Of a DNA stretch of 64,000 bases, positions 1-64,000 are shown piece after piece (positions within the stretch are counted from its first letter, which is position 1; each line of letters opens with the position of its first letter). The position numbers and the translations under genes are program-made. The DNA comes from Ignavibacteriales bacterium (GTDB taxonomy: Bacteria > Bacteroidota > Ignavibacteria > UBA10030), in the NCBI GenBank assembly GCA_016192345.1, contig JACPUH010000012.1, forward strand, positions 5,342 to 69,341. Reading direction: 5' to 3'. The notes beneath the pieces were generated by a model. The model was not told where the DNA came from. It ran no database searches and saw nothing but the letters and a program-made list of their open reading frames with translations.

Positions 1-422
1 GGGGTTTTCTTCAAATTCCGTGAAAACACATTCATGGAAATTTGCTGGACGAGTCGAAGACAATTCTCAAGATGAAGTCGCACAAGTTATGCGGTATATC
101 TTGGAGAAGGGTTGATGCTACCTTACAGCGTTGAGAAAGAATTTGTTCGAAAGAGTTAGATGGGACTCACGCACCTTCGTGAGGCGACTCCTCGAAAGCG
201 TCCAGCAAACAGAAACCCTCGGCATGCTCTCTCCTACCCTCCTCACTCCATCGCACGCGACATCGTGAATTGGTTTCGTACACAGAGATACACCTGAGAA
301 CCGATCCGGCGGGGACCCGTTGAACTCCCCTTTCTTGCACTTCGTCCCCTTTCTTTTTACTATGACATCGGCAATTCGGCCGGTGTGCATCATCCTTTAT
401 CACCTTGGATTCAGGGGACTCT

Positions 423-2555
423 ATGAAAACCGTGATCCTTTCCCTCCTCATCTTCGTAAACGTCTCTTTCGCTCAAACCATTCAAAGTCCTCATGGGAAG
501 CTTTCCCTGACGTTCGCGCTTACAACCGGTGGTGTTCCTACCTATGCCCTCCAGTTTGGAAACAACCCGGTTGTCAAGACAAGCAGGTTGGGAATTCAAC
601 TAAAAGGCGAGCCCTCGTTTGACAAAGGATTTGTCATCGCCTCCGTTGACACATTGACACACGACGAAACATGGGAGCCGGTGTGGGGCGAGGTGAAACG
701 CATCCGATCCCACTGCCGGGAGCTTGCCGTGACACTCCGGCAACCATCGATCCATGATCGAACCTTGATCGTGCGGTTCAGGCTGTTCGACGATGGATTG
801 GGGTTCCGCTACGAATTTTCCAGGCAGGAGCCGTTAAAATACTTTGTCGTTTCGGAAGAGCAGACGGAGTTTGCCCTCACCGGTGATCATACAGCATTCT
901 GGATTCCAGGGGATTATGATACCAACGAGTATCAATATACCACATCCCCTCTCAGCAAGATCGATGCGACCACCGGAAAAGCCGCGGATGAAATCTATGC
1001 AAAAACCGCCATCGGCCGCAATGCTGTCCAAACGCCCCTGATGATGAAAACGGGGGATGGTCTGTACATTAATATTCATGAGGCGGCGCTCGTCGACTAT
1101 CCGGCCATGAACCTGATTGTCGACCAGGCGACATTCAAGCTCTCCTCTCACCTTGTCCCTGACGCCCTGGGGAACAAGGCGTATATGCAGACCCCCGCAA
1201 AAACTCCATGGCGCACCATCATCGTGAGCGATAAGGCGACTGATATCCTCGCCTCCAAATTGATCCTTAATCTGAACGAACCGGCAACGATCAGCGACGT
1301 CAGCTGGATCAAGCCGCAAAAGTACGTTGGTGTCTGGTGGGAGTTGCACGTCGGGGTGTCTTCATGGAATTATGCCGACGTCGACAACGTGAAACTCACG
1401 GAAACGGACTGGAAGAGCCTGACCCCGAACGGACACCACGGGGCGACCACCGCGCGGGTGAAGCGGTATATCGACTTCGCCGCCACCCATGGCTTTACCA
1501 GCGTTCTGGTAGAGGGTTGGAACATCGGGTGGGAGGATTGGTTCGGCAAGTGGAAGGAGGAGGTGTTTGACTTCATCACACCGTATCCTGACTTCGACGT
1601 GAACGAACTGCAACGCTACGCCGCCAGCAAAGGTGTCAAGGTCATGATGCACCACGAGACCTCAAGCTCCGTGACCAACTACGAGCGCCGGATGGACGAG
1701 GCGTACCGCTTCATGAAAACCCACGGGTATGATGCAGTCAAGACCGGATATGTGGGGAAGATCATCCCACGGGGAGAACACCATGACGGACAGTGGATGG
1801 TCAACCACTACGTGCGGGTAGCGGAGAAAACGGCTCAGAACAGGATCATGGTGAACATGCATGAGCCGGTCCGACCGACGGGATTACACCGCACCTATCC
1901 GAACTGGCTTGCGTGTGAGGCGGCACGCGGGAACGAGTTCAACGCATGGAGTCACGGGAATCCACCGGAGCATGAGACGATCCTTCCCTTCACCCGGTTG
2001 ATGGGGGGACCGATGGACTACACACCGGGGATTTTTCAAATCAAGATGAACCACTACCGGCCGGAGAGAGGGGAGCAGGTTCACACAACATTAGCCAAGC
2101 AACTTGCTCTCTATGTAACGCTGTACAGTCCTCTTCAAATGGCGGCCGATCTTCCGGAAAACTACGAACGCTTCCCTGATGCGTTCCAGTTCATCAAGGA
2201 CGTCGATGTTGATTGGGACGAGACGATTATCCTCGCCGCTGAACCGGGAGACTACCTCACCGTCGCACGGAAGGCAAAGAACCGCGACGCATGGTTCCTC
2301 GGCGCCATCACGGACGAGCATGCCCGTTCTTCAAAAGTCTCTCTCGATTTTCTGCCGGGCCAATCGTGGTATGTTGCTTCAATCTACGCCGACGCGCCGG
2401 AGGCCCACTGGGAGAAGAATCCGATGGCCTATCACATCGAGCATGTGTTGGTCAATAGCAGGACCACGCTCGACCTGAGGCTGGCCCCGGGCGGGGGCGC
2501 AGCCGTAAGCCTCAAGCCCGCAACTGCAGATGATATGAGGAGGAGGAAGGAATAG
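423..2555 (+). CDS. GH97 family alpha-glucosidase (SusB-like), secreted
   Basis: 716-aa ORF. Signal peptide MKTVILSLLIFVNVSFA then full-length GH97-like sequence. Track start 405 is TTG; first ATG at 423. Confidence 0.85.
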   Translation: MKTVILSLLIFVNVSFAQTIQSPHGKLSLTFALTTGGVPTYALQFGNNPVVKTSRLGIQLKGEPSFDKGFVIASVDTLTHDETWEPVWGEVKRIRSHCRELAVTLRQPSIHDRTLIVRFRLFDDGLGFRYEFSRQEPLKYFVVSEEQTEFALTGDHTAFWIPGDYDTNEYQYTTSPLSKIDATTGKAADEIYAKTAIGRNAVQTPLMMKTGDGLYINIHEAALVDYPAMNLIVDQATFKLSSHLVPDALGNKAYMQTPAKTPWRTIIVSDKATDILASKLILNLNEPATISDVSWIKPQKYVGVWWELHVGVSSWNYADVDNVKLTETDWKSLTPNGHHGATTARVKRYIDFAATHGFTSVLVEGWNIGWEDWFGKWKEEVFDFITPYPDFDVNELQRYAASKGVKVMMHHETSSSVTNYERRMDEAYRFMKTHGYDAVKTGYVGKIIPRGEHHDGQWMVNHYVRVAEKTAQNRIMVNMHEPVRPTGLHRTYPNWLACEAARGNEFNAWSHGNPPEHETILPFTRLMGGPMDYTPGIFQIKMNHYRPERGEQVHTTLAKQLALYVTLYSPLQMAADLPENYERFPDAFQFIKDVDVDWDETIILAAEPGDYLTVARKAKNRDAWFLGAITDEHARSSKVSLDFLPGQSWYVASIYADAPEAHWEKNPMAYHIEHVLVNSRTTLDLRLAPGGGAAVSLKPATADDMRRRKE

Positions 2556-2601
2556 AGAGACGGGAAGTAGCTTTCCTCCTTCTGAGAGTTGGTTGCCCTT
2601 T

Positions 2602-3855
2602 ATGAGCCAGAACATGATACAAATACTATCTTCCTTTATGAAAGCACTGCGCTATGGCCTCATCGTCTCCATTGTGATGCGCTCGACTCCGTGTCCCGCT
2701 CAGGAGACACGAGTGAATCTTAAAATATTTGCACCCGCCACAACCCCGAAAGAAGCTCAACTGTACGTAACGGGAAATCATCCGGACATCGGCAACTGGA
2801 ATCCGCAAGGAATGTCGCTTGTTCACGAGAACGATTCAATCTGGACTGCAACAATCGTGTTGCCAAAGAGTTTTGGACTTGAATTCAAGATCACGCGCGG
2901 TTCCTGGAATCAGCAGGTGATGTACAAGGAGGGTGAAATTCCGCACAACACCGTTGTTGTGGCAGAGCGAGACACGACGGTGGAACTCAAGCCGCTGACG
3001 TGGAGCGACTTGGAGTCCAGTCGGGCTGGCGGAATCGTTGGGAACGTACACTACCATCGCGGATTGAGAGGAGAAGGACTAAGGCATGCGCGTGACGTGA
3101 TCGTGTGGATGCCGCCATCGTACGGGAAAGAAACGTCGAAGCGCTATCCTGTGCTCTATATGCACGATGGGCAGAACATCTTTGATCCGAGCACATCGTT
3201 CATCGGCTATGACTGGCACATGGATGAAGTGGCGGATAGTTTGATCCGCTTCGGCAAGATAGAGGAAATCATGATCGTCGGGATCTACAACTCGCCGGAT
3301 CGGAGTCCCGAGTATTCTGATACCGAGCTTGGAAGAACATACGCAAGGTTCGTAGTACATCACGTGAAACCACTGATTGACTCGATCTATCGAACGAAAC
3401 CCGATCGTTTGAACACTGCCGTCATGGGTTCATCCATGGGCGGGCACATCTCGTTTCTCCTCGCCTGGTGGTATCCCGACATCTTCTATCAAGCAGCATG
3501 TCTTTCCCCTGCATTCGTTACGCCTGTTCTTGACGAACATGGGAATCCTGTGGAATATGACGACAGGACGTTCCAACAAGTACGATCTTATACCGGAAAG
3601 AAAAAAGACATACGACTCTACATGGATTGCGGCGGGGTGGGCATGGACCTAAGACTGAAGCCCGGTATGGATATGATGGCAGATTTGTTGGCGGCGCAAG
3701 AATACGAAAAACAAAAGGAATTGCAGGTGTTCTTTGACAAACAAGCCGATCACAATGAGTACGCGTGGGCAGCGCGCGCGTGGAGGCCGCTGATATTTAT
3801 GTTTGGTAAAGAGCAAGGATCCGTAAAGCGTCACAACCACAAAGGAAGGAAATGA
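2602..3855 (+). CDS. alpha/beta-hydrolase esterase (putative-esterase/esterase D-like) with N-terminal CBM20/CBM48-like starch/glycogen-binding beta-sandwich
   Basis: N-terminal module LYVTGNHPDIGNWNP...EFKI resembles the CBM-like modules elsewhere in this window. C-terminal RYPVLYMHDGQNIF...GSSMGGHISF is an esterase-family serine hydrolase. Track start is TTG; first ATG at 2602. Confidence 0.7.
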   Translation: MSQNMIQILSSFMKALRYGLIVSIVMRSTPCPAQETRVNLKIFAPATTPKEAQLYVTGNHPDIGNWNPQGMSLVHENDSIWTATIVLPKSFGLEFKITRGSWNQQVMYKEGEIPHNTVVVAERDTTVELKPLTWSDLESSRAGGIVGNVHYHRGLRGEGLRHARDVIVWMPPSYGKETSKRYPVLYMHDGQNIFDPSTSFIGYDWHMDEVADSLIRFGKIEEIMIVGIYNSPDRSPEYSDTELGRTYARFVVHHVKPLIDSIYRTKPDRLNTAVMGSSMGGHISFLLAWWYPDIFYQAACLSPAFVTPVLDEHGNPVEYDDRTFQQVRSYTGKKKDIRLYMDCGGVGMDLRLKPGMDMMADLLAAQEYEKQKELQVFFDKQADHNEYAWAARAWRPLIFMFGKEQGSVKRHNHKGRK

Positions 3856-3967
3856 AGAAGACTGTTCCCATGCTGATTGCTCTTGAGCATGTGTTGCAAC
3901 AAAATAAAGTTGTTGGCGGAGCGTTGAATGCTTGCTTCCTGAAGTTGTTCCGAAGGGGGGCGCGACT

Positions 3968-5062
3968 TCAGAGCGCTTGTTCGGTGGTACGATCGAAAAA
4001 GTGGGCTTTCGTCATATCAAAGACCAGGTCGACCACCATCCCAACACGGACCTTCGCTGACGCATCCACGCGTGCAACATGCTGCGCCCCTTTCTCCCGG
4101 GTCGTGAAGTAAAGATAGAGTTCATTGCCCATCGGCTCGACAACTTCCACCGTTGCGCGGACTTTCGCTTTGCCGCGGGAAGTTCCGATGGATATATCTT
4201 CCGGCCTGATCCCCAGGATCACATCCTTCGCCCTGTGAGGCACCAGTCGCCTGGCGTGTTTCGCCGGAACGCCGAGGACGATGCCCCCGCCGTCACGAAA
4301 CTCCAATCCGCCCGACTTGTGAAAGGTCCCTTCCAGGAAATTCATCGCGGGGCTTCCGATAAACCCCGCGACAAATTTGTTCCTTGGATGATGGTACAGT
4401 TCCAGCGGCGTGTCCACCTGGAGGACATACCCGTCCTTCATGACCACAATCCTGTCCCCCATGGTCATCGCCTCCGTCTGGTCATGGGTCACGTAGATCA
4501 TGGTCGTCGTAAGACGCTGGTGGAGCTTGGAGATTTCGGTGCGCATCAGCACCCGTAACTGCGTATCGAGGTTGCTCAGCGGCTCGTCGAACAGGAACAC
4601 GTTCGGCTTGCGAACGATGGCCCTGCCCAGGGCAACACGCTGCCGTTGGCCGCCGGAGAGCGCCTTCGGTTTACGGTCCAGCAGGCTTTCAATTCCCAGC
4701 ATTTCCGCGGTCGTTTTCACCATCCGGTCAATCTCGGGTTTCGGCAGCTTCCTCAACCGGAGACCGAACGCCATGTTCTCATACACCGTGAGGTGGGGAT
4801 AGAGCGCATAGTTCTGGAAGACCATGGCGATATCGCGATCCTTGGGCGGAACGTCGTTGACCACGCGTCCGTCGATCATGATCGAGCCGCTGGAAGCCTC
4901 CTCAAGCCCGGCGATCATCCTCAGCGTCGTGGATTTCCCGCAACCGGATGGTCCCACCAGCACGATCAGTTCGTGATCCATAATGTCCAGGGTCATGTCA
5001 TGGACGCCAATATGGCCCCCCTCATATACTTTTTCGACATGTTCCAAGCGAACAGTTGCCAT
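3968..5062 (-). CDS. malK: ABC sugar-import ATPase, MalK/MsmK family
   Basis: Walker A GPSGCGKST, ABC signature LSGGQRQR, Walker B FLFDEPLSNLD, C-terminal transport-associated regulatory domain. ATG verified. Confidence 0.9.
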   Translation of the reverse strand: MATVRLEHVEKVYEGGHIGVHDMTLDIMDHELIVLVGPSGCGKSTTLRMIAGLEEASSGSIMIDGRVVNDVPPKDRDIAMVFQNYALYPHLTVYENMAFGLRLRKLPKPEIDRMVKTTAEMLGIESLLDRKPKALSGGQRQRVALGRAIVRKPNVFLFDEPLSNLDTQLRVLMRTEISKLHQRLTTTMIYVTHDQTEAMTMGDRIVVMKDGYVLQVDTPLELYHHPRNKFVAGFIGSPAMNFLEGTFHKSGGLEFRDGGGIVLGVPAKHARRLVPHRAKDVILGIRPEDISIGTSRGKAKVRATVEVVEPMGNELYLYFTTREKGAQHVARVDASAKVRVGMVVDLVFDMTKAHFFDRTTEQAL

Positions 5063-5075
5063 GGTACTCCGCCGG

Positions 5076-7220
5076 TTATTGTTTGAGAGTTTTGAAGGTG
5101 TGACGAATGCCGACCCGCCATTCTTTCGCTAGGGTCACCTGCCAGAATGGGATGACGACGGAACTCTGGAAAATACGCTCAAACCCCGCTTCGGAGAGGG
5201 ACACGACCTCCAGGGGAAAGCGCCACAGTGTGGCCGCGCGCGTTGTTTCGATGCGGATATCGACCCCCAGCCACTCATCCCGCAGTCCGAGAGCCGAACT
5301 ATCGCAGAGTTGTCCCATGCTGGAAAGCGTGGCATCGTCCATCGATCCCGTATCGAGGTAATAGTACCGGTTCGGAGCCTTTCCATCCTGCAATCCGACA
5401 TTGAATTCCACACCGAACATGATCGGAACCGGTTCCTGTTCCTCGTTACGCAGCATATAGTCGATCGCCAGCATGCCCCCCTTGAAATCGACGGTGATCG
5501 TTTTCCGAAGGAAGAGACTGTGGCGTTTCCCTCCTTGGAGCAGATTTCCGTGTCGGGAGAGTTCGACGATTCCCTTTGTACCGTTCTTCGATGTTTTCAC
5601 TGTGTACGGTTGATGAACAAAATCCCCCACTTCCTCGTAGGAACCCCGTGTGACCTGTTCGAGGGTCGTCCCGGGGGCGAAAAAGTGATCGATGAGGGAA
5701 GCGCGCGGATAGCGATCATAGACCAGGTAGCGCTCCAGGCCGGACTCTTTTGCTTTGATGGTCTCGTGGATACTGGCCACCGCATCTTGCGGTGCTTGCG
5801 GCACCGCGTGCTTCAGCTTCGCGTGGTACCCCTCCTCCCGGCGCGAAACAATATCCAGCACATTCAGGTTGGCCGGTTTGAAATCCAACTCCACCAGGGA
5901 TCCCCCCTCCTCCGGTTTGAAGTAACAGTTCATGGTCGGAGTTTCCACAACAACCTCATCGTGTCCATCACAGTCGTAATCAACGGTCCGCATCCTGGTC
6001 CCATGGAGTCTCTCCAGGGTATCGAGTTCCTTTTCCGCGGCGATCAGATTGCTGTAGATCGGATAACGGAGAACCGGCAGGTACACCCCGCCGAAAATAC
6101 CATGCCAGTACGGATCGTTGCATTGGCTGGCAAAAATATGGCCGCGGATGCGTGCAAACGCGGCCCGGTTGAGTCCATTGCTCCGGGTTGCCTCGAGTCT
6201 TTGGGCCCGTTGCGAGACGTGGAGCATTTTCTTATGCATCTTGTTCGATTCAGGATACTTGGCCAGGAAATTCCTCCAGAAACCTCCTTTAAAGAACGAT
6301 TCGTATTTATCCCGCACCCCCTGTTCCTGAAGGGCGCGCTCAAACTCCTCGTAGAGTGAAAAGTGATGAGACGGCAACGCCCAGTGGAGCATCTCCGCGT
6401 AGGAAGCATTGGGGAGGTAGGTGAGCCCGAGCGGAGGAATGGTCTTCAGAACATCCTTGAAACGAACAAGGTGGATCCAGTCGGCATTGTCACTGAGGGC
6501 CTGAAAGAAGTCCTCCAACCAACCGCGTGTATAGACATGGTCGAAGGTGTTCGGCCAGACGCCGAATTTTTCACCATCGTCCGCGAAAACGGCAAGCTGG
6601 TTTCCTTCTTCCGTTGCAATTTCCCTAAGGTAGTCGATCGTCCGGTGCACGGGCTGGAACGGAATCGTATAGCGTAATCGCTTGCTGATGGGGAACATCG
6701 CGATTTTGTTTCCCTGCTCTTCGGTCACATAATATCCCAACAGTTCTTCCTCCGAGAACCCGGCATACTTGAAGTGCGTATCGTCCACAACGGTATACTG
6801 TAATCCGGCCTCCGCAATGCACTTTGCCAGGTGTTGTTCCCACACGCGTTCGGCCAGCCACATCCCGGTCGGAGCCTCGCCAAACTGCTTCTTGATGGTC
6901 TTCGAAAGCAGGTTGAGTTGTCCCGCTTTATCATCGTCGGGAATGATTGAGAGAATTGCCTCGTAGTAGGCCCCCCCCATGATCTCCACCTGGCCGGAAG
7001 CAACCAGGCGCTTCAATTGGCGGATGAACCCGGGCCGATGCTGAAGGAGCCACTCCAGCAGGATCCCCGAGTAGTGCTGGGTAAGCTTGACACGGGGATA
7101 CTTCTCCAGAAGATCGAGAAAGGGTTGGTAGGCATGCTGGTGGGCATGCTCGAACACAAAATCGAAATTTCCAATCGGCTGGTGATTGTGGATTCCAAGG
7201 ACGAGATTGATTTTTTTCAT
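5076..7220 (-). CDS. GH57 family alpha-glucan enzyme (amylase / 4-alpha-glucanotransferase / branching-type)
   Basis: N-terminal VLGIHNHQPIGNF motif typical of GH57; 714 aa; ATG verified. Confidence 0.8.
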   Translation of the reverse strand: MKKINLVLGIHNHQPIGNFDFVFEHAHQHAYQPFLDLLEKYPRVKLTQHYSGILLEWLLQHRPGFIRQLKRLVASGQVEIMGGAYYEAILSIIPDDDKAGQLNLLSKTIKKQFGEAPTGMWLAERVWEQHLAKCIAEAGLQYTVVDDTHFKYAGFSEEELLGYYVTEEQGNKIAMFPISKRLRYTIPFQPVHRTIDYLREIATEEGNQLAVFADDGEKFGVWPNTFDHVYTRGWLEDFFQALSDNADWIHLVRFKDVLKTIPPLGLTYLPNASYAEMLHWALPSHHFSLYEEFERALQEQGVRDKYESFFKGGFWRNFLAKYPESNKMHKKMLHVSQRAQRLEATRSNGLNRAAFARIRGHIFASQCNDPYWHGIFGGVYLPVLRYPIYSNLIAAEKELDTLERLHGTRMRTVDYDCDGHDEVVVETPTMNCYFKPEEGGSLVELDFKPANLNVLDIVSRREEGYHAKLKHAVPQAPQDAVASIHETIKAKESGLERYLVYDRYPRASLIDHFFAPGTTLEQVTRGSYEEVGDFVHQPYTVKTSKNGTKGIVELSRHGNLLQGGKRHSLFLRKTITVDFKGGMLAIDYMLRNEEQEPVPIMFGVEFNVGLQDGKAPNRYYYLDTGSMDDATLSSMGQLCDSSALGLRDEWLGVDIRIETTRAATLWRFPLEVVSLSEAGFERIFQSSVVIPFWQVTLAKEWRVGIRHTFKTLKQ

Positions 7221-7265
7221 GACGTTGCAGTGCTGGTCGGAATCATGGTTGCTCCACCGCGCTCC

Positions 7266-9065
7266 TCATTCCCCGGAGCTCACGAACACTCTGTACGCAA
7301 ACGGGTCGAGGACAAGGGAGAGTCGTCCATCGACCGCCTCCATCCTGGTCTTCGTGAAATACTCTTGAGCCCGGTACGGGGCCGGCCCCGGAAGAGTGAC
7401 GACAGCATTCCGACGATCACCAGACAGGTTGACGACCACGAATACCCGCTCCTTTCCTGATTGTCGTACGAAGGAGAGGATTTTTTCCCCCTCCGAATTC
7501 TCCAGCGGTTGGTAGCCGCCACTCCTCAGGGAGAGAGTGTTCCTCCGCAACCGGGAGAGCGCAGTATAGAGCTCGCGGAACTCTCCGCCATGCTTCCATT
7601 CGATCTCCACTTTCTCGAAGAGATCCAGCCGTCGCTCGTTCCCCGCCTCCTCTCCGTTATAGATGAGAGGTACCCCCGGAAACGCGAATGCCAACACCGC
7701 ACTCGCCTTTGCCCCCTCACGGTTGAACTTCTTCACAATCGGAGCGTCCCACGCGTTCTTGTCGTGATTCGTATTGAAGCGGAGCCGCAGCGACCCCTTG
7801 GGGAACCGATAGGATTCATTCTTCAGGAGTTCATGAAACAAACTCGGCGACCCCGACCCTCCGATCACCTTCGCAAGGATGTCGTAGAAATTCCAAGCAT
7901 ACGTAAGGTCGAATGCCTCAACATGGTGTTCCGCGAACGTCCCTTCCGAAAGCATCATGACCGGTTTCAGAGCATCCAGTTCCCTGCGTGCACGGTTCCA
8001 GAATTCGGTCGGAACAAGCTCGGCAACATCGCACCGGTAGCCGTCGATACCCACGTCGCTCACCCAGTACTTCATCATGGCAACCATGTACTCCCGCAAC
8101 CCGGGGTTGTCATACTGAAGGTCGGCAACATCGGTCCAATCGTCGTTGGGGGGCACGATAGCCCCGGTCGAGTCTTTCGTGAACCACTCCGGGTGCTCGC
8201 GGATGAGCTTGCTGTCCCACGACGTATGGTTTGCCACAAGATCGATGATGATCTTCAACCCGTGATCATGGACGCTCTTGACGAGCGAGCGGAAATCCTG
8301 CAACGTCCCGAATTCCGGATTGATACCGTAGTAATCCTGCACGGCATAAGGGCTTCCGAGCGTCCCCTTGCGATTCACCTTGCCGACCGGATGAATGGGC
8401 ATCAGCCAGAGGACGGTCGCGCCGAGTTGTTTCAATTCAGGGACCCTCTTCTCCAGCGCTTTGAAGTTTCCCTCTTTTGAAAACGAGCGAAGGTACACCT
8501 CGTAGATCACGGCATCCTTAACCCATTCTTCGCTGTGTCGGGCGGGCATTTTGGAAAACGGCGATTCGAGCATCCGATGAACGCTGTCCAACGCAATGAC
8601 GCTCACCGGTTTATAGATCCCTCCGGGTCCGGCGAGATCCACGACGCGGATGGTCAGTTCGTTCGTTCCCTGCCGGAGCACATTGGTGATTTCAAGAAAG
8701 AACGCTTCGCTGTACCCCGCGTGAGAACCGACATTCTTCCCGTTGACCCATACCTCCGCATCATCATCCACCCCCCCGAAGAACAATGCCCTGGGCTGAA
8801 GCGGGGCGTTATAGTCGAACTTCGTGGTGAACCATCCAACCCCGTCGTACGAGGGGAGGTTGTACCGCTCCCAATAGTCGGGAACGGAGACTTCCTTCCA
8901 TCCCGATCGGTTGAAGTGTTCCGCATACCAGGATTCCGACAGACCTTTGTCCAGGGAGTCAACCTGAAAAAACCAGGGTCCGTTCAAATCGATGCGCGTT
9001 GGTGTGTTCATAGTACATCCCATGCAGGTAAGGAGTGAGAGGAAGGCAAGCGGGAGGCGGTTCAT
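7266..9065 (-). CDS. GH13 alpha-amylase-family lipoprotein with N-terminal GH2-N-like sugar-binding jelly-roll domain
   Basis: Lipobox LLTCMGC. GH13 regions DAVIYEVYLRSF, GLKIIIDLVANHTS, GIDGYRCDVA. N-terminal ~150 aa resemble the Glyco_hydro_2_N beta-sandwich. Confidence 0.8.
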   Translation of the reverse strand: MNRLPLAFLSLLTCMGCTMNTPTRIDLNGPWFFQVDSLDKGLSESWYAEHFNRSGWKEVSVPDYWERYNLPSYDGVGWFTTKFDYNAPLQPRALFFGGVDDDAEVWVNGKNVGSHAGYSEAFFLEITNVLRQGTNELTIRVVDLAGPGGIYKPVSVIALDSVHRMLESPFSKMPARHSEEWVKDAVIYEVYLRSFSKEGNFKALEKRVPELKQLGATVLWLMPIHPVGKVNRKGTLGSPYAVQDYYGINPEFGTLQDFRSLVKSVHDHGLKIIIDLVANHTSWDSKLIREHPEWFTKDSTGAIVPPNDDWTDVADLQYDNPGLREYMVAMMKYWVSDVGIDGYRCDVAELVPTEFWNRARRELDALKPVMMLSEGTFAEHHVEAFDLTYAWNFYDILAKVIGGSGSPSLFHELLKNESYRFPKGSLRLRFNTNHDKNAWDAPIVKKFNREGAKASAVLAFAFPGVPLIYNGEEAGNERRLDLFEKVEIEWKHGGEFRELYTALSRLRRNTLSLRSGGYQPLENSEGEKILSFVRQSGKERVFVVVNLSGDRRNAVVTLPGPAPYRAQEYFTKTRMEAVDGRLSLVLDPFAYRVFVSSGE

Positions 9066-9071
9066 GGTGTT

Positions 9072-9917
9072 TTATCCTTTCACGCTGCCGAGCGTCAGGC
9101 CGGAGACGAGCCAGCGGCTTAACGCGAGAAACAGGACAACGACCGGGATCATGACAAGGATCGAAGCGGAACCATACAACCCCCACTCGGTGCTCATGCT
9201 TGATTCAAAGGACTTCAGCCCCAGGGGAAGAGTCCACAATGATGAGTCCTGCAGGATCTGGGCGGCAACCAGGTACTCCGACCAGGCGGTCATGAACGAA
9301 AAGAGGGCCGTGATCACGAGAGCCGGTGCGGCCAGCGGCAGAATGACGCGCCGGAAGGCCTGGAACTGGGTGCAGCCGTCGATGCGGGCAGCCTCCTCCA
9401 GGCTGACCGGAATGGTGTCATAGTACCCTTTCATGGTCCAGATGCAGAACGGAAGAGCGGTCGCCGAGTAGACGATGACGATCCCGAGAAACGTGTTGAT
9501 GAGACCGAGGTTGATCAGCATGATATACATCGGAAGAAGGAGCATCGTTGCCGGGAACATCTGCGTGGTGAGTAGACTCAACAGCCCGGCCTTCCGGCCA
9601 AGGAACCGGAATCGGGAGAAGCCATATCCCGCCGTCGACGCGAAAACGACGCCGGTGAACGTCACGGTGAGCGATACGAGGGTGCTGTTCCACAGCCAGC
9701 GAAGAAAGTCCCGCTCGGTGAAGAGCTTGATGTAGTTATCGAAGGTTGCGTTCTCGGGGATCAACGCCATCGAAGTGGAGAGGAGCTGATCGCCGGGCCG
9801 GAGGGAGATGTTCACCACCTGCCAGATGGGAAAAAGACAAATGACCACGAAGAGAAGCAAGACCCCGTGAGAGAGGGCTTTTTGAATCAATGCTGTGCGT
9901 TTTCGCTGGATTGCCAT
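9072..9917 (-). CDS. malG: ABC carbohydrate permease, MalG-like
   Basis: 281-aa polytopic membrane protein with EAA-loop region (EEAARIDGCTQFQAFRRVILP), characteristic of sugar ABC permeases. Confidence 0.85.
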   Translation of the reverse strand: MAIQRKRTALIQKALSHGVLLLFVVICLFPIWQVVNISLRPGDQLLSTSMALIPENATFDNYIKLFTERDFLRWLWNSTLVSLTVTFTGVVFASTAGYGFSRFRFLGRKAGLLSLLTTQMFPATMLLLPMYIMLINLGLINTFLGIVIVYSATALPFCIWTMKGYYDTIPVSLEEAARIDGCTQFQAFRRVILPLAAPALVITALFSFMTAWSEYLVAAQILQDSSLWTLPLGLKSFESSMSTEWGLYGSASILVMIPVVVLFLALSRWLVSGLTLGSVKG

Positions 9918-10074
9918 GACTAATCTCCGAATGCCTTTCCCAAAAAGTAATTTGGTTTTTTCACCGCGAAGGACGCAGAGTGCGCCGAGAACTCAGTTGT
10001 CAAATTAGCAATTCTTGCTCTGCGATCTCCGCGCCTCTGCGGTGAGAATACAAGGTTTTTGATTTGGATCGGCA

Positions 10075-10962
10075 CTAATACGCGGGTTCCGTTGCTTTTG
10101 TCTGTCTCATCAGGAACAGACTGACGAGGAGCAGGATCACAAAGATCACGATCGAAAGAGCAGCAGCGTAGCTGAAACTGTAGAAGTTGAAAGCCGCTTT
10201 GTAGACGAACGAGACCAGGATATGCGTATTGTCCGACGGCTCCCCCCCGTTACTCACAAGCCAGACGATGTTGAGGTTGTTGAATGTCCAGATCGTGCCG
10301 AGGGTGACAGCCGGGATCATCACAGGCCGGATGAGCGGAAGCGTGATAGTCTTCAATTTGTGCCACCAGGAGGCCCCATCCATGTCAGCCGCCTCGTAGA
10401 GTTCATGGGGGATGCTCTGCAAGGCACCGAGCGCCACAATCATCATGAAGGGAAACCCGAGCCACACATTCGTCAGGATACAGGCAAGGAATGCCTCGGT
10501 GGGACTTCGAAGCCACTCCACCGCCGGAAGCCCGAGGTATTTCGTGATGACCAAGTTGATGGAACCGTATTCATAGTTGAACATTCCTCTCCAGGTCAGC
10601 GCAACAATATATTGCGGGATCGCCCAGGGGAGGATCAGAAGCGTCCTGTAGATCGACTTCCCCCGGATGGCCTGATTGAGAATGAGAGCGAGGAACACCC
10701 CCAGGGCGACATGGAACGTCACATTCACGACGGTCCAGATGATCGTCTTGAGGAAGACGTCATAGAAATCAGGCTGCGACGGTTCGGTAAATATCCTGAC
10801 GAACTGGCGCAGGCCTATGAAATCCCAATCACGGATCCTGTGCAGGTTCATGTTGCCGAACGCCAGCAGGAAATTATACAGGAACGGGTAGAACACCACC
10901 GCTGCGAGCAGGAGAAACGCCGGCACGACGAGAAAGGCGATGAAGATGTTTTGCTTCTTCAT
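10075..10962 (-). CDS. malF: ABC carbohydrate permease, MalF-like
   Basis: Polytopic membrane protein with EAA loop (YEAADMDGASWWHKLKTITLP). Track start 11019 is TTG; first ATG (MKKQNIFIAF...) at 10962. Confidence 0.8.
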   Translation of the reverse strand: MKKQNIFIAFLVVPAFLLLAAVVFYPFLYNFLLAFGNMNLHRIRDWDFIGLRQFVRIFTEPSQPDFYDVFLKTIIWTVVNVTFHVALGVFLALILNQAIRGKSIYRTLLILPWAIPQYIVALTWRGMFNYEYGSINLVITKYLGLPAVEWLRSPTEAFLACILTNVWLGFPFMMIVALGALQSIPHELYEAADMDGASWWHKLKTITLPLIRPVMIPAVTLGTIWTFNNLNIVWLVSNGGEPSDNTHILVSFVYKAAFNFYSFSYAAALSIVIFVILLLVSLFLMRQTKATEPAY

Positions 10963-11181
10963 GAACACGCTGCGACCTCTGTCTCTTACGGTATCATTGA
11001 TGGCAAACCGAGTCTTCAACAGTTATCATCAGACTCGTGGAAGTGTCCCTCAATCGACTTGGGTTTTAACTGCAAAGGTCTCAGAGGATACGCAAAGCAA
11101 TGTTTCCAAAATATTTCTCTGTGTCCTCTGTGTCTTTGCGGTAATTTCCTTCCCCGCGTAGGCCCTACCAGCACAGATAGT

Positions 11182-12435
11182 TTACTCGTTCATCTCACGG
11201 ATTTTCCTCACGGCAAGTGCCTGCATCTCTTTGGCAGCCTGCTCCGGCGTTTTCGCGCGGCCCATCACGGCCTGGTACCCTGGACGCATCGCGTCCCACA
11301 CCGCCCGCAACTCGGACACCACGGGCATCAGCCTCCCACGTTTAATCTGAAGCAATGAATTTTGCAGGTTTTCGTTGGCAAGGATCTCTGGATGGCTGTA
11401 CAACGCCGTCCGGGTCGGAGCAGTCCCCAACGCCCGCACCGTCTCAAGCTGGCTCTCCTCCGACAAACAGAACTTCAGGAGATCCAGCACGAGATCAAGT
11501 TTTTCCCCCGAAAGATTGATATTCACCGAGTATCCTTTCGGGGAGGTCATGGGAGCGCACCAGAGCCCCGTCTCCATGATCATCGGGAGCGGAGCGATGC
11601 CAAGATCGATTCCCCGCTGGGCATAGCCGGCCCATGACCAATCTCCATTGATGAGCATCGCAGCCTTCCCATCCTTGAACAGTGCGTCGGCAATCTCGTA
11701 GTCAGCTTCGTTGGGGACAATCTTCTCCGTATCCCGCAATCCCCGGATGAAATGCAGGGCCTTGACCATCGCATGGTTGTCCAGCGACGGGGTCACCCCA
11801 TCCTCCTCGAAGACCCAACCGCCGAACCCTGTGTAGAACGGGATGAAGAAGAAGGGCTCAATGTAGTTCCACGCCAGCCCGTAGACATTCGGCCTCCCTG
11901 CCGTATACCCATAGTTATCTTGAATGCTCTTGCTGAGAGCTATGAGCTCGAGGTCGTTCACCGGAGGTTTCCGGATGTATTTCTTGTTGTACAACAGTGC
12001 AAGGTGGTTTCCGAATTTATCGGCGATCTGGTACAGGTGCCCCTTGTACCAAAGAAGCGATGAAGAATCGAATTCCGCCAGGTAGCTGGCCGGGAACAGA
12101 TGCTCGAGGGGCTTGATGCTCTTCGTCGCCTCATAGATCCCCACCGGATCGGAGGGACCGTAGACGAGATCGGGTCCCTGTCCCGCGATCGTCGAAATCA
12201 CATACGCGCTGCGCAATGTTTCGGTCTCCTTGAACAACTCGACGATCGTGACATCGGGATGCAGCTTCTTGTACCGGGCGATCTGCGCCTGCAGAACGGC
12301 CTGCTCATCGGGGCGCGTCTGATGCCAGATGACGATTTTCCGCTCGTCCGACCCTCCTCCCCCACATCCCAGGAGCAGGAGAAGGGAAAGGAAATGGAAC
12401 TTCCAGCTTTTGAAATATCCCGTCACGTGTGGCAT
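11182..12435 (-). CDS. malE: extracellular solute-binding lipoprotein, maltose/maltodextrin-binding (MalE-like)
   Basis: Lipoprotein signal LLLLGCGGGGS. Family 1 solute-binding protein fold features. Track start is GTG; ATG at 12435. Confidence 0.8.
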   Translation of the reverse strand: MPHVTGYFKSWKFHFLSLLLLLGCGGGGSDERKIVIWHQTRPDEQAVLQAQIARYKKLHPDVTIVELFKETETLRSAYVISTIAGQGPDLVYGPSDPVGIYEATKSIKPLEHLFPASYLAEFDSSSLLWYKGHLYQIADKFGNHLALLYNKKYIRKPPVNDLELIALSKSIQDNYGYTAGRPNVYGLAWNYIEPFFFIPFYTGFGGWVFEEDGVTPSLDNHAMVKALHFIRGLRDTEKIVPNEADYEIADALFKDGKAAMLINGDWSWAGYAQRGIDLGIAPLPMIMETGLWCAPMTSPKGYSVNINLSGEKLDLVLDLLKFCLSEESQLETVRALGTAPTRTALYSHPEILANENLQNSLLQIKRGRLMPVVSELRAVWDAMRPGYQAVMGRAKTPEQAAKEMQALAVRKIREMNE

Positions 12436-12467
12436 GAGTTTCTTCAAAGATGGTGCGGTGCTGTTGT

Positions 12468-14774
12468 TCACATGTCTCCAAATTTCCTGAACACAATTTG
12501 ACTTGCTCCCGCCTCGTGTGTGATGCGGACGCTCCGGTTGACACGTGAAAACTCCTCACCCGGAGCCCAACTCCCTTCGGCGCCGCTGTTGGTGTACTTA
12601 TACTCCAGGTCGATCCCGGGAGGGAGCCGCAGTTCGATCGTCCAGATCCCATCTTCCTTCTCATCGCCATGGGTCCCGTCATCATACATTCTGATCTTGT
12701 TCGGAGTCCAGTTCCCAAGGAGTTCGTGATTGCCCGCGATGAAGATCGCTTTGGGGACAGCGAGATCACGGGCATCGACCTGAAACAGGACCGTGACGAG
12801 GTCCGGCCGGCTTTGTGCCATAGCCCCCTGGGCCTTTTGCGGGGTCGTTGTTCCTTCCCGGATGACCGGCTCAAACGTTCGGACCGGGATGGTCCCACCC
12901 GCCCGTCCGGCGAATTCATAGATGTTGTTAAGATGGGTCCTGAAGGCCACATCGAACGGTTTATCACCGGCAGGAGCGTTCTGATCGTTTCCGTACCACC
13001 AGAACCAGTCGGATCCCTCGGCGGCGTACATCGACTCCCAGGCACGATACGTGTACCACGCTTTTGTATTTCTCTGCGGTGCTCGGGCTTTTGGATCGGG
13101 TTGCGGCAGTCCGGAATTCGCCAGGTCGGTCCGTGCCTGCAGGAGATATTCCCACGCCCGGTTCTCCTCCCCCTCCCCGATCCACGTGTCATAGTTCCCG
13201 TTGATCCACGACCCCGGCCAGAGCCGTTCGAGTTTGTCCATCCCCTCAACAGGATGTGGGGAGATCCTCCGCCCGGGATTCCCCCGGATGTATTCCGTCA
13301 TTGTTGTGGTCACAAGTCGACCATCTTCCTGCAGCTTTGAGAGTTTCCGGTAGAGTGCACGGAGAAACGCCTTGCCGTCATTATCACGGCGGTAGTGTTC
13401 CCATGCGTTCTCGCCATCGAGAATGACGGTCAGCAAGCGGTCTGTTTCCCCTTCCGCCGGCGCGTAGCGAAGAATATGCTCGATGAAATCATCAGACGCC
13501 TCTTCGCCGGTGTATTGCTGATAGACAAATCCGATTTTATCCGAAAGCTCGGTGTCCCGGAACACGATGGCGACGGAGCTCTCCATTCCGTTCCCTCCCG
13601 AGAGAGCGTACGGAAAGTACTTCGGTCGCCCTTCCGGTTGGGATCGTGCGAGGATCTTCTCGTCGGTTGCCACCCACCGGATACCGTACTTTGCGAAGAC
13701 GGCAACGACGTCCTGGGCCACGGACCCTTCCGCGGGCCACATCCCGGTCGGCCGCATGCCGAATTGTTTCTCGAAAAACGTGACGGCTTTGGCCACCTGC
13801 GCCTCGGCGTCCATCGGAAAATGAAACCGTGCGGGCAGGGGGACATCCGGCTGGCCGGCTTTTGCAAGATCGCTGTCGTAGATCAAAGGAAGGATCGGGT
13901 GGTAGTACGGCGTCGTGATCACCTCGACCTGTCCGTGATGGCTGACCGGGTCGTACATCAGTTTCCTGTGCATCGGAATGATCGCTGCAAGAACCTTGTA
14001 GGTTTCGGCGACGATCCGATTGCAGTCGTCTTCGCTAACGGTGTTCTTCAATCGGTAAGTTCCATCGCCCTCCCGGGAGACCAGGTCGGTCAGGTCGACC
14101 GTGTGGCCGTTGACCAGCGTGATCTTGCCTTCGAGGAAGTCGGGATCAAAATACGCAAGGTAGAACCAGAATTTAATCTCCCTGAGCTCCTGTTCGCTCA
14201 GGCCCTTTGCACCGACCGCCTGAAAACGATCCCTCAGAGCCTTGTACTCCGGAAACCGGTCAATCATGACATCGCTCAAACCGAACGCGTTCCAGACATT
14301 GGTGAGGAGATGCTGCCGGTCCTTCTCGTCAAAATCTCCGGTCTGTTTCAGAGCGAGGTCGATCCAGGGATCCGTTTTCCCTCCGAACGCGGCGAAGTAA
14401 CGCCTGGCGCTGACCCGGTTTTTCTTCCCGTCCACGAACGATTTCAGCCGCCGAACGTAATATTCATCGAGCTGCTGCAGCAACGAGGAGGTGAGGTTGA
14501 CGTTGAAGTGAATATCGGGATACTGTTGGAGGATCGACACCATGTCGTAGTAATCCTTCGTACCGTGGGTCCTGACCCACGGGCCCTGAAGCTGGTCGGT
14601 GGCCGGATCAAGGTAGAGAGGCTGGTGTTGATGCCAGATGATGTTGAGGTACAGAGGTTTGCCGGCCTTCGGATGTTCATCCGGCACAGGCGTAACCCCC
14701 GATGGCTGGGATTGAGCCAAAGCGATGAAAGCGAAAGCGGAGAGAAGAAAAGAACGTTCCAGGATATTCAACAT
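12468..14774 (-). CDS. GH57 family enzyme with C-terminal CBM20-like starch-binding module
   Basis: IIWHQHQP...HGTKDYYDM motifs of GH57. C-terminal module AGNHELLGNWTP...EYKY. Signal peptide from ATG at 14774 (MLNILERSFLLSAFAFIALA). Confidence 0.8.
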   Translation of the reverse strand: MLNILERSFLLSAFAFIALAQSQPSGVTPVPDEHPKAGKPLYLNIIWHQHQPLYLDPATDQLQGPWVRTHGTKDYYDMVSILQQYPDIHFNVNLTSSLLQQLDEYYVRRLKSFVDGKKNRVSARRYFAAFGGKTDPWIDLALKQTGDFDEKDRQHLLTNVWNAFGLSDVMIDRFPEYKALRDRFQAVGAKGLSEQELREIKFWFYLAYFDPDFLEGKITLVNGHTVDLTDLVSREGDGTYRLKNTVSEDDCNRIVAETYKVLAAIIPMHRKLMYDPVSHHGQVEVITTPYYHPILPLIYDSDLAKAGQPDVPLPARFHFPMDAEAQVAKAVTFFEKQFGMRPTGMWPAEGSVAQDVVAVFAKYGIRWVATDEKILARSQPEGRPKYFPYALSGGNGMESSVAIVFRDTELSDKIGFVYQQYTGEEASDDFIEHILRYAPAEGETDRLLTVILDGENAWEHYRRDNDGKAFLRALYRKLSKLQEDGRLVTTTMTEYIRGNPGRRISPHPVEGMDKLERLWPGSWINGNYDTWIGEGEENRAWEYLLQARTDLANSGLPQPDPKARAPQRNTKAWYTYRAWESMYAAEGSDWFWWYGNDQNAPAGDKPFDVAFRTHLNNIYEFAGRAGGTIPVRTFEPVIREGTTTPQKAQGAMAQSRPDLVTVLFQVDARDLAVPKAIFIAGNHELLGNWTPNKIRMYDDGTHGDEKEDGIWTIELRLPPGIDLEYKYTNSGAEGSWAPGEEFSRVNRSVRITHEAGASQIVFRKFGDM

Positions 14775-14778
14775 ATCG

Positions 14779-17613
14779 TTAGCGAAGTACCATGAGTTTG
14801 CGAATTGCGGTAAAAGCCCCGGCCTGCAGGCGGACGAAGTAAATGCCGCTCGGCATGGCGTGTCCATTCACATCCCTCCCGTCCCATATCGCTCCATGGC
14901 GACCGGGATTCATTTCTCCTTCCTTCAAGGAGACCACTTCTTCACCGAGAAGCGTATACACCTTGAGGCTGATCGAGGCCGTCCGAGGAATGCTGTATTC
15001 AATTGTCGTGGTCGGGTTGAAAGGATTCGGATAGTTCTGATGCAGCGCAAACGCCGAGGGAGTCCCTTCGGTTTGCCGTTCGACCGACGTGGGGATCCCG
15101 AGCTCGGCATTTCTCCTGTTGGAGAATACACGGGCCGTATATTCCGGAATCGTTATCGAGGGAAGGGGGACCGTCGGCACGGTGAGGATACTTTCGTCAA
15201 ACACATCGTACCAGGTCCCGCTGGAGAGCCACGGAACATTCGCCATGGTTCTGGGAACCCCGCTCAGGTTTGCCACCACCATGACACCGGCGTTGCTCAC
15301 CGTATCCTCCAACGCCCACACAAGAACGCGTTCGGTTACGTAGCGCCCAAGCTTTCGGAGAACGCCGCTTGTGAGAGCGGGATTCAGTGTTCTCTGAAGG
15401 ATCAGCGATCGGTAATGGTTGAAGTGCGCCTGTCCACGCTCTGTAGACAAGAGGGACCATTGGAGCGGACGATAGACGAGCTTCTGCCCGTCCGAACTCC
15501 ACCCTCGTGGTTCAGCCCACTCCATTCCCTGCCAGAGCATCGGGATTCCGAGCGACGTGAACAAGAAGGTCGCATACAGTTTATCTCTCTGCACCGCCTC
15601 CCCGATCGCGACACTCTGAAATGCGTTCATCTCGTAGATGAGCGACTGCTCGTCATGCGTCACGGTGGCGTTCACCGGCTCCGTTCTTCCGGAGTATCGG
15701 TCGGGTATCGACGGCTGGTCATTGCTCGTATAGGCTCCGAGGTTGAGGACGAGTTCCTCAAGCGTTGCAAGATCCCTGTTCCGGAAGCGGGCCTCATCGA
15801 AGAGTTCGTCCCGAAAACTGTCATGCCATCCACCCGTCAGCCCGCTATGATAGATCAGGGCGGGACTTTCCGGAAGATGCTCCGCTATTTGGTATACGCT
15901 GTCGCCGTATTCAGTGGCGATGCGATTCGCCCACCCCAGGATACCCCTTGTTGGGTCGCGCGTGTCCCATCCAATGCCTTGTGTAAAATCATAGCGAAAG
16001 CCGTCGACCTTGTAAATGTCGAGCCACATCTTGAGAGATTGGTAAACGATTTCCTGGGTTTCGTTCGTCCAATGATCCATGTCCTTGAAGAAGAAGAGCG
16101 CGTCTTCGTTGAACCGGGAGTCGTTCTGCCGTTTGAAATACGGGTTGGCATCTTCGTCGGGTTGCATCTGCCAGAGGGGGCTCGTGTCATTCAGATGATT
16201 GAAAACCACGTCGACGATGACGGCAATGCCGCGTGCGTGTGCCGCGTCGACGAGCGCCTTGAAGTCGCGGGGAGTTCCGTAGACAGGCTCAAGAGCAAAG
16301 TAGCTGTTCAGGTCGTATCCCCACGAGTGGCCTGACCGCCCCACGGCCCCGTAGTCGTTCACCGGCATCAGCTCGATCGCGTTGACCCCCAGGGAATCCA
16401 GGTGCGGCAGGAGTTGCCGGAGATCGGCAAAAGTCCCCGGCTGGGAGGAGGAGCGATTGAAGAAGCCCCCGCCAAATTCCCCCACGTTCAGCTCATAAAT
16501 GACAAGCCGGTCCATGGAGGGACGTTCATAGCCGGTGGTCTGCCATGCATAATCATCGGCCGTCAGCCCCTCGGGTCCGACGGTAAAGCGGGTTCCCTGA
16601 TCGCCGGTATATCGCCCCCAGGGATCGTAGAGGAGCTTCCCGTCTTCGAGTTCATAGCGGTACTCATACGTACCGGGATTGAGTTTGAGGTTCATCCACC
16701 AGTCGTCGCCGGAGGAAACGTTTTTCCGCATCACGATGGCAGGAGCGGTCGCCACCGGCTGGCCCGCCGGGGCGATGCGCAGGAGAACGTAGGCTTTATC
16801 CCGGACACGCAACCGGAACGTCGTGGAATCTCCCCACACCGGTCCCTGCAGTGTGACACCATGGCCGGTGTTGCCCGGCATCAACATCCGCGGAACAACG
16901 TACCCCCCCTTCGCGAGGACCACGGAGTCCCCCTTGTCGTTGTAAGCAACGAGACGAATGTAATTGGTCTTCGGGATGGGCGCGAGGGGGGTGTACGAAA
17001 AAATTCTTCGCGTCCGGTCGAACGAGGAAATCACCTCCGCCGTCGGTAATGTGCTCGACACTTCCGCGCCGGTGGAGAAGAGGATGGATACGATGCTGTC
17101 CGCATTCGCATGGGGAAGGCCAGCAACGATCCGGGTGATTTCGCTCCCCGACTCCTGTTGGTACTGCTCGAACCAGAACAGACGGGTGAGACGCAGAACC
17201 GAATTGTTATTGTCGTTCGGGTTCGTTTCGGGATTCAGGGGATCGGACATCCACCCGGCATCCACCCCGCCACGATTGAATTTATACTGATAGACGGAAT
17301 CACCCATGCGCCTCGACTGATCACTTCCATCCTTGATTTTAAAGGTGAGGGTTTTGATCCACGCTGCATGCGATGCGTCGTAGGTCATGCGGGAGATCGC
17401 GGAGTTTGGCGTCCATCCATTGAATTCCCCCGGAAGATAGAAGGTCGTCGAGGGAGATTCGTGGCTTCTGAACGTGACGGTAATACTGTCCGCTCTGGTC
17501 TGGGCGGGGAGGGTGAGCGGTAGAAGACCCGCCGCTGCACCGAGCACCACCGACGCCAACCATGGCTTAGTCCGGTGGAATTGACGACTCCTGAATATGA
17601 GGCGGAGGATCAC
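14779..17613 (-). CDS. secreted GH13 alpha-amylase/pullulanase-like enzyme with N-terminal CBM-like modules and T9SS type-A C-terminal sorting domain
   Basis: GH13 motifs GIAVIVDVVFNH, GFRYDFTQGIG. N-terminal FNGWTP...YQYKF CBM-like module. C-terminal NYPNPFNPTTTIEYSIP...GIYFVRL T9SS CTD. Start uncertain: track start 17655 is TTG and overlaps the upstream small ORF; GTG at 17613 gives a plausible signal peptide. Confidence 0.8.
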   Translation of the reverse strand: MILRLIFRSRQFHRTKPWLASVVLGAAAGLLPLTLPAQTRADSITVTFRSHESPSTTFYLPGEFNGWTPNSAISRMTYDASHAAWIKTLTFKIKDGSDQSRRMGDSVYQYKFNRGGVDAGWMSDPLNPETNPNDNNNSVLRLTRLFWFEQYQQESGSEITRIVAGLPHANADSIVSILFSTGAEVSSTLPTAEVISSFDRTRRIFSYTPLAPIPKTNYIRLVAYNDKGDSVVLAKGGYVVPRMLMPGNTGHGVTLQGPVWGDSTTFRLRVRDKAYVLLRIAPAGQPVATAPAIVMRKNVSSGDDWWMNLKLNPGTYEYRYELEDGKLLYDPWGRYTGDQGTRFTVGPEGLTADDYAWQTTGYERPSMDRLVIYELNVGEFGGGFFNRSSSQPGTFADLRQLLPHLDSLGVNAIELMPVNDYGAVGRSGHSWGYDLNSYFALEPVYGTPRDFKALVDAAHARGIAVIVDVVFNHLNDTSPLWQMQPDEDANPYFKRQNDSRFNEDALFFFKDMDHWTNETQEIVYQSLKMWLDIYKVDGFRYDFTQGIGWDTRDPTRGILGWANRIATEYGDSVYQIAEHLPESPALIYHSGLTGGWHDSFRDELFDEARFRNRDLATLEELVLNLGAYTSNDQPSIPDRYSGRTEPVNATVTHDEQSLIYEMNAFQSVAIGEAVQRDKLYATFLFTSLGIPMLWQGMEWAEPRGWSSDGQKLVYRPLQWSLLSTERGQAHFNHYRSLILQRTLNPALTSGVLRKLGRYVTERVLVWALEDTVSNAGVMVVANLSGVPRTMANVPWLSSGTWYDVFDESILTVPTVPLPSITIPEYTARVFSNRRNAELGIPTSVERQTEGTPSAFALHQNYPNPFNPTTTIEYSIPRTASISLKVYTLLGEEVVSLKEGEMNPGRHGAIWDGRDVNGHAMPSGIYFVRLQAGAFTAIRKLMVLR

Positions 17614-17626
17614 GGTGGCTCGCCGG

Positions 17627-17806
17627 TTAAAATAGTGTGTAGATAAAAGGGGCAAGCGCGGAACCTTCCGTCAGGACGATGAGGAGACTCAGGAGCATCA
17701 GCACAACAATGATCGGGCCCAGCCACCATTTCTTCCGGACTTTCATAAAGCCCCAGAGTTCTCCCACGATCCGCAACCGGGACTTGGCGTGTTTGAGAAA
17801 TTTCAT
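17627..17806 (-). CDS. unannotated 59-aa small membrane protein, SxtK-like (DUF5989-type) carbamoyltransferase-associated protein
   Basis: Hand-translated, below track cut-off: MKFLKHAKSRLRIVGELWGFMKVRKKWWLGPIIVVLMLLSLLIVLTEGSALAPFIYTLF. KVRKKWWL-PI and APFIYTLF motifs match, from memory, the small protein co-occurring with NodU/CmcH carbamoyltransferases. Confidence 0.5.
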   Translation of the reverse strand: MKFLKHAKSRLRIVGELWGFMKVRKKWWLGPIIVVLMLLSLLIVLTEGSALAPFIYTLF

Positions 17807-18155
17807 ATCCTGAATCCTTTCCGCAATCGTTTACCAGACGCTGATGAACTCTTTATTATTTGCCACAAAGGGAAAAATCTTTTTCATGGGATCAACCATC
17901 GCCAAAGGCTGTGGCTTTTTTTTCCGTTGATTTTTCCCGCGAAACACACTAAACACACGAAATCAGATTTTCCCTTTCGCGTTTTTCGCGCCTGGCCCGG
18001 CATGTTTTGGCCGGGGTGTTTCGTGGGCAACTCTTTTCTGTTCCCTTGACCTGTTCGTAGACCGGAAAAGATTGCCGGCAATGCCGAACGTCCATAACGA
18101 CTGCCAGAAGCAGCGGGTTTTCACGTTGCGCTCCATTGAGACCTCTTCTCCAACG

Positions 18156-19895
18156 TCAGTCGGGGTCAAAGCGTTCTTCGAACTGTTCCTGCTTCCATTC
18201 GTTGCCCATCAATTTCTTCTCGAGGATGAAGCTCCCCATAACCAGGGCATCCATATCCGTACGCATGAAACAGCGCCACGCCTCTTCCGGCGTGCAGACA
18301 ATGGGTTCACCACGAACATTGAACGACGTATTGATCACCACGGGGCATCCGGTTTGCCGGTCGAATTCCTTCAGGAGATCGTAGAACAACGGGTGTTGCT
18401 TCCGATTGACGGTCTGCAACCGGGCCGAGCCATCGATATGCGTGACGGCCGGTATCTCCCTCTTCTCCGGCCGAACATCGGCGACGAACAGCATGAACGG
18501 GCTGGGTCCCTCGAACTCAAAATATTCGCTTGCCCGTTCCTCCAGGACCGCGGGAGCAAACGGCCGGAAACTCTCACGGAATTTGATCTTCAGATTCACC
18601 ACCGATTGGTTCCGCGGATTACGGGCATCGGCAAGGATGCTGCGGCTTCCCAGCGCGCGCGGTCCAAACTCCATCCGTCCCTGAAACCAGCCGACCACGT
18701 GCTGTTGCGAGATGAGTTCCGCGGTCTCCTTCAGCAGTTGTTCCCGTCCGCATGTTCGGAACGGTATCCCTTTCTCACGAAGGAAGGCGCCTATGTGATC
18801 GTCCCCGAATTCGGGACCCAGGAACGCGTCCTCCATCACAAAAGTCCTGGCGTTCTTCAGAAGTGTGTTGTGCACAAAGAAGGCCGCACCGACCGAACCG
18901 CCTGCGTCCCCGGCCGCCGGTTGTACGAAGATCTCCCGGAACGAGGTTTCCTCCAGCACCTTGCTGTTGGAGACGCAATTCAGCGCGACACCCCCTGCCA
19001 TGCAAAGGTTTTTCATCCCCGTCTCCCGCTCCGCCTGACGGGCCATCTGAACAACGATCGTATCCGTTGCCTTCTGGAGAGAGGCCGCAACATCCTTGTG
19101 GAATTGCCCGAGGGGGGACTCCGGATTCCGTCTCGGCTGTCCGAAGAGGGTCTCGAATTTCCTCCCCGTCATGGTCAGGGCATGGTGATAGGTAAAGTAT
19201 TTCATGTTGAGCTTGAAGCTTCCATCCGGCTTGAGCGAGACGAGTTCCCGCATGATGAGGTCGTACCACCGGGGTTCGCCGTAGGGAGCCAGCCCCATCA
19301 CCTTGTACTCTGCGCTGTTCACCCGGAACCCGAGATAATAGGTAAAGGCGGAGTAGAGCAACCCGAGGGAATGGGGAAAATGGATGGAGCGGGACAAATG
19401 AATATCATTGCCGCGTCCGTATCCCAGCGTCGCCGTTTCCCACTCCCCCACACCGTCGATCGTCAGGATGGCCGCTTCCTCAAACGGACTGACAAGAAAG
19501 GCGCTTGCCGCATGAGCGGTGTGATGATCGGTGAACAGGACCTCCCCCTCGTACCCCAGCTCCCGCTCGATGGTTTGCGGGATCCACATCTTCTCTTTCA
19601 GCCACACCGGCATCGCCTTAAGATAGGGGAGGTAGCCGAGGGGAAACGTGGCGAGCGATGTGAGGAGGATCCTTTCAAACTTGACGAAGGGCTTGTCATA
19701 GAACGCCACATAGTCAAGGTCGGAGACCGATATCCCCGCCTCCCGGAGACAGGAGTGAATGGCGTTCGTCGGGAAGCCGGGGTCGTGACGTTTCCGGGTA
19801 AAGCGTTCCTCCTGGGCCGCTGCGACCAGCGTTCCGTTCTGCACCAGCGCCGCCGCAGCATCGTGGTAGAAGCATGAGATCCCGAGGATGTTCAT
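18156..19895 (-). CDS. carbamoyltransferase, NodU/CmcH family
   Basis: 579 aa. N-terminal ILGISCFYHDAAAALV, full-length similarity to O-carbamoyltransferases (N-terminal ASKHA-like plus C-terminal YrdC-like domain). ATG verified. Confidence 0.85.
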   Translation of the reverse strand: MNILGISCFYHDAAAALVQNGTLVAAAQEERFTRKRHDPGFPTNAIHSCLREAGISVSDLDYVAFYDKPFVKFERILLTSLATFPLGYLPYLKAMPVWLKEKMWIPQTIERELGYEGEVLFTDHHTAHAASAFLVSPFEEAAILTIDGVGEWETATLGYGRGNDIHLSRSIHFPHSLGLLYSAFTYYLGFRVNSAEYKVMGLAPYGEPRWYDLIMRELVSLKPDGSFKLNMKYFTYHHALTMTGRKFETLFGQPRRNPESPLGQFHKDVAASLQKATDTIVVQMARQAERETGMKNLCMAGGVALNCVSNSKVLEETSFREIFVQPAAGDAGGSVGAAFFVHNTLLKNARTFVMEDAFLGPEFGDDHIGAFLREKGIPFRTCGREQLLKETAELISQQHVVGWFQGRMEFGPRALGSRSILADARNPRNQSVVNLKIKFRESFRPFAPAVLEERASEYFEFEGPSPFMLFVADVRPEKREIPAVTHIDGSARLQTVNRKQHPLFYDLLKEFDRQTGCPVVINTSFNVRGEPIVCTPEEAWRCFMRTDMDALVMGSFILEKKLMGNEWKQEQFEERFDPD

Positions 19896-19897
19896 CG

Positions 19898-20149
19898 TCA
19901 GAACTGCCTTTTACTTTGTTCCAGGGTCGGATCGACCGGCTCCCTCGCCTTCCAGTAACTTCCCTCGCCGCCAAGGCGACGATCCAGGTGGTCCTTTCCC
20001 AGCAGGCGTAGCACGAGAGCCACCGGAGCCAGCAGGAGAACATAGACGAGCGTCAGGATGATACGCGTATTGACATAGGCAAGTGCCCTGGCGAATTGCA
20101 TCCACCAACGATAGAGGGTGGAACCGAGTTTTTGAAGTCCCTGCTTCAT
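19898..20149 (-). CDS. small membrane protein, SxtJ-like carbamoyltransferase-associated partner
   Basis: 83-aa product from ATG at 20149 (MKQGLQKLGSTLYRWWMQFARALAYVNTRIILTLVYVLLLAPVALVLRLLGKDHLDRRL...). Ends 3 nt before the carbamoyltransferase start. The N-terminal 112 aa of the track ORF is low-complexity and unlikely coding. Confidence 0.45.
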   Translation of the reverse strand: MKQGLQKLGSTLYRWWMQFARALAYVNTRIILTLVYVLLLAPVALVLRLLGKDHLDRRLGGEGSYWKAREPVDPTLEQSKRQF

Positions 20150-20339
20150 GGTGATCCGGTCATCCGAGCGACGATGAAAAAAATACTGCGGCAACAACCC
20201 CGCTCCCTTCAGTGCACTCCTTTGCTCTTCGGGAGAAAGAGGGGTTCGTGCCGACAATTTGATTTTCAGACAAATACTTGATATTGTTCCGGCGTCATCG
20301 ATCCTGCCTTCACCATCACTCTTCGAAAGCTCACCCTGC

Positions 20340-22343
20340 GTGCGGCGTTCACGTTCATCACAACCACCCCCTTCTTCTCCCCCCACCTCCTCCCGGCGAA
20401 CCCTCTTTTCCCTTGCAACCCTCGCAATACCGATTCTCTTCTTTGTGCTCCTCGAAGGTTCTTTGCGCCTGCTTGAATACGGCACCGATCTTTCTCTCTT
20501 CGTCGAGGAAGAGATCGATGGAACATCCTACTGGATCATGAACCCCGATCTGAAGTCACGCTACTTTGCGCGCACCGGCTTCAGTCCGAACATGTCGACC
20601 GATTACTTCCGCATCCCCAAACCGGCCGGAACGTTCCGGATCATCTGCCTGGGCGGATCAACGACCATCGGATTCCCCTACGGCCAGAGCGGTTCGTTTG
20701 CGGCGTTCCTGCGGGAGCGTCTCCGGGCCGTCTTCCCCGGACGGACTATCGAGGTTATCAACCTCGGCATGACCGCCACCAACAGTTTTACGGTCAACGA
20801 CCTTGTCCGAGATCTTGAAGCGATCGAGCCGGACCTCCTCATGGTCTATGACGGGCACAACGAGTTCTACGGCGCCCTGGGAGTGGCTTCGAGCGAATCG
20901 CTCGGATCGCGTGGACTGACGAAAGCCTATCTCCGCCTGATCCACCTCAAGACATTTCAACTTCTTCGCAATCTTCTTGCCGATGTGTTCCGGGGCGAAG
21001 AGCATCGTCAGCCGGCGGGGACGATGATGGAACGCCTGGCCCGGGGCTCGGCTATCCCCTTTCGGGGCGACCTCTATAACCGGGCACTCGGCTACTTTCG
21101 GGAAAATCTTGAAGAGCTCCGGGAGACAGCCCTGAAGCAAAACATCCCTTTGATCGTTTCTACTCAGGTTTCCAATCTGCGCGATCAGCAGCCATTTCTC
21201 TCCGGGGGAAATCCCGACCTCGCCCCCGGTCCACGGGAAAGTGTTGAACGATCCCTTACCGCCGCCGCAGTCCTGGAAGGATCCGGCAAACGCCGTGAGG
21301 CGGTTCGACAGTATGAAGAAGCAATCAAGGTCGACTCGATGCAGGCCCGGGCGCATTATCGCCTCGCCCGGAACCTCGATACGCTCGGGGAACGGTCAAG
21401 AGCCCGGACGCATTACCAACGTGCGCGGGACCTGGATGAACTCCGGTTCCGGACGAGCAGCGACTTCAACGACGCTATCAGAGCGCTGGAGGTTCCCGGC
21501 CGGGTGATCCTGGCGGATCTTGAGGGGACGTTCGCCGCCCATTCCCCCGATTCCATCACCGGGTCCAACCTGATCCTCGAGCATCTCCATCCCAACCTCT
21601 CCGGAAGCTTTTTGATGGCCCGGGAAATCGCCTCTCTCATGCGCCGCTCTCAACTCCTGGGGACATCGGGGGAATGGCTCGCCGCGGATACCATCAGCGA
21701 TGCAACTCATTGGAGCAGACGCCTGACAACCCCCGTCGACGAACTGGCGGCCCGAAAGAGAATTGCCCTTCTCACCTCGGGATTTCCCTTCGGGCCTGCC
21801 GAAGCTCAGGCGTACACCCCTCCTGCCGACCCGCGCCTCGCCCTCATTGTGGACGAGCTTGTGGGAGGGCGCTCCACGTGGGAAGAAAGCCACGTCCGGG
21901 CGGCAGAGTACTTCGATTCCCTCAACGACCTTGAGAATGCCGCAACGGAGTACCGTGCCCTGGTGTATCAACTCCGCTACAATACCTCCTCATACTATCG
22001 GCTGGCCATAGTCTACGCCAGGGGGAAAAAGATCCGGGAGGCACGCGAGATTCTTTTCGAATCACTTCTCATCGACTCCACGTCGCTGGCGTTCCAGCTC
22101 CTCGGTCGGATAGCGCTGGAACACGAGGGGGCGGAGGCGGGGATTCCGTTTCTTGAAAAGGCATTCTCCCTCAGCAGTACCGTTGACGACCGCGCGGAGT
22201 GCGGGTACTTCCTGGCCCTTGCCTATGTTCAGGCCGGCAGGGCCGAACAAGCGGTCGAGCCGCTCGACCATGTTCTTCGCGTCAAGCCGGATTTTCCCGC
22301 CGCCAGGTCGCTCCGGGACCGAATCGGAAAGAGAGCACCATGA
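20340..22343 (+). CDS. membrane-anchored SGNH/GDSL-like hydrolase domain protein with C-terminal TPR repeats (paralog A)
   Basis: N-terminal TM helix, IICLGGSTT and DGHNEFYG blocks, C-terminal TPR-like repeats. Start inferred as GTG at 20340 by alignment with paralog B (VRRSRSSQPPP vs MSRSASPPPP). The track ORF has no ATG before the conserved region. Confidence 0.6.
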   Translation: MRRSRSSQPPPSSPPTSSRRTLFSLATLAIPILFFVLLEGSLRLLEYGTDLSLFVEEEIDGTSYWIMNPDLKSRYFARTGFSPNMSTDYFRIPKPAGTFRIICLGGSTTIGFPYGQSGSFAAFLRERLRAVFPGRTIEVINLGMTATNSFTVNDLVRDLEAIEPDLLMVYDGHNEFYGALGVASSESLGSRGLTKAYLRLIHLKTFQLLRNLLADVFRGEEHRQPAGTMMERLARGSAIPFRGDLYNRALGYFRENLEELRETALKQNIPLIVSTQVSNLRDQQPFLSGGNPDLAPGPRESVERSLTAAAVLEGSGKRREAVRQYEEAIKVDSMQARAHYRLARNLDTLGERSRARTHYQRARDLDELRFRTSSDFNDAIRALEVPGRVILADLEGTFAAHSPDSITGSNLILEHLHPNLSGSFLMAREIASLMRRSQLLGTSGEWLAADTISDATHWSRRLTTPVDELAARKRIALLTSGFPFGPAEAQAYTPPADPRLALIVDELVGGRSTWEESHVRAAEYFDSLNDLENAATEYRALVYQLRYNTSSYYRLAIVYARGKKIREAREILFESLLIDSTSLAFQLLGRIALEHEGAEAGIPFLEKAFSLSSTVDDRAECGYFLALAYVQAGRAEQAVEPLDHVLRVKPDFPAARSLRDRIGKRAP

Positions 22344-24370
22344 GCCGTTCTGCGAGTCCTCCGCCCCCGACCTTCGGATCCGTGACGAAAGAGAGAATTT
22401 TCCGCGGCGTTCTCCTTCTCATTCCGTTTCTCTTCCTCGCCCTCCTGGAGATGGGCCTGCGCCTTCTGGAGTATGGGGGAAACCTCGACCTCGTCGTGAC
22501 GCGCCGTGTGGGAAACCGCGACGTCTATTCCATCAACCGCAGTGCTGCCGCCCGCTACTTTTCCACCGCGGGGACTGTCATTCCCGAGCCCGCGGACGAC
22601 GTGTTTGAAATGGTGAAATCCGATTCGACGATCCGCATCTTCTGTCTTGGCGAATCGACGATGGCCGGCTTTCCCTATGATTTCAACGCAACGGCCCCCG
22701 GTTTTCTTCGCGACCGGCTCCAGATGCGGTATCCCGACAGGAAGATCGAGATCATCAACCTCGGACTCTCCGCTTCCAGCAGTTATATCGTTCTCGATTT
22801 CGTCGAAGAACTCCTCGCCTATCAACCGGATCTCTTCATCATCTATCTCGGTCACAACGAGTTCTATGGCGTGTATGGCGCCGGCTCTTCGGTCCGGATT
22901 CCGGGCGGACACCATTTGACCCGGTTCACCATCGAACTTCTGAACTTCAAGACCTATCTCCTGTTGCGGGACGGCATTGCATGGGTCCGCCAGTCCATCG
23001 CCAGCCCCTCTTTACGGCCGGGGGCAACCCTGATGGAGCAGATGGTCAGGGAACAACATATTCCGTATGGGAGCCCGCTCTATGGCGCCGCACTGGATGC
23101 GTATCGCGACAACCTTTTCCGCATCATTGGGGCGGCAAAAACAGCACGGGTGCCGGTCATGTTCAGCGACCTCGTCAGCAACGAAAAGGACCACCCGCCG
23201 TTTCGGCCGGTCTTTAACGAAACCACGGTCGAGGCCGTTCGGGACGAATGGAGGGGCCTCTTCAGCAAAGCAGAGAGTCTTGCCTCACAACGGCGGTTTG
23301 CCGAAGCCCTTGAGACCTACCGACGATGCATGCAACTGGACTCTCTGAATGCATCGGCAGTGTATGCGACCGGCTTGCTGGAATACGACCGCGGCTGGTA
23401 CGACGAGGCGAGGACCCTGCTGCAACGCGCAAAGGACCTCGATGCACTCCGGTTCCGGGCCTCCGAAGACTTCAAAGCCGCCTTGCGTGCCGTCTGCAAA
23501 GAGACGGGCACCGTTCTTGCTGAAACCGACTCTGCATTTCGCGCCTCTTCACCCCACGGCATCATCGGGAAGAACCTGATGCTCGAACACCTGCATCCGA
23601 ACCTGGACGGCTATATTCTGATGGCGGACGTCTTTGCCCGGACCATCCTGGAACGAAAAATCCTTCCAGTGGAGGATACTGCACCTCCCGCAACTCCGGG
23701 GGACAGCTCCGAACTGTATCGCCGGTCGGGCGCCACCATCTTCGACGAGACCGTCGGAAGAATCCGTGTCGAGATACTGACACGGCAGTGGCCCTTCCAG
23801 TCACGCGAAACGCCCTTTCTGTTCGAGCCTTCGAATCCCCTTGAACGGATCGTCTACCGGTATATCGATGGAACTCTCTTCTGGTCGACGGCCCGCTACG
23901 AGCTCGCCGACTATTTCGCGGCTTCCAGGGACTTCGAACGGGCGCGGCTCGAATGCCTCGCCGTCGCAAAGGTCATTCCCTATTCCTATCAACCGCTGCT
24001 GCGCGTCGCCGACTATTACCGCATGGAAGGAATCATCCCTGCTGCCGCGGCCGCATACCGACGGTGCATCGCCGTGGAGGACAATCCCTTTGCCCGCTTT
24101 AAGCTTGCCATCCTCCTGCTCGAAGGAGAGCAGGCCCGTGAGGCGATCACACACCTCGGCGAGGGACTCAAACTCTCCTCCAGGCCCGGAATGAACATCA
24201 GTCCCGAGGCCGTGGTCACCAGTCACTACTTGTTGGGGGTCGCGTACGCCAAACTCGGCCAGTGGGCCCTCGCGAGCAAGGAACTCGAGCAGGTGCTCTC
24301 GCTCGATCCCCATCACGCGGACGCCCGAAGCCTTCTTCAACAAATCGCGCATTCCCCCGTCATCCGCTGA
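22340..24370 (+). CDS. membrane-anchored SGNH/GDSL-like hydrolase domain protein with C-terminal TPR repeats (paralog B)
   Basis: Paralog of the upstream gene (IFCLGESTMAGFPY, LGHNEFYG, TPR C-terminus). ATG at 22340 overlaps the paralog A stop (ATGA), so likely translationally coupled. The track extension from 22199 is rejected. Confidence 0.65.
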   Translation: MSRSASPPPPTFGSVTKERIFRGVLLLIPFLFLALLEMGLRLLEYGGNLDLVVTRRVGNRDVYSINRSAAARYFSTAGTVIPEPADDVFEMVKSDSTIRIFCLGESTMAGFPYDFNATAPGFLRDRLQMRYPDRKIEIINLGLSASSSYIVLDFVEELLAYQPDLFIIYLGHNEFYGVYGAGSSVRIPGGHHLTRFTIELLNFKTYLLLRDGIAWVRQSIASPSLRPGATLMEQMVREQHIPYGSPLYGAALDAYRDNLFRIIGAAKTARVPVMFSDLVSNEKDHPPFRPVFNETTVEAVRDEWRGLFSKAESLASQRRFAEALETYRRCMQLDSLNASAVYATGLLEYDRGWYDEARTLLQRAKDLDALRFRASEDFKAALRAVCKETGTVLAETDSAFRASSPHGIIGKNLMLEHLHPNLDGYILMADVFARTILERKILPVEDTAPPATPGDSSELYRRSGATIFDETVGRIRVEILTRQWPFQSRETPFLFEPSNPLERIVYRYIDGTLFWSTARYELADYFAASRDFERARLECLAVAKVIPYSYQPLLRVADYYRMEGIIPAAAAAYRRCIAVEDNPFARFKLAILLLEGEQAREAITHLGEGLKLSSRPGMNISPEAVVTSHYLLGVAYAKLGQWALASKELEQVLSLDPHHADARSLLQQIAHSPVIR

Positions 24371-24412
24371 GAAGGAAAAGAGGAAAACCAACCGGGCCTT
24401 TCCCCTTTTCCC

Positions 24413-24446
24413 GAGGCCGTCCAAAAGGTACCCTTTGGACGGCCTC
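24413..24446. terminator. perfect 13-bp inverted repeat hairpin between convergent genes (candidate bidirectional terminator)
   Basis: GAGGCCGTCCAAA-aggtaccc-TTTGGACGGCCTC, lying between the end of the + strand SGNH/TPR gene and the end of the - strand T9SS CBM protein gene. No clear U-tract. Confidence 0.45.
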
Positions 24447-24475
24447 TCTCAACGTATTATACGTTCGACTGCATC

Positions 24476-26365
24476 TTACTTCAACAGCACCATCCGTTTC
24501 ACTTCCCGGAAGAGTCCGGCCCGCAGCTCGTAGAAATACACACCCGTCGGCAGCGACGAGGCCTCGAACAGCGTCACGTGATTCCCCGCCGGCTGAATCT
24601 CATTGACCAGGTCGGCCACAACTTGCCCGAGCAGGTTGAAGACCCGGAGTCGGACCTGTTCCTGCTGTGGCAACGAGTATTTGACATGGGTCGATGGGTT
24701 GAACGGATTGGGGTAGTTCTGGAAGAGGGTGAAGACCCCCGGAGTTCCCACGGCGATGTCATCGTCAATGCCCGTCAGACCGTCAAAACTTTCGACGGGC
24801 ATCGGGGCATTCTTCTGCCACACATCGATCGGCAGCGTGTACGTCCGTGGAAATGTCTGCGATGAAAGCGGACGTATGAACCGCGAACGGTAGGGAGCCT
24901 GAACGCCCAGTCCTCCGCCTTCGGAGACCGAACCGGTCCCCGTCCCGCCATGCACATAGGTCATGGTGTACTGCAGGTTGTAGTGGGCGGGCCCGCGGAT
25001 ATTCATTCTTCCTGAATAAATGGAATCGCCGGCCACTGCATCGGGGGCGAGCCCGTCATCCTTGAGAACGAGATCCGGTGGATTGCCCTGGAAGGACTTC
25101 TGGAGGGCATCCTGCCAGGTGATTTTCGCCGTATCGACACCGCGAACGAAGGGATCGATGTAGGCCATGGCCGGCCGCATATCGTACCGGAAAACCACGG
25201 TCACCGTATCCCCCGTCTTGATCGTCCCGGCCAACGGAATGCTGCTGAACCGAAACGCGGGGGTCTGCAGATTCCCTCCGGCCCCGAGGTTGAACTTCCT
25301 GTTGCCATCGCCGCTTTCCGACGGATGGTCGTAGGCAAATCCATCTCTCGTGCTGGTGGACCCGCTGTGGATGTACCCCGGGAACCTCGCTGTGGCTCCC
25401 GCGGAATCGAAATCGATGAAGAACTTGAAATCGAGATTGTCGAACGTTCCGCCGGTATAGGGGATCGCAACCTCGTACGTCTCCGTTCCCGGGACGCGTA
25501 TCATCTTCGTCCCCCCCCAGCTGTTGAACGCTCCGCGCACCTCTATGGAGTCGCCGTTCGATCTCTGGAACCATCCCATGGTGGCGAAGGTCGACATATC
25601 CACGCGCCACAGGATCGATCCGCTAGTGGGCGTATTGACAACCTCATCGGCGTCAAAATAGGTGAGGTTCACCGAGCCGCCCCCTGTCGGAACCGTATAC
25701 GTCTTGTTATCGCCCCCCTCCCAATCCGATCCGCCCCGCGGGGTCTTCAGATACTTATACTGGATCTGCGTTCCTTCCAGCATCGTGACCGATTTGGAAT
25801 AGATGCTGTCGGTGGCCCCTTTCTTGAGGGTATCGGTTGAGTTCCCCCAATCGTTGAAGCTCCCTGCCACGCGGACGATATCCCCGCTTCCCGGCAGGAA
25901 ACTTTCCTCGAGCATTTTCACGCGCATATTCACGCGGAAGGTGACCGCAACATTAGCCGCGGGCGTAAACACCGAGTCGTTGTCAAACCAGACGACCGGA
26001 AGCGTTTGGGCTCCCGCAACGACCGTGTACGTCTTGTTGTCCCCGCCTTCCCAGTCGAGACCGCCTCGCAGGGTTTTTAGAAACTTATATTGAATGCTTC
26101 CGGCAGCCAGGGAGACGGTTTTTGTGTAAATGCTGTCGCCCGGGCCGGAGGATTTCAACGTATCCGTTGAGTTCCCCCAGTCATTGAAGCTCCCTGCCAC
26201 CCGGACAATATCTCCGGCGCCGGGATTAAATGTCCCCTCGCGCATCTTGATGCTCATATTGACGCGAACTGTCACACTGTTCTGCGCTTCGACGACGGCG
26301 TCAAAAGCGATCGGAACAATGAAGATGGCGAAGGCGAGACAAGAGTAGAGTATGTTCCTACGCAT
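24476..26365 (-). CDS. T9SS-secreted surface protein with tandem CBM20/CBM48-like starch-binding modules (non-catalytic, SusE/F-like role inferred)
   Basis: Signal peptide. Two near-identical ~109-aa modules (VRVAGSFNDWGNSTDTLK...IQYKFLKT / IQYKYLKT) plus a third degenerate module (VRGAFNSWGG). No catalytic motifs. C-terminal T9SS CTD NYPNPFNPSTHVKYSLP...GVYFYELRAG. Confidence 0.7.
   Translation of the reverse strand: MRRNILYSCLAFAIFIVPIAFDAVVEAQNSVTVRVNMSIKMREGTFNPGAGDIVRVAGSFNDWGNSTDTLKSSGPGDSIYTKTVSLAAGSIQYKFLKTLRGGLDWEGGDNKTYTVVAGAQTLPVVWFDNDSVFTPAANVAVTFRVNMRVKMLEESFLPGSGDIVRVAGSFNDWGNSTDTLKKGATDSIYSKSVTMLEGTQIQYKYLKTPRGGSDWEGGDNKTYTVPTGGGSVNLTYFDADEVVNTPTSGSILWRVDMSTFATMGWFQRSNGDSIEVRGAFNSWGGTKMIRVPGTETYEVAIPYTGGTFDNLDFKFFIDFDSAGATARFPGYIHSGSTSTRDGFAYDHPSESGDGNRKFNLGAGGNLQTPAFRFSSIPLAGTIKTGDTVTVVFRYDMRPAMAYIDPFVRGVDTAKITWQDALQKSFQGNPPDLVLKDDGLAPDAVAGDSIYSGRMNIRGPAHYNLQYTMTYVHGGTGTGSVSEGGGLGVQAPYRSRFIRPLSSQTFPRTYTLPIDVWQKNAPMPVESFDGLTGIDDDIAVGTPGVFTLFQNYPNPFNPSTHVKYSLPQQEQVRLRVFNLLGQVVADLVNEIQPAGNHVTLFEASSLPTGVYFYELRAGLFREVKRMVLLK
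25620..26270. repeat. intragenic tandem duplication (2 x ~327 bp) encoding the two near-identical CBM-like modules
   Basis: The repeated peptide VRVAGSFNDWGNSTDTLK recurs 109 residues apart. Antisense ORFs at 25803 and 26130 share VEFPQSLKLPATRTISP, confirming near-identity at nucleotide level. Unit boundaries approximate. Confidence 0.6.
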
Positions 26366-26464
26366 TGCCTCCTCCTTTATTGAAATGGATTGAAGTGTGA
26401 ATTAGGCACAATCAAATGGAACAAAGTCGTTTTCCGCACCCTCCTTTCATGGACAAGATGATGG

Positions 26465-27568
26465 TTAAAAGTGAACACTGATGGTAACCGTGTGAGCGTT
26501 TTGCAGTCTTCCAAAATCCTCGTACGCGTAATCGATCCGTGTCGCCACACCCGTGGAGATTTCGTACCGAAGTCCCCCACCGACGGTAAAGCGTTCTTCG
26601 CTCTCCGCAACGCCCAGCGCCTTGTAGCCGCCCCGCAGGGAAACCATCCGTTGCAGGAGAGAATACTCGAATCCGACATTGACGCTCTCGGAGTTGTCGT
26701 TCGGGTGGGCGGCATCCAGGGCGATGATAAGGCGCTGGTCGTCGTTCGCCACCGGCTCGTAGGAAAATCCGATGCGGAGGTTCAGGGGAAGATCGAAACG
26801 ATCCGTCGTCAGGTTGGCGTTGATGTTCGGATTGTTCCCCTTGTTCGGGGAGATATCTTTCTGCACCAGGAGGTCGTCTCCCGTGATCTGCATCTTCTGA
26901 CCGAAATTCGAGACGCCGGCGCCGAAGGTCACGCCGGGGAACGGCGTGGTAAAGAGCGTGCCGATGTCGATGGCAAAGCCGGAGGCGCTCGAGTTCCAGA
27001 TCGTCTCCTGCACGTATTTTGCATTCACGCCGATGGAAAACCAGTCCGTCAGATTCCTCGCGTACGAAACACCGAAGGCAAAGCTCCCGGCTGTAAAGAA
27101 ATCCCCGGTCCCGTCGGGCTGGTCCTCGGTTGTCCGCTCCATCTCGCCGTAGGAGAGCATCGTCAGATTGAAACCCAAAACCCCCAGTCCTTCAAACGGG
27201 AGAACGATCCCGGCATAATTAAAGTCGATATCGGCGACCCAGTCTGCATGATACACCATCGCCTCGCGCGCGGTGAGACGGGCCATGCCCCCAGGGTTCC
27301 AGTACATCGACGACGCGTCGTCGGAGAGGGAGACAAAGGCTCCCCCCATGCCGAGCGCGCGGGCCCCGACCGGAATGCTCAGGAACTTTGCAGCCGTGGT
27401 TCCAATCTTCGTCACCGGTTGTCCCGTCATGGTGACGGGGAGTGCGGAAGCGAGCAGGATCAATCCGCTCCAAAGTATCAGTATGCGTTTCACGAACGAT
27501 CTCCTTTTATTCCCGGCAGAGGCTGCATGCAGAGCCCCGGACCGGTACGTCCCGTTCCAGGCCGTCAT
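26465..27568 (-). CDS. T9SS-associated FadL-like outer-membrane beta-barrel, PorV/PorQ-like (or PorP/SprF-like)
   Basis: Signal peptide. N-terminal FLSIPVGARALGMGGAFVSLSDDASSMYWNPGGMA (NPA-type hatch motif). Alternating beta-strand pattern to a C-terminal aromatic residue. 4-nt overlap with the upstream T9SS cargo gene. Alternative GTG start at 27493. Confidence 0.5.
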   Translation of the reverse strand: MTAWNGTYRSGALHAASAGNKRRSFVKRILILWSGLILLASALPVTMTGQPVTKIGTTAAKFLSIPVGARALGMGGAFVSLSDDASSMYWNPGGMARLTAREAMVYHADWVADIDFNYAGIVLPFEGLGVLGFNLTMLSYGEMERTTEDQPDGTGDFFTAGSFAFGVSYARNLTDWFSIGVNAKYVQETIWNSSASGFAIDIGTLFTTPFPGVTFGAGVSNFGQKMQITGDDLLVQKDISPNKGNNPNINANLTTDRFDLPLNLRIGFSYEPVANDDQRLIIALDAAHPNDNSESVNVGFEYSLLQRMVSLRGGYKALGVAESEERFTVGGGLRYEISTGVATRIDYAYEDFGRLQNAHTVTISVHF

Positions 27569-30500
27569 TTGATGATGGCAAACTTTCCGACTTTTTCCCC
27601 GATCCCCGGTGCATCGATGTGGTAGATATAGATCCCGTATGAAGCCGAGAGGTTATCCCGGGTCAGGAGATTCCATTCCGCGGAGCCGTTGAGCATCGTA
27701 CTGTTGTGGTCGATGGAGGCTACCAGCTCCCCCGCCACGGTGTAGATGCGAATCGTGCATTGTTGCGGCAGGCGGATGAAATGAATCGAACGCGGTCCCC
27801 GCCCCGAGTTAAACGGGTTGCGCTCCTCCCAGGTCGCGGCAGCCACGTACGGGTTCGGCACCACCCTGATCCGGTCCAGATCCGATTCCGCAAGCTCCGC
27901 GTCGACCTTTTGGCCCGTGGTTGTGAACTCGAACACATCGGAGGAACGGAAGATCTTGGAGAGAACAACCGTCGCCGTATCGCCGGCTTGCGGGCGCCGC
28001 TTGCCGTTGGTCGTGTCGAAGTTGACGCTGAAACTCCAGGTCAGCGCAAGGGAGTCTTTCGTGTCCCGCTCCAGGAAGATGATGATATCTTGTTCATCGC
28101 GGTTCGCCGTGAAGGTCCCCTCCCCTTCCGAGAGGTCGAGCTCCCAGAACGCAAAGTCGATCTGCTTGTTTTCACTCGTGTTGATCACTTTGAAATTGAC
28201 CCGCTTCGAGGGGAGCGGCGGATCGGACCCGAAGAGGGTCGACCGGACTGAATAACTGGTCGAGGTATCGGTTCCCAACGGCCCGAAGATCACTTTGTAG
28301 TCGGCCGGTTTCTGCACCCCGGTGATGGTACCGCTCTTCCACTGCTCAAAACGGTACGGCAGAACCGGGGCTCTGCTCCAGTGCGAAAGCGTCTGGTTGA
28401 CGCCGAACGTTTTCTCGTTCAGAAGAACCAACCGGAATCCGTCCGTCATCGGATGCTCCACGCCATCCTCCAGATTCCTGCTCCGGTCGATCAACGTCAA
28501 AGGAGTGCCGGCATTCGTGACGTCGGCCAGCGTGAAGCTCTTCGTCTTGAACGTATCGGGTGCATTGGCGCCGCCGGAGATCGTCGTATCTTCGAAGGTG
28601 ACCCGGTAACGATGATTGTCTTTAACTTTCGTCGGGTCGATCAGTGCGAAGCCGACCCGCCCCGTCGTGCTGCCGCTGACCAGTTCAGCCGGTGCAATGG
28701 AGGAAGGAAGATAACCGGCGACCGGCGCTTCCGGTCGTACGATGGCAACGGAGGTGCCAAAGGATTTTATGGACCCGGTGAGATTGTCGAGATTGATCTT
28801 GAGGTTGCTCTCCGCGGGGGCGATCTGGAGAGATTGAAATCCGCCATCGTACGCCCGAATGGCATAATAGTACGTTTGGCCGTTCTGGACGGTGGTATCG
28901 ACCCACGAGTGCTGCAGGCCCGTGTCGCTGCCAAGGTCGAACTGGACTCCGTTGAAGGCGATGGGATGGAACCCCTTGATGCCGTCCGCCAGGTCAAACT
29001 GAGCGATCGGCCTCAGGTAGGGGGCCGGGCTGCCGTAGGCATCCGTGACGACGCGGGCATCCTCAAAGGCAGGGTCGGTTGCCCGGTAGATTCTGTAACC
29101 CTGAAAATCTTTTGCTTTCGCGCCGGGAATTCCCTGCAGGAACCGGTCGATCGATTCTTCAGCGAGGTCATCCCAGTAGAGCGTCACCCTCCGGTCGCCC
29201 GCGACGGCCGTCATCGTCGGCTCGAGTGGCGCCTGGGCGAACTGGTAATCTTCATTGTAAGCAAGCTGCGCAAACTCCCTCTTTCTGAGAGCGTCATCCC
29301 TCGCTCCGCTGACGTTCGCATTCCCCGCACGAATGGCTGCCCCGAAGACAACGGCGTACGAGATGCGCTCAATCTGACCCGGACGCAACGGGAACAATCC
29401 CGATGAAACGAAAAGATCGCTCTCCCCCACCGGCAACAACGCAGGATTGACAAAGCTCCCCGGGATCATGAAATTAGCCCAGAAGAAAATGTCAGCCGTC
29501 GTGGTGAAGTTGATGGCGCCGGCTGCCAGGTACTGCACGTTGGTCAAACCGATCTGATCGGCCTCGGAGACGTCCGTCTTGTCGATGTTCGGCTCCCCTG
29601 GAAAGGGAGTCCCCGCACCCGAGGTCGGACGCCCATTCCCTTCGCCAGTATCGCCGGTCCCGGGGGCGCCATCCAATCCCACATCGTCCGTCAGCGGATT
29701 CCAGTCACCGTCGTTATCGATGCCGTCATCCCGGGATTCGTCGATCATCTCGTCGATCCCTTCGTCGATGCCTGCATCTTTCGCTCCATCCCGGTTAAGG
29801 TACTTCTTGCCGACATCCTCGGGTCCAACGTCATACAGAATGACGCCGGTCCCGGGCACGCGGAATCGCTTGTAAGAATCGCTGGCCGCCTGGGTAACCA
29901 TCGCAGCGGTCACGGCCGGCCAAGCGCCATGGGCGTTCCCGTCGTTATCGATGTTATCCTTGAACTTCCTGCCGATGTCCTGCGTCCGGAGCGCGATCAG
30001 GTGGATGATACCCCCCTGCAGTGGATCGGTTTCCGGATTGGGAGGCCACCGGTTCCATTTTCGTCCCGTCACTTCGTCGTTGTCGGACTGGGTCACCATG
30101 GCCGCGGTGACGGTCGGACTGTTCGATTCGCCGTTCCCGTTGTCATCCAACCCATTGGCATATCCCACACCCGCCTGTTGACCGAACGCGATGTGCGTCG
30201 AGTCTTCGTCGATGAGGCCGTTCTTGTTATTGTCGATCCCATCACCGCTCGTTTCACCCTGGATCAGGGACGAGGTAACCTTCGGCCCCAACGATTCTCC
30301 ATCCCCGTCGTTATCGACACGGTCCACCGCGTTGCCGGGCGTCTCCAGGTAGAGTGTTGCAGCGGCGCCGACAAGCGCTCCCTGGAAGGAGGGATTCGAA
30401 CTGACGCCGTCGTTATCAAGGGAGAATGCAACGTCCCGCAAAAGGTCGAAATCGGGCGCATCGTCCTGGGAATCCCCATCGCCCCCGACGAAGTCGGCCA

Positions 30501-31254
30501 GCCAGAGAGTGACGCCGGTTTTCTGAATGGGTTTGGTCCCGTCGTTCTTCACTTCATGAATAAAGAAGACGGCATCCGCAACGGAAACCTGCGACCATTG
30601 GAGCACGCGGGAATCGATGATGAGACCCAGCCCCTTTCGTCCCGGATCGGTCGTGTCGGGTGTGTAGTTCCACCGGTCGTAGTTATTGTCCCCCACCCGG
30701 TAGTACATTTCCTGGTCGGCGCTGAACTGGTTCTTGCCGAAGTATCCGTTCCACGCTCCCCTCCAGCCGGGATCCACCTGGTCCGACTGCTTGTCGGGCC
30801 AGAAGGAGGGCCAGGTGTCGGGTTCATCGCTCTTGGCGATCTTGTTGGCCTGGACGTTGAAGTAGCCCGGGATCGGTTCCAGATTCCACGAGCCGCCGGC
30901 GGGGCTTTGGCGATAAGTAGGAAGGTCGATGATGCGCGCCGTCGCACCGTCGTTCAATTGCACTTCGCCGCCGACGAACAACCCGACTAGGGCAATATAC
31001 ACGCGACCGGTGTTCTTCGGCCATTCGTAGGGAACCCCCTGCCCGGCTCCGGTCCGGCCTGAGAAACAGAAGTTGAAGACGCTGGTGCGAACGTTGTTGC
31101 CGTCGATTTCCGTCCGCCGCCGGAAGCTGGCGTCGACGCGCTCCTTGCTGGGGACGTGGACTTGTCCGGAAAGCTCGGAGGAAATCACCAACACCATGAG
31201 CATCCCGAGACCAAATAGCCTTGTTCTTACGTGCATTCCCTGTTCTCCGATCAT
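27565..31254 (-). CDS. large secreted surface protein with thrombospondin type-3-like Ca-binding repeats and T9SS-type C-terminal domain
   Basis: 1229 aa. Many DxDxDGxxD repeats (VDNDGDGES, GIDNDGDWNPLTDDVGLDG). Internal repeat TVTAAMVTQ x2. C-terminal VVPNPY...IRIYTVAGELV...GIYIYHI sorting-domain-like region. Likely true start at the second Met (31236). Confidence 0.6.
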   Translation of the reverse strand: MIGEQGMHVRTRLFGLGMLMVLVISSELSGQVHVPSKERVDASFRRRTEIDGNNVRTSVFNFCFSGRTGAGQGVPYEWPKNTGRVYIALVGLFVGGEVQLNDGATARIIDLPTYRQSPAGGSWNLEPIPGYFNVQANKIAKSDEPDTWPSFWPDKQSDQVDPGWRGAWNGYFGKNQFSADQEMYYRVGDNNYDRWNYTPDTTDPGRKGLGLIIDSRVLQWSQVSVADAVFFIHEVKNDGTKPIQKTGVTLWLADFVGGDGDSQDDAPDFDLLRDVAFSLDNDGVSSNPSFQGALVGAAATLYLETPGNAVDRVDNDGDGESLGPKVTSSLIQGETSGDGIDNNKNGLIDEDSTHIAFGQQAGVGYANGLDDNGNGESNSPTVTAAMVTQSDNDEVTGRKWNRWPPNPETDPLQGGIIHLIALRTQDIGRKFKDNIDNDGNAHGAWPAVTAAMVTQAASDSYKRFRVPGTGVILYDVGPEDVGKKYLNRDGAKDAGIDEGIDEMIDESRDDGIDNDGDWNPLTDDVGLDGAPGTGDTGEGNGRPTSGAGTPFPGEPNIDKTDVSEADQIGLTNVQYLAAGAINFTTTADIFFWANFMIPGSFVNPALLPVGESDLFVSSGLFPLRPGQIERISYAVVFGAAIRAGNANVSGARDDALRKREFAQLAYNEDYQFAQAPLEPTMTAVAGDRRVTLYWDDLAEESIDRFLQGIPGAKAKDFQGYRIYRATDPAFEDARVVTDAYGSPAPYLRPIAQFDLADGIKGFHPIAFNGVQFDLGSDTGLQHSWVDTTVQNGQTYYYAIRAYDGGFQSLQIAPAESNLKINLDNLTGSIKSFGTSVAIVRPEAPVAGYLPSSIAPAELVSGSTTGRVGFALIDPTKVKDNHRYRVTFEDTTISGGANAPDTFKTKSFTLADVTNAGTPLTLIDRSRNLEDGVEHPMTDGFRLVLLNEKTFGVNQTLSHWSRAPVLPYRFEQWKSGTITGVQKPADYKVIFGPLGTDTSTSYSVRSTLFGSDPPLPSKRVNFKVINTSENKQIDFAFWELDLSEGEGTFTANRDEQDIIIFLERDTKDSLALTWSFSVNFDTTNGKRRPQAGDTATVVLSKIFRSSDVFEFTTTGQKVDAELAESDLDRIRVVPNPYVAAATWEERNPFNSGRGPRSIHFIRLPQQCTIRIYTVAGELVASIDHNSTMLNGSAEWNLLTRDNLSASYGIYIYHIDAPGIGEKVGKFAIIK

Positions 31255-31294
31255 ACGTGAATAACCGGGGCGGTATGGCCCGGTGTACTTCCTG

Positions 31295-33994
31295 TTAGAA
31301 GCTCAGTTCCATGCCGAATTGAATTTCCCGCGGCTCGCTGTAGAAATCCGGCCGGGTGATGAATTGAAGCACCGAGTTGATGCGATCCGGATTGCGATCC
31401 ACCGGCTCAGCCCCGAGGGCGCGCGCCGACGCACCGGCCCGGCCCGTCTGGCCGTAGACAACGACCTCGTTTCGCCGGTCCAGCACGTTGAAGACCTTCA
31501 GGAAAATATTGGCATCGATCAATCCCAGGCTGACCGTCTTATAGAGATTGAGGTCCACCGTATAGGTCGGGGGTTGCCGCCGGCTGTTCTTCTGAACCGC
31601 GCGCGACGCATCTTCACCCCGCCCCTCAGCCTGGTTGAGCGCGGGGGAATACGGGAGACCCGAGCCGTAACGCCCCAGCACGAAGACCCCCCAATCGAAC
31701 TCCCCGACCCCGAGAGAGAGATTGGCGGTATGGGATTGGTCCCAATCGAGCGGACGCAACTCGATCGAAGGCGACTCGTTGTTCTGGATCTTCCCTTGCT
31801 CTTCTTCGGGGCTCGAGTTGATCCCCTCCGCCACCTGGAAGGTGTAGGAAAAGTTCATGGAGAAAAGGCCGGAGGGACGCTTGTTGAACGTGAGGGTTAC
31901 GCCACGCGTGTTGGCATAATCGCGATTGATGTAGGTCGTATAGAACGATGTCGCCGTCGAGAGATCGCCCCGCACGGGGATCTGCGGACTCGTCGATACC
32001 CAGTCACGCGTGTCCCTGTAGAATCCGGTGATGTCGAAACCGATATCGTCCGTCAATTGCTGCTGCAGGCCAAATTCATACATCACCGTCCTCTGGGGGT
32101 TCAGGTCCGGATTGCCGTACACCCCCTGCACACCGCTCGCCGTCGTCACCTTGTACCCGGGCTTTTGATAGAGGAAACTGAACGAGGGAATCTGCAAGAA
32201 ATGTCCGTACGAAAAATGCAGGACACCCCGGTCTGTGATCGGGTAGGAGATACCAAACCGGGGACTGACGCTGTACTTGGGGCTCGACTTCTTGTACCAT
32301 TGCGCCTGGCGTTCTTCGAGGCTCAGCGCCATGTTCTCGGGTTTTTGCGGCAGGTAGACGTTCGGGTCAGCCGGATCGGCAAGCACCTGCCCGCGTGCAT
32401 CGAAATAGTCGATCCGAATCCCCGCGTTGACGATCATGCTCTCGTATTCAAGCTTGTCCTGGATATAGGCGGAGAACTCGCGGGGTTGCATCGTATACTG
32501 TTCGTGCAGCGGGCTTGTCAGGTCCGGAATGGTCGCTCTGTATCCGGAGCCCTGCGCCTCCGGAACGATCGAGTAATCGTCGAGGTACAGGCGGTGCGTC
32601 TTGAACTCAACGCCGGCTTTGACGAGATGGAGGGGCGTGACCTGGTCCGTGTAGTCCGCCTTCGCCACCAGCGTCCTGGTGTTCCGTTCGAATTGATGGA
32701 GGTTCGTTCCCGCCTTCAAAAACTCGAACAGGTCGGTGTTGAAAGCCGCCGGATCCAGGTTGTAACGCGGATCGAACGGGTCCTTGTAGAGATATTCCTG
32801 GAATCCCTTGTAGAAGTAGGAAAGGTTGACGGTATAGAAAGAGGATGCACCCAGCGTGTGCGTCCAGACGAGCGAGAGACTGTACCCCCGGTCAAACTTG
32901 TTCACATCCCCGTCGGGATTTAACTTGAAACCGTGGTTATAGTCGCGATAATCGATCTGACTGCCGATGCCGGAGAGGTTCAGCTTCATCCCCATCCCGA
33001 CCTGGTAGGTGAGCTTGGCCTGACCCGAGAGGCGTTCCCGGTTGTTCATCGGGACGAACGCGCTGTCGCCTTTCGAGCCGTCGGGAAGAAAGGCACGGAA
33101 GCCGTAGAGATGTCCGTCACTTTCATAATAGCGGATGGAGGAATAAAAACTCAACCCGGAGGCGAGGGGGAGGGGGCCACTGAGGCTTGCCTCCAGGTTC
33201 AGGTTGTCGCTCGGCCGGACGCTCTCCAGGTTTGCAAAGAGACCGTCGTTCGAAGGGGCAAAGTCGCCGGCGAGGAACGAGACCATCCCCCTAAACTTCT
33301 CACCTCCGTCTTTCGTCACCGTGTTGATGATACCCGACATGGCCTGTCCGTATTCCGCATTGAACGTCCCGCTGATCACCTGCAGCTCCTGGATGGAGCT
33401 GTTGTCGATCTGCACGGCTTGTCCCCCGTCATAGCTGTCGGAGACGGAAATGCCGTCGACCCAATACGCCACTTCACTTGAACGCCCTCCCCGGATGTGG
33501 ATGGCCCCACCCCGACCCACCGTAATACCGGCCTGCAGCGCCAAGACCTCCCCTACTTCCTGAACGGGGAGATTCCGGATCTGACCGGCATCGACGCGCG
33601 ATTCGGACGACGTGAGGTCCTTCCGGATGATCGGCCGTTCCGCCGTGACGACAACCTCCTGTTGCGATTCCAGCACAATCTCCTGGAGGGCGACATCGAC
33701 TTTTGTCGTCAGATCGATGGAAACTTTAATCCCTTCTATCGTGGTCTTGGCGTAGCCGATGAACGAGATCGCCGCAGAATACGTCCCCGGCGGGATATTC
33801 AGAATGACGTAGTAGCCGTTGAGATCCGTCGATGAGCCGTACATCGTCCCCTGCAGAACGATGTTGGCTCCCACCATCGGTTCACCGGTCTTCGCGTCCT
33901 TGACGATCCCGGCAATTTTGCCCGTTGTGCCGGCAAGAACATGGCCAACGATGAGAAAGAGAGCAACGAGAACGACGAGTGCCTTCGATTTCAT
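31295..33994 (-). CDS. TonB-dependent outer-membrane receptor with N-terminal carboxypeptidase-regulatory-like domain
   Basis: Signal peptide. CarbopepD_reg-like N-terminus (GIVKDAKTGEPMVGANIVLQGT...GYYVILNIPPGTYS). Plug region (AGITVGRGGAIHIRGGRSSEV). 22-strand barrel with C-terminal F. No SusD-like partner gene. Confidence 0.85.
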   Translation of the reverse strand: MKSKALVVLVALFLIVGHVLAGTTGKIAGIVKDAKTGEPMVGANIVLQGTMYGSSTDLNGYYVILNIPPGTYSAAISFIGYAKTTIEGIKVSIDLTTKVDVALQEIVLESQQEVVVTAERPIIRKDLTSSESRVDAGQIRNLPVQEVGEVLALQAGITVGRGGAIHIRGGRSSEVAYWVDGISVSDSYDGGQAVQIDNSSIQELQVISGTFNAEYGQAMSGIINTVTKDGGEKFRGMVSFLAGDFAPSNDGLFANLESVRPSDNLNLEASLSGPLPLASGLSFYSSIRYYESDGHLYGFRAFLPDGSKGDSAFVPMNNRERLSGQAKLTYQVGMGMKLNLSGIGSQIDYRDYNHGFKLNPDGDVNKFDRGYSLSLVWTHTLGASSFYTVNLSYFYKGFQEYLYKDPFDPRYNLDPAAFNTDLFEFLKAGTNLHQFERNTRTLVAKADYTDQVTPLHLVKAGVEFKTHRLYLDDYSIVPEAQGSGYRATIPDLTSPLHEQYTMQPREFSAYIQDKLEYESMIVNAGIRIDYFDARGQVLADPADPNVYLPQKPENMALSLEERQAQWYKKSSPKYSVSPRFGISYPITDRGVLHFSYGHFLQIPSFSFLYQKPGYKVTTASGVQGVYGNPDLNPQRTVMYEFGLQQQLTDDIGFDITGFYRDTRDWVSTSPQIPVRGDLSTATSFYTTYINRDYANTRGVTLTFNKRPSGLFSMNFSYTFQVAEGINSSPEEEQGKIQNNESPSIELRPLDWDQSHTANLSLGVGEFDWGVFVLGRYGSGLPYSPALNQAEGRGEDASRAVQKNSRRQPPTYTVDLNLYKTVSLGLIDANIFLKVFNVLDRRNEVVVYGQTGRAGASARALGAEPVDRNPDRINSVLQFITRPDFYSEPREIQFGMELSF

Positions 33995-34015
33995 GAAAGA
34001 ACCTCCCTGAGCATG

Positions 34016-35695
34016 CTATGGCTGCAACACGATACCGGCGATTACTTTTTCCTGTATCACGATGGTGGCGCGTTCGCGCACCATCGACAGGGCGCGCTGA
34101 AACCGTTCCTGTTTCTTTTCTGCGAGCAACGCGTTTGCGATTTCTTCCCTTGCTTCTTCAAACGTCTTGGCCCGTGCAGGCCTTTTTTTGAGCACTTGAA
34201 AGACCCCGTAGTATGGATCAACCCGTTCGGGACCAATGATTGTTCCCTCCCTCGCTGCAAAAATCGCCTTCCCAACCACGCCAAAATCGGACTCCGTCCC
34301 GAATCCCAGTTCACCCCCCCGTTGCGCAGCCCCCGGTCGAATGGAATATTTTCGGGCAAGCGACGCAAAATCGGCCCCCTGTTTGAGGCGGCCAAGAACC
34401 ACCACCGCTTCCTCCGGACTCCGCACAAGGATCTCTGCAACGTTGGCCGCGGCGGGGTGTTTCAGGAGATTCTTGTTCGCTACATATCGTGCGCGCAGGA
34501 TCGCTTCGTCCAAGGGATCGTTGGCCGCCTGGCTCTGGGCATCATCAGCCCATCGCTTCAGAAAATAACGGAGTCTCGGACCTTCCATTTCCCCCATAAC
34601 CACCGGATCTTCTGCCAGTCCCGCTGCCGAAGCTTCAATCAAAAAGGTCTCCCTTGCAGCAAGACCGAGGACCAGGGCCTTCAGGGACTGTGAGGACTTG
34701 ACCTGTTTCCGCTGACGCTCGCTGGTGAATTCGAGCTTTCGGAAAAAGTCACCGACCTTCCACACCCCATTCCGGAATCGGACCAGCTCATCCCCTTCAC
34801 GGCTCTTCCATTGCTGCCCCGGGCCCTCCCCATGAATCCTTCCCTCCGGGAACATTTCGCTCCATGACGCGACCAGAGCCCGGACCGTCTCCTCCCGAAA
34901 CACGGGCTCCAGTCCGGCACTCGCGGTTCGGGCGACATCGGAGAGCGTCGACTGGGTTTTTCGTTCGCGGATCGCCCTCGTCATCGATGCGCGCTGTTTT
35001 TCGTAATCCATCTGTGAGGAGAGCGGGTTCTCCACGCGATCGTCCACCCTGATAATCGCGTAGCCGACCCCGATGTTCACCGGCTCGGAGAGTGCACCCA
35101 CCGGAAGGGCAAAGGCTGTCTGCTCGAAGGCAGGGTCCGTTTCCCCGTATCCGACCATTCCGAGGAGACCGCCATTGTGTGCAAGTCCCGGATCCTCAAA
35201 CACCTCGCGCGCCAGCGCATCGAACGTCGTACCGGCCTCCAGGCGTCTCTTGAGGGTTTCTGCCTCCGGGAGGGTACGGCCGTAGACATAGCGTGCGCGG
35301 ACTTTCGTATTCATCGCGCGGAACTCCCGGTGCAGCTCCTCTTCCGTCACGGAAAGCGTATCGAGGATACTGCGCGTCCATCCGTTCAACAGCGCCTGAG
35401 TCCGGATGGATTTCAGCATGGAGGTCGCCTGCTCGTCGTTCTTCCAGCCGCGTGCCTCGCATTCCTCGAGAATCAACACTTCGTTGACCATGTTCTCCAC
35501 GATCGACTTCCGCAGGACGATATTGTCACGCGCACCCGAGGTCTCGAGGTAGATCCGATAGCGCTCGGCGAAATCCCGGGCAAGGACGGATTTCCCGTTG
35601 ACCACTGCTACCGCAGAGTCGTCACTTCGGCTGCAGCCGAGGAACAGCCCCATCATCAACAGGAGTGTGTAATCCAGGTGCAGACGGACCTTCAT
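34016..35695 (-). CDS. SurA/PrsA-like periplasmic peptidyl-prolyl isomerase (parvulin domains), lipoprotein
   Basis: Lipoprotein signal LGCS from ATG at 35695 (MKVRLHLDY...). Parvulin-like regions (AHNGGLLGMVGYGETDPAFEQTAF; AQRGGELGFGTESDFGVVGKAIF). ATG overlaps the upstream gene stop (ATGA). Confidence 0.75.
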   Translation of the reverse strand: MKVRLHLDYTLLLMMGLFLGCSRSDDSAVAVVNGKSVLARDFAERYRIYLETSGARDNIVLRKSIVENMVNEVLILEECEARGWKNDEQATSMLKSIRTQALLNGWTRSILDTLSVTEEELHREFRAMNTKVRARYVYGRTLPEAETLKRRLEAGTTFDALAREVFEDPGLAHNGGLLGMVGYGETDPAFEQTAFALPVGALSEPVNIGVGYAIIRVDDRVENPLSSQMDYEKQRASMTRAIRERKTQSTLSDVARTASAGLEPVFREETVRALVASWSEMFPEGRIHGEGPGQQWKSREGDELVRFRNGVWKVGDFFRKLEFTSERQRKQVKSSQSLKALVLGLAARETFLIEASAAGLAEDPVVMGEMEGPRLRYFLKRWADDAQSQAANDPLDEAILRARYVANKNLLKHPAAANVAEILVRSPEEAVVVLGRLKQGADFASLARKYSIRPGAAQRGGELGFGTESDFGVVGKAIFAAREGTIIGPERVDPYYGVFQVLKKRPARAKTFEEAREEIANALLAEKKQERFQRALSMVRERATIVIQEKVIAGIVLQP

Positions 35696-37572
35696 GGATG
35701 AGCCTGCCTCAAAATGACTCCGGACTTCGGAGATACCTTGGTGGAAAGCCGCCCCTTCACCGGTGACACGCTTTCGCCGGTCAGCACGTTCGACCATTTC
35801 GCTCCCCGACCGTCCTCCGGGACGTTGTACCAATGTTCCTGCTCCGCCCCACTATTATTGAGAATGACCAGGACCCTCTCCTTCTCCAGCTCGCGCACGT
35901 ACGCGACCAAGTCGCGCCCATCGTCCGTCGTGACAAATGAGAGCGTGCCGGTCCGGAGCGCCGGAAGCGATTGACGAACACGTCCAAGCTGTGAGTACCA
36001 ATCGTGGAGGTCCTTATTGAATTTGTTCTCATCGAGCGGGCGCGCGGTTCCGAAGGGGTGGCTCCGCTCGGGCGCGTACGCAAGATCGTCCCAGAGCATG
36101 GGCTTTCGGCAGTCGGGATCGTCCGCACCCCACATGCCGGCCTCCGTGCCGTAGTAGATCGTCGGGGCGCCAACGAACGTCAACTGGAAGAGGGCCATGA
36201 GTTTTTGCGTCTGGAGCTCCCCCTTCTCCGGCTTGCGAAGGTCGTACGATCGGTTATCGTTGAGGCCCACACGCTTGTCGTAACTCAAGTCCGGGTTGAC
36301 GATCCGTGAACCGAGCCGGTCCGTGTCATGGCTGTCGTACAGGTTCATCAACGCCTGGTTGTTGGAGGTGCGGCATGCGGCGAGAAGGGCCTCCAGGCGT
36401 TTGGAAAATTCCGAGGCCGTGATCTTCGTCCCTTTTCCCGCAAAGAACCGGACCGCCTCCCTCGCCCACCGGTAGTTCATCACCGCATCGAACACATCCC
36501 CCTTCAGCCAGGGGGCGGGATTGAACATCTTCTCGTTGTTCCAGTCCTCCCACCAGACCTCCCCCACCAGGTACCCTTCCGGGTTGATGGAGCGGACCCA
36601 CGTTCGAAACTCGCCCCAGAACAGGGGATTGACCATCTCGGCCACATCCAGGCGCCATCCGTCGATGCCATCCTCAGGGTTGCCGTCGCCGTTCGGGTCC
36701 ATCCAGCGCTGCACCACGGCGCGCATGTGCTCCTTTGGACCCGTCACGATCCCCCGGTCGTCCTCGCGCACCTCCGGCAATTCCTTCACGCCGTTCCATC
36801 CTTCATAATCGAACTCATTCTCCTCCGTGCGCGGGTCATCCCAGCGTTTGATGGTGAACCAGTCTTTGTAGGGCGATCGCTCCTGGTTTCGCTGCACATC
36901 CTGGAACGCCCAGAAGGTCCTTCCGACATGGTTGAAGACGCCGTCGATGATGAGTTTCATCCCGCGCGCGTGCGTCTCCTTGATCAGCTTCAGGAACAAC
37001 AGATCGGCCGATGTCCATCGCCATGTGGATGGGTCGCCGTGCCGTTCCGCCGCCCAGAGCGCTTCGTCCCCATCCGGATCGGGACCGAAGTTGTTATCGA
37101 TATGATGGTACATCGCCGCATCGTATTTGTGGAGCGAGGGGGATTCAAATATGGGGTTGAAATACAGCGCCGTCACCCCCAGACCCTTCAGGTAGTCGAT
37201 CTTGTCGATGACCCCCTGAAGGTCCCCTCCGTACCGTCGCTGCTGAACGTGGACGTAGAATCCCTTCCCGTCGGCACGTTCCCAAGGCTGCAATTCAAAC
37301 CAATCATGGGTCCAGTCGCTGATCTTCCACCCGGGCGCGATCTCACGGGGCCATGAGCCGACAAGATCCCTCGGACGGGGATCGTTCCCCCTATCCCCGT
37401 TCCGGAAACGCTCCGGGAAGATCTGGTACCAGACGGCATTGCGCGACCATCCCGGCGGTTCGGAGAACGGTGTTGCTTCATAAGCTCCCGGGGAACGGCC
37501 GGCGATGAATCCAAGACAGAGAAACCCTGCACCGGTCAACCACATCGCTAGACTGCTTCGGGAAACCTTCAT
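35692..37572 (-). CDS. GH13 alpha-amylase family enzyme (secreted)
   Basis: GH13 regions GVTALYFNPIFESP, KLIIDGVFNHVG, GWRLDVAEMV. Signal peptide from ATG at 37572 (MKVSRSSLAMWLTGAGFLCLGF). Confidence 0.8.
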   Translation of the reverse strand: MKVSRSSLAMWLTGAGFLCLGFIAGRSPGAYEATPFSEPPGWSRNAVWYQIFPERFRNGDRGNDPRPRDLVGSWPREIAPGWKISDWTHDWFELQPWERADGKGFYVHVQQRRYGGDLQGVIDKIDYLKGLGVTALYFNPIFESPSLHKYDAAMYHHIDNNFGPDPDGDEALWAAERHGDPSTWRWTSADLLFLKLIKETHARGMKLIIDGVFNHVGRTFWAFQDVQRNQERSPYKDWFTIKRWDDPRTEENEFDYEGWNGVKELPEVREDDRGIVTGPKEHMRAVVQRWMDPNGDGNPEDGIDGWRLDVAEMVNPLFWGEFRTWVRSINPEGYLVGEVWWEDWNNEKMFNPAPWLKGDVFDAVMNYRWAREAVRFFAGKGTKITASEFSKRLEALLAACRTSNNQALMNLYDSHDTDRLGSRIVNPDLSYDKRVGLNDNRSYDLRKPEKGELQTQKLMALFQLTFVGAPTIYYGTEAGMWGADDPDCRKPMLWDDLAYAPERSHPFGTARPLDENKFNKDLHDWYSQLGRVRQSLPALRTGTLSFVTTDDGRDLVAYVRELEKERVLVILNNSGAEQEHWYNVPEDGRGAKWSNVLTGESVSPVKGRLSTKVSPKSGVILRQAHP

Positions 37573-37594
37573 ACGTTTCTTCCTATGCCGTTCA

Positions 37595-38635
37595 TCAGGC
37601 AATTGCCTCGATCTGCTTCCGATGCATGGAAGCACCGCAGGTTTTGCGGACAATGAGTTTGGGGACAAACTTGGTCTGGCTCACTTTTTCTTTGGGGTTC
37701 TTCAGGCGGTCGGCAAGGGTATCGGCGGCGAGCGCCCCCATCTCATACATGGGCTGGCGCATGGTCGTCAATTCGAGGTGGGAGGCAAGTTCGATATCGT
37801 CAAAGCCGATAAGCGCGACATCGTCGGGACACTTGAGCCCCGCTTCGTTGATGGCGGCAAGGGCGCCCACCGCCTGGATGTCGCTTGCCACAACAATCGC
37901 CGTCGGCATCTCTCCTTTCAGGGAAAGAAACTGTTTCATCAACTCGTAGCCCGCGTTGCGCGTGAACCCGTCAAGTATGGGAGAACTGCTGTTCTTCACC
38001 AGCCCCGGGACGATGGCAAGGCCCGCGCCGGTCAACGCGTTCTGGAATCCCTTCAATCGTTCCCGGGCCGGTGCGCTCTCGATATTTGCATTCAGAAGTC
38101 CGATGCGCTTGTGGCCGAGTTTAATCAGGTGCGTGGTTGCATGGAACGCCCCCTCCTGGTTGTCGACTGTCAGGGAGTCAAAACTTTTATGGTATGAATC
38201 GACGACGATGACCGGCGTGCGATGTTGAAGATATTGCAGCGCAAATTCCTCCGGCATCTTCATGGAGAAGAAGAGAATGCCGTCGACCCTGCTTCTCAGT
38301 GCGTTCTGCCTCAGCGACGAAGCCACCTGATCCGGGTGGTTGACTCCGTACAGGATCAGATCGCAGTCCAGGTCCGATAACTTCGATTGGACCCCCTGCA
38401 GGATCTCCAGGAAGAAGAAGGTGGTAAAGAATGGAATGACGGCAAGGATGGAATTTGTTCGGTTGCTGGCAAGCCCGCGGGCATACGGATGGGGACGGTA
38501 ATTGAGCCGTGTTGCGACTTCGAGGACGCGGGAGCGGGTTCCATGCGATACACTTGGGTGATTGTTGAACACCCGCGAGACGGTGCCTATTCCAACGTCC
38601 GCCTCTTTGGCGATATCGTAGATGGTGACACGCAT
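37595..38635 (-). CDS. LacI-family transcriptional regulator (likely maltose/starch regulon)
   Basis: N-terminal HTH VTIYDIAKEADVGIGTVSRVFNN followed by a periplasmic-binding-protein-like sugar-binding domain. Heads the GH13 / PPIase gene array. Confidence 0.85.
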   Translation of the reverse strand: MRVTIYDIAKEADVGIGTVSRVFNNHPSVSHGTRSRVLEVATRLNYRPHPYARGLASNRTNSILAVIPFFTTFFFLEILQGVQSKLSDLDCDLILYGVNHPDQVASSLRQNALRSRVDGILFFSMKMPEEFALQYLQHRTPVIVVDSYHKSFDSLTVDNQEGAFHATTHLIKLGHKRIGLLNANIESAPARERLKGFQNALTGAGLAIVPGLVKNSSSPILDGFTRNAGYELMKQFLSLKGEMPTAIVVASDIQAVGALAAINEAGLKCPDDVALIGFDDIELASHLELTTMRQPMYEMGALAADTLADRLKNPKEKVSQTKFVPKLIVRKTCGASMHRKQIEAIA

Positions 38636-38717
38636 GAAAAAATGGTTCTTGGAAATACGTTAAGCAGTTCCCGCGAATCTTCACGAAGGATTAAGAAAGT
38701 TCTTTCCCTAAACAATC

Positions 38718-38744
38718 ATTCGTGCAGATTCGTGTAGATTCGTG
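38718..38744. promoter_or_regulatory. three phased direct repeats ATTCGTG at exact 10-bp spacing, ~85 bp upstream of the LacI operon start
   Basis: cATTCGTGcagATTCGTGtagATTCGTGggg at 38718, 38728 and 38738. An inverted degenerate copy (CGCGAATCT, 38672..38680) lies ~40 bp closer to the start codon. Sits in a 548-bp AT-rich intergenic region. Confidence 0.4.
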
Positions 38745-39183
38745 GGGAGAGTTTTTCAGTGTTTTATTGAGATGCCCTAACAGGAGTACTCCGAAATTTC
38801 AAAAATGGGAAAACAACGAGAGGATCTTGGAAGCGCTTCCATAATTTACCAGTTAATTTCCATTTGTCAAGGAAAAAAGGGAGAGGAATTCCTTTTTTCT
38901 GGTCAAAGTTGATAATTATCCGGTTAATTTGAGCAATTCTGCGGTTTTTTTCCAGACCAAATTATTGAACGAGATGGTCTTTTCTTGACGGGGTGGATCT
39001 CTTGGGGGATATTCAAATGGAATTCAGCGGGACGGCCGGAATCAGCCTCAAGAAGCGAAGTTTATGATTGTGCGATGGCAAAATATACAGGCGTTCCCCG
39101 CGCTCTGCTCGGGTTCGGATTGCTTCAGGCACCGAAGGGTTTCTTTTAGTCGCCCAACGTTTGCCTCTGTTCATCGCGGGCTG

Positions 39184-39669
39184 TTACTCGGCCTTGACGC
39201 TGATCGACCGTATGTAATCAACCACGTATGCTATCTCCTTCTTGCTCATCCTCCCTCCCCACGATGGCATCAAGGGTGATCGATTAACGCCTCTTCCCCC
39301 CTGGCTCATGGTCTCAGCTACTCTCACATCGCTGAGGGCATTCATATATGCCACATCGGTAAAGTCTCTTGGCTTGGGGTCAAGGTTGAATGCGTTGAAG
39401 CCGTCGCCTTTTCCCTCCTCGCCGTGGCAAACCGAACAATACTTCAGATACAGATGTCTCCCTTGTCGCTGCTCATACGAAAGCAACCGGGACTCGGCAG
39501 CCTCGTCAACCTTCACCGACGTCTGGAGAGTATCTACGGTTTCATCCGCTTGCTGCGGCGTGGCCTCTTTTTCCTTGCAGCTCATCAGCAGCATGACGAA
39601 TGCTACGATAGCGAGAACATGGGTCATCAGATGGTACTCGACGTTATGACAGCTTGCGGGAGTTCTCAT
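39184..39669 (-). CDS. monoheme c-type cytochrome (class I), lipoprotein
   Basis: Single CSVCH heme-binding motif with downstream Met (LMPSWGG). Lipobox LLMSC. Start overlaps the stop of the upstream octaheme cytochrome gene (ATGA). Confidence 0.8.
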   Translation of the reverse strand: MRTPASCHNVEYHLMTHVLAIVAFVMLLMSCKEKEATPQQADETVDTLQTSVKVDEAAESRLLSYEQRQGRHLYLKYCSVCHGEEGKGDGFNAFNLDPKPRDFTDVAYMNALSDVRVAETMSQGGRGVNRSPLMPSWGGRMSKKEIAYVVDYIRSISVKAE

Positions 39670-41609
39670 TTCAAACTCATCAAGAAGACGGTGAGCGCTT
39701 CTGCCTCTTCGTCTGTCAAGTTGTTCTTCGGCTCGATTGTTTCAGGCTTGAATGCCTGCGGGTCCTTCAGCCAATGGAAAATCCAGCCGGGTTTGAGTCG
39801 CGAGCCGGCTTTGTCCAGTGCCGGTCCGACATATCCACCCTTGAGGTTGATCTGATGGCAAGCCTGACATCCGTATTTTTCATAGTACAGTATTTTGCCT
39901 TTGGCCATACTGTCTTGATCGACTCTTACCTCCCGTTCCACACTATCGGCGATGAACACTTTCTCCATGTAGTTGACCATCACCTTGATCTCGGCATCAG
40001 ACACGAACAGATTGGGCATCCGCTCCGGCAGGATAGGACGAAGCGAATATGGAATCTTGAAGTACTTCTCGATCCATTTCCTTTGCGCTTGACTTGCTTC
40101 AAGCGTCAAGTCGGTTGCTACGAGCCGGCCGCGCCCAAACATCGTGTGGCAGCCGAAGCAGGCAAGGTCGTCTACTAACTTCCCAAATTCCCCTTGTGGT
40201 GCGTAGGTGCTTCGCGGTTTTGGCTGGACCTTGAACTGCGCGGGAATTTCCTCCTCCGTACTGCCCAACAGTGCCACGGTGATCGCCTGAGCTTCTTCGT
40301 CTGTGAATTCATAGCTCGGCATCTTCATCGTGGGTGAAAAGACACGCGGACTTTTGACTTTTGTGAAAAGATATGAAGGAAGTGCCTGCTCGATGCTTGA
40401 CTTGCCAAAATCGATTTCATAGAGTTTTTTCGCGCCAATGGAGGTCAGGTCCGGCCCCATCTCTTCTGCCTTCGTCATCCCACCGAGTTCATGGCATCCG
40501 CTGCAGTTGTATTTCTTGAAGAGCGCACGACCTTTTTCGAAATAGGATGGGTCGGGAGTATGAGGAGGCCGTTCCTCCATTTCATAATCGACAAACTCAC
40601 TCTGGATAGAGGCAACAACGGCGGCCAGTTCTGTTTCGTTGAACCGATATCTCGGCATCTCGACACCCGGCTGCAATCGCTTTGGATTCTTCATATAACT
40701 ATAGAGCCATGCCGCATTGACTTTGCTGGCGACTTTACCGAGTTCTGTCGCGACGGTACCGCCCCGCCCGTTGATCGGGTGACAGCTGATACAGCGTGCT
40801 TCGCTCAAACGCGTCGCACCCAGTTCGGCAAGCTTCTCCCGCTGCGGTTCCGTCCCGGAGGTCAAAACCGCCGGAAGCCGATCGAGTGTTGCATCGCGGG
40901 GGAAGGTCTTCAACGTCATCAGGAAATCAGCTAGGATGTTCACCTCATCGTCGGTGAGAAAAAAATTTGGCATCCTCGTCTTCGCAAAATAAGCCTTTGG
41001 GTTTTTCAGCCAGTTGACGAGCCAGGAGCGATTAACCTTTGAGCCGATTCCGTCGAGGCTCGGCGTCCACTGTTTCTCAAACCCTTCCGTTCTGTGACAG
41101 GCTGCACAGTTCGATTCTTCGATGAGCTCTCGACCGAATGTGAGAATCGGGGCGCGCAGAACTTCTTTTTCCTTATGACACTTGCCGCACGACGCCTCCA
41201 TGAATTTGGTGGGGTACATCGGTTTGTCCCAGTATTCGACGTTGCCGACAGATCCCTTGTAGGTCGTCGCCGCGCCCTGACCTTCATGGCACACGGTACA
41301 TCCAAATTCCTCAAAGTCGTGATCGATCCGCGGGTGTGCGCGAAACGGTTGCCGGGCCTGTTGCAGTGCCGGTTCACTGAGACCGAGATGACACGTACCG
41401 CAACGGTCAATCCGGTCCAATCCCCGGACCCACAACTGCTTGATCCCGATCTCTGCGGGCTTCACCCTCCGGGGAAGTTCCGTAATGAGGCCGTTGTACT
41501 CATACTGGTACCATTTCCACTCGCGAAAGAAATCTTTCAACGGAGCAATCGCAAGGACAACGAAGAAAACGACACCGGAGAGTGCGAACGAGAGCCTGAG
41601 TTTAGTCAT
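39666..41609 (-). CDS. membrane-anchored octaheme c-type cytochrome (3 N-terminal hemes plus 5 class-I-like cytochrome c domains)
   Basis: N-terminal TM helix. Eight CxxCH motifs: CGTCH, CTVCH, CGKCH, CAACH, CISCH, CSGCH, CFGCH, CQACH. Repeated downstream RMPNF / EMPRY / KMPSY / RMPNL Met-ligand motifs. Occupies the cyt c1/f position of the bc operon. Confidence 0.85.
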   Translation of the reverse strand: MTKLRLSFALSGVVFFVVLAIAPLKDFFREWKWYQYEYNGLITELPRRVKPAEIGIKQLWVRGLDRIDRCGTCHLGLSEPALQQARQPFRAHPRIDHDFEEFGCTVCHEGQGAATTYKGSVGNVEYWDKPMYPTKFMEASCGKCHKEKEVLRAPILTFGRELIEESNCAACHRTEGFEKQWTPSLDGIGSKVNRSWLVNWLKNPKAYFAKTRMPNFFLTDDEVNILADFLMTLKTFPRDATLDRLPAVLTSGTEPQREKLAELGATRLSEARCISCHPINGRGGTVATELGKVASKVNAAWLYSYMKNPKRLQPGVEMPRYRFNETELAAVVASIQSEFVDYEMEERPPHTPDPSYFEKGRALFKKYNCSGCHELGGMTKAEEMGPDLTSIGAKKLYEIDFGKSSIEQALPSYLFTKVKSPRVFSPTMKMPSYEFTDEEAQAITVALLGSTEEEIPAQFKVQPKPRSTYAPQGEFGKLVDDLACFGCHTMFGRGRLVATDLTLEASQAQRKWIEKYFKIPYSLRPILPERMPNLFVSDAEIKVMVNYMEKVFIADSVEREVRVDQDSMAKGKILYYEKYGCQACHQINLKGGYVGPALDKAGSRLKPGWIFHWLKDPQAFKPETIEPKNNLTDEEAEALTVFLMSLK

Positions 41610-41612
41610 GAG

Positions 41613-42311
41613 TCAATAGATTCCTTCCCACGGCCATGTCCAGCCCCATTCCGGGCCGCGGAACAACGTGCCGATCGCAGTCAGAACCACCACGACCATC
41701 ACGAACCAGGTCATGACCCACCACGAAAGCGGCCGGTGACCAAGCCAGGCAATGAAACCATGCTCTCGTTTGATGAAATAGGGAGTGAGCATGAATCCTG
41801 TCATGATGAGTGTCGGCATGACCATTGCATAGACCTTGAAAAGAAGGAGGACGAGCGAAACAATCCCAACCGCGACGACAAGCGTCAGGAACGTCTCCCG
41901 CCGATGTTCTTTCCACAGGCCTTCGCGTTTGATGTTGATCTTAAAATAGGGGATGACGATCAGCGCCATGACAGCTAAGGCCGGGAGGATGACGCCGCCC
42001 ACAACCGGTGGAAAGTAGTGGAGCAGTTCTTGCAGTCCGAGAAAATACCATGGGGCTTTGGCGGGATTGGGCGTATGCTCGGGGTTGGCAATCCATTCCA
42101 GCGGTGCGTCGATGATGAGCGAAAGAACGGCGAGAAGAATGACCATGACTTCAAAAGCGATGATTTCCTTGACGACCAGGTTCGGGAAGGTCATCACCAT
42201 CTCCGCGTCTTCTTTCCTGACCCTCGCGGCCGTGCGCCCTTTGATGAATGCGATACGCGTCGGCACTTGTTTCGCGTCCCGTGTTTGTTCGACATTGAAA
42301 TCTTTACTCAT
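41613..42311 (-). CDS. cytochrome b6f-type subunit IV (C-terminal half of split cytochrome b)
   Basis: PEHTPNPAKAPWYFLGLQELLHYFP matches the cytochrome b C-terminal domain PEWYFL motif. Multiple TM helices. Confidence 0.8.
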   Translation of the reverse strand: MSKDFNVEQTRDAKQVPTRIAFIKGRTAARVRKEDAEMVMTFPNLVVKEIIAFEVMVILLAVLSLIIDAPLEWIANPEHTPNPAKAPWYFLGLQELLHYFPPVVGGVILPALAVMALIVIPYFKINIKREGLWKEHRRETFLTLVVAVGIVSLVLLLFKVYAMVMPTLIMTGFMLTPYFIKREHGFIAWLGHRPLSWWVMTWFVMVVVVLTAIGTLFRGPEWGWTWPWEGIY

Positions 42312-42322
42312 TCGCCTTTTCC

Positions 42323-42799
42323 CTAGAAGGAGGGGACGTTGAATGCAATCTCTTTCTCTAATAAACCCTGCATGCGATCCATGCGGCTACCAATGACCTT
42401 GACTAAGTTCCCCATCAAGACATGCCCCACATGATGCTTCCTGGCACAGAAGGAAAGCAGCCCTTTTCCGCGAACCTGGATCAACTCGCTCTCTTCATCG
42501 CAGTATGCGGACAAGGTAAACTGGTAGGGCTCGACGAGGGTGGACCAGCCAAAAACATTCCCTGGGATTACTACATCCACAACGATTTCCGTACTTGCGA
42601 GGAGGATAGGAATTGGAACACTGAGGTGCACTTTGCCTGAACGAACAACGTAGAACTGTTCGGCGCTCTCCCCTCTCTTGAAGATCGTAACTCCTTTTTT
42701 GAGCTTCACGATCGTGCAGAGTTCTGAAATTTGCCTGAGTTCCCTCGCCGTCAGTCCGCTGAAAAAGTTTATGCCCCCCAGAAAATGAGTGTCAACCAT
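42323..42799 (-). CDS. stand-alone cyclic-nucleotide-binding (cNMP/Crp-like) domain protein embedded in the bc-complex operon
   Basis: GLTARELRQISELCTIVKLKKGVTIFKRGESAEQFYVVRSGKV is a cNMP-binding beta-barrel signature. No DNA-binding HTH. Start taken at ATG 42799; the track ORF extends upstream. Confidence 0.55.
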   Translation of the reverse strand: MVDTHFLGGINFFSGLTARELRQISELCTIVKLKKGVTIFKRGESAEQFYVVRSGKVHLSVPIPILLASTEIVVDVVIPGNVFGWSTLVEPYQFTLSAYCDEESELIQVRGKGLLSFCARKHHVGHVLMGNLVKVIGSRMDRMQGLLEKEIAFNVPSF

Positions 42800-42999
42800 C
42801 GTATTACCCTTTCGGTGCCCGCTCTTGGCAAACGTTCTGGGTATGTTGGGGTATTCCGTCGTCGCGTTGCAGATGGACATTAAGTTTCGCAATGTGGGTT
42901 TTGGGATTTCCCACAAGTTGAGAATGACTTGGCCACTGTGTTTTGTGGCGGGACCCGTTATCGCAATCTGCAATCGACAATTGGTGATTCAGAATCACT

Positions 43000-43710
43000 C
43001 TAGACTCCTCCATCTTTCCTCACACGCCAGAAATGAATGCCCATCAGCATGGTCGCCGCAACGGGCAGGACGAAGCAATGCAGCACGTAGAATCTGACAA
43101 GCGCATTCTCTCCAACAATATTGCCACCGAGCAACAGGAAAGAAATATTGTCCCCCACACCAAACGGAACTGCGCGCGCCATGTTCGTGCCAACCGAAAT
43201 TCCCCAGAACGCTAACTGGTCCCACGGGAGTAAATAACCCGTGTAGCTGAGCAGGATCGTGAATACAAGCAGCACAACGCCGATAACCCAATTGAACTCC
43301 TTCGGAGGCCGGTACGAACCAGTGTAGAATACCCGCAGCATGTGCAGGAACACCACCGCCACCATCGCATGGGCAGCCCAGCGGTGCATGTTCCGAAGGA
43401 ATTGTCCCGACGAGACGACATACTGCAAGTCCTTCATATCCCAATAGGCCTGAGGTACCGAAGGGCGATAGTACAACATGAGCAGTGCCCCGGTGACTGT
43501 CAGGACAATGAACAAGCCGAAGGAAAGTCCGCCAAGTCCCCACGTGTAGCTGAATTTGACGGAGCGCTTCCGGACTTTGGTGGGATGGATATGGAGGAAA
43601 AAGTTATAAAAGATCGCTTCTGCCCTTGTCCGGTTGGATTCGGGCAGCCCGTGACGAAACATCGAGCGCCATACTTGTGATGCGAACAATCGTTGCCAGA
43701 GGGATTTCAT
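43000..43710 (-). CDS. cytochrome b6 (N-terminal half of split cytochrome b)
   Basis: Four-helix heme-b domain with conserved His residues ([19 protein letters not shown]; VLHCF). PWDQLAFW motif. Track start is TTG; ATG at 43710. Confidence 0.85.
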
Positions 43711-43712
43711 TC

Positions 43713-44069
43713 TCAATCTCCGAACGCTGGTTCATGCTTTTCAAATCCGACGTGCGCTTCTTCCACAGCATCGATCACCAGGGGAAAATATCGGTCGAGA
43801 CCGCAGTCCAGCCGCGATCGCGTTGAGCATCTTCCATCCGGCGTTTGATGCCGGCACGCGGCACAAACATTCCGGCGAAGGGAGTCGACATACGGCTCAA
43901 TCCTGGGATCATGCACGGAAAGAATGGCTTGGACGATTCTCGGGAAATGAGCCTTCAATCCGCACTCTTCTTCGCCACTCAAGCGGCAGTGACCATGACG
44001 ATCGCTATCCACACAGTGGGCACAGACTCTGGACTGAACGGCATGCCAATACAGTTTGAAGATTTCCAT
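43713..44069 (-). CDS. small cysteine-rich protein of unknown function within the Rieske/cyt b operon
   Basis: 118 aa from ATG 44069, preceded by GGAGG SD. Two CxxC-x7/8-C motifs ([13 protein letters not shown]; [13 protein letters not shown]) plus two further Cys. No recognisable family. Confidence 0.45.
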
Positions 44070-44082
44070 GGTGAGTTCCTCC

Positions 44083-44574
44083 TTAGACTTTGAGAATGAC
44101 TTCCTCCCCAACCATCACCCCTTTGTCCACGACTAACTGTCCTTGCTCGTCAAGCGTCATGGCAAACCGCGGCAGTGGACGCGGCGCGGGGCCTTCGAGC
44201 ACGTTTCCCTCTTTGTCAAATTTGCTCCCATGGCAGGGACACGCAATAATCTCTTCTTCCGATTTCCAGTTCGTGATGCAACCGAGATGCGTGCAGACGG
44301 CGGACACTGCAGAGAAGTACCCTTCCTTGGCGCGAACGATAAAAACCTTCTGCTCTTTGTTGAGCGTGACACTCTCCGGCGGAAAATTCTCCGTCGGCCC
44401 GGCCCTGAATTTCAGCGGCGGCTCGCGCAACACGTTGGGTGAAAGAAATTGCCCCGTCAACACCGCGCTGCCGGCAGCGACGATTCCGATTGCGCCCCCC
44501 CCGATCGTCTCGAGAAAATAACGGCGGGTGAGGATTGAGCCTTCCGATTGCTCTTTCAGCGAATCTTCAGCCAT
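44083..44574 (-). CDS. Rieske [2Fe-2S] iron-sulfur protein, Tat-exported
   Basis: Twin-arginine signal RRYFLETIGG. Cluster-binding boxes CTHLGC and CPCHGS. AAGGAG SD upstream. Confidence 0.9.
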   Translation of the reverse strand: MAEDSLKEQSEGSILTRRYFLETIGGGAIGIVAAGSAVLTGQFLSPNVLREPPLKFRAGPTENFPPESVTLNKEQKVFIVRAKEGYFSAVSAVCTHLGCITNWKSEEEIIACPCHGSKFDKEGNVLEGPAPRPLPRFAMTLDEQGQLVVDKGVMVGEEVILKV

Positions 44575-44588
44575 ACGTCAACCGCTCC

Positions 44589-46472
44589 TTAGACCGGGAC
44601 TGTTTCAGACACAGCGTACGCTTCCATGGTAATGCATCCGACCGGGCATCGCATCGCACACAGACCGCATCGGATACAGCGATCTTCATCTTTGATCATC
44701 ACGGAGCCGACGAGCTCCCCGGACTGCCCCTTCACCACGATGCGGTACTCGCTTTCAAGTTCGGCGAGCACAGTCCCTTCCGCTTCGATTCGAGTGAGCA
44801 CGACAAGATCGATGCAATTTTCGGGACAGATATCGACACAACCCCCGCAGAGGATGCATTCCGTCCCGGTTTCTTCACCCTCCGGTTCGAAGATCGTGTT
44901 TACCCAACAATGCAGGCAGCGCGAAGCCTCTTCGATCGCCTGCTCCTCCGTATACCCCAACTCAATCTGGGACACGCCGATGCGCCTGTCGATCGGCAGT
45001 ACAGGGATGGGAACCCTTTGGGTTTTCTCATATCCCCAACTGCGTTTATACTTCTTCGTATCGTACACGATAATCTCGGCTTCACGTTCGCTCAGAACGA
45101 GTTCGACCCCTTCGATCTTGTCCCTGGTGCAATAGTGGTGGATGGATCGTGCGGCTTTCTTGCCGTTCGCGACGGCATCGATTGCGTTCCGCGGACCGAA
45201 AGAGACATCCCCTCCGGCGAAGACACCCGGCGCGGTTGTGGCAAGAGTGGCAGGATCGACTTTGATGGTATTGCGTGGAGTAATCTCAATGCCGTCCCCG
45301 GGGTGAATCCACGAGAGATCGGATGTTTGACCGATGGCCATGATGACCGTGTCCGCATCCATGATCTTCTCAGTGTGCGGCGCAAATTTCGGGTTAAAGC
45401 GCCCATGGTCATCAAAGACCGATACGCAATCGACTGTTTCTAATCCCACGACTGCTCCATCTCTTCCGATAATTCTGTTCGGACCCCTCCGCGAGTGAAT
45501 CTCAATCCGTTCCTCTCTCGCCTCGGAAATCTCATCCGCGGAGGCCGGCATCTCTTTCCAATCCTCAAGGCACACCAGATGGACTTCCTTAGCGCCGAAG
45601 CGCACGGCAGACCGGGCCACATCCAACGCTTCCGCAACTTCCGTGACATGGCCGACCTCCACGCGCTCTTGCCGTGCCGCCGTCCGGGCGACATCCAGAG
45701 CCACGTTACCGCCACCGATCACGATGACCTTCTTTCCGAGCTCCACGCGGTATCCGAGATTGACGTTGAGCAGGAAATCCACGGCTCGCAGAACACCGTC
45801 AAGTTCCACGCCCTCGATTTGAAGATCGCGGCTTTTGTGTGCGCCAATCGCGATGAAGAAAGCCTGGAATCCTTGCCGCTGGAGATCCGTAAGGGAGAAA
45901 TCACGACCCACGGCGGCATTGAGTTTGAGTTCCACACCAAGACTGAGAATGGCATTGACCTCAAGCCGTATAAGCTCCCGGGGAAGACGATACTCCGGGA
46001 CGCCAAGGCGCAACATGCCGCCTGCCACCGACTGGGCTTCGAAGACGGTGACTTCGTAGCCGAGCAGGGCAAGATCATGGGCGCAGGAAAGTCCCGCCGG
46101 CCCCGCCCCCAACACAGCCACTTTTATCCGGTTTTTCCTGACTGACTTGCCGAAAACTTCTTTGAGCTTCTCCAAATCGAGCATGCTTTCCACACCGTAC
46201 CGCTCGCAGGCGAATCGTTTGAGCGCGCGGATGGCAATCGGCTGATCGAACTTCCCAAGACGGCACGCTCGCTCGCACGGTGCGGCGCAAATGCGTCCGC
46301 AGATTGATGCAAACGGATTGGGACGGCGGGCGACGTGATAGGCTTCCCGATAACGTCCCTCCTCAATCAGCGCAACATAGCGCCCTGCCTCGGTATGCAC
46401 GGGGCAGGCCGCCATGCAGGGAAAGTTGGAGTCAAGCCACTCAAGGTTTACGAATTTCAGTTGGTCCGGCAT
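44589..46472 (-). CDS. GltD-like (glutamate synthase small-subunit family) NAD(P)H:FAD oxidoreductase with N-terminal Fe-S Cys motifs and C-terminal 2x[4Fe-4S] ferredoxin domain
   Basis: N-terminal CMAACPVH...CGRICAAPCERAC. Two dinucleotide-binding folds (VAVLGAGPAGLSCA; VIVIGGGNVALDVA). C-terminal CILCGGCVDICPENC and CIRCGLCAMRCPVGC. 14 nt upstream of the Rieske gene. Confidence 0.75.
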   Translation of the reverse strand: MPDQLKFVNLEWLDSNFPCMAACPVHTEAGRYVALIEEGRYREAYHVARRPNPFASICGRICAAPCERACRLGKFDQPIAIRALKRFACERYGVESMLDLEKLKEVFGKSVRKNRIKVAVLGAGPAGLSCAHDLALLGYEVTVFEAQSVAGGMLRLGVPEYRLPRELIRLEVNAILSLGVELKLNAAVGRDFSLTDLQRQGFQAFFIAIGAHKSRDLQIEGVELDGVLRAVDFLLNVNLGYRVELGKKVIVIGGGNVALDVARTAARQERVEVGHVTEVAEALDVARSAVRFGAKEVHLVCLEDWKEMPASADEISEAREERIEIHSRRGPNRIIGRDGAVVGLETVDCVSVFDDHGRFNPKFAPHTEKIMDADTVIMAIGQTSDLSWIHPGDGIEITPRNTIKVDPATLATTAPGVFAGGDVSFGPRNAIDAVANGKKAARSIHHYCTRDKIEGVELVLSEREAEIIVYDTKKYKRSWGYEKTQRVPIPVLPIDRRIGVSQIELGYTEEQAIEEASRCLHCWVNTIFEPEGEETGTECILCGGCVDICPENCIDLVVLTRIEAEGTVLAELESEYRIVVKGQSGELVGSVMIKDEDRCIRCGLCAMRCPVGCITMEAYAVSETVPV

Positions 46473-46656
46473 AGGTCAACGATTCTGCTTCTAAATCTTT
46501 TGCCCGCGCACAGAGAGATCCAGAGCGCCACCGACTGCGGCGAACAGCAGGAGCCTCGCGATAAAACAAAGAGCCGTCGTCACCACCGCAGTTTGCCATC
46601 TTGACTCGTTCATTGGTTCCCGGCCCTCGCTCCCCCTGTTCAACCGCATTGGTTGC

Positions 46657-47253
46657 TTACTTCTTAACCTCAAAATTGACAATCACCTCTCCCTTGTCCG
46701 GCACTTCCACCGTGACGGATTCCCCTTTCAGCTTCTCGTGCCAAATCCTCAGCGTGTGTTTTCCCGGCGGGACATCTTTCACGGTGTAGCTCCCGTCCTT
46801 CTCACTGACCGCATAGTAGGGAGTTTCCATCACGAGGATGAAGGCTTCCATTTCAGGATGAACTTTGCACAGCATCACCGACGCACAGCCGGGATCCGTA
46901 AAGGTGAACGACCGCACCTGACCTTTCGGCCAGGTGCCAAGGTTGAATTTCTCGGCACACTTGTCGGGCGTAAAAACGTTGTGCAGGACATCGTCGCTGT
47001 TCAGATAGTCAACGGTGGATCCGACAACAACCGGAAGAATGTGAGGGATAAAAACGAGATTCTTCTGATCCATCGTTGCATGTTCTTTCGGCGGCTGGAA
47101 GGTCTTGCCGGGAATCTTATCGATGAAAATCACTGCATCTCCGCTGTGTTTTACCCCTCTTGCTTTTACCTTGCCCTTGATATCGCCCGCCATCAAACCG
47201 TCACTCCACGTCCATGCCAGGAGTGCTGTCATAACGATGAATAAGGCCCTCAT
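46657..47253 (-). CDS. secreted type-1 (blue) copper protein, amicyanin/pseudoazurin-like cupredoxin, with C-terminal beta-sandwich extension
   Basis: Signal peptide. FIPHILPVVVGSTVDYLNSDDVLHNVFT and CKVHPEM give a His...Cys-x2-His-x2-Met type-1 Cu site, spaced as in amicyanin CTPHPFM. Confidence 0.7.
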   Translation of the reverse strand: MRALFIVMTALLAWTWSDGLMAGDIKGKVKARGVKHSGDAVIFIDKIPGKTFQPPKEHATMDQKNLVFIPHILPVVVGSTVDYLNSDDVLHNVFTPDKCAEKFNLGTWPKGQVRSFTFTDPGCASVMLCKVHPEMEAFILVMETPYYAVSEKDGSYTVKDVPPGKHTLRIWHEKLKGESVTVEVPDKGEVIVNFEVKK

Positions 47254-47410
47254 ACATCACCCTTTCAGTAATTGTGTTTTTTTAAAAGAGAGGAGGCGAG
47301 AAAATCATTCGACAGTGATTGTTCCACCGTCTGTGACTTCCTCAGGCTCCGCTCTCCCATCCTTCATGAAATTCCAGGTACCCTGGTGTCCGGGTGGTTG
47401 CGCATCACGG

Positions 47411-48661
47411 TCATATACCGAAATTGAATTGAAGCGTAAAGGTATCCCGCTTCTTGTTCGCCTCGTCGAGGAATTTTTTGAATTCAAACACCAGCTTGAC
47501 GTTGGCACGCGCCATCACGGTAACGCCGGGGATGAGTGCATTCACCGGTTTCACCAGGTCCGCATCGGTATCCCGGTCCTCCCATTCGTACCGCACGAGG
47601 CCGATCAGCCACGGGTAGAACACATAGTTTCCCTGGGCATAATACACCATGGATGATCTGTCCGCGGTTCCGTCGATCGTTGAATTCATGAGCATCAGCG
47701 CTCCGTTGACGACGAAACGGTTGTACCAAAAATCGACATCCCCGCCAAGCACCGTGAAGTCCTCATCCAACGCGTTCGCCCTCGAGGCGGTGCCCTTATA
47801 GAAGAAGGCTCCGAGCGTCACCGAATTATCGAGATAGAATTCCGACGCCTGACTCTCGGCCCCCTCTGTGCCTCCGATTTCACCGAGCCCTCCGATTTTA
47901 TACGTTGCCTTGCCATAGAGATCTTTTTGAGGATTGATGTCGGTCAATCCCTGGCCGTTCACGATGCCGAGACGATAGGTAAACCCGCCACGATCGCCCG
48001 CGCCATTGGCAGCGCCCCACACTTCGAGTCCGTTATGATCATCGCGGAACCGCCATCCATTCCGACTTCGAAAGCTCGCCATGTTGTAGTGATTCCGTGT
48101 GAGCCGGAGATGCGTGGGTGTTGGATCGGCATGCGCCATCCCCACTCGGATGTGAAAACCGGGGCTGAAATCATACTGTAGGGCGAACGGGAAGGCGATT
48201 TCGGTCTCGTTGGCTTCATTCTCAACCTCGAGCTCCCCGAAGAACGAAAAGTTCTCGCCAATAGTGCCTCCATAGAGAAATTCAAGCTCATGCGGTATTT
48301 CCAGGCTCCACTTCACATTGGCGATGGCTGCATATTCGATTCGACCGATAGCCCAGATACCGATGGGGATCGTGCCGGGAATGTCGGCAGGCCAGATGGC
48401 GTCGGGCCAAACTCTCTTGTAGCCTTCCGATCCTATGCTGACCGGCTCTTCTTTCGTCATTTCAGGGTCCGTACCTCCCGGATAGCGATATCCGTTGTTC
48501 TTGAACGCTTTCCCGAAAGCATTGAGCATGGGAGCGGCATAGTGGCAGGTGCTGCAGCTCGTCTTGTACTTGCGCGAGAACGATGGAATGGCATAGACGT
48601 GCTCCGCAGCGATCGCCATGACCAGAATAATGAGGACTACCGTTGCAACAAGCGTTTTCAT
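47411..48661 (-). CDS. Cyc2-like fused monoheme cytochrome c - outer-membrane beta-barrel porin
   Basis: Signal peptide (VYA cleavage) followed at once by CSTCH heme motif (FSRKYKTSCSTCHYAAPMLNAFG). The remaining ~370 aa show amphipathic beta-strand periodicity and end in an aromatic-rich terminus (FTLQFNFGI). AGGAGG SD upstream. Confidence 0.55.
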   Translation of the reverse strand: MKTLVATVVLIILVMAIAAEHVYAIPSFSRKYKTSCSTCHYAAPMLNAFGKAFKNNGYRYPGGTDPEMTKEEPVSIGSEGYKRVWPDAIWPADIPGTIPIGIWAIGRIEYAAIANVKWSLEIPHELEFLYGGTIGENFSFFGELEVENEANETEIAFPFALQYDFSPGFHIRVGMAHADPTPTHLRLTRNHYNMASFRSRNGWRFRDDHNGLEVWGAANGAGDRGGFTYRLGIVNGQGLTDINPQKDLYGKATYKIGGLGEIGGTEGAESQASEFYLDNSVTLGAFFYKGTASRANALDEDFTVLGGDVDFWYNRFVVNGALMLMNSTIDGTADRSSMVYYAQGNYVFYPWLIGLVRYEWEDRDTDADLVKPVNALIPGVTVMARANVKLVFEFKKFLDEANKKRDTFTLQFNFGI

Positions 48662-48698
48662 ACAGCCTCCTGATGGGTGGTTGAATGACGGTGATACC

Positions 48699-49079
48699 TT
48701 AGGGTTTACCGTTCATGTGAAGACACGTTCTTACAGCATCCCGAAGCTTATTGAGTTCCAAGGGCTTCAGAAGAAAATAATCGGCGCCATACGTCTTCGC
48801 CGCTGCCTCGGTGATACGATCGGGATAACCGGTGATGACGATAACCGGAAGCTTGGGATGAATCGCCTTGACGTGAAGAAGAAGGGTGACACCGGAGTGG
48901 AGCTTCAATCGCACGTCGGTGACAAGGAGATCTACACGATGGCCTTCGAGCTTCTGAAGGGCTTCTTCGGCGCTCGTCACCCCGATCATGCTGCAATTCT
49001 CCCTCCGTAAGAAATCCTCAAATGCAGCAAGAATATTATGGTCGTCGTCTATCACCAGCACGGTCGGTTGACTGGACAT
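48699..49079 (-). CDS. stand-alone response-regulator receiver (CheY-like) protein
   Basis: TVLVIDDDHNIL...VDLLVTDVRL...KLPVIVITGY receiver motifs; no output domain. ATG at 49079 (track start is TTG). Ends 37 nt before the Cyc2-like gene start. Confidence 0.8.
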   Translation of the reverse strand: MSSQPTVLVIDDDHNILAAFEDFLRRENCSMIGVTSAEEALQKLEGHRVDLLVTDVRLKLHSGVTLLLHVKAIHPKLPVIVITGYPDRITEAAAKTYGADYFLLKPLELNKLRDAVRTCLHMNGKP

Positions 49080-49275
49080 CCCTACCCCTCTCGTCAATCC
49101 CCTTCTTTATTCAAGAGGCGTACCACGACGGCATGATAAGGCAAGACTGCGAGATTGAGCCGAATTGGGCGAAATGGTCAAACGGTGCGGGGGAAAAAAC
49201 GAGGAAGTGCCAAGGGGGACTTGGCAGTCTGCAAAGCGGGACTTGTCACCGGGAGATCGGTACAACGAGGCAGGA

Positions 49276-50676
49276 TTAACCCCTGAAGGACTTCGCTTTG
49301 ATATCGTGCTTCGACATCAGTCGCTGAAAATTTTGCCGGGTCATGCGGGAACCCTTGGCGGCAGCGGTCACATTACCGTGGTATTTCCGTAAGAGCTCCG
49401 AGACAAACTGGCGCTCGAACATCTGAAGGAGATTAATTCGGGACTTCCCGAAATTCTCACTCATCATGGGCAGCGAAGGAGATCGGACCGACGTATCAAG
49501 AACTGGTTCCTGCAGTGCGTCGGGAAGAATCACGTCACCTTTTGTTAACATCACGGCGCGTTCAAGAAGGTTTTCGAGTTCACGAACGTTTCCCGGATAA
49601 GGGTACGTTTGGAGAAATGTCATCGCTTCGTCTGAAAAACCTGCGACCGACTTTTTGAGCTGTCTGTTGTATTTCATCAGGAAATAGTTGGCAAGATGGG
49701 AAATATCTTCGTTCCTCTCCCGCAGGGGCGGCAGATTGACCGTGACGACCTTCAACCGGAAAAAGAGATCCTCTCTGAAATTTCCGTTCTTCATCTCTAA
49801 TTCGATATCGTGGTTGGTCGCGCAAACAAATCGCCCCCCAACGCGGATGGCAGTGTTCCCCCCCAGGCGTTCAAACTCACGCTCTTGCAGGACTCTCAAA
49901 AGCTTTTGCTGGAGATGCGGCGAGAGGTTCCCAATCTCATCAAGAAAAATCGTCCCCTCCTGGGCGATTTCGAACTTCCCGAGCTTGCGCTCTCCTGCAC
50001 CTGTAAACGCTCCTTTTTCGTGTCCAAACAGCTCCGATTCGAGTAACGGCTCGGGAAGCGCCGTACAGTCAATGGGAACGAACGGTTGGTGGGCGTTGGG
50101 GCTCGCATTGTGAATCGCCCTCGCAACGAGTTCCTTCCCGGTTCCACTTTCACCGAGAATCAGGATCGAGGTGTGATTCGGAGTTGTCGAAATCGATCCG
50201 ATGAGCTTATACACCTCTTGCATCGGGGCGCTCCTGCCGATCAGTTCGTACCGATCGGCCATGTCCCCATGGTATTGACCATGACGGCCTGCCATGGAAG
50301 ATGTTCTGCCAGTGCTGGCCAATGCCTCGCGAGTGACGGCGCGGATCTTGCCGACATCCAGCGGTTTCGTAAGATATTCGAATGCGCCAAGTTGAATTGC
50401 CTTAATGGCTGTTTGCATCGTACCATAGCCGGTGATGATCACGATGGGCATACGCTCGTCTTGCGTTTTCATCTGTTTCAGCACTTCGAGTCCGTCGACC
50501 TTCGGCATCGTGATGTCCATGAACACCACGCCAGGATGATCCGAGGAGATTTTCTTCAACGCCTCCTGTCCATCCCGCGCGAGGACGGTCTTGTACCCGT
50601 CCTTCCGCAGAACTTCGCGGAATGCAAAGAGAATTTTCGGATCATCGTCCACAACCAGCACTGTTGGTTTCTTCAT
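49276..50676 (-). CDS. sigma-54-dependent transcriptional regulator, NtrC family (receiver + AAA+ + Fis-HTH)
   Basis: Receiver domain. AAA+ sigma54-activator domain with GESGTGKELVARAIH and GAFTGA-like motif. C-terminal HTH. Confidence 0.9.
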   Translation of the reverse strand: MKKPTVLVVDDDPKILFAFREVLRKDGYKTVLARDGQEALKKISSDHPGVVFMDITMPKVDGLEVLKQMKTQDERMPIVIITGYGTMQTAIKAIQLGAFEYLTKPLDVGKIRAVTREALASTGRTSSMAGRHGQYHGDMADRYELIGRSAPMQEVYKLIGSISTTPNHTSILILGESGTGKELVARAIHNASPNAHQPFVPIDCTALPEPLLESELFGHEKGAFTGAGERKLGKFEIAQEGTIFLDEIGNLSPHLQQKLLRVLQEREFERLGGNTAIRVGGRFVCATNHDIELEMKNGNFREDLFFRLKVVTVNLPPLRERNEDISHLANYFLMKYNRQLKKSVAGFSDEAMTFLQTYPYPGNVRELENLLERAVMLTKGDVILPDALQEPVLDTSVRSPSLPMMSENFGKSRINLLQMFERQFVSELLRKYHGNVTAAAKGSRMTRQNFQRLMSKHDIKAKSFRG

Positions 50677-53183
50677 ACTCCCATACCATTGGTGATCGGC
50701 AGGTAGATCTTGAACATCGCACCCCCGGCTTGTGAACGTTTGACGGTCACAATGCCTCCGTGCGCATTCACCGTCTGCTTCACCATCGGTAGACCAAGAC
50801 CCGTCCCGTTCGTCTTTGTCGTAAAGAAAGGATCAAAGATGCGACCGATGATCGTTGTGGGGATCCCCGAACCTGTATCGGTCACCTCGACGAGCGCGCA
50901 TGCCGTGCCTTTCTGAAGAACAATTTCCACACCGGCCCGGCCGTCCTTGTTTTGATTACCATCGTAGAGATGGGTAAACGTGAAATCGTGCAGTGTTTCA
51001 CGAAGGATGATTTTCTTCGTCGCGATGGACACGATTTCTTCCTTCGCACGCGCCGGCTTGCTTTCAATGGCCTGGGCTGCATTGAACAAGATGTTCACAA
51101 CGACTTCCTTGAATCGCTGGGTGTCGAGCGGCAGGTTGGAGAGGGTCGGGTCAAGTGTTTGCTGCACATGGATTCGTTCCTTGTTCAAGTGCGGTTTCAC
51201 GAAGTCGAGGCTGTCGTTGATGATTTTATTCAGATTGGCTGTCTGAAACTGAAGCGGCGAGGGTCTGGCAAAACTTAAGAGATCGGCAACAATCTGCTCC
51301 ATGTGGTAAATTGAGTTGAGTGCGACACGCAGGGATTTCTTGTCGGAACGGCTCAGCTGCTTCGATTCACTGTGAAGCTGTAAGATCATCTTGATGGAGG
51401 TCAGGGAGTTCCGAAATTCATGGGCAATAAGAGCCGACATTTCGCCGGTCGCCATCAGCCGCTCCGTCCGGAGAAGATGCTGTTCGAGCCGCTTTCGCTC
51501 CGTCACGTCGGTGATGATCTCGAGAATGGCATGAAGGTCTCCCTCTTTTTTCAGCGGGATTGCCGCATGCTCGATATAGCGGTCCCCACGACCCGTACCG
51601 GCAATGTGGTCGATGTGGCTCGCTATTCTTCCCGAGGATACTGCGATCCTTGAGACACATTGGTGACAGAACCCGCCTTCGCAAAATATCGTCGCACAAT
51701 CCTTCCCACGGACATTGTCGAGCTGCAACCCCGTGATCGATCCAAAGGCGGCGCTTGCCGTTTGAATGCGGTAGTCTTTGTCCAGGAGAACGAAGGCGCT
51801 TGGCACATTGTCGAGAATCGCCTGCAGCTTCGTCTTCTCTTCGGTAAGTTCCTTGGTACGGACTTGCACCAATTCTTCAAGCCTTGTTCGGTGCTGCTGG
51901 ATCTCCTCCTCACGGGCCTCAAGGGACGCAGCCATGAAATTAAACTGCTCTCCGAGTTTCTCAATCTCATCATGGGTCTCAACGTTCAGCCGGTGGTGAT
52001 AATTTCCCCGGGCAATCGTTTCCGCCCCTTGCTGCAACGCAGCGATCGGCTTTGTGAACTGTTGCGTTGCAATCAGGCCCAGTCCGATCGCGACGCCGAG
52101 AAAAAGCATGAGAAAGGCGGCAAACATCCATGCAAAGGAAGACGCAGGTCCGAGGACCACATGGTTGGGGACACTTTCAAACACGTAGAACGGCACGGAA
52201 AACGATGTGAAAGATTGATTGGCCGATAGCGCTGCTCCCCCAAAGAGAGGAGCATAGGCGATGATTTCATCGATTCCTTCCGACACAATTCCACTGTTCC
52301 CGGAAAGCACGGAATCCACCACCGCCGCTGGATAATCGTGCTGGAGATTATCGTCTTCCCGCGACGCCAGGAGTTTATTCCATTCTGTTTTCTTTTCACT
52401 ATGGTAGAGGTAATGGCCATCTCCGCTGACGAGAACTGTTTTCCCGTTGAGGCTGAAATGTCTCGGGGTTTCCATGATGAGGAAGAGATCCTTTGCGAAG
52501 ACATTGGCTACGAGCAATCCTGCTCGTTTTCCCGGCACATCGGGTTTCTCACCTTGACGAGCGAGCGGCGTCACAAAACTGATAATAGGGATGCGCTCAT
52601 TGCTCTGGCTCACGAGCTCTGCCGCCGTGAAGGCTAGTGCATTGGGCTGAAGACCCTCTGCAAGCAGGAAATAAAACGACTCTCGTCCCGCCCGGAGTTC
52701 TTGAGCCGGGACAACCCGATAGCGCTGCATGGAGTCGGGTGCGTCCGTGCTCTCACCACGGATCACTTCATCCCCTGTTTCACTGATAATGCGGAGCTGA
52801 TAATAAATCCCCTTTGTCCGTAACCACGCCAGAAGCTCGTCATTCAATCGCCCGGACACACGATCACCCTGGCGCAAGCTGGAAGAGCTCAAAGCTTGCA
52901 CATACCCCTGAAGCGATGGGGAATTCTTCAACAACCGGAGGTCACTCTCGACATTGGTAAGAAAATTTGCGGTCTTCTCGCGTATGGTACGAACGTCGTG
53001 CGAGAGGTTTTCGTACGCAATCTCCTTCATCATGCTGACGTTTGAGAAAATGCCGTGAAGGCCAAGCACGACAACGGGGATAATGGAAAGACCGGCAAAC
53101 GCGATAATGAGCTTGCTGCGGATGGAAAGCCAGGGGAATATGCTGTTGAGGTTGATCAAGGAGTGCGCCCTACGGTCACTCAT
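50673..53183 (-). CDS. sensor histidine kinase (periplasmic sensor domain, HAMP, PAS, HisKA, HATPase)
   Basis: TM - ~300-aa periplasmic domain - TM. H-box EMSALIAHEFRNSL. ATPase G-boxes (DTGSGIP, GTGLGL). Stop overlaps the NtrC start. ATG at 53183 (track start is GTG). Confidence 0.85.
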   Translation of the reverse strand: MSDRRAHSLINLNSIFPWLSIRSKLIIAFAGLSIIPVVVLGLHGIFSNVSMMKEIAYENLSHDVRTIREKTANFLTNVESDLRLLKNSPSLQGYVQALSSSSLRQGDRVSGRLNDELLAWLRTKGIYYQLRIISETGDEVIRGESTDAPDSMQRYRVVPAQELRAGRESFYFLLAEGLQPNALAFTAAELVSQSNERIPIISFVTPLARQGEKPDVPGKRAGLLVANVFAKDLFLIMETPRHFSLNGKTVLVSGDGHYLYHSEKKTEWNKLLASREDDNLQHDYPAAVVDSVLSGNSGIVSEGIDEIIAYAPLFGGAALSANQSFTSFSVPFYVFESVPNHVVLGPASSFAWMFAAFLMLFLGVAIGLGLIATQQFTKPIAALQQGAETIARGNYHHRLNVETHDEIEKLGEQFNFMAASLEAREEEIQQHRTRLEELVQVRTKELTEEKTKLQAILDNVPSAFVLLDKDYRIQTASAAFGSITGLQLDNVRGKDCATIFCEGGFCHQCVSRIAVSSGRIASHIDHIAGTGRGDRYIEHAAIPLKKEGDLHAILEIITDVTERKRLEQHLLRTERLMATGEMSALIAHEFRNSLTSIKMILQLHSESKQLSRSDKKSLRVALNSIYHMEQIVADLLSFARPSPLQFQTANLNKIINDSLDFVKPHLNKERIHVQQTLDPTLSNLPLDTQRFKEVVVNILFNAAQAIESKPARAKEEIVSIATKKIILRETLHDFTFTHLYDGNQNKDGRAGVEIVLQKGTACALVEVTDTGSGIPTTIIGRIFDPFFTTKTNGTGLGLPMVKQTVNAHGGIVTVKRSQAGGAMFKIYLPITNGMGV

Positions 53184-53409
53184 GCCGTCACAGAACACAT
53201 CGCTTTCTACAAACGGTATGCCCGACCTCCAAGGTGTGCACTCAAGTGAGCAACCCGCAATCTGGCCCGCACATACGCCCTATAACGATCAGGGTAGGCT
53301 TTACTCCCAGCCAATATAATTCTCGGTTCTGAGAATGGAGGTGAGTGTTCTTCTCAGAAGTGAACATGGCGCGTGTTACAAAATTCGCTCTCCTCCCAAA
53401 AGCGAGGCC

Positions 53410-53635
53410 TATGCGTTCACAACATCTATCGCTCCTTGAGCGAGAGATTCGGCCGCTTGAAAATGATCACAAGAGCAACCGCCCATACCATGATGAGTGT
53501 GCTGCCAGTCGCAGCGACAAGGCCGGATTTGCATTCCGTACATGCGGTGACGTAATCAAAGAGGCCATGCCAGACTGCGACCAGGAGAATACTTCCCCCG
53601 TTGCTGTTGTAGAGCCAGGCAAGATGGAATAAAAC
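53410..53635. repeat. direct repeat copy A (~225 bp, ~92% identical to 60047..60272)
   Basis: Aligned by eye: cgttcacaacatct...ctgttgtagagcca, with ~17 mismatches. Corresponds to the 3' end of the CPBP protease gene at 60056..60925. Confidence 0.7.
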
Positions 53636-53647
53636 CTGACCAACCAC
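53426..53647 (-). pseudogene. truncated copy of the C-terminal ~70 aa of a CPBP/CAAX-type intramembrane protease
   Basis: 73-aa ORF ...WLYNSNGGSILLVAVWHGLFDYVTACTECKSGLVAATGSTLIMVWAVALVIIFKRPNLSLKER is nearly identical to the C-terminus of the 60056..60925 product. Lacks the EExxxR catalytic motif. Confidence 0.6.
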
Positions 53648-53680
53648 ATCAAGCCCCGTTGAGAGGGACCCGGCTAACCG

Positions 53681-56629
53681 CTATTTTTGTGCCGTCAGCC
53701 TTGTCAATCGTGCTCTTGCATCTTTCAACTCGACGCTCTCAAAGTCGGCATCCTTCCAGATTTCCAGAAACTTTTCGTATTCCCTGTCGGCTTTTTGTTT
53801 TTCGCCCAACTCTTCATAGGCGACTCCCAGCCAATAATGTGCTTTCACCGCTGCAATGGGCCAGTAGAGACTGGTACAAGCGTTCCACTCCCCCTCCCCC
53901 CAGAACCATGAGAATGGAACCCACCAAGTGACCCGTTCCAGTTCGTGAATTGCTTCGGTAACGTTTCCCGACTTCAGGAGGGCAACACCGTAGAAATAGT
54001 CAGGTCTTCTGTTCGGGGGTTGAGGTGCAAACGCCTTTATGAACTGCCGGACAGATTTTTCGTACTCTTCTTTTTCGAACCATACTATTGCCTCAGCGTA
54101 ATCGTAGGTTACCCGCAACCAGGGAGATTTCCCTTTGATGTCGTCCCTTATCTGACCCAACAATGCCTCGCTCCCGGATCCATCCCCCCTCTTCACCAAC
54201 ACCGCAGCGAGTACACCTCGACCGTATATATAGTCTCGTCTATACCGATTCTCAGAAGGTTTTTTGTTCAACCGGTCTGATCGTTTTTGTGCGTACTGTA
54301 CCGTTGCCCGGTAGTCTCCGAGCTCATAGGATATGTGCATCAGGTACGCGTAGCTATTCACTACTCCAACCCATGCAGCTTCATGGGAGTCAAGATTTTT
54401 CTTCAGCTCCTCGCTCGCCGCCTTAAGTTTTCCTTGATGCATGGAGATCAAGGCTGCGCCACTCTCTGCCTCAGCTTGGTCGGAAGCCCCTCCCGTTGTA
54501 AGTCGATGAAAGTAGGTTGAGGCGATCTGGTAGTCCTGCCGAAGGAGAGCAGTAAAAGCGAGAACATTTGCCGACCAAAACGGCCGGAAGGAATTTGACT
54601 TTGTGAGCCAGTAGAGGGCTGAATCGACGTCACCAAACCACAGGAAGATTTCCCCCTTGCTGTCGTAGGGGTTGTGCTCCCCCGGAGCCAGTCTCAGATA
54701 ATGATCGACAGATTCGAGGGCTTCCTTTTTCTGATTCATGAATGCATAAATATATCCCATCGTGTTCCAGAGGCCCTTGTCAAGAGAATCATTTCGCAAG
54801 CCCTTCAACGCAATTTGTATCGCCTTTTCATATTCAAAAAGGTTGAAGTAATCTACCATCAAATTGCTATACGCATCATGGTAATGAGGGTATTGCCGCA
54901 AGAGCGTTTCAAGGACGGTGGCGGACTTACGTGTATCTTCCTCGACTACACCATGATACCTCGCTTCAATTCGCAGGCGATGCGGTTCTGTCACATTCGC
55001 TCTCAGGTCCCATGCCTTTGTGAGAGCCTTCTTCGAACGAGTTATATTCCACAGTTCATAATATGCCATCGTGAAATTCGTGTCGAGCTCAATGGCCCGT
55101 TTCACTGCGGCTGCCGCTTCCCCCAGAAAGAATGCTTTGTGAAGCTTCACGCCCTCTATATACGCACGGTACGCTTCGGGGGAGGCCGTCGTTATCGCCG
55201 CAACAGATTTTGTTTCCATCAGAGAGGTCGTGAGGAGATTGAGATCCTTTCTCACAAGAGATGTCAAGCTATCGACCAGCACAAATATCTGCTCACGTCG
55301 AAATCCTGAAATCCGCTGGGCGCCCAGGATCTTTCCGCTCTTGACCTCTACTAATTGCGTTGTAATAGCTATCTCCGGCTGCGACTGCACAACGCTACCT
55401 GTCAGCACCGTCGCCGCGCCGACTCTCTGAGCGATTTGCGAGACCATCGGGGGAGAGATCTTGCCCGCGTTCTTCCCGCCGATTTGAGCCTGAACCTCAG
55501 ATAATCGCTCTCTGCTAATAACCTCCAGGCCTTCCATTTGTGAGAGCGAAGTGGTGATGAGGCTGGCTATTATTTCAGCGGTGTGATCTTTGTCGCTTGG
55601 GTCGGGGATATTCTCGAAGTACATGACCGCCACCGTGTTGGCCTGAGCGGTTGCTTGTTCCTCCGTCCAACGCATCAAACTGAAAGGATTCAAAATCAAC
55701 AGGGGAGCGATGAGAGCAACAGCGGCAACAGACCACAACCATAGGGCCTTATCTGATAACCACTTCTTGCGGGGTCGCCATGACCGGATCGCTGATGGAC
55801 GCGAACCATGGGATGTTTCTCGTTTCATTCCCCGCAAGTCGATAACCACTTCTTGCATTGTCTGATACCGATCTTCAGGGTCCTTCTCGATCGCCCGGCT
55901 AACAAGATGTGCAAGCTCCGGAGAGACCTCGGGAAGGTAACCCTGGATCGGCGGCGGCTCCTCGTTCACGATGGAATACATTAATGCTGCCTCGTGCTCA
56001 CCGCGGAATGGCGATTTTCCCGTCAGCATCTCATACAGCACCACGCCGAAGGAAAAGATGTCGGCGCGCCTGTCAACATCACAGCCTTGAAGTTGTTCCG
56101 GCGACATATAGGCAACGGTTCCAAGCATACTGCCCGCCTTCGTCAGTTTTGTACGGCCACTCAGCTTCGCCAATCCAAAATCGACGATCTTCACCACATC
56201 GTTCTTTGTAACCAATATGTTCGCTGGTTTAACGTCGCGATGCACGACGCCATGCGCGTGCGCCTCAGCGAGCCCTTGTGAAATTTGAATGGCAAGGTCG
56301 GTTGTGACTTCAATCTTCAGAGGCCCCCGTTCGATCTTCTGCTTGAGCGTTTCTCCCTCATAGCAGTCCATGACGATGAAGAGTTGGTGATCATCTGTTT
56401 CATCGATATCGTGAATCGTGCAAATATTTGTGTGTTGGAGGGCCGAGACAATTTTCGCCTCGTGCTCAAAGCGCTCCTTCGCTTCTTCGTCGCGAGTAAG
56501 TTCTCGCGGAAGGAACTTGAGAGCCACAGAGCGATCCAGCTTAAGGTCGTACGCCTTATAGACGATGCCCATCCCCCCGCCGCCGAGTTTCTCCAGAATC
56601 TTGTAATGAGTAACTATTTCACCGATCAT
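53681..56629 (-). CDS. Ser/Thr protein kinase with TM segment and extracytoplasmic TPR-rich domain
   Basis: Kinase subdomains GGGGMGIVYKA, HRDVKPANIL, DFGLAK. TM helix. Long C-terminal TPR-like region. ATG at 56629 (track start is GTG). Confidence 0.85.
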   Translation of the reverse strand: MIGEIVTHYKILEKLGGGGMGIVYKAYDLKLDRSVALKFLPRELTRDEEAKERFEHEAKIVSALQHTNICTIHDIDETDDHQLFIVMDCYEGETLKQKIERGPLKIEVTTDLAIQISQGLAEAHAHGVVHRDVKPANILVTKNDVVKIVDFGLAKLSGRTKLTKAGSMLGTVAYMSPEQLQGCDVDRRADIFSFGVVLYEMLTGKSPFRGEHEAALMYSIVNEEPPPIQGYLPEVSPELAHLVSRAIEKDPEDRYQTMQEVVIDLRGMKRETSHGSRPSAIRSWRPRKKWLSDKALWLWSVAAVALIAPLLILNPFSLMRWTEEQATAQANTVAVMYFENIPDPSDKDHTAEIIASLITTSLSQMEGLEVISRERLSEVQAQIGGKNAGKISPPMVSQIAQRVGAATVLTGSVVQSQPEIAITTQLVEVKSGKILGAQRISGFRREQIFVLVDSLTSLVRKDLNLLTTSLMETKSVAAITTASPEAYRAYIEGVKLHKAFFLGEAAAAVKRAIELDTNFTMAYYELWNITRSKKALTKAWDLRANVTEPHRLRIEARYHGVVEEDTRKSATVLETLLRQYPHYHDAYSNLMVDYFNLFEYEKAIQIALKGLRNDSLDKGLWNTMGYIYAFMNQKKEALESVDHYLRLAPGEHNPYDSKGEIFLWFGDVDSALYWLTKSNSFRPFWSANVLAFTALLRQDYQIASTYFHRLTTGGASDQAEAESGAALISMHQGKLKAASEELKKNLDSHEAAWVGVVNSYAYLMHISYELGDYRATVQYAQKRSDRLNKKPSENRYRRDYIYGRGVLAAVLVKRGDGSGSEALLGQIRDDIKGKSPWLRVTYDYAEAIVWFEKEEYEKSVRQFIKAFAPQPPNRRPDYFYGVALLKSGNVTEAIHELERVTWWVPFSWFWGEGEWNACTSLYWPIAAVKAHYWLGVAYEELGEKQKADREYEKFLEIWKDADFESVELKDARARLTRLTAQK

Positions 56630-56800
56630 GTATGACTCCACGCAGTCCCGACCAAGAGTGCCGGGATTCTAAAAAGTTCGATCCGCCCGCTGGGAAACGC
56701 TCCTGCCCGTCCGGGCTGGCATAGGAGATTTTGGCACCTGCGCTTTGTGAACGTAGCGCCGGTTGGCTTCTTCGTCTCGGATCATAGGACCGATAGTCTC

Positions 56801-59800
56801 TCACAGTTCCAGCTTCAAACCGACGCGGACTTCCCGCGGAGCACCATAAATATCCCTGCCTGTGGCACTGACATACGCCCAGCGGTTATTGATGTTGATC
56901 GCCCGGTAAAACTCGTCGTAATTTGGGATCTCCCTGTACGGAGCTGCGAAGTGACTGCGCAGCCATCCGTCGTCAGTCGGAGTACCGGTGTTCCGGAAAA
57001 CATTCACAACATGCTTCGTATCAAACAGGTTGAAGACGTTTACATACAACTCACCCGTAAAGTCGTCAAAGAAAAACACCTTGTTGAGGCTCAAATCAAC
57101 ATTGAATACCCATGGAGTCGAGGAAGAGTTGATCGGCTCGGCTGGAAGGTGCACACTTGCCATGCCGACGTTCCAAGGGTTCGACTGACCAAGCTCCTCG
57201 GGCTCTTCGCCCTTCGTGTAGGGATGGCCACTGTTAAAGGTAAGCACTGCATTTGCCCCAAACCCTTGCAGAATCTTGCCCCCCTCCCCGTTGCCCCACC
57301 GGTAGTCGAGCATAATTGTCCCGCGATGTGTCTGGTTGTAATCCAACTGGTTGATAAAAGAAGGGAACCTGCCGGCCGCATCGGCGGAAACAGCGCTGAA
57401 AGATGAAACCGGATTGGAGGCGGTTCCGCGCGCGTCCGACAACGTGTAGTTCACGTTTGCCCGAAGGCGGTTGGTCCGGCGAAGCTCGAGAGTCAACTCA
57501 AGCCCCTTTACCGTGCCGAAGGCCGGGTTTCCATAGGAAACAAAGAGCGGAACACCGAGATCGTTTGTGACGCGGTTCAACTGGATCTGATCCTTCAAAT
57601 CCTTGTAGAAGCCGGTCGCCGTGAACGCGAAGTTGTCGAAAAGGATTTGACGGATACCCACTTCATACTGCGTCGTTCGCTCGGGCTTTACCAAAAATCC
57701 CATGCCGCCGCTCGTTGACAGTGCGTAGCCCACCCGCGTCTGAGGACTGATCCGGGAGGCGAGAAACCGTACACCGTCGTAGAGACGGTTTAACTCCGGC
57801 AACTGCGCATACTTGCCGTACATCGCATAGAACACCGTCCGGTCATTGACTGGGAATGAGAAGCTCACGCGCGGTAACAGCAGATGCGAAGGATCGGTCT
57901 CCTTCAGCCAATCGTCACCTGTGAAATAGTCCAGATGTTCGTCCCAAGTCGGATTCACATAGTCAATCGGAGCGACGTTCTTCATATCAAAGAGTTCATA
58001 ACGCACGCCGAGGTTTAACACGAGGTCGTTGAACTCGAACTTGTTCTGAATATAGGCGGATGCAAAGAACGGTTTGCGCGGGCCGGCGAATCCGTCATCG
58101 ATCTTGTTGCCGTCAATATCATATCCGTACAAATTCATCCCCCCCTGCCGTTGCACGAAGATATCATATTCCTTACGCAGGTTCGCATCTCCAGCCAGTT
58201 TGTCGGCTGTGTACGTGTCACCGGACTGTGCGAGGAACGTATTGAGCGTGCCAATAGCCCCGACCGAGAACAGTCTCATGGTCCAGGAGTCTATCTTACC
58301 TCCAGCTTTCAACTCCCACCGCGGATTGACCTGGGAGGTAAAGTCCACCGTGAGGCCTATGGAGTTCTGGCTGTTGAGCTGATAACTATTATTCGGGGCA
58401 AATTCGTGGGTGAAGCCAGGGTCGGGGAAATTTGGGGCGAATCCATAAATCGTGGAATAGTTTGCTGGACCTTGGAATCGCGTTAGGAATTCCGTCGAGC
58501 CGTTGGCCGTCATGTATCCCTTGTCTCTGGATGCGACGCTGTCGTTATACAACTTCCAGTCGTCCCCGAAGTCCGGATCATAGGCCCGGAAATCCCGGTT
58601 CAAATACGACGCACCCACTTCGTAGAACGCTTTGGGACCCAACACGTGGGTCACGCGGAGGTTGGCGAGCATGTTCTTTGTCTTGTTACGATAGTCACGC
58701 CGCCAGAAAAGATTTCGCAGGGCGTCGGGCCAACTGTGTCCCGTCGGGAGATCCACCTCGCCGTAGCTGCCGGAGAAGCGAACCTTCCATGGGTTCATAT
58801 CCCACAGCAGCGTTCCCTGGGCTGTGTTTTCATTGCGCCAGTTCTTGTACAAATAGTTCCGTTTGATCTCGATCGTCCCGGGCAACGGCGTGCCTTCGAC
58901 TCTGGTGCCGAAGGCATCGGTCACCATGTTCTCAAACGAAAAGGGCTCAAGATACATGCTGCTCCGGTTGCGAAGATAGTTGTGCTGGCCGGCAACGAAA
59001 AATCGGAGGTTCTCCAAGATGGGACCGCTCACTGTGAGGACGACGTTCCTGAAACCGCGGGCCGAAGTACCGAGGAACTGTTTGCCCGGTTTTGCAAAAT
59101 CGTCGGTCTGGACGTCCAGGGAAGCCCTGAACTGTGAGCCCCCCGTGCGCATCGTCGTGCGGACGATACCGGAGTTGGCTCCCCCGAACTCAGCCGTATA
59201 TCCGCCGGATTGAAGCTGAATCTCCTCGATCGCTTCCTGGATCGGGCTGATCGCCTCGCTCCTGAACAGCGGGTTGGTCGCCGTCGCGCCGTCGATAAAG
59301 TACGCCACTTCACCGGCACGACCGCCGCGAACATAAAGGGTCCCATCCTGCTGCATGACACCTGCACTGAGCGCAAGGATGTTCTGCAGGCCGCGGAAAG
59401 AAAGCGATCGAATATCCTCTTGTGTTTGCATCCGGACGGTGTTCGTGGTGTTGCGCTGGATGAGCGGGCGCTCGGCGGTAATGACGATTTCACGTGTTTG
59501 GATGAGCGTGCTCTGTAGGTGAAAATCCTGCGTGGTGGTAAGATTTGCGCTGACCCGGATATTACTGACCGTGATAGCCCCATATCCGATAAACGATGCT
59601 TTCACCGTATAGGTGCCGGGCGGAACACTCAGCACAATATACTCGCCGTTGATGTCTGACGCGGCACCGATCGTTGTTTCCTCCATGATCACGTTGGCGC
59701 CGATGAGCGGCTCGCCGGTTGCTCCGTCAGTAACCCTGCCTCGCAATTTCCCATCCTGGGCACTCACCTGCGCCGAAATCGCCACCATCGACGCAATCAG

Positions 59801-59821
59801 AAGAAATAGGGCTCCCCTCAT
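56801..59821 (-). CDS. TonB-dependent outer-membrane receptor with N-terminal carboxypeptidase-regulatory-like domain (paralog of 31295..33994)
   Basis: Signal peptide. CarbopepD_reg-like N-terminus (GRVTDGATGEPLIGANVIMEET...GEYIVLSVPPGTYT). Plug and 22-strand barrel. Confidence 0.85.
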   Translation of the reverse strand: MRGALFLLIASMVAISAQVSAQDGKLRGRVTDGATGEPLIGANVIMEETTIGAASDINGEYIVLSVPPGTYTVKASFIGYGAITVSNIRVSANLTTTQDFHLQSTLIQTREIVITAERPLIQRNTTNTVRMQTQEDIRSLSFRGLQNILALSAGVMQQDGTLYVRGGRAGEVAYFIDGATATNPLFRSEAISPIQEAIEEIQLQSGGYTAEFGGANSGIVRTTMRTGGSQFRASLDVQTDDFAKPGKQFLGTSARGFRNVVLTVSGPILENLRFFVAGQHNYLRNRSSMYLEPFSFENMVTDAFGTRVEGTPLPGTIEIKRNYLYKNWRNENTAQGTLLWDMNPWKVRFSGSYGEVDLPTGHSWPDALRNLFWRRDYRNKTKNMLANLRVTHVLGPKAFYEVGASYLNRDFRAYDPDFGDDWKLYNDSVASRDKGYMTANGSTEFLTRFQGPANYSTIYGFAPNFPDPGFTHEFAPNNSYQLNSQNSIGLTVDFTSQVNPRWELKAGGKIDSWTMRLFSVGAIGTLNTFLAQSGDTYTADKLAGDANLRKEYDIFVQRQGGMNLYGYDIDGNKIDDGFAGPRKPFFASAYIQNKFEFNDLVLNLGVRYELFDMKNVAPIDYVNPTWDEHLDYFTGDDWLKETDPSHLLLPRVSFSFPVNDRTVFYAMYGKYAQLPELNRLYDGVRFLASRISPQTRVGYALSTSGGMGFLVKPERTTQYEVGIRQILFDNFAFTATGFYKDLKDQIQLNRVTNDLGVPLFVSYGNPAFGTVKGLELTLELRRTNRLRANVNYTLSDARGTASNPVSSFSAVSADAAGRFPSFINQLDYNQTHRGTIMLDYRWGNGEGGKILQGFGANAVLTFNSGHPYTKGEEPEELGQSNPWNVGMASVHLPAEPINSSSTPWVFNVDLSLNKVFFFDDFTGELYVNVFNLFDTKHVVNVFRNTGTPTDDGWLRSHFAAPYREIPNYDEFYRAININNRWAYVSATGRDIYGAPREVRVGLKLEL

Positions 59822-60046
59822 GACTATCTCCTTTGGCTTGCAGACGTTTTTCAGATCACACTGCGGAGATTCGAAACTGATCCTCTTTCCCCGTTATGAA
59901 GCCAAAGCAACCATTCTTCTTAACACTGCCACAACTTTGACATTCTTGTCTGAATAATGAATGCGCCTCAAAAAAAACAGCTGCGTTAGCATCCTCCTCT
60001 TTGGACCCATGCCAATTCCAACATTCGCTCCAACTCCAGAACCGAG

Positions 60047-60272
60047 GGCGCACGTTCACAACATCTGTCGCTCCTTGGGCGAAAGGTTCGGCCGCTTGAA
60101 GATGACCACAATAACGACCGCCCATACCATGACGAGTGTGCTGCCAATCGCAGCGACAAGGCCGGATTTGCATTCCGTACATGCGGTGACGTAATCAAAG
60201 AGACCATGCCAGACTGCGACCAGGAGAATACTTCCCCCGCTGCTGTTATAGAGCCACGTAAGAAAAATGGAA
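60047..60272. repeat. direct repeat copy B (within the 3' end of the intact CPBP gene)
   Basis: See copy A at 53410..53635. Confidence 0.7.
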
Positions 60273-60925
60273 CCTGCGAGAACGCCGATGAGGAATCCAA
60301 GCAGCGTTCCGACGCCCGAGACAGTCTGCAGGTAGAAGAACGATGGAGCATGCCACGTCGCCCAGATGAGCCAGAGGATCACGGAAGCCGACCAGGCGCT
60401 CCGGTCGCGTTGGAGTCTCGGCAAGAGATATCCACGCCAGCCAATTTCTTCCCCAAAACCGTACGTGGCAAGCCAGACAAGGACCACCGCGACACCCATG
60501 TGCGGCAGGAAATCGAAATGATTCAGGATGCGAAAATCCGGTGGAGTGCCCCGCATGAAACCCTCGGTAAAAGCTATGAGCAAGAACAAGAGCAGGGGAG
60601 AAACAGCGACGATCCACCAAACAGCGTTGACCCGCCATTTGAACAACCTCAACAAGAGCTCCTTCAGCCCCGGCAACCCCTTTTCCCTCCAGGTGAGAAC
60701 GATACCGGCAATGCCCGGCCCAAAAGCGGCGAGATAGTGTATCGAGAAAGGCACATCAGCGGAGAGAAGTCCCTGACGTTTCAGAGCAAGCGGAATCTCA
60801 ATTGCCCAGGAGATTGCAAAGGCAATTGCTGTATACGCCAGGAACAGCCGGGATCGATCCGGCTTCTTCGTTCTCTCCCCCTGTGCGTTGTCCATTGTTT
60901 CACCTCCCATGGGAGTTTGTTTCAT
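60056..60925 (-). CDS. CPBP-family (CAAX protease / Abi) intramembrane metalloprotease
   Basis: Motifs EEIGWRGYLLPRL, FYLQ, HGLFD. Multiple TM helices. Start ambiguous (GTG 60937 / ATG 60925 / downstream ATGs). Confidence 0.75.
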   Translation of the reverse strand: MKQTPMGGETMDNAQGERTKKPDRSRLFLAYTAIAFAISWAIEIPLALKRQGLLSADVPFSIHYLAAFGPGIAGIVLTWREKGLPGLKELLLRLFKWRVNAVWWIVAVSPLLLFLLIAFTEGFMRGTPPDFRILNHFDFLPHMGVAVVLVWLATYGFGEEIGWRGYLLPRLQRDRSAWSASVILWLIWATWHAPSFFYLQTVSGVGTLLGFLIGVLAGSIFLTWLYNSSGGSILLVAVWHGLFDYVTACTECKSGLVAAIGSTLVMVWAVVIVVIFKRPNLSPKERQML

Positions 60926-61008
60926 GGGACTTGCCACTGGCGTGTCCGTGTTGAGCGTTGGAGCCGCTGTGTGACGAGATGCAAGCTTTCAGAGATGTCA
61001 GCCGGAAT

Positions 61009-61569
61009 CTATCTCCCAGCCGGCATCGCAAGCACGTCGGCCATGGGGAGCGGTTTCTGATTTGGAACGCTGGAAATCCACTTCTGCACCTGCTCGCTCG
61101 GCTTGAATATTCGGGTGAGGGCGAGGGTCACGTCGACCGTGTCAACCCCCATGCCTCGGTAAATGAGTTCAAACTTCGAGACGATAGTCTGCACTCCGGC
61201 CTCCTCTGCAGCCACAGCAACCTCCGCCTGGTGGTTCTGAAGAATTTCGGACACCGATCCGATACTGAACGCGCGGAGGTGGTTAAGTTTCTGGTACGCC
61301 CCTGCCTTGTTCTCGATGTGCCGGACCAGTGAATCATCCCTGGCCTCCCTGGCCTTCATCATTTCAGCACGAAGGGTTGAGACAAACTGCATTCCCTCGC
61401 TGGAATTCCCAAAGGCGATCGCGATAGCACGGGAATCATAGGTGCCTATACGCACGTTGGCGCGTGATGAGAAGCCGACGAGCAAGACTGCCGTGCAACC
61501 GAGAACCACCAACAACACCATGAGCTTTTTCACGGGTGCCTCCTTTTTGAAGATTTTGGTTATCCTCAT
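61009..61569 (-). CDS. hypothetical secreted protein, possibly OmpH/Skp-like periplasmic chaperone
   Basis: Signal peptide (MVLLVVLGCTAVLLVGF). Helical, charged remainder (RIGTYDSRAIAIAF...KAREARDDSLVRHIENKAGAYQKL) weakly reminiscent of Skp. ATG at 61569 chosen because 61650 is GTG and abuts the next gene. Confidence 0.35.
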   Translation of the reverse strand: MRITKIFKKEAPVKKLMVLLVVLGCTAVLLVGFSSRANVRIGTYDSRAIAIAFGNSSEGMQFVSTLRAEMMKAREARDDSLVRHIENKAGAYQKLNHLRAFSIGSVSEILQNHQAEVAVAAEEAGVQTIVSKFELIYRGMGVDTVDVTLALTRIFKPSEQVQKWISSVPNQKPLPMADVLAMPAGR

Positions 61570-61650
61570 CGCGGCGACCGTTGGGCGATAGCGCGACGTC
61601 ACGTTCCGGGCCTGCAAAACCAAGTTGCTGCTGTCCTTTCGGTTGGCCAC

Positions 61651-63057
61651 CTATCGGATCGAAACAAGTTTCTTTGTTTGGACAAATGACCCCGCGTGTA
61701 ACCGATAGAAATACACGCCGCATGGTAGACCGGTTGCTTCCCACGTCACCTGGTAGCTGCCCGGCCTCGTTTCCTGGTTGACAAGAACTGCGACTTCCCG
61801 CCCGAGCATGGTGTACACCTTGAGCGACACGTACGTTGTAAGAGGTACCGAATAACGGATCAGCGTTGACGGATTGAAGGGGTTGGGGAAGTTCTGGTCC
61901 AGAGAGTAGGTTTCGGGAAAAGCTGATTGATCTGACACTGACGTGACAATTTGATTGATGAAGACGGAAATAGTGTTCCCCGGAGTCCCGTTGTTATCAA
62001 AGTTGGATGTTGCAAGGTCGATATTCCCGTCACCGTCAAAATCCTCTGCAACAACATGTTGGGGGCCGATTCCTGTGGGCAAAGTGAAATGTGGAGCAAA
62101 TGTCCCATCGCCATTGTTTAAGAAAATACTCACGCTATTACACTCATTATTTGTCACTGCCATGTCGACATCCCCATCATCGTCATAATCGGCTGAAGCG
62201 ACGGTATGGGGACGACATCCGGGCCAATCCACTTTTAGATCAAAGCTCCCATCGCAGTTCCCCATAAGTACGGAGACAAAGGGAGTACCGGGCCATGCAT
62301 TAGGCACCGCCAGGTCCAGACAGCCATCACCATTATAATCAGCGACCGAAGGACTTTGGGGGTAAGACCGAACCGTATAGTCAACTTTGGCGGCAGACGT
62401 GCCATTCCCATTATTCAGCATGACCGAAACGCTTGCCGACCCGTTATTGGTCACGACCAAATCAGCATCACCGTCAGAGTCAAGGTCAGCCGAAATAACG
62501 GCGTTCGGGCGAATGCCCGCAGCGTAGAGAACCGGACCCGTAAATACTGCGTTTCCGTTATTGAAGAAGATGGAAAGATTGCCGGAACCTGAATTCGGCA
62601 CGGCCAGATCGTTGTCGCCATCACCATCCAGATCGGGTGCGCAAAGCTTGTGGGCGTTGATTCCGCCGGAGGCAAAACTGCCGGTCACCACAAGGACTCC
62701 CGCACCATTGTTCAGTAGAATAGAGACGCTGTTGGTATAATAGTCTGCCGCCACCAGATCAATGTCGCCATCGCCGTCAAGATCGGCTTCGGCAAGACTG
62801 GGGGCATCACCAACGTTGTATGTAGCAGGTGCTGCGAACGTTCCGTCGCCATTATTGATGAGGACGCAGACTGTAGCTATGCCATCGCTTTCGAATGCCC
62901 CGGTACTGCCGGTAGCCAGGTCAAAGTCGCCGTCACCGTCAAAATCTGCCGAAACCAGATTGTAAGGACGGAGCCCGACATTATATTCGGCCTTGGGCGC
63001 GAACATTTGCGCAACCGACACCGAATCGCTTGCTTCGAGCAAAATGAACACAGCCAT
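61651..63057 (-). CDS. FG-GAP/VCBS-repeat beta-propeller surface protein with T9SS type-A C-terminal sorting domain
   Basis: Seven or more DxDGDGxxD / DYNGDG repeats typical of FG-GAP. C-terminal NFPNPFNPSTLIRYSVP...GVYFYRLHAG T9SS CTD. Confidence 0.8.
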   Translation of the reverse strand: MAVFILLEASDSVSVAQMFAPKAEYNVGLRPYNLVSADFDGDGDFDLATGSTGAFESDGIATVCVLINNGDGTFAAPATYNVGDAPSLAEADLDGDGDIDLVAADYYTNSVSILLNNGAGVLVVTGSFASGGINAHKLCAPDLDGDGDNDLAVPNSGSGNLSIFFNNGNAVFTGPVLYAAGIRPNAVISADLDSDGDADLVVTNNGSASVSVMLNNGNGTSAAKVDYTVRSYPQSPSVADYNGDGCLDLAVPNAWPGTPFVSVLMGNCDGSFDLKVDWPGCRPHTVASADYDDDGDVDMAVTNNECNSVSIFLNNGDGTFAPHFTLPTGIGPQHVVAEDFDGDGNIDLATSNFDNNGTPGNTISVFINQIVTSVSDQSAFPETYSLDQNFPNPFNPSTLIRYSVPLTTYVSLKVYTMLGREVAVLVNQETRPGSYQVTWEATGLPCGVYFYRLHAGSFVQTKKLVSIR

Positions 63058-64000
63058 CAGGAATTTGATTGATTGCTGCGTGGCATTACTCCTTTCTGAA
63101 AAGCTCTCACCGGCGCTCAGCGCAAAATTTGACTGGTGACTGGCCGGGCTGCGTTGCGAAAGACGAACACATCATCGCATGAGTACCGTGTTGCGTGATG
63201 GCTCTTTGTCTTCAAGAATTTGGCAATCCAACGTATGGTTTACCGCGACTTGAGCCGGGAACTCTGCGCGCGTTTCATGAATTGAACAGGAGAATGCAGT
63301 GCGTGTGTCTTTATAAGACAAACCGATTCGATGACGGTAAGAGTTGCAAAATTAAGATTGTTCGGGGAACTGGAAGGACGCGTCATAGCAAAGAGATGAA
63401 CGTGCAGTCCCGGTGATGGCGTCGTCATTGCACCTCCTCTGAGGCGAACGGACGGGTTAGAAAGCTGCGGAGAGCGGGGAACGAGTACGGTCAGGAGGTT
63501 CCTGGTGCGCCGTACTCGACGCTATTGTAGAAAAACGAAGAGCAAGATTCAAGTACGAAATGAAAAAATTGTGCGTTGGTATAAACCGCGTTGCCACTTT
63601 TAGGAACCGTCGATCGATTCCCGTTTTTCCGGAATCGTGGTTCCATACGATGGAGCGGCACCTTGAAAGTGATTTGCCCGCGAATGTCAAAAATGGAAAT
63701 GGCCATTCAGGTCTTCCCTGCGTTGCCACTTTCGAGAAACTCTTCAATCCTCGCGCACAGAAGTGAGGCATTCTGAACACCCAACACCACCGGATGTATT
63801 TTTTTCGACCCCACAAATTTTTATCGCCTCGAAGTACTTTACAATAGTCCTCGACTAACATCTATCACACACCAGCGAATTCCCAGGAGTCCTTGACGAT
63901 GGATGCAACCCTCTTTGAGTCGATGTCCGCTGCAACATGGGCAAAGTTCCGATGAGGAGGCCGCTACGCGGACGCCAGCAATAAGCCTCCAGCGAGCAAG

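Follow-up and report, generated by a model that had tools for sequence, protein, structure and literature searches.

A typical copy of a conserved carbamoyltransferase, SxtJ and DUF5989 gene set inside a starch locus of an Ignavibacteriales bacterium

An O-carbamoyltransferase (CT), a membrane protein of the SxtJ family and a small DUF5989 membrane peptide together form a conserved gene module found across more than 15 phyla. The locus described here, from a 64,000-nucleotide stretch of Ignavibacteriales DNA (the window), is a typical copy of this widespread and already catalogued bacterial gene set; only a 314-nt insertion and its siting inside a starch locus are atypical. As to what the module does, our best guess, which we would put somewhat below even chances and which draws on sequence and gene neighbourhood, is that the CT, tethered to the membrane, O-carbamoylates an envelope glycan or a lipid-linked precursor and that periplasmic SGNH/TPR enzymes edit the result.

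Layout of the locus

The three open reading frames (ORFs) of the module lie on the minus strand, at the positions given in an earlier note on this DNA and with the same translation of the smallest: a short-form SxtJ-family membrane protein (19898–20149; 83 aa; PF19588 match), a CT of the NodU/CmcH/TobZ type (18156–19895; 579 aa; Carbam_trans_N and Carbam_trans_C) and a DUF5989 single-pass membrane peptide, a candidate SxtK-type protein (17627–17806; 59 aa; PF19451). The 83-aa ORF is indeed directly 5' of the CT gene, but the gap of 3 nt once reported between them is 2 nt when the bases between the SxtJ stop codon and the CT ATG are counted. Two SGNH/GDSL-like proteins with TPR domains are transcribed divergently from the trio on the plus strand: protein A (20259–22343 as the longest ORF; Lipase_GDSL_2 and several TPR families) and protein B (22340–24370; 676 aa, the length at which it is also called; Lipase_GDSL_2 and TPR families). 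On the other side, 13 nt past the DUF5989 stop, begins a T9SS-tailed alpha-amylase (14779–17613, minus strand; 944 aa; Alpha-amylase and Por_Secre_tail domains; among the called genes in L085), which opens the starch operon downstream and is context, outside the module.

The DUF5989 ORF begins 349 nt past the CT stop. The spacing of about 350 nt in the earlier note was thus measured well, but it is not a feature of the module: it is due to a strain-specific insertion of 314 nt (17837–18150, minus strand), present in three independent assemblies and missing from 98%-identical relatives (L081 and L084), in which the CT stop overlaps the upstream ATG of the DUF5989 ORF. What type of element is this insertion? 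A repeated miniature mobile element (MITE) was rejected because there are no further copies in the window or in loci L001–L084, and a known RNA was rejected because the only Rfam match is a sub-threshold one to a nematode snoRNA model and the insertion folds no better than shuffled sequence (z-score −0.76). Promoter and terminator matches within the insertion are not above those in shuffles, and an exact metagenome match to its hairpin was not found.

The DUF5989 peptide

The 59-aa ORF is a real gene, as judged from its family match, its many homologues and its pattern of codon conservation. Length alone is uninformative, as 81 ORFs of at least 40 aa occur in 10 kb and 59 aa is not above chance, and the absence of this ORF from the ORF track reflects a list cut at 60 aa. 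Against Pfam DUF5989 (PF19451), the peptide scores 88.8 bits (cut-off 27; E 2.4e-25) over model positions 2–49 of 49, and it retains the RKKWW and GSALAPFIY motifs, which are invariant columns in the DUF5989 alignment. The profile check proposed earlier for both small proteins gave matches above threshold, to DUF5989 for the 59-aa peptide and to SxtJ for the 83-aa protein. Large protein searches returned 1798 to 2794 homologous clusters, and among 81 DUF5989 genes the mean pairwise identity by codon position is 0.69, 0.89 and 0.43, which argues for purifying selection on the protein. The description of the ORF as previously unannotated did not hold: an identical NCBI protein exists (HYZ01_01735, hypothetical protein [Ignavibacteriales bacterium]), and gene callers find the ORF in three independent Logan assemblies.

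The peptide consists of an N-terminal amphipathic helix, the RKKWW motif, a transmembrane helix at residues 28–46 and an invariant C-terminal tail, GSALAPFIYTLF. An AlphaFold model (mean pLDDT 82) has helices at 2–23, 29–45 and 52–58. Of its two flanks, the N-terminal one has four lysine and arginine residues and the C-terminal one has none, which predicts an N-in, C-out topology. Literature searches returned no mention of DUF5989, and structure searches no solved structure of DUF5989 or SxtJ.

The carbamoyltransferase and its SxtJ-family neighbor

The earlier assignment of the CT to the NodU/CmcH family is borne out by two full-length Pfam domains, the Kae1-like Carbam_trans_N (residues 3–338; model 2–345 of 346; E 5.8e-93) and the YrdC-like Carbam_trans_C (residues 392–560; model 1–170 of 170; E 7.5e-75). 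Among proteins of known structure, the carbamoyltransferase 7xb6_A is matched at E 8e-108, and NovN, GdmN and TobZ are also matched, down to 3e-83. The protein carries the HD, HHxxH, DGxGE and GDAGG motifs that are conserved and invariant across trio-clade CTs, as well as GPRALGxRS, which is listed with the catalytic and metal-binding motifs of the enzyme. Residues H11, D12, H124, H125, H128, D147, G148 and D330 are invariant among 14 trio-clade CTs, and we take them to be equivalent to the catalytic and metal-binding residues of TobZ. In TobZ-type chemistry, carbamoyl phosphate and ATP yield carbamoyl-AMP, from which a hydroxyl group is O-carbamoylated. TobZ, NovN, GdmN and 7xb6 share the two-domain architecture of the window CT over its full length; to our knowledge, these solved carbamoyltransferases use soluble antibiotics and work without membrane partners. 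Trio-clade CTs, in contrast, add a conserved C-terminal tail of about 19–20 aa that ends in ELD or PD and, unlike TobZ, NovN, GdmN and 7xb6, are always encoded with SxtJ. The window CT is 53–73% identical to the CTs of 48 loci from many phyla, and identity in the CT clade is 50–73% across more than 15 phyla, with a Peregrinibacteria metagenome-assembled genome (MAG) included; this is unusually high for a tailoring enzyme and implies a shared acceptor.

The 83-aa protein is SxtJ-like at the level of the family, as had been proposed, but not in its full form. It matches PF19588 with 46 bits (cut-off 24.4; E 9.2e-12) only over model positions 54–98 of 99, and is a truncated-architecture variant that lacks the two N-terminal helices of the 133–147-aa SxtJ. 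Where the SxtJ gene precedes the CT gene, as in 23 loci, it is of this short type; where it follows the CT gene, the protein has about 140 aa. Its sequence runs from an N-terminal tryptophan-rich amphipathic segment through a hydrophobic span at about 29–47 to a charged tail ending in RQF, with W16 and W66 the most conserved positions in an alignment with 46 homologues. Both flanks of the hydrophobic span are positively charged, which leaves the orientation ambiguous, and a single-sequence structure model predicts one long helix, uninformative on topology. All 46 SxtJ matches in the genome sample fall in loci with a CT, and an SxtJ gene is present in 65 of 66 evaluable CT loci.

Conservation of the trio

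The wide co-occurrence suggested earlier is borne out by two samples. In a CT-anchored metagenome sample, the complete trio occurs in 58 of 66 evaluable loci and in three gene orders (J-CT-K, CT-J-K and J-K-CT, where K is the DUF5989 gene), and the persistence of the set despite such rearrangement speaks for a functional link. In a DUF5989-anchored genome sample, CT and SxtJ accompany the peptide in 48 of 80 loci, from Ignavibacteriota, Bacteroidota, Acidobacteriota, Myxococcota, Nitrospirota, Planctomycetia, Spirochaetales, Melainabacteria, Peregrinibacteria and others; according to a genome scan, a MAG of Melioribacter roseus (L078) carries the trio as well. The commonest Pfam families among 107 trio neighbors are GDSL (9), exosortase EpsH (4), GT2 (4), epimerase (3), EpsI/DUF3485 (3), GT1 (3) and DegT (2).

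The association of DUF5989 with the CT therefore stands, but its exclusivity does not, as the CT is absent from 27 of 75 evaluable DUF5989 loci, about a third. It is thus conceivable, if rather unlikely, that SxtJ is the sole true partner of the CT and that DUF5989, as a small membrane protein of general use, has a role of its own, possibly tied to carbamoyl-phosphate or pyrimidine metabolism or to the membrane anchors of SGNH enzymes. The neighbors of CT-less DUF5989 genes fit such a role: they include carA (L010, L012), carB (L058), pyrD-cdsA (L012), an exosortase gene (L011), SGNH genes and, in six Latescibacterota loci, genes for PRPP synthetase and a phosphoribosyltransferase. (A recurrent neighbor cluster, c4, was considered as carB and rejected, as it consists of histidine kinases and sigma-54 regulators.) DUF5989 sequences from CT-less loci are indistinguishable from CT-linked ones, with the same core in every context; the peptide is more conserved than its partners, with a median cross-phylum identity to the window's proteins of 70% as compared with 58.5% for the CT and 39% for SxtJ; and 7 of 66 CT-plus-SxtJ loci have no adjacent DUF5989 gene. 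What speaks for a dedicated subunit is the adjacency itself, kept in those 58 CT loci whichever of the three orders is used, and it may also be that DUF5989 genes without a CT and CT-SxtJ pairs without DUF5989 are split loci of the same genomes.

The starch locus

In the window, the module sits inside a starch island of about 38 kb with T9SS-tailed amylases, a CBM20 protein, a PorV-like protein and an esterase-CBM20 fusion. Glycosyltransferase and export genes were not found in the window, and the immediate context is starch catabolism. In FCB-group lineages (Ignavibacteriota, Bacteroidota and KSB1), SGNH/TPR and DUF5989 genes recur in starch-utilization loci; in eight loci (L001, L014, L023, L035, L036, L039, L051 and L076) they are linked to genes for a maltodextrin transporter, an amylase or PorV, whether CT-SxtJ is present or not. 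Could the module serve the starch/T9SS locus, either in alpha-glucan modification or de-esterification or in modifying the surface anchor of T9SS amylases? The position within the island and the recurrence of the linkage in loci whose solute-binding proteins are only 41–59% identical speak for such a use. We nevertheless regard it as unlikely, since no starch linkage was seen in the CT-anchored sample or in non-FCB phyla, so that the linkage would represent at most a lineage-specific use, or retained synteny.

The SGNH/TPR proteins

A gene with an SGNH domain is a frequent fourth member of the module, present in 18 of 80 and in 27 of 80 loci, often co-oriented and directly adjacent or even between CT, J and K (L046, L141, L146). 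The adjacency that had been pointed out in this window is thus a recurrent pattern and not chance. In the window, proteins A and B are paralogues (34% identity over 686 aa; E 1e-109), and the ATG of B overlaps the stop codon of A by 4 nt. Lipase_GDSL_2 is matched by B above the cut-off of 32.9 bits (44 bits; E 4.5e-11) and by A below it (30.3 bits); the GxS(T) and (D/E)xxH signatures are present in the sequences, as LGGSTT and LGESTM for block I and as LEHLHPN for block V. The longest ORF of A has a predicted transmembrane window at residues 49–67, an N-terminal anchor that would be cut if the protein began where gene callers start it, at 20445 (632 aa). A GTG start at 20340 (667 aa) probably fits homologue lengths better; homologues of 616–708 aa adjoin the trio in other loci. 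Searches of solved structures with protein A returned TPR matches only, and sequence does not discriminate between hydrolysis and transfer for these proteins. With a length of 630–680 aa and TPR domains, they are distant from the SGNH type of about 400–455 aa that lies beside CT-J-K operons (27% identity over 128 aa to the 455-aa protein of a Melainabacteria CT-J-SGNH-K operon). Three relatives of this Melainabacteria type, one of them from the cyanobacterium Dapis, lie in polysaccharide loci without the trio, so this SGNH family also occurs outside the module. None of the five proteins has a PADLOC match, and a defense-system reading was rejected on that ground.

The module can be compared with the O-acetylation systems PatA/PatB, AlgI/AlgJ/AlgF/AlgX and OatA, in which a donor side in the cytoplasm is encoded together with membrane components and with a membrane-anchored SGNH protein outside the cytoplasm. 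By analogy, the CT with its two small membrane proteins and a periplasmic SGNH/TPR terminal transferase may form a trans-envelope relay that carbamoylates an extracytoplasmic glycan; we think this distinctly unlikely. In its favor are the interleaving of SGNH genes in the operon and four CT-less loci (L039, L059, L069, L076) in which DUF5989 directly adjoins SGNH genes. The TPR domains, a typical feature of polysaccharide machineries in the periplasm, also count for a relay. The likeness is in the logic of parts only, an analogy and not membership: homology to the module was not found beyond the SGNH fold, the group is carbamoyl and not acetyl, and SxtJ and DUF5989, with one to three predicted helices, offer no polytopic conduit like the MBOAT/AT3 proteins, which the window lacks. 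Moreover, SGNH genes are missing from about two thirds of the sampled trio loci, and we know of no carbamoyl carrier. A bolder form of the idea, to which we give the same slim chance, is that CT, SxtJ, DUF5989 and an anchored SGNH(/TPR) protein could be an unrecognized trans-envelope machine that writes, and possibly erases, O-carbamoyl groups on a conserved extracytoplasmic glycan or lipid. It would be the carbamoyl counterpart of MBOAT/AT3-plus-SGNH O-acetylation, with DUF5989 as the element that couples the cytoplasmic and periplasmic enzymes, and in the FCB group it would be wired into starch/T9SS loci.

Relation to the saxitoxin and suomilide clusters

The same gene set is known from toxin and natural-product clusters. 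In the saxitoxin cluster, sxtI, sxtJ, sxtK and sxtL are adjacent,(PMC2679770) and in the Nostoc suomilide cluster J, K and L are clustered, with two SGNH genes following sxtJ/sxtK,(PMC10157211) a doubling also seen in the window. A 2025 review treats SxtI/J/K only as a presumed complex,(PMC12300590) in line with the earlier statement that the trio has no assigned function outside toxin clusters. These cassettes share with the window a NodU/TobZ-type CT, a Pfam-SxtJ protein, a peptide of about 54–59 aa and adjacent GDSL/SGNH genes; they differ in that the window has no toxin or NRPS cluster. That this locus is a tailoring cassette within some secondary-metabolite cluster, saxitoxin-like or other, is highly improbable for all the shared genes, as Pfam scans of the large ORFs in the window returned no domains of PKS, NRPS, amidinotransferase or sxtA/G/B/D/S/T/U type, and the CT identity across phyla fits poorly with the diverse acceptors of natural-product pathways.

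The SxtK-like label for the DUF5989 peptide comes from size and position. The sxtK gene is 162–165 nt long and directly 3' of sxtJ,(PMC2679770, PMC7073992) and its suomilide homologue, bslS, is 165 nt long and begins at the end of sxtJ. DUF5989 ORFs of 52–57 aa hold this position in CT-J-K operons, at 23 plus 35 loci, whereas the window, with its order J-CT-K and an ORF of 59 aa, departs from the arrangement. None of the 240 matches listed for two queries, the window peptide and a 52-aa Melainabacteria form, is named SxtK, nor is any of 988 relatives of the Melainabacteria operon SGNH protein named SxtL, and a search of the literature for the peptide motifs found nothing.

Proposed role and significance

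How, then, might the module work? In the reading that we tentatively prefer, carbamoylation of an envelope glycan or precursor at the membrane, a cytoplasmic CT of the TobZ/NovN/SxtI type would make carbamoyl-AMP and O-carbamoylate a hydroxyl group, while SxtJ, always beside the CT, and DUF5989, usually so, would keep this enzyme anchored on the inner side of the cytoplasmic membrane. It would act on a conserved acceptor close to the membrane, most probably an envelope glycan that is nascent or lipid-linked, and the SGNH/TPR proteins, for which a periplasmic orientation is predicted, may remove or edit a carbamoyl or acyl group on the same molecule, the role that has reportedly been proposed for SxtL. 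The tethering and the periplasmic editing are suggested by predicted topology together with gene context, and from that context we infer the glycan. SxtI is the only member of the family for which a substrate has been proposed, and this substrate is a soluble alkaloid and not a glycan, which counts against this part of the proposal. The window's setting in starch catabolism, with neither glycosyltransferase nor export genes, and the DUF5989 loci that have no CT speak against the proposal as well.

For the window itself, the significance is modest, as its genes are already catalogued. For the family, our results suggest that the three or four genes form a module older than its use in toxin clusters, which spans phyla, probably has a conserved acceptor and was borrowed by those clusters. 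SxtJ and SxtK are said to have been presumed partners of SxtI in saxitoxin pathway schemes since 2008, and a module resolved in a non-toxic, culturable carrier would explain the carbamoylation step of saxitoxin. Such work could also reveal a new carbamoyl modification of the bacterial envelope.

The locus and its protein families

Three genes on the minus strand of the window encode, in order of transcription, an 83-aa SxtJ-family protein (19898..20149), a 579-aa NodU/CmcH/TobZ-type O-carbamoyltransferase (CT; ORF coordinates 18156..19895) and a 59-aa DUF5989 protein (17806..17627). The SxtJ stop lies 2 nt ahead of the CT ATG, DUF5989 begins 349 nt past the CT stop, and 13 nt past the DUF5989 stop a 944-aa T9SS-tailed alpha-amylase starts on the same strand (GTG 17613); the longest ORF of the amylase (TTG 17655) runs into the end of DUF5989, and gene callers prefer the GTG. 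Upstream of this trio and divergent from it are two overlapping genes for SGNH/GDSL proteins with TPR repeats, A (20259..22343, plus strand) and B (22340..24370, plus strand); A and B are paralogous, sharing 34% identity over 686 aa. The called start of A, 20445, would cut its transmembrane helix; GTG 20340 looks more plausible.

At the level of sequence, family membership is established for each member of the trio. CT has complete Pfam Carbam_trans_N (E 5.8e-93) and Carbam_trans_C (E 7.5e-75) domains and aligns end to end with the solved carbamoyltransferase 7xb6_A (E 8e-108); NovN, GdmN and TobZ are further solved carbamoyltransferases that align with it. The 83-aa protein is a Pfam SxtJ member by score and not by architecture, as its above-threshold match covers just model positions 54-98 of 99, the C-terminal half. 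The 59-aa protein matches DUF5989 over its full length (E 2.4e-25). The earlier note, which had recognized a carbamoyltransferase, an SxtJ-like protein and a small CT-associated protein here, thus read the genes well. Its description of the 59-aa ORF as previously unannotated does not hold, since the ORF is already catalogued: NCBI lists the identical sequence from an Ignavibacteriales MAG, labelled a hypothetical protein, and gene callers find it in three independent assemblies. ORFs of this size are common by chance (81 of at least 40 aa within the 10 kb); that this one codes for protein follows from the Pfam score, the 1798 to 2794 homologous clusters found in protein searches, and identities of 0.69, 0.89 and 0.43 at the three codon positions across 81 genes.

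What might the two small proteins look like? Our search found no solved structure for either, and DUF5989 is not mentioned in the literature searched. The single hydrophobic span of DUF5989 (residues 28-46) is preceded by four K+R residues and followed by none, so an N-in, C-out orientation is predicted; its AlphaFold model (pLDDT 82) comprises an amphipathic N-terminal helix, a transmembrane helix and a short C-terminal helix bearing the invariant GSALAPFIYTLF. In SxtJ, basic residues flank the hydrophobic span on both sides by our hydropathy and charge reading, and a single-sequence structure model was uninformative on topology. At their C-terminus, trio-clade CTs (metagenome loci L092-L171 and the window) share a conserved ~20-aa tail with ELD or PD as its last residues, before which the solved homologue 7xb6 stops short; the tail, encoded in the window at 18156..18212 and ending in PD, is a candidate docking element.

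In two relatives (comparison loci L081 and L084, DUF5989 98% identical) gene order is exactly as in the window, and the CT stop overlaps the upstream ATG of the DUF5989 ORF. Aligned with them, the window shows 314 nt cleanly inserted at about 17837..18150; this insertion is absent from both relatives and uncouples DUF5989 from CT in this strain. Three separate Logan assemblies also carry the insertion, which is therefore no assembly artefact. It has no second copy in the window or loci L001-L084 and no credible Rfam match, its folding is no more stable than that of shuffled sequence (z -0.76), and its hairpin has no exact metagenome match.

Conservation of the trio

We sampled loci with two anchors, DUF5989 and CT. 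A DUF5989-anchored search with one genome per species returned at least 579 loci, and among the best 80, which span more than 15 phyla and whose ORFs were assessed by profile searches, CT and SxtJ adjoin DUF5989 in 48; about 5 of the others are cut too near the gene for judgement. Two orders occur: short SxtJ (~85 aa), CT, DUF5989, the window's own type, and CT, long SxtJ (~140 aa, extended at the N-terminus by two helices), DUF5989, matching sxtI-J-K. A reciprocal metagenome scan anchored on CT (80 loci, CT 49-63% identical to the window's) gave 66 loci with sufficient flank, of which 58 hold the complete trio, 7 CT and SxtJ only, and 1 CT alone; here a third order, SxtJ, DUF5989, CT, is present. 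That these genes have stayed neighbours while being rearranged three ways is a good indication that they are functionally linked.

Median identities to the window proteins are 70% for DUF5989, 58.5% for CT and 39% for SxtJ. O-carbamoyltransferases are usually regarded as tailoring-step enzymes; the high cross-phylum identity of CT (53-73%) suggests a shared acceptor. Among the 107 immediate neighbours of the 48 trios, the commonest Pfam families are GDSL lipase (9), TPR (5), exosortase EpsH (4) and GT2 (4), followed by methyltransferases (4), epimerase (3), EpsI/DUF3485 (3), GT1 (3) and DegT (2), with carbamoyl-phosphate synthase large chain at 2; together they point loosely to envelope glycans and carbamoyl-phosphate supply.

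SGNH genes as a fourth member

With the SGNH domain alone as query, homologues appear in 18 of 80 DUF5989-anchored and 27 of 80 CT-anchored loci, mostly co-oriented with the trio and directly adjacent. Some lie in between the other genes: the order is CT-SxtJ-SGNH-DUF5989 in Melainabacteria (L046) and L146, CT-SGNH-SxtJ-DUF5989 in L141, and SGNH-DUF5989-SGNH in L069. In published clusters, sxtL, a GDSL lipase proposed as a decarbamoylase, comes after sxtI-J-K (PMC2679770, PMC2885083); in Lyngbya wollei sxtI is truncated and sxtL missing (PMC3037375); and in the suomilide cluster of Nostoc, sxtI and sxtJ are accompanied by a 165-nt sxtK homologue and two consecutive SGNH genes (PMC10157211). 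Given this recurrence, the window's two SGNH/TPR genes belong to the pattern. Their long type is only distantly related to the ~400-455-aa type (27% over 128 aa), a family with some members in polysaccharide loci that lack the trio. A and B are each anchored by an N-terminal transmembrane segment, and their catalytic domains are predicted to lie outside.

Proposed function and alternatives

What the parts are, how they are coupled and that they are conserved together are matters of observation; for what they do together, we tentatively favour a membrane-tethered CT that carbamoylates a conserved acceptor, with periplasmic SGNH/TPR editing. Cytoplasmic CT would form carbamoyl-AMP and then O-carbamoylate a conserved, membrane-proximal acceptor; SxtJ and DUF5989 would tether CT at the membrane or present it there, an idea based on SxtJ lying beside CT in 65 of 66 CT-anchored loci and DUF5989 usually doing so; and periplasm-facing SGNH/TPR enzymes may edit the same acceptor molecule outside the membrane.

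Could DUF5989 instead be a largely independent small membrane protein? We consider this unlikely. The exclusivity to carbamoyltransferases that the earlier note implied does not hold, however: of the 75 DUF5989 loci that could be judged, about 27 contain none. Such CT-less genes lie directly 5' of carA (L010 and L012, the latter with pyrD and cdsA preceding) or 3' of carB (L058), lie between PRPP synthetase and a phosphoribosyltransferase in six Latescibacterota genomes (L020, L034, L042, L043, L049, L052), precede an exosortase gene in L011 (four other exosortases adjoin complete trios), directly adjoin SGNH genes in L039, L059, L069 and L076, and in Krumholzibacteria are near SDR, GAF and aminotransferase genes. 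The carA, carB, pyrD, cdsA, PRPP-synthetase and phosphoribosyltransferase neighbours hint at a tie to carbamoyl-phosphate or pyrimidine metabolism that would be independent of CT. The core sequence of DUF5989 does not differ between gene contexts, and the CT-less loci, together with the seven CT-SxtJ loci lacking DUF5989, would fit either genomes in which the locus is split or a role of DUF5989 that is in part its own.

We regard a function specific to starch or T9SS in this lineage as quite unlikely. The module does sit inside a single starch/maltodextrin utilisation island (1..38635) with GH97, an esterase-CBM20 fusion, MalK, two GH57 enzymes, three GH13 amylases, a solute-binding protein, two permeases, two T9SS-tailed proteins, a PorV-like protein (26465..27568), an adjoining 1229-aa protein without a Pfam domain (27565..31254, minus strand), a TonB-type outer-membrane protein, a SurA-like PPIase and a LacI regulator. 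The KSB1 locus L076 has a 36%-identical homologue of the 1229-aa protein in the same arrangement, with PorV, PPIase, DUF5989, SGNH/TPR and a sugar transporter and without CT, and DUF5989 and SGNH/TPR are linked to starch or sugar-transport genes in FCB loci L001, L014, L023, L035, L036, L039, L051 and L076. The broader CT-anchored sample does not show this linkage, which therefore reflects lineage-specific use at most, or retained synteny. The CBM20-fused putative esterase (2593..3855, plus strand) might be connected with the SGNH genes; a relative of it comes after DUF5989 in L001, and alpha-glucan-directed esterases would be unusual. Past the island, a respiratory cluster (39666..46472: multihaem cytochrome c, split cytochrome b, cNMP-binding regulator, Fe-S/FAD oxidoreductase) is unrelated to the finding.

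A true trans-envelope relay, in which the SGNH proteins would act as terminal transferases and not as editors, seems to us about as unlikely as the starch or T9SS role.

Among known systems the sxtI-J-K(-L) cassette comes closest; the window copy differs from it in gene order, in its short SxtJ, in the TPR repeats of its SGNH proteins and in having no toxin cluster around it; we infer, from size and position only, that its DUF5989 and SGNH genes are equivalent to authentic SxtK and SxtL. A secondary-metabolite cassette is highly improbable, as Pfam scans find no biosynthetic cluster genes among the window's large ORFs. A defence role is unsupported (no PADLOC matches for the five proteins).

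The locus is one more copy of an already known, uncharacterised module.

Follow-up and report, generated by a model that had tools for sequence, protein, structure and literature searches.

Locus architecture and the start of paralogue A

What do two adjacent membrane-anchored proteins of about 670 residues do beside a carbamoyltransferase unit in an Ignavibacteriales genome? In the window (the whole 64,000-nucleotide stretch of DNA analysed, to which all positions refer), paralogue A (667 aa from a GTG start; clade A) occupies 20340–22343 and paralogue B (clade B, 676 aa, ATG start) 22340–24370, both on the plus strand. The original prediction had described coupled paralogues diverging from SxtJ-like and carbamoyltransferase genes and had read them as a glycan-decorating module; every element that it described is present where it had been placed, and its interpretation is, overall, supported. 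The ATG of B (22340–22342) runs across the TGA stop of A (22341–22343) in an ATGA overlap, best explained by translational coupling of the pair.

A divergent intergenic region of exactly 190 bp (20150–20339), where searches for promoters and terminators gave nothing above chance, separates A from a minus-strand unit. Pfam confirmed the two predicted members of this unit, a short SxtJ-like membrane protein (19898–20149, 83 aa; PF19588, E = 1.5e-11) and a cytoplasmic O-carbamoyltransferase of the NodU/CmcH/SxtI type (18156–19895, 579 aa; Carbam_trans_N, E = 5.8e-93; Carbam_trans_C, E = 7.5e-75). The SxtJ-like match covers profile positions 54–98 of 99, the C-terminal half of the model only, and the SxtJ HMM finds a match in every carbamoyltransferase-bearing related locus. 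The unit also holds a gene that had been missed, encoding a small single-TM DUF5989 (SxtK-like) protein (17627–17806, minus strand, 59 aa; PF19451, E = 2.4e-25), whose orthologue in locus L002 is 98% identical; the term DUF5989 was not found in the literature searched.

The reading frame of A, ending at 22343, can start at TTG 20259 or GTG 20340, with no in-frame ATG upstream of the TM segment, in agreement with the predicted need for a GTG start. GTG 20340 precedes the TM segment and yields a basic tail of 20 residues, compared with 15–25 residues in about 60 homologues; the next in-frame start, a GTG at codon 36, would truncate the TM helix. Judged from the sequence, translation from GTG 20340, with a tail as long as those of homologues, is plausible, and TTG 20259 may be an alternative start.

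A split SGNH domain carried by an unstudied family

A and B can be aligned over their full lengths (34% identity, E = 8e-110), far beyond chance, establishing them as tandem paralogues with a common architecture; a protein 100% identical to B is found in an Ignavibacteriales MAG. The pair carries the motifs CLGGSTTIGFPY / CLGESTMAGFPY and DGHNEFYG / LGHNEFYG, and each protein has Pfam matches to Lipase_GDSL_2 and to several TPR families. In A, a basic cytoplasmic tail (aa 1–20) is followed by a TM helix (~aa 21–38), a beta-hairpin, a split SGNH domain and, at the C terminus, a TPR arm, a layout identical in kind in B. The signal-anchor helix (20400–20453, plus strand, as are all features of A and B; helix 17–44 in the model) is directly followed by invariant E39 and L42 and near-invariant R43, Y47 and G48. 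Across 61 homologues, net charge is +3.2 on its N-terminal side and −1.1 on its C-terminal side, and 98% obey the positive-inside rule, so that the N-terminal TM helix predicted for both paralogues is an N-in anchor placing the SGNH domain in the periplasm.

Part one of the SGNH domain of A (aa 98–295, 20631–21224; from Pfam, conservation and the AF2 model) contains Ser107 of block I (20658–20660), Asn141/Gly143 of block II and Gly-His-Asn174-Glu of block III (20859–20861), along with a long helical insert (aa 176–266). The domain is then interrupted by a two-repeat TPR insert (aa 296–364, 21225–21431; Pfam TPR_11/TPR_16/TPR_2 at aa 311–366) with four helices in the AF2 model (296–314, 318–331, 336–348 and 352–364), ending in the invariant motif D364-x-D366-x-x-R369-F370-R371. 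Part two (aa 365–480, 21432–21779) supplies block V, LEHLHPN (aa 413–419), with Glu414-x-x-His417 at 21579–21590; because this block lies beyond the TPR insert, the Pfam GDSL model is matched in the first half only. The C-terminal arm (aa 498–665, 21831–22334; Pfam and AF2 model) comprises about five helix pairs. The predicted order of SGNH domain then C-terminal TPRs thus holds for the arm, but TPRs also occur as an insert within the SGNH domain. In B, the catalytic residues are Ser106 (22655–22657), Asn173 (22856–22858), and Glu416 and His419 (23585–23596), the TPR insert spans ~aa 298–367 (23231–23440), and the C-terminal TPR region reaches ~aa 669.

AF2 models of A (pLDDT 92.9, pTM 0.90) and of B aa 40–490 (pLDDT 90.1) revealed the expected fold. 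Foldseek searches of the PDB with the catalytic region of B returned best matches that are all SGNH proteins (Axe2, GDSL esterases, PatB, sialate O-acetylesterase and TesA) and that, PatB aside, are for the most part carbohydrate O-acetyl esterases, at E values of 1e-6 to 1e-3 and target TM-scores of 0.6–0.77, in alignments of ~350 columns running across the TPR insert. Blocks I and III can be aligned to TesA, and HPN pairs with HPN. Mapping of the catalytic residues showed Ser107, Asn174 and His417 in 123/123 members of clades A, B and C and Gly143 in 121/123, while the acid at position 414 is Glu in 116 members and Asp in the other 7. The models accordingly depict a canonical SGNH serine esterase/acyl-transfer domain, with a predicted Ser-His-Glu triad and Gly/Asn oxyanion hole. 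Fold similarity does not define the substrate, and the present data favour neither hydrolase nor transferase chemistry, the direction of reaction being one that we infer.

A and B represent a large, unstudied family of membrane-anchored proteins that join an SGNH esterase-type enzyme to TPR repeats, comprising at least 577 clusters at 50% identity, with at least 590 stretches among GTDB species representatives. The family falls into three clades, is typical of Ignavibacteriota, Kryptoniota and KSB1, and is near-ubiquitous among Ignavibacteriota-type MAGs. Its sole database name is "tetratricopeptide repeat protein"; to our knowledge, no enzyme of this family has been characterised, nor has any SxtJ, SxtK or SxtL protein. 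A few homologues carry the JGI name "lysophospholipase L1-like esterase" (COG2755). A is commonly adjoined by a B or C paralogue, and the pairing is conserved, with the A>B tandem in 19–20 GTDB loci and A together with a third-clade (C) paralogue in 18 more.

Carbamoyltransferase association and possible functions

We surveyed 80 carbamoyltransferase-centred metagenome loci from diverse bacteria, with control genes taken from the same loci at distances above 3 kb. Lipase_GDSL_2 was the top neighbour family, accounting for 21/113 nearest neighbours versus at most 1/120 controls (Fisher p ~1e-6), and glycosyltransferases and sugar-nucleotide enzymes predominate in the wider neighbourhoods. In L091, L095 and L103 the unit is flanked by SGNH-TPR relatives sharing 26–30% identity with A/B, and in L128, L139 and L167 by tandem pairs with the same range of identity, in a gene order that differs each time; membrane-anchored SGNH proteins of another subfamily flank it in Sinorhizobium, Ensifer, Leisingera, a Rhodobacteraceae plasmid and Gemmatirosa. 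Planctomycete plasmids carry carbamoyltransferase units within exosortase/EPS loci, and the Ensifer unit lies near GT4, flippase and polysaccharide export genes.

Within the family itself, the SxtJ/carbamoyltransferase/DUF5989 unit occurs within 10 kb in ~13/79 A-centred loci. It adjoins A in three different arrangements among GTDB loci, and family members in six or more distinct arrangements spanning deep divergence; an A/B locus on a 3.0-Mb genome contig is without the unit at that place. Since most A-centred loci lack it, the core role of the family must be independent of a carbamoyltransferase next to it. Near A/B, the window shows no gene for a glycosyltransferase, a flippase or polysaccharide export, and no MBOAT or AT3 acyl-donor partner. 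The SGNH–carbamoyltransferase link is statistically supported across bacteria and facultative in the A/B family. It strengthens the predicted glycan-decorating module, which is qualified by the minority of A-centred loci with the unit and by a glycan target that we infer.

We suggest that the probable role of A and B is to edit small chemical groups decorating a sugar polymer of the cell envelope. The best explanation of the gene association is a four-part set of an SxtI-like O-carbamoyltransferase, an SxtJ-like protein, a DUF5989/SxtK-like protein and an extracytoplasmic SGNH protein in the SxtL position; that A and B are the inner-membrane-anchored periplasmic SGNH component of this widespread set, acting on envelope glycan substituents, we judge to have about an even chance of being correct. 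The carbamoyltransferase, which the two small proteins would keep at the membrane, would act from the cytoplasmic side to O-carbamoylate an envelope glycan that is lipid-linked or nascent; following export, the SGNH-TPR enzymes would hydrolyse, or possibly re-position, ester or carbamate substituents on the polymer, a writer/eraser arrangement resembling PatA/PatB with Ape1. The TPR elements may dock A and B to one another or to partner proteins.

A less likely possibility is a housekeeping enzyme, an envelope esterase or acyltransferase whose work is unrelated to carbamoylation, such as a peptidoglycan O-acetyl esterase/transferase or a modifier of LPS core or lipid A, with TPRs coupling the enzyme to envelope-synthesis machinery and the carbamoyltransferase unit only an occasional neighbour. 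This would agree with the 66/79 A-centred loci that lack the unit, the breadth of the family, the PatB fold match, a GT9 heptosyltransferase immediately upstream of A in L064 and an LpxL-like acyltransferase 6.5 kb upstream in L139. However, it does not account for the repeated, variously arranged adjacency to the unit or the strong enrichment of SGNH proteins beside carbamoyltransferases generally, and no peptidoglycan or LPS gene adjoins A/B in the window.

Glycan editing leaves unexplained the most constant Ignavibacteriota neighbours of A/B, namely amylase genes and a PorV-family/T9SS-cargo operon. In the window, A/B converge with an operon encoding a CBM20-T9SS cargo, a PorV/PorQ-family protein, a 1229-aa unknown protein and a TonB-dependent-receptor-like protein, and GH13 and GH57 genes lie upstream; this neighbourhood is retained in most of the 79 loci and is also present at L091, L095 and L103 (with an SGNH-TPR protein ~29% identical to A/B) and, rearranged, in L038. 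A and B could thus belong to the starch-utilisation/T9SS system, as a periplasmic esterase on imported oligosaccharides or a modifier of a surface glycolipid bearing T9SS cargo, yet this is improbable: starch has no ester groups, A/B form a separate transcription unit on the opposite strand, and L128, L139 and L167 combine an SGNH-TPR pair and the carbamoyltransferase unit without starch/T9SS genes. Such genomes probably hold many T9SS-cargo and receptor genes, so chance adjacency plus inherited synteny is plausible.

We consider similarly doubtful a relay that would begin with the loading of a membrane carrier by the carbamoyltransferase in the cytoplasm; the small proteins would help to present or flip this carrier, and the carbamoyl (or acyl) group would pass by way of the SGNH domain to the final periplasmic acceptor, by analogy with PatA/PatB, AlgI/AlgJ/AlgX or OatA. 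The module does bring together an enzyme that activates the group in the cytoplasm, proteins in the membrane and an SGNH domain outside the cytoplasm, the kind of domain that serves as extracytoplasmic transferase in known O-acetylation relays, and PatB is a fold match. Nevertheless, the SxtJ-like and DUF5989 proteins, each with one TM, are far smaller than MBOAT/AT3 translocators, characterised carbamoyltransferases of this family, TobZ and NodU among them, transfer the group straight to the final substrate, and the canonical Ser/Gly/Asn/His hydrolase motifs show no sign of transferase specialisation. Lastly, lipase or lysophospholipase activity towards lipids of the membrane or lipoproteins, in keeping with the JGI name, the TesA fold match and block alignment, and an enzyme held at the membrane surface, is very improbable given that carbohydrate esterases are the best fold matches and the recurrent partners are carbamoyltransferase and glycan-biosynthesis genes rather than lipid-metabolism genes.

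Comparison with known systems

Axe2-type carbohydrate esterases are the structurally nearest solved proteins (4jko/3w7v, E = 1e-6, target TM-score 0.68), and Foldseek also matched acetyl-xylan, acetyl-mannan and sialate O-acetyl esterases; the block order I, II, III, V is shared with A/B. Sequence identity is 10–15%, and Axe2-type enzymes are soluble domains of ~200 aa with Asp as the block V acid, whereas A/B have Glu and add a TM anchor, a beta-hairpin, a ~90-aa helical insert, the TPR insert and a ~170-residue TPR arm.

The role proposed for A/B resembles that of PatB/Ape1 (peptidoglycan) and AlgJ/AlgX (alginate), whose extracytoplasmic SGNH domains add or remove esters on exported polymers; PatB matches the B fold at E = 2e-4. 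AlgJ is membrane-anchored, and pathways of this kind are scaffolded by TPR proteins, for example AlgK. In contrast to these systems, A/B have no nearby MBOAT/AT3 partner and no Pfam ALGX match, unite catalytic and TPR modules in a single chain, and recur with a carbamoyltransferase rather than an acetyl translocator.

The only characterised SGNH-then-TPR protein found in the literature searched is the Vi-antigen O-acetyltransferase TviD, which has an N-terminal SGNH domain and a C-terminal TPR region, in the same order as A/B; its modelling templates 1YZF, 5JD3 and 3W7V are also among the fold matches of B. The published description of TviD has no membrane anchor (PMC8760489), and on our reading the protein may be cytoplasmic, while A/B are TM-anchored and periplasmic. 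TviD relies on Cys18/His253, with an atypical block I and no conserved blocks II and III, in contrast to the fully canonical blocks of A/B, which also have an extra TPR pair within the SGNH fold and no adjoining TviE-like GT4 gene.

In gene content, the closest parallel is sxtI-sxtJ-sxtK-sxtL of cyanobacterial saxitoxin clusters, which encode an O-carbamoyltransferase, two small ORFs without known function and a GDSL lipase, SxtL, for which decarbamoylation was proposed and never demonstrated. A/B differ in that the SGNH partner is duplicated, is ~670 rather than ~426 aa long and has TPR insertions, and in being transcribed divergently, without toxin-pathway genes and beside a short one-TM form of SxtJ. 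Orthology of A/B to SxtL-like SGNH proteins of proteobacteria was not detectable (hhalign E = 0.27–0.32). The same four kinds of gene are adjacent (Carbam_trans_N/C, PF19588, an SxtK-sized DUF5989 and SGNH/GDSL), and our neighbour survey shows this sxtI-J-K-L-like combination to be general for such carbamoyltransferase units.

Fold, active site and topology of the tandem paralogs

The two SGNH-TPR paralogs, A and B, lie in tandem on the plus strand, with open reading frames running from TTG 20259 or GTG 20340 to 22343 (A) and from ATG 22340 to 24370 (B), such that the start codon of B and the TGA stop of A share an ATGA, exactly as originally read. The proteins align over their whole length with 34% identity (E 8e-110), confirming their paralogy, and the motifs first used to describe them are present in both (CLGGSTTIGFPY in A and CLGESTMAGFPY in B; DGHNEFYG and LGHNEFYG, respectively). 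Pfam assigned Lipase_GDSL_2 together with several TPR families to each protein, in line with the architecture proposed; multiple TPR families scored above their cut-offs, as expected for tandem 34-residue helix-turn-helix repeats.

A GTG start had been predicted for A, and this was supported: no ATG precedes the hydrophobic segment, and GTG 20340 is plausibly placed upstream of the transmembrane (TM) helix. Translation from this codon yields a basic tail of 20 residues, resembling those seen in ~60 homologs. The 91% identical A orthologue (P0001, positions 10001–11899 of locus L002, from a ~94% identical relative) has a public gene call of 632 aa that begins 35 residues later, which corresponds to codon 36, a GTG within the TM helix; this removes the membrane anchor and is probably a start-codon miscall. 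The stretch just 5' of the A start (20257–20339) matches L002 almost perfectly, with one substitution in ~110 bp, a level of conservation above that of the coding sequence around it; a 5' leader or promoter might account for this, as might a translation start at TTG 20259. Promoter and terminator scans of 19800–24600 stayed at chance level, and Rfam gave no credible match in 17500–24600.

An AlphaFold2 model of the whole of A (pLDDT 92.9, pTM 0.90) shows a TM helix (aa 17–44) followed by a beta-hairpin, and then a three-layer alpha/beta/alpha domain with a five-stranded parallel sheet (aa 98–105, 136–141, 166–170, 271–274 and 389–392). The SGNH domain is interrupted by a helical insert of ~90 residues and by four helices forming a two-repeat TPR unit (aa 296–364), and is followed by a TPR arm (aa 498–665). 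Full-length searches, both of PDB sequences and of structures with Foldseek, returned TPR proteins only, and for this reason we modelled the catalytic region of B separately (aa 40–490, pLDDT 90.1). Every PDB match to this region with E < 1e-3 was an SGNH-fold protein, natural or designed (target TM-score 0.52–0.75), including the acetyl-xylan esterase Axe2 (E 1e-6, target TM-score 0.68), GDSL esterases, acetyl-mannan and sialate O-acetyl esterases, the peptidoglycan O-acetyltransferase PatB and TesA, in alignments of ~350 columns that bridge the TPR insert. The TPR parts matched consensus TPR proteins, OGT and MamA in sequence and fold searches of the PDB. The predicted SGNH fold is thus upheld, and A and B are bona fide SGNH-superfamily members.

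The active site is strongly conserved (residue numbers refer to A unless stated). In an alignment of 68 homologs including both paralog types, Ser107 of block I, Asn141 and Gly143 of block II, the Gly-His-Asn174-Glu of block III, the Glu414-His-x-His417-Pro of block V and an additional D364-x-D366-x-x-R369-F370-R371 motif were all invariant. The block I nucleophile sits in a G-x-S context in A (CLGGS107T), with CLGES106T at the same place in B; N141-x-G143 and G-H-N174-E supply the oxyanion hole, and E414-H-L-H417-P-N supplies the histidine and acid of the triad in place of the usual D-x-x-H, a Glu variant of the block V acid being known in the SGNH superfamily according to PMC8760489. Across 123 full-length family members from 79 genomic loci, Ser107, Asn174 and His417 were retained in all 123, Gly143 in 121, and the acid at 414 was Glu in 116 and Asp in seven. 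Since these residues are kept in all three clades of the family, A and B are not dead enzymes, and a pseudoenzyme reading, in which one paralog is catalytically dead, was ruled out. A profile alignment to TesA, computed with an unverified template sequence, placed GESTM on GDSLS and GHNE on GGND; a block V sub-alignment placed HPN on HPN, this match being short and weak on its own. With hhalign, the whole family profile aligned to TesA over blocks I–III only, owing to the TPR insert. A and B are predicted to be serine esterases or transacylases.

Topology was computed from the charge bias flanking the TM helix. In 61 homologs the mean net charge was +3.2 over the 15 residues before the helix and -1.1 over the 15 residues after it, the N-terminal side being more positive in 98% of them. 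This bias indicates an N-in orientation, which places the catalytic domain in the periplasm.

Family size and pairing

An Ignavibacteriales metagenome-assembled genome (MAG) encodes a protein 100% identical to B. Among the candidates scored, 666 homologs of A and 1043 of B were found at E <= 1e-10, and those that are named are almost all called "tetratricopeptide repeat protein". An exhaustive phmmer search, with the query restricted to the first half of the SGNH domain, recovered at least 577 clusters (50% identity) at E <= 1e-30 and 2674 at E <= 1e-10, the top matches being mostly 600–750 aa long, while GTDB species genomes contained at least 590 stretches with family members, under the labels Ignavibacteriota, Bacteroidota (MAG labels), Kryptoniota and KSB1. 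These results provide a structural and catalytic annotation for a large family that is publicly named for its TPR repeats only.

Clustering resolved three clades, A with 84 members, B with 20 and C with 19, that share 26–31% identity with one another. A occurs alone at 41 loci, often on truncated contigs, in an A>B tandem at 19 loci and one more complex locus, convergent with a C-type gene (A> <C) at 12 loci, and as A>C> at six. In most A>B loci the genes abut or overlap. The A>B pair is therefore conserved within a single lineage only, and elsewhere another paralog fills the second place. On a 3.0-Mb Ignavibacteriota contig (L001/L021, positions 5128–6939 and 11941–14029), the B orthologue is split into two ORFs of 375 and 329 aa, by a frameshift or as a pseudogene, and a third, shorter A-like paralog of 603 aa, in which the block I pattern was not matched, lies between two amylase genes.

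The carbamoyltransferase unit in the window and across genomes

A is separated from a divergent SxtJ-like gene by 190 bp (20150–20339), as first noted. This short gene (20149..19898) opens a minus-strand unit of the SxtI/J/K/L type (17627–20149; Carbam_trans_N/C, PF19588 and PF19451) that continues with the carbamoyltransferase (19895..18156) and a DUF5989 gene (17806..17627) missed by the original prediction, so that A and B are its adjacent GDSL/SGNH genes. The 83-aa SxtJ-like protein matches only positions 54–98 of the 99-position SxtJ model, a part comprising one TM helix and a conserved C-terminal motif, and a homolog search with it gave only five matches; planctomycete, proteobacterial and cyanobacterial versions are 134–143 aa long. 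The stop codon of the carbamoyltransferase gene and the start of the DUF5989 gene are separated by an insertion of ~320 bp (17826–18150) that L002 lacks, the two genes abutting there; the insertion occurs nowhere else in the window or in any of the loci retrieved and gave no Rfam match.

The original prediction had joined A, B and the carbamoyltransferase in one module. From the side of A, the link is facultative: ~13 of 79 A-centred loci have the unit within 10 kb, divergent from A as in the window at nine, 5 kb upstream at two and, at one (L064), between A and a C-type gene. On the 3.0-Mb contig the A/B locus is retained but its 10-kb flanks lack the unit, ruling out that the enzyme is obligatory for A and B. 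A housekeeping role in the envelope, independent of carbamoylation, is an alternative in line with these counts.

Seen from the carbamoyltransferase, the link is strong, and this speaks against such an independent role. A metagenome scan retained 80 carbamoyltransferase-centred loci whose enzyme is 50–63% identical to that of the window; when seven plasmid loci were added, SxtJ was present in 71 of 87 and DUF5989 in 68. The genes immediately flanking the unit on either side at the 80 metagenome loci encode 113 proteins, of which 21 were Lipase_GDSL_2, compared to 3 for the commonest family outside GDSL/SGNH and TPR. In control genes >3 kb away at the same loci, GDSL accounted for at most 1 of 120 (no family with at least two members was GDSL; Fisher p ~1e-6), and the controls were rich in glycosyltransferases, sugar-nucleotide dehydratases/epimerases and methyltransferases, placing these units in glycan-biosynthesis neighbourhoods.

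In other phyla, a membrane-anchored SGNH/GDSL protein of another subfamily (405–451 aa, N-terminal TM helices) sits directly beside the unit, on Sinorhizobium meliloti pSymB and in Ensifer canadensis, Leisingera, a Rhodobacteraceae plasmid and Gemmatirosa; on planctomycete plasmids the unit lies within exosortase/EPS loci. Distant SGNH-TPR members, 26–30% identical to A/B, flank it too, as single genes (L091, L095 and L103) or as tandem pairs (L139, unit > pair; L128, pair > unit; L167, unit > < pair). GHNE, [DE]-H-x-H-P and D-x-D-x-L-R-F-R are kept in the three single genes and the complete L139 gene; in the L128 and L167 proteins the motif reads GNNE, and the simple block I and block V patterns were not matched; of these proteins, only the L128 pair matched D-x-D-x-L-R-F-R. 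An LpxL-like acyltransferase lies 6.5 kb upstream in L139. The SxtJ/carbamoyltransferase/DUF5989 unit, previously noted only as an unexplained part of saxitoxin clusters, is thus widespread and habitually accompanied by a membrane-anchored extracytoplasmic SGNH enzyme.

Several loci bear on the glycan concerned. At L064 (8859–16603), the order GT9 heptosyltransferase > A-type SGNH-TPR > carbamoyltransferase > SxtJ/DUF5989 < C-type SGNH-TPR hints at LPS core as the target in some lineages. On Gemmatirosa kalamazoonensis plasmid 2 (L088), the unit lies among a CysN/CysC fusion, a CysQ-like phosphatase, an AT3-SGNH acyltransferase and a 445-aa GDSL protein, suggesting a locus that may sulfate, acylate and carbamoylate one glycan. 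In S. meliloti pSymB (record 483075–487277) and E. canadensis, an SGNH protein, a hypothetical protein in the SxtJ position, DUF5989 and the carbamoyltransferase occur together, in Ensifer all on the same strand, next to genes for a GT4, a flippase and polysaccharide export. These cultivable rhizobia offer a tractable model for the module.

Proposed role and comparison with known systems

The most constant neighbours of the family in Ignavibacteriota-type genomes are amylase genes upstream and a convergent operon downstream, and A and B might accordingly belong to an adjacent starch/T9SS system. In the window this minus-strand operon (24476–33994) encodes a CBM20 cargo protein with a T9SS tail (24476–26365), a PorV/PorQ-family barrel (26465–27568), a protein of 1229 aa that neither Pfam nor NCBIfam matches (27565–31254) and an 899-aa ORF (31295–33994) whose 899-aa L002 counterpart is CarboxypepD_reg/Plug receptor-like. 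Relatives share the CBM20 T9SS cargo, the PorV/PorQ-family protein, a protein of ~700–1230 aa and a TonB-dependent-receptor-like protein, and the operon looks like a SusD-less, T9SS-linked starch-uptake unit. The arrangement of amylases, SGNH-TPR and operon recurs in L091, L095 and L103, with SGNH-TPR proteins ~29% identical to A/B, and is rearranged in L038, all of them very distant lineages. Our preferred reading offers no mechanism linking a periplasmic esterase to this operon.

In that preferred reading, we infer that A and B would act in the periplasm on an envelope glycan, editing its ester or carbamate substituents, downstream of the unit where this is present, with the TPR elements serving as putative docking surfaces. 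Fold, active site, topology, pairing and neighbourhood statistics rest on direct analysis; the substrate, the reaction direction and what the TPRs do are inferences. Envelope-glycan O-carbamoylation or de-carbamoylation is possibly a common, overlooked modification, and roles for SxtJ, SxtK and SxtL-type proteins become testable in tractable bacteria such as S. meliloti, on its pSymB replicon.

A true periplasmic carbamoyl relay goes further. Here a single machine spanning the envelope, made up of the SGNH-TPR pair, the carbamoyltransferase and both small membrane proteins, would decorate a surface glycan with O-carbamoyl groups; the group would be activated in the cytoplasm and installed, migrated or proof-read by the SGNH domain in the periplasm, paralleling with carbamoyl what the PatA/PatB or AlgI/AlgJ/AlgX relays do in O-acetylation. 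If true, it would give SxtJ, SxtK/DUF5989 and SxtL-type proteins a first mechanistic role across many phyla; we consider it improbable. AlgX, AlgJ and PatB systems have a nearby MBOAT (AlgI/PatA) or AT3 translocator; within ~8 kb either side of A/B we found GH57, GH13, DUF5989, carbamoyltransferase, SxtJ-like, CBM20 cargo, PorV-family, 1229-aa and receptor-like genes and no MBOAT or AT3. Pfam ALGX did not match A or B at E up to 0.1, and likeness to PatB is at the fold level only. A lipase role is the weakest alternative, with TesA among the structural matches on its side and, against it, carbohydrate esterases as the best of these matches.

In the papers searched, the term DUF5989 did not occur, and there was no description of the SGNH-TPR family, of an SGNH-TPR partner of a carbamoyltransferase or of a general carbamoyltransferase-SGNH association. 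Saxitoxin clusters contain sxtI (carbamoyltransferase), sxtJ, sxtK (165 bp) and sxtL, a GDSL lipase proposed to remove carbamoyl groups (PMC2679770, PMC2684587, PMC2885083). A and B fill the SxtL position in a similar gene set but differ in length and architecture, SxtL having ~426 aa and no TPR; orthology to SxtL was rejected on the basis of SxtL-like proteins from Sinorhizobium and Rhodobacteraceae, against which hhalign of the family profile gave a non-significant E of 0.27–0.32. In domain order A and B resemble TviD, which, as described in PMC8760489, likewise has an N-terminal SGNH domain followed by C-terminal TPRs, with a Cys nucleophile in an atypical block I, without conserved blocks II and III and with no TM anchor. 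In contrast, A and B combine a Ser nucleophile and canonical blocks II and III with an N-in signal-anchor helix.

Follow-up and report, generated by a model that had tools for sequence, protein, structure and literature searches.

The window analysed here is a stretch of 64,000 nucleotides from an Ignavibacteriales bacterium. It contains three adjacent ORFs on the minus strand, which encode a TonB-dependent transporter (TBDT; 31295-33994, 899 aa), a large protein that we call BIG (27565-31254, 1229 aa) and a beta-barrel (26465-27568, 367 aa). All three are real genes, with 1,050 or more full-length homologues for BIG and 4,173 or more for the barrel. An earlier note on this DNA had placed the three ORFs here, with a 40-nt gap and a 4-nt overlap between them, and this is correct for the ORFs as such. 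The spacing given by the likely starts is different. The second ATG of BIG, at 31236, has GGAGAA upstream and gives a product of 1223 aa, which is also the length of a homologue 98% identical to BIG (P0001). This is most likely the true start, in which case the gap between TBDT and BIG is 58 nt and not 40. There is a GTG at 27493 in the barrel ORF with AAGGAG 7 nt upstream, giving a product of 342 aa, a length like that of the homologues. This is most likely the true start of the barrel, in which case the 4-nt overlap with BIG probably becomes a 71-nt gap.

The three genes sit in a seven-gene array in the order LacI regulator, GH13 enzyme, SurA-like PPIase, TBDT, BIG, PorV-like barrel and CBM20/48/53 protein. 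The array runs on one strand, with spacings between -2 and 99 nt, and stops where convergent genes start. Its first gene (37595..38635, minus strand) matches LacI and Peripla_BP_3 in Pfam and LacI-family repressors in NCBIfam. There is a promoter-like site at 38870-38841 upstream of it, of a kind that occurs at chance level; the promoter and terminator scans as a whole were at chance level and have no bearing on co-transcription. After a 22-nt gap comes the gene for an alpha-amylase/cyclomaltodextrinase-like GH13 enzyme (35692..37572, minus strand), which matches Alpha-amylase (1.3e-53) and Malt_amylase_C in Pfam and maltodextrin glucosidase/cyclomaltodextrinase-like models in NCBIfam. It has a signal-peptide-like N-terminus from M33 and is probably periplasmic. 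The PPIase gene (34016..35695, minus strand) overlaps the GH13 stop in an ATGA. Its product is a SurA/PrsA-like parvulin (Rotamase, Rotamase_2/3 and SurA_N_2 in Pfam; PrsA/PpiD/SurA-like in NCBIfam) and a predicted lipoprotein with a lipobox-like N-terminus, LFLGC-SRSDD. The last gene (24476..26365, minus strand) encodes a multi-CBM starch-binding protein of the T9SS-anchored type, with Pfam matches to CBM_20, AMPK1_CBM, CBM53, X25 and Por_Secre_tail and a score of 36.8 bits on TIGR04183 (cut-off 23). Among its 63 orthologues, Por_Secre_tail is present in 60, CBM_20 in 51, CBM_48 in 33 and CBM53 in 21, and a catalytic domain in none. By analogy, this protein may have a SusE/F-like role.

Further alpha-glucan genes lie elsewhere in the window. 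A secreted, pullulanase/debranching-like GH13 enzyme (14779..17655, minus strand) combines Alpha-amylase with Por_Secre_tail/FlgD_ig and bears a T9SS type-A C-terminal domain (CTD; 34.4 bits on TIGR04183, cut-off 23). It is the probable surface amylase of the same regulon, with a SusG-like role, and counterpart GH13-CTD genes adjoin the cassette in loci L080, L084 and L088. The region 405..14867 contains, by Pfam, GH97, a CBM20-esterase, MalK, a GH57 4-alpha-glucanotransferase, GH13, MalF/G, a MalE-like SBP and a GH57-CBM20 protein; these genes supply inner-membrane import and the cytoplasmic steps after outer-membrane uptake. As in a SusCD-type PUL, a regulator is clustered here with CAZymes and surface glycan binders that all serve one glycan, and no member of the SusD family was found in any window ORF scanned. 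Embedding in a LacI/GH13/PPIase/CBM20 starch locus gives the triad a function. This setting was absent from the earlier note.

The TBDT has an N-terminal CarboxypepD_reg domain, a Plug and a barrel matching PF14905/PF25183, so that the HMMs uphold its identity as a TonB-dependent receptor. It has a TonB-box-like motif, EVVVTA, and Phe as its last residue. Membership of the SusC/RagA family (TIGR04056) was rejected: the score is 78.8 bits against a cut-off of 368.25, and the match is confined to profile positions 2-206 (N-terminal domain and plug). The TBDT is 36-42% identical to triad TBDTs of other contexts and 26% identical to the unpartnered TBDT at 56801-59821 in the window. By sequence comparison, the triad TBDTs form a subfamily of their own.

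The barrel is of the 14-strand type. It scores 224 bits on the PorV/PorQ family model NF033709 (cut-off 90) and matches both PF19572 PorV and the F. johnsoniae PorV structure (6h3i_F, E=1e-8), which bears out its earlier designation as PorV/PorQ-type. It is not PorV, PorQ or PorV2 proper, as its scores on NF033710, NF033711 and NF052325 are 81.6, 94 and 80 bits against cut-offs of 250, 220 and 325. The barrels of other triads likewise fall below these equivalog cut-offs, and on NF033709 those of the six divergent triads reach 159-221 bits.

BIG is a large uncharacterised protein and a probable T9SS cargo. It matches no Pfam family even at E<=10 and no NCBIfam model, and among the matches listed (at least 1,050) every homologue is named 'hypothetical'. 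The AF2 model has a pLDDT of 86.5 and a pTM of 0.75. By inspection, the N-terminus carries a Sec signal peptide, MHVRTRLFGLGMLMVLVISSELSGQ|V, of the SPI type, with a Gln after the cleavage site that is retained in at least 90% of homologues. There is no lipobox and, with no Pfam match either, a SusD/RagB-family lipoprotein was rejected for this position next to the TBDT. The N-terminal module (aa 31-670; 29245..31164, minus strand) has a Trp-rich beta-supersandwich-like core and is modelled with a pLDDT of 88.4 and a pTM of 0.85. Foldseek gave weak but consistent matches for this head (E between 7e-4 and 0.1 over about 290 columns, with TMq near 0.2) to the N-terminal beta-supersandwich domains of GH94/GH149/GH65/GH116, dextran dextrinase and PL26, and also to YidC P1. 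The modelled fold thus appears to resemble the carbohydrate-binding-type beta-supersandwich domains of CAZymes.

There is an Asp/Asn-rich insert in the head (aa ~306-565; 29560..30339, minus strand), recognised by regex, composition, alignment and model. In this insert a regex picks out four [DN]x[DN]x[DN]G loops, and a DNDGDW loop recognised by eye brings the number of the DxDxDG type to five. Three of the five are followed by a 'P-x-VT-xx-M/L' helix, and short helices follow the loops in the AF2 model. Mean pairwise identity in the insert is 58.5%, and it is missing from BIG paralogues of ~950 aa. These DxDxDG-like motifs make the loops putative Ca-binding sites. The earlier label of thrombospondin type-3 repeat protein is unsupported, since there is no match to TSP_3 or any other Pfam family at E<=10 and the Asp-rich region is without Cys and has DxDxDG-type loops only. 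The head is followed by an FN3-like domain and an array of Ig-like beta-sandwiches (aa ~671-1120; 27895..29244, minus strand), where the FN3 motif matches 3mpc and Foldseek matches FN3 arrays. Conservation within BIG is lowest in the Ig array (37.5%), and the FN3/Ig region is a probable stalk.

BIG ends in a specialised T9SS type-A-like CTD (aa 1125-1229; 27568..27882, minus strand) that finishes in GKFAIIK. It falls under the threshold for both PF18962 and TIGR04183. Profile-profile comparison by hhalign relates it, however, to the Por_Secre_tail-type CTDs of neighbouring cargo (94.6%, E=7e-8); it has a PNP motif and a C-terminal Lys, and is a beta-sandwich in the AF2 model. This suggests that the CTD ascribed to BIG by the earlier note is a divergent type-A-like one that misses the curated HMM thresholds. 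After the PNP motif there is an insert of ~15 aa, invariant in sequence yet with a pLDDT below 50, and the sole invariant Cys of BIG (C1165) lies in a CTD strand. The CTD is the most conserved region of BIG, at 63%; the figure is 51% for BIG as a whole, 47% for the barrel and 45% for the CTD of the neighbouring cargo. This is in contrast with ordinary type-A cargo, where the CTD surfaces touching PorV/SprA are poorly conserved (PMC10994853).

We examined synteny in 79 species genomes/loci from several phyla. The cassette is found in Ignavibacteria, Melioribacter, Calditrichota, Marinimicrobia, Fidelibacterota, Rhodothermales and KSB1, and the gene order PPIase-TBDT-BIG-PorV-like-CBM20 is kept in essentially every informative locus. 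Conservation of the triad, which the earlier note had named as a test of its reading, holds. The TBDT adjoins BIG in 66/66 loci with enough flank (median gap 16 nt), and ORF clustering places the barrel next to BIG in 64/67 (median gap 18 nt); in the remaining three, tblastn puts it just downstream of BIG. In 59/59 related loci with flank the PPIase precedes the TBDT, and the CBM20 protein is downstream in 52/54. Of the 37 related loci whose flanks reach 8 kb or more on each side, 29 have a GH13 no more than 8-10 kb away and 15 have a LacI. Separate gene calls in L080-L082 agree with the synteny.

The superfamily defined by the BIG N-terminal module comprises 661 clusters (at 50% identity) and has two tail classes. 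All six divergent members with the special tail that we examined lie in triads of TBDT, large protein and PorV/PorQ-family barrel, and the CTD motif is preserved in these. Other paralogues bear PF18962 tails, and none of four sampled members of this canonical class has a triad of its own. This link between special CTD and triad covers ten contexts sampled in addition to the orthologues; upstream sequence is missing in one of them (P0286). Two divergent triads are in other, non-starch glycan loci: one with LacI, a GH5 cellulase, BNR-Sortilin and a GH51-type arabinofuranosidase (L086/L087), and the other with ROK, an ABC sugar transporter and a GH63-like protein (L091). The BIG-type head is 33-42% identical across the alpha-glucan, GH5/beta-glycan-type and GH63-type loci.

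The cassette resembles SusC/SusD systems in that the TBDT gene is followed directly by a gene for a large extracytoplasmic partner, and in that the pair is set among a regulator, GHs and surface glycan-binding proteins and recurs for different glycans. In the starch version, the CBM20 protein, the T9SS GH13 and the periplasmic GH13 would be the counterparts of SusE/F, SusG and SusA. It differs in that the TBDT is outside the SusC family and its partner is an all-beta protein of ~1,200 aa and a probable T9SS cargo, whereas SusD is a TPR-like lipoprotein. There is also a third obligatory gene, for the PorV/PorQ-family barrel; the surface proteins bear T9SS CTDs where those of Sus bear lipid anchors; a lipoprotein PPIase belongs to the starch cassette; and inner-membrane uptake would be by a MalEFGK-type ABC system.

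A large T9SS-CTD surface protein, as BIG would be, is paired with a FadL-like barrel of the PorV/PorQ family in PorU-PorV and PorZ-PorQ of Porphyromonas gingivalis as well. There the CTD is retained and the protein sits non-covalently on the barrel, and by analogy BIG may be retained in the same way. The earlier note had described a porU-porV-like position for a protein lacking gingipain/C25 motifs, and this agrees with the HMMs: PorU (C25 sortase) was rejected for BIG, with Peptidase_C25/PorU unmatched at E<=0.1 in NCBIfam and E<=10 in Pfam. PorZ (NF052228) was also rejected, with 12.8 bits against a cut-off of 260, in the CTD only, and a Foldseek TM of 0.09-0.13 to 5m11. Besides lacking a C25 sortase domain and a PorZ family match, the BIG-barrel pair differs in its regulation by substrate, its link to a TBDT and the existence of paralogous copies that serve different glycans. 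Cargo with type-B CTDs and cognate PorP/SprF-like carrier/anchor genes, of which SprB-SprF is an example (Gorasia et al. 2022, PMC9143113), offers a further likeness, as a specialised CTD correlates with a dedicated carrier gene and the cargo gene is immediately followed by its own outer-membrane carrier, later anchor. This is a resemblance in logic and not in family; BIG was rejected as type-B cargo because its CTD, a candidate type-A derivative with an insert, matches no type-B model (TIGR04131), and the carrier here is of the PorV/PorQ family, not PorP/SprF, with obligatory TBDT linkage. Finally, in the BamG-BamH assembly of the Bacteroidota BAM complex, which includes surface PPIases, the extracellular loops of a FadL/PorV-like 14-strand barrel hold a large extracellular protein beside another barrel (PMC12578637). 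That assembly is OMP biogenesis machinery, however, BamH is a lipoprotein, and the BamG model matches our barrel only weakly (22.5 bits, cut-off 250).

Gene order suggests that the TBDT, BIG and the barrel may form a physical complex. BIG could instead be a surface glycan-binding adhesin or tether on its own PorV-like carrier, without docking to or gating the TBDT, which would act alone as MalA-type TBDTs do in Proteobacteria; adjacency would then reflect co-regulation only. This would fit the domain layout, in which a head of the binding type is borne on an FN3/Ig stalk, the presence in the array of another dedicated starch binder, and the occurrence of shorter, ordinary-CTD paralogues as stand-alone cargo genes. 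However, the TBDT-cargo-barrel order with its gaps of ~16-18 nt is invariant and all other neighbours vary, the separate subfamily of triad TBDTs diversifies along with cargo and barrel, and within our sample no special tail occurs outside a triad. We regard this explanation as unlikely. It is less probable still that BIG is a new surface-displayed carbohydrate-active enzyme (hydrolase, lyase or transglycosylase) and not a binding or lid protein. The head is rich in invariant Asp, Glu, Trp and Tyr, its structural neighbours are all CAZyme domains, and an activity could have escaped notice in a family without annotation. Yet the folds matched are N-terminal supersandwich domains that are not catalytic, none of the matches is to the fold of a catalytic domain, suitable GHs (including the T9SS GH13) are already encoded at each locus, and the sharing of one head between loci for different glycans argues for a generic and not a linkage-specific role.

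We consider it very improbable that BIG and the barrel are housekeeping parts of the T9SS attachment complex (divergent PorU-PorV or PorZ-PorQ) lying beside a transporter by chance. The likeness to a porU-porV pair, the very high conservation, a faint match to the PorZ C-terminus (E=0.028) and the position of PorZ 5m11 at Foldseek rank 14 would fit, but the PorU and PorZ models fail as described above, the barrel is under the PorV and PorQ cut-offs and the sole invariant Cys is a CTD strand residue. The pair also sits in LacI/ROK-regulated catabolic loci with paralogous triads for different glycans, whereas a machine part would be expected in a single copy.

Taken together, the data favour the reading, to which we give a probability of about 0.6, that TBDT, BIG and barrel together form the invariant core of a SusCD-analogous, T9SS-dependent glycan-uptake cassette. 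The proposal of the earlier note, that a T9SS cargo served by its own dedicated PorV-like barrel stands in the place of SusD, is strengthened considerably by the synteny and the divergent triads. A LacI-type regulator would control one array, and starch would be bound and cleaved on the outside of the cell by the T9SS-secreted GH13 and the T9SS-anchored CBM20/48/53 protein, both at the surface. BIG would be exported via the Sec pathway and then the T9SS, and its CTD would not be discarded but stay bound to the barrel encoded just downstream. This barrel would be both carrier and outer-membrane anchor of BIG, a role modelled on PorU-PorV, PorZ-PorQ and type-B-CTD cargo with PorP/SprF carriers. 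There is precedent for PorV-type barrels with extracellular partners, as PorV is a CTD carrier and alternative carriers are anchors (PMC10994853, PMC9143113), and BamG-BamH shows such a barrel holding its partner (PMC12578637). Held beside the co-encoded TBDT and borne on the FN3/Ig stalk, the head with its Trp-rich beta-supersandwich and its Asp-rich loops, putatively stabilised by Ca, would capture oligosaccharides and pass them to the TBDT, so that BIG would be to its TBDT what SusD is to SusC. The lipoprotein PPIase may aid folding or assembly of the outer-membrane components of the cassette, and maltodextrins would next reach the periplasmic GH13 and the MalEFGK importer.

We found no earlier description of this cassette in the literature searched. 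On the reading of a SusCD-analogous system, its users would be FCB-group bacteria outside the class Bacteroidia, and the copy in the window would be a SusD-less version for alpha-glucan (starch/glycogen). A canonical sus operon has been reported for Melioribacter roseus (PMC3534657), and the BIG cassette occurs in a MAG under the M. roseus label (L016). This suggests that in at least some lineages the cassette adds to SusCD and does not simply replace it.

ORF calling confirms the three minus-strand ORFs placed together in the earlier note: a TonB-dependent transporter (TBDT, 899 aa, 31295-33994), a large protein (1229 aa, 27565-31254) and a PorV/PorQ-family barrel (367 aa, 26465-27568). Pfam gives the TBDT a CarboxypepD_reg domain at its N-terminus, then a plug and a barrel, and inspection of its translation shows a TonB-box-like motif, EVVVTA, and a terminal Phe. 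The PorV/PorQ-family barrel scores 224 bits on NF033709 (cut-off 90), is below the NCBIfam equivalog cut-offs for PorV, PorQ and PorV2, and resembles PorV of F. johnsoniae (6h3i_F, E=1e-8). Its homology search returned close orthologues only (>=60% identity) and gives no sight of paralogues. The 40 nt gap and 4 nt overlap described for these genes hold for the ORFs as called, but the overlap is probably a 71 nt gap once the starts are corrected. Shine-Dalgarno-like motifs and homologue lengths suggest that the large protein probably starts at 31236, giving 1223 aa, the length of its 98% homologue, and that the barrel probably starts at a GTG at 27493, giving 342 aa.

This triad is in the middle of an array of seven genes on the same strand. 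Ahead of it are genes for a LacI regulator (37595-38635), a GH13 protein with a signal peptide (35692-37572) and a SurA/PrsA-like parvulin PPIase with a lipobox-like N-terminus (34016-35695), and after it is a gene for a 629 aa protein with CBM20, CBM48-like, CBM53 and X25 modules and a T9SS type-A sorting domain (24476-26365). Spacing in the array ranges from a 2 nt ATGA overlap to a 99 nt gap, and there are convergent genes at its end. The first 18 kb of the window (405-17655) are the second half of the alpha-glucan regulon, with genes for GH97, a CBM20-esterase, MalK, two GH57 proteins (a 4-alpha-glucanotransferase and a GH57-CBM20), GH13, MalF/G, a MalE-like binding protein and a 958 aa GH13 with a type-A T9SS C-terminal domain (CTD). 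Taken together, the richness of both regions in α-glucan genes places the triad in a starch-utilisation island. There is no SusD-family protein among the window ORFs scanned. Promoter and terminator scans were at chance level and give no information on operon structure, and tRNA and Rfam scans of the window found nothing.

The N-terminus of the PPIase is of lipoprotein type (LFLGC, then SRSDD), and the acidic residues past the Cys resemble the Bacteroidota surface-export signal. By a crude regex on crude ORF starts, the lipobox is kept in only about half of the orthologues; lipoprotein status is firm, as far as sequence goes, for the window PPIase only. Two other assemblies, the T9SS translocon of F. 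johnsoniae and the BAM complex of Bacteroidota, have PPIases of unclear role, and a connection of this PPIase to them is possible but speculative.

Several other genes in the window were noted. The fusion of CBM20 to a 'putative esterase' at 2593-3855 is an unusual combination. Two tandem plus-strand paralogues with a GDSL-lipase-like domain and TPR repeats (20259-22343 and 22199-24370) converge on the end of the array; this family is directly downstream in 21/37 related loci, and also in loci L080 and L084, often beside a carbamoyltransferase and an SxtJ-like gene (18156-20485 in the window). Directly upstream of the LacI gene is a respiratory cluster (39184-46472). Its cytochromes are a 647 aa multi-haem cytochrome c, a small cytochrome c and a cytochrome b split into an N-terminal and a C-terminal part; it also encodes an FAD/4Fe-4S oxidoreductase, a Rieske protein and a cNMP-binding protein. 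The third canonical-CTD cargo gene in the window (61651-63057) encodes a protein with FG-GAP repeats and a canonical Por_Secre_tail, and the sequences of the three indicate wide use of T9SS by the organism.

At least 591 genomes, in a scan of one genome per species, encode the large-protein family. Synteny was analysed in the best 79 loci by mapping the window proteins and clustering all ORFs. They represent Ignavibacteria, Melioribacter (among them a MAG that bears the label M. roseus), Calditrichota, Neomarinimicrobiota, Fidelibacterota, Rhodothermales/Rubricoccaceae, KSB1 and Zhuqueibacter. The TBDT is directly upstream of the large protein in 66/66 loci whose flanks are long enough, at a median gap of 16 nt. 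The barrel is directly downstream in 64/67, at a median gap of 18 nt, and tblastn locates it in the remaining three, where the ORF is split or the clustering missed it. Conservation in relatives, on which the earlier note had made its proposal depend, is therefore what was found. The PPIase is present in 59/59 loci and the CBM20-type protein in 52/54, completing a cassette in the order PPIase-TBDT-large protein-barrel-CBM20 protein. GH13 is found within 8-10 kb in 29/37 loci and LacI in 15/37. Gene calls made independently, with Pfam annotation already computed, show this order too. What is observed directly is confined to gene content, gene order, family membership and conservation. Orthologues of the CBM20-type protein carry Por_Secre_tail (60/63), CBM_20 (51/63), CBM_48 (33) and CBM53 (21), and no catalytic domain is found among the 63. 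Because it combines starch-binding modules and a T9SS tail with no catalytic domain, this protein is, by analogy, in the role of SusE/F. On two contigs of one Neomarinimicrobiota MAG (L060 and L061) there is in each case a large-protein copy followed by a barrel. The genome may have two copies, or the bin may mix strains.

The large-protein family has at least 1,050 full-length homologues of 50-98% identity. Every named one is called 'hypothetical', none has a Pfam domain, and the family has many invariant Trp, Asp, Gly and Tyr residues. For the large protein itself Pfam gives no match with E<=10, and NCBIfam no significant one, so the 'TSP3 repeat' label once given to it is unsupported. A regex picks out four [DN]x[DN]x[DN]G loops in a Cys-free Asp/Asn-rich stretch, which also has one DNDGDW loop. 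PorU and PorZ were considered as identities and rejected by the Pfam and NCBIfam profile searches. AF2 models the mature protein confidently (pLDDT 86.5, pTM 0.75), with an N-terminal module of ~640 aa (the head), an FN3-like domain, an array of Ig-like sandwiches and a C-terminal β-sandwich. A family-profile sequence search of the PDB gave an FN3 motif only. Full-length Foldseek was swamped by FN3 arrays (TM below 0.1) and the head was therefore re-modelled alone (pLDDT 88.4, pTM 0.85).

Profile-profile comparison relates the C-terminal ~105 residues to CTDs of the Por_Secre_tail type (94.6%, E=7e-8). The PNP motif and the C-terminal Lys are retained, and there is an invariant insert of ~15 residues (…WE-RNPF-SGRGPRS…; window 27790-27850, aa ~1137-1155). 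The insert is disordered in AF2 (pLDDT below 50) despite being among the most conserved stretches, and may be where the dedicated barrel makes contact or a site of processing. With 63% mean pairwise identity, this special CTD is the most conserved part of the large protein. The figure is 51% for the whole protein, 37.5% for the Ig array and 47% for the barrel, and the neighbouring CBM20 cargo, taken from the same genomes, has 45% in its CTD. Where ordinary type-A cargo touches PorV/SprA, its CTD surface is poorly conserved (PMC10994853). The constraint on the special CTD points to an extra, specific partner, as judged from sequence conservation.

An exhaustive HMMER search with the head gave 661 clusters at 50% identity, 193 at E<=1e-30, with lengths from ~950 to ~1,390 aa. 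The long representatives include two tail classes: the special CTD, ending …GKFA(I/V)IK (~65/101), and a canonical type-A CTD, …NYPNPFNP…KKMLLLR (~28/101), whose proteins are annotated by the sources as 'T9SS type A sorting domain-containing protein'. Every divergent special-tail member that could be placed, six in total, is in a triad of its own, between a TBDT and a PorV/PorQ-family barrel, and the barrels score 159-221 bits on NF033709. The surroundings vary. Loci L088 and L094 are starch-like. L086/L087 has LacI ahead of the triad and a GH5 cellulase, an ADP-ribosylglycohydrolase and a BNR/Sortilin protein after it, with a T9SS α-L-arabinofuranosidase upstream and without the PPIase. In L091 a ROK regulator precedes the triad, and an ABC sugar transporter, a rotamase and a GH63/MGH1-like hydrolase follow. 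L093 has a PfkB-family sugar kinase upstream, and L090 is a short contig showing the triad only. Across contexts the triad TBDTs share 36-42% identity with the window TBDT, and the barrels (39-51%) and cargo (33-42%) diverge in parallel. None of the four canonical-tail paralogues examined has a triad of its own: L083, L085 and L092 are without an adjoining PorV-like gene, the contig of L092 stopping 211 nt upstream, too soon to show whether a TBDT precedes, and the fourth, L084, has a complete starch triad a few kb upstream of it. Since the triad recurs while its other neighbours vary, the invariant unit is the TBDT, the special-CTD cargo and the barrel, and starch is one instance. What surrounds this unit (regulators, enzymes, CBM proteins, the PPIase) is optional or specific to the substrate. 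The triad sits in glycan loci by the same logic as susC/susD in PULs.

Other members of the superfamily differ in form. A subfamily of ~950 aa paralogues (L083, L084, L085) is without the Asp-rich insert, has a canonical type-A CTD and is usually stand-alone; the L084 copy (10001-12883) is inside the starch locus, downstream of the triad and a SusG_C-like GH13. In protein P0363 the head is behind an N-terminal region of ~420 aa (a right-handed beta-helix by eye) and the CTD is canonical, and P0287 and P0297 are ~830 aa head proteins with dockerin-like C-termini (…GDGALDILDIV…) that are not CTD-like. The second TBDT of the window (56801-59821) is 26% identical to the cassette TBDT and has the same N-terminal CarboxypepD_reg and plug layout, without a cargo or barrel partner; it is followed by a Ser/Thr kinase-TPR protein (53681-56641).

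We tentatively propose, with a probability of about 0.4, that the triad is a second, SusD-independent PUL core, in which T9SS would deliver a glycan-capturing partner and a private carrier barrel would dock it onto the TBDT. In Ignavibacteria, Calditrichota, Marinimicrobia, Fidelibacterota, Rhodothermales and relatives this would be the general architecture for glycan uptake, and its paralogues would be tuned to different polysaccharides. In the mechanism that we favour, the large protein would be exported by Sec and then T9SS, leave the translocon on its own PorV/PorQ-family carrier barrel and remain anchored there. Beside the co-encoded TBDT, its supersandwich head would capture oligosaccharides for import, a SusD-like role without a lipoprotein. 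We infer for the large protein its surface location, retention of the CTD, protein contacts, and glycan and Ca binding. PorU and PorZ are held by PorV and PorQ. Type-B cargo is likewise carried and anchored, by PorP/SprF carriers (PMC9143113, PMC10994853). In BamG-BamH of the Bacteroidota BAM complex, a FadL/PorV-type barrel holds a large extracellular partner beside another barrel, and this assembly also includes surface PPIases (PMC12578637).

The same genes allow other explanations. An independent adhesin or SGBP with a private carrier would also combine cargo and barrel, here with a TBDT next to them in every locus with enough flank, and we consider this unlikely. It is less likely again that the large protein, from a family without Pfam domains, is a novel surface CAZyme. 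That the large protein and barrel, within loci whose other neighbours differ, are housekeeping parts of the attachment complex is very improbable. Under the proposed PUL core, SusCD and the triad need not be exclusive. A canonical sus operon has been reported for Melioribacter roseus (PMC3534657) and the MAG labelled M. roseus carries the cassette (L016), so the two architectures can coexist.

The kinds of component are already known: a TBDT glycan-uptake locus, a T9SS cargo and a PorV-like carrier. Full-text literature searches gave no description of the cassette or the large-protein family, and the genome papers on Caldithrix and Melioribacter say nothing of the cassette. New, as far as the searched literature shows, are the obligatory combination and an uncharacterised cargo family with a specialised CTD. 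Cultures of Melioribacter roseus, Ignavibacterium album or Caldithrix abyssi would allow a direct test of the proposal, and the first and last of these have documented growth on starch. In the FCB group, polysaccharide use is predicted from susC/susD pairs, an approach that performs poorly outside the class Bacteroidia. If the proposal is true, the triad would be a genomic PUL marker in these phyla, as susCD is in Bacteroidia, and a family of ~1,200 aa proteins in at least 591 species genomes, named only 'hypothetical', would have a role. The T9SS logic of a dedicated carrier barrel would extend from adhesins and attachment-complex parts to nutrient transporters, and a TonB-transporter surface complex could be built without surface lipoproteins. 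As a functional counterpart of susCD, the triad would mark glycan-uptake loci in abundant, little-cultured lineages such as marine Marinimicrobia, sediment Calditrichota and the Ignavibacteria of soils and reactors.
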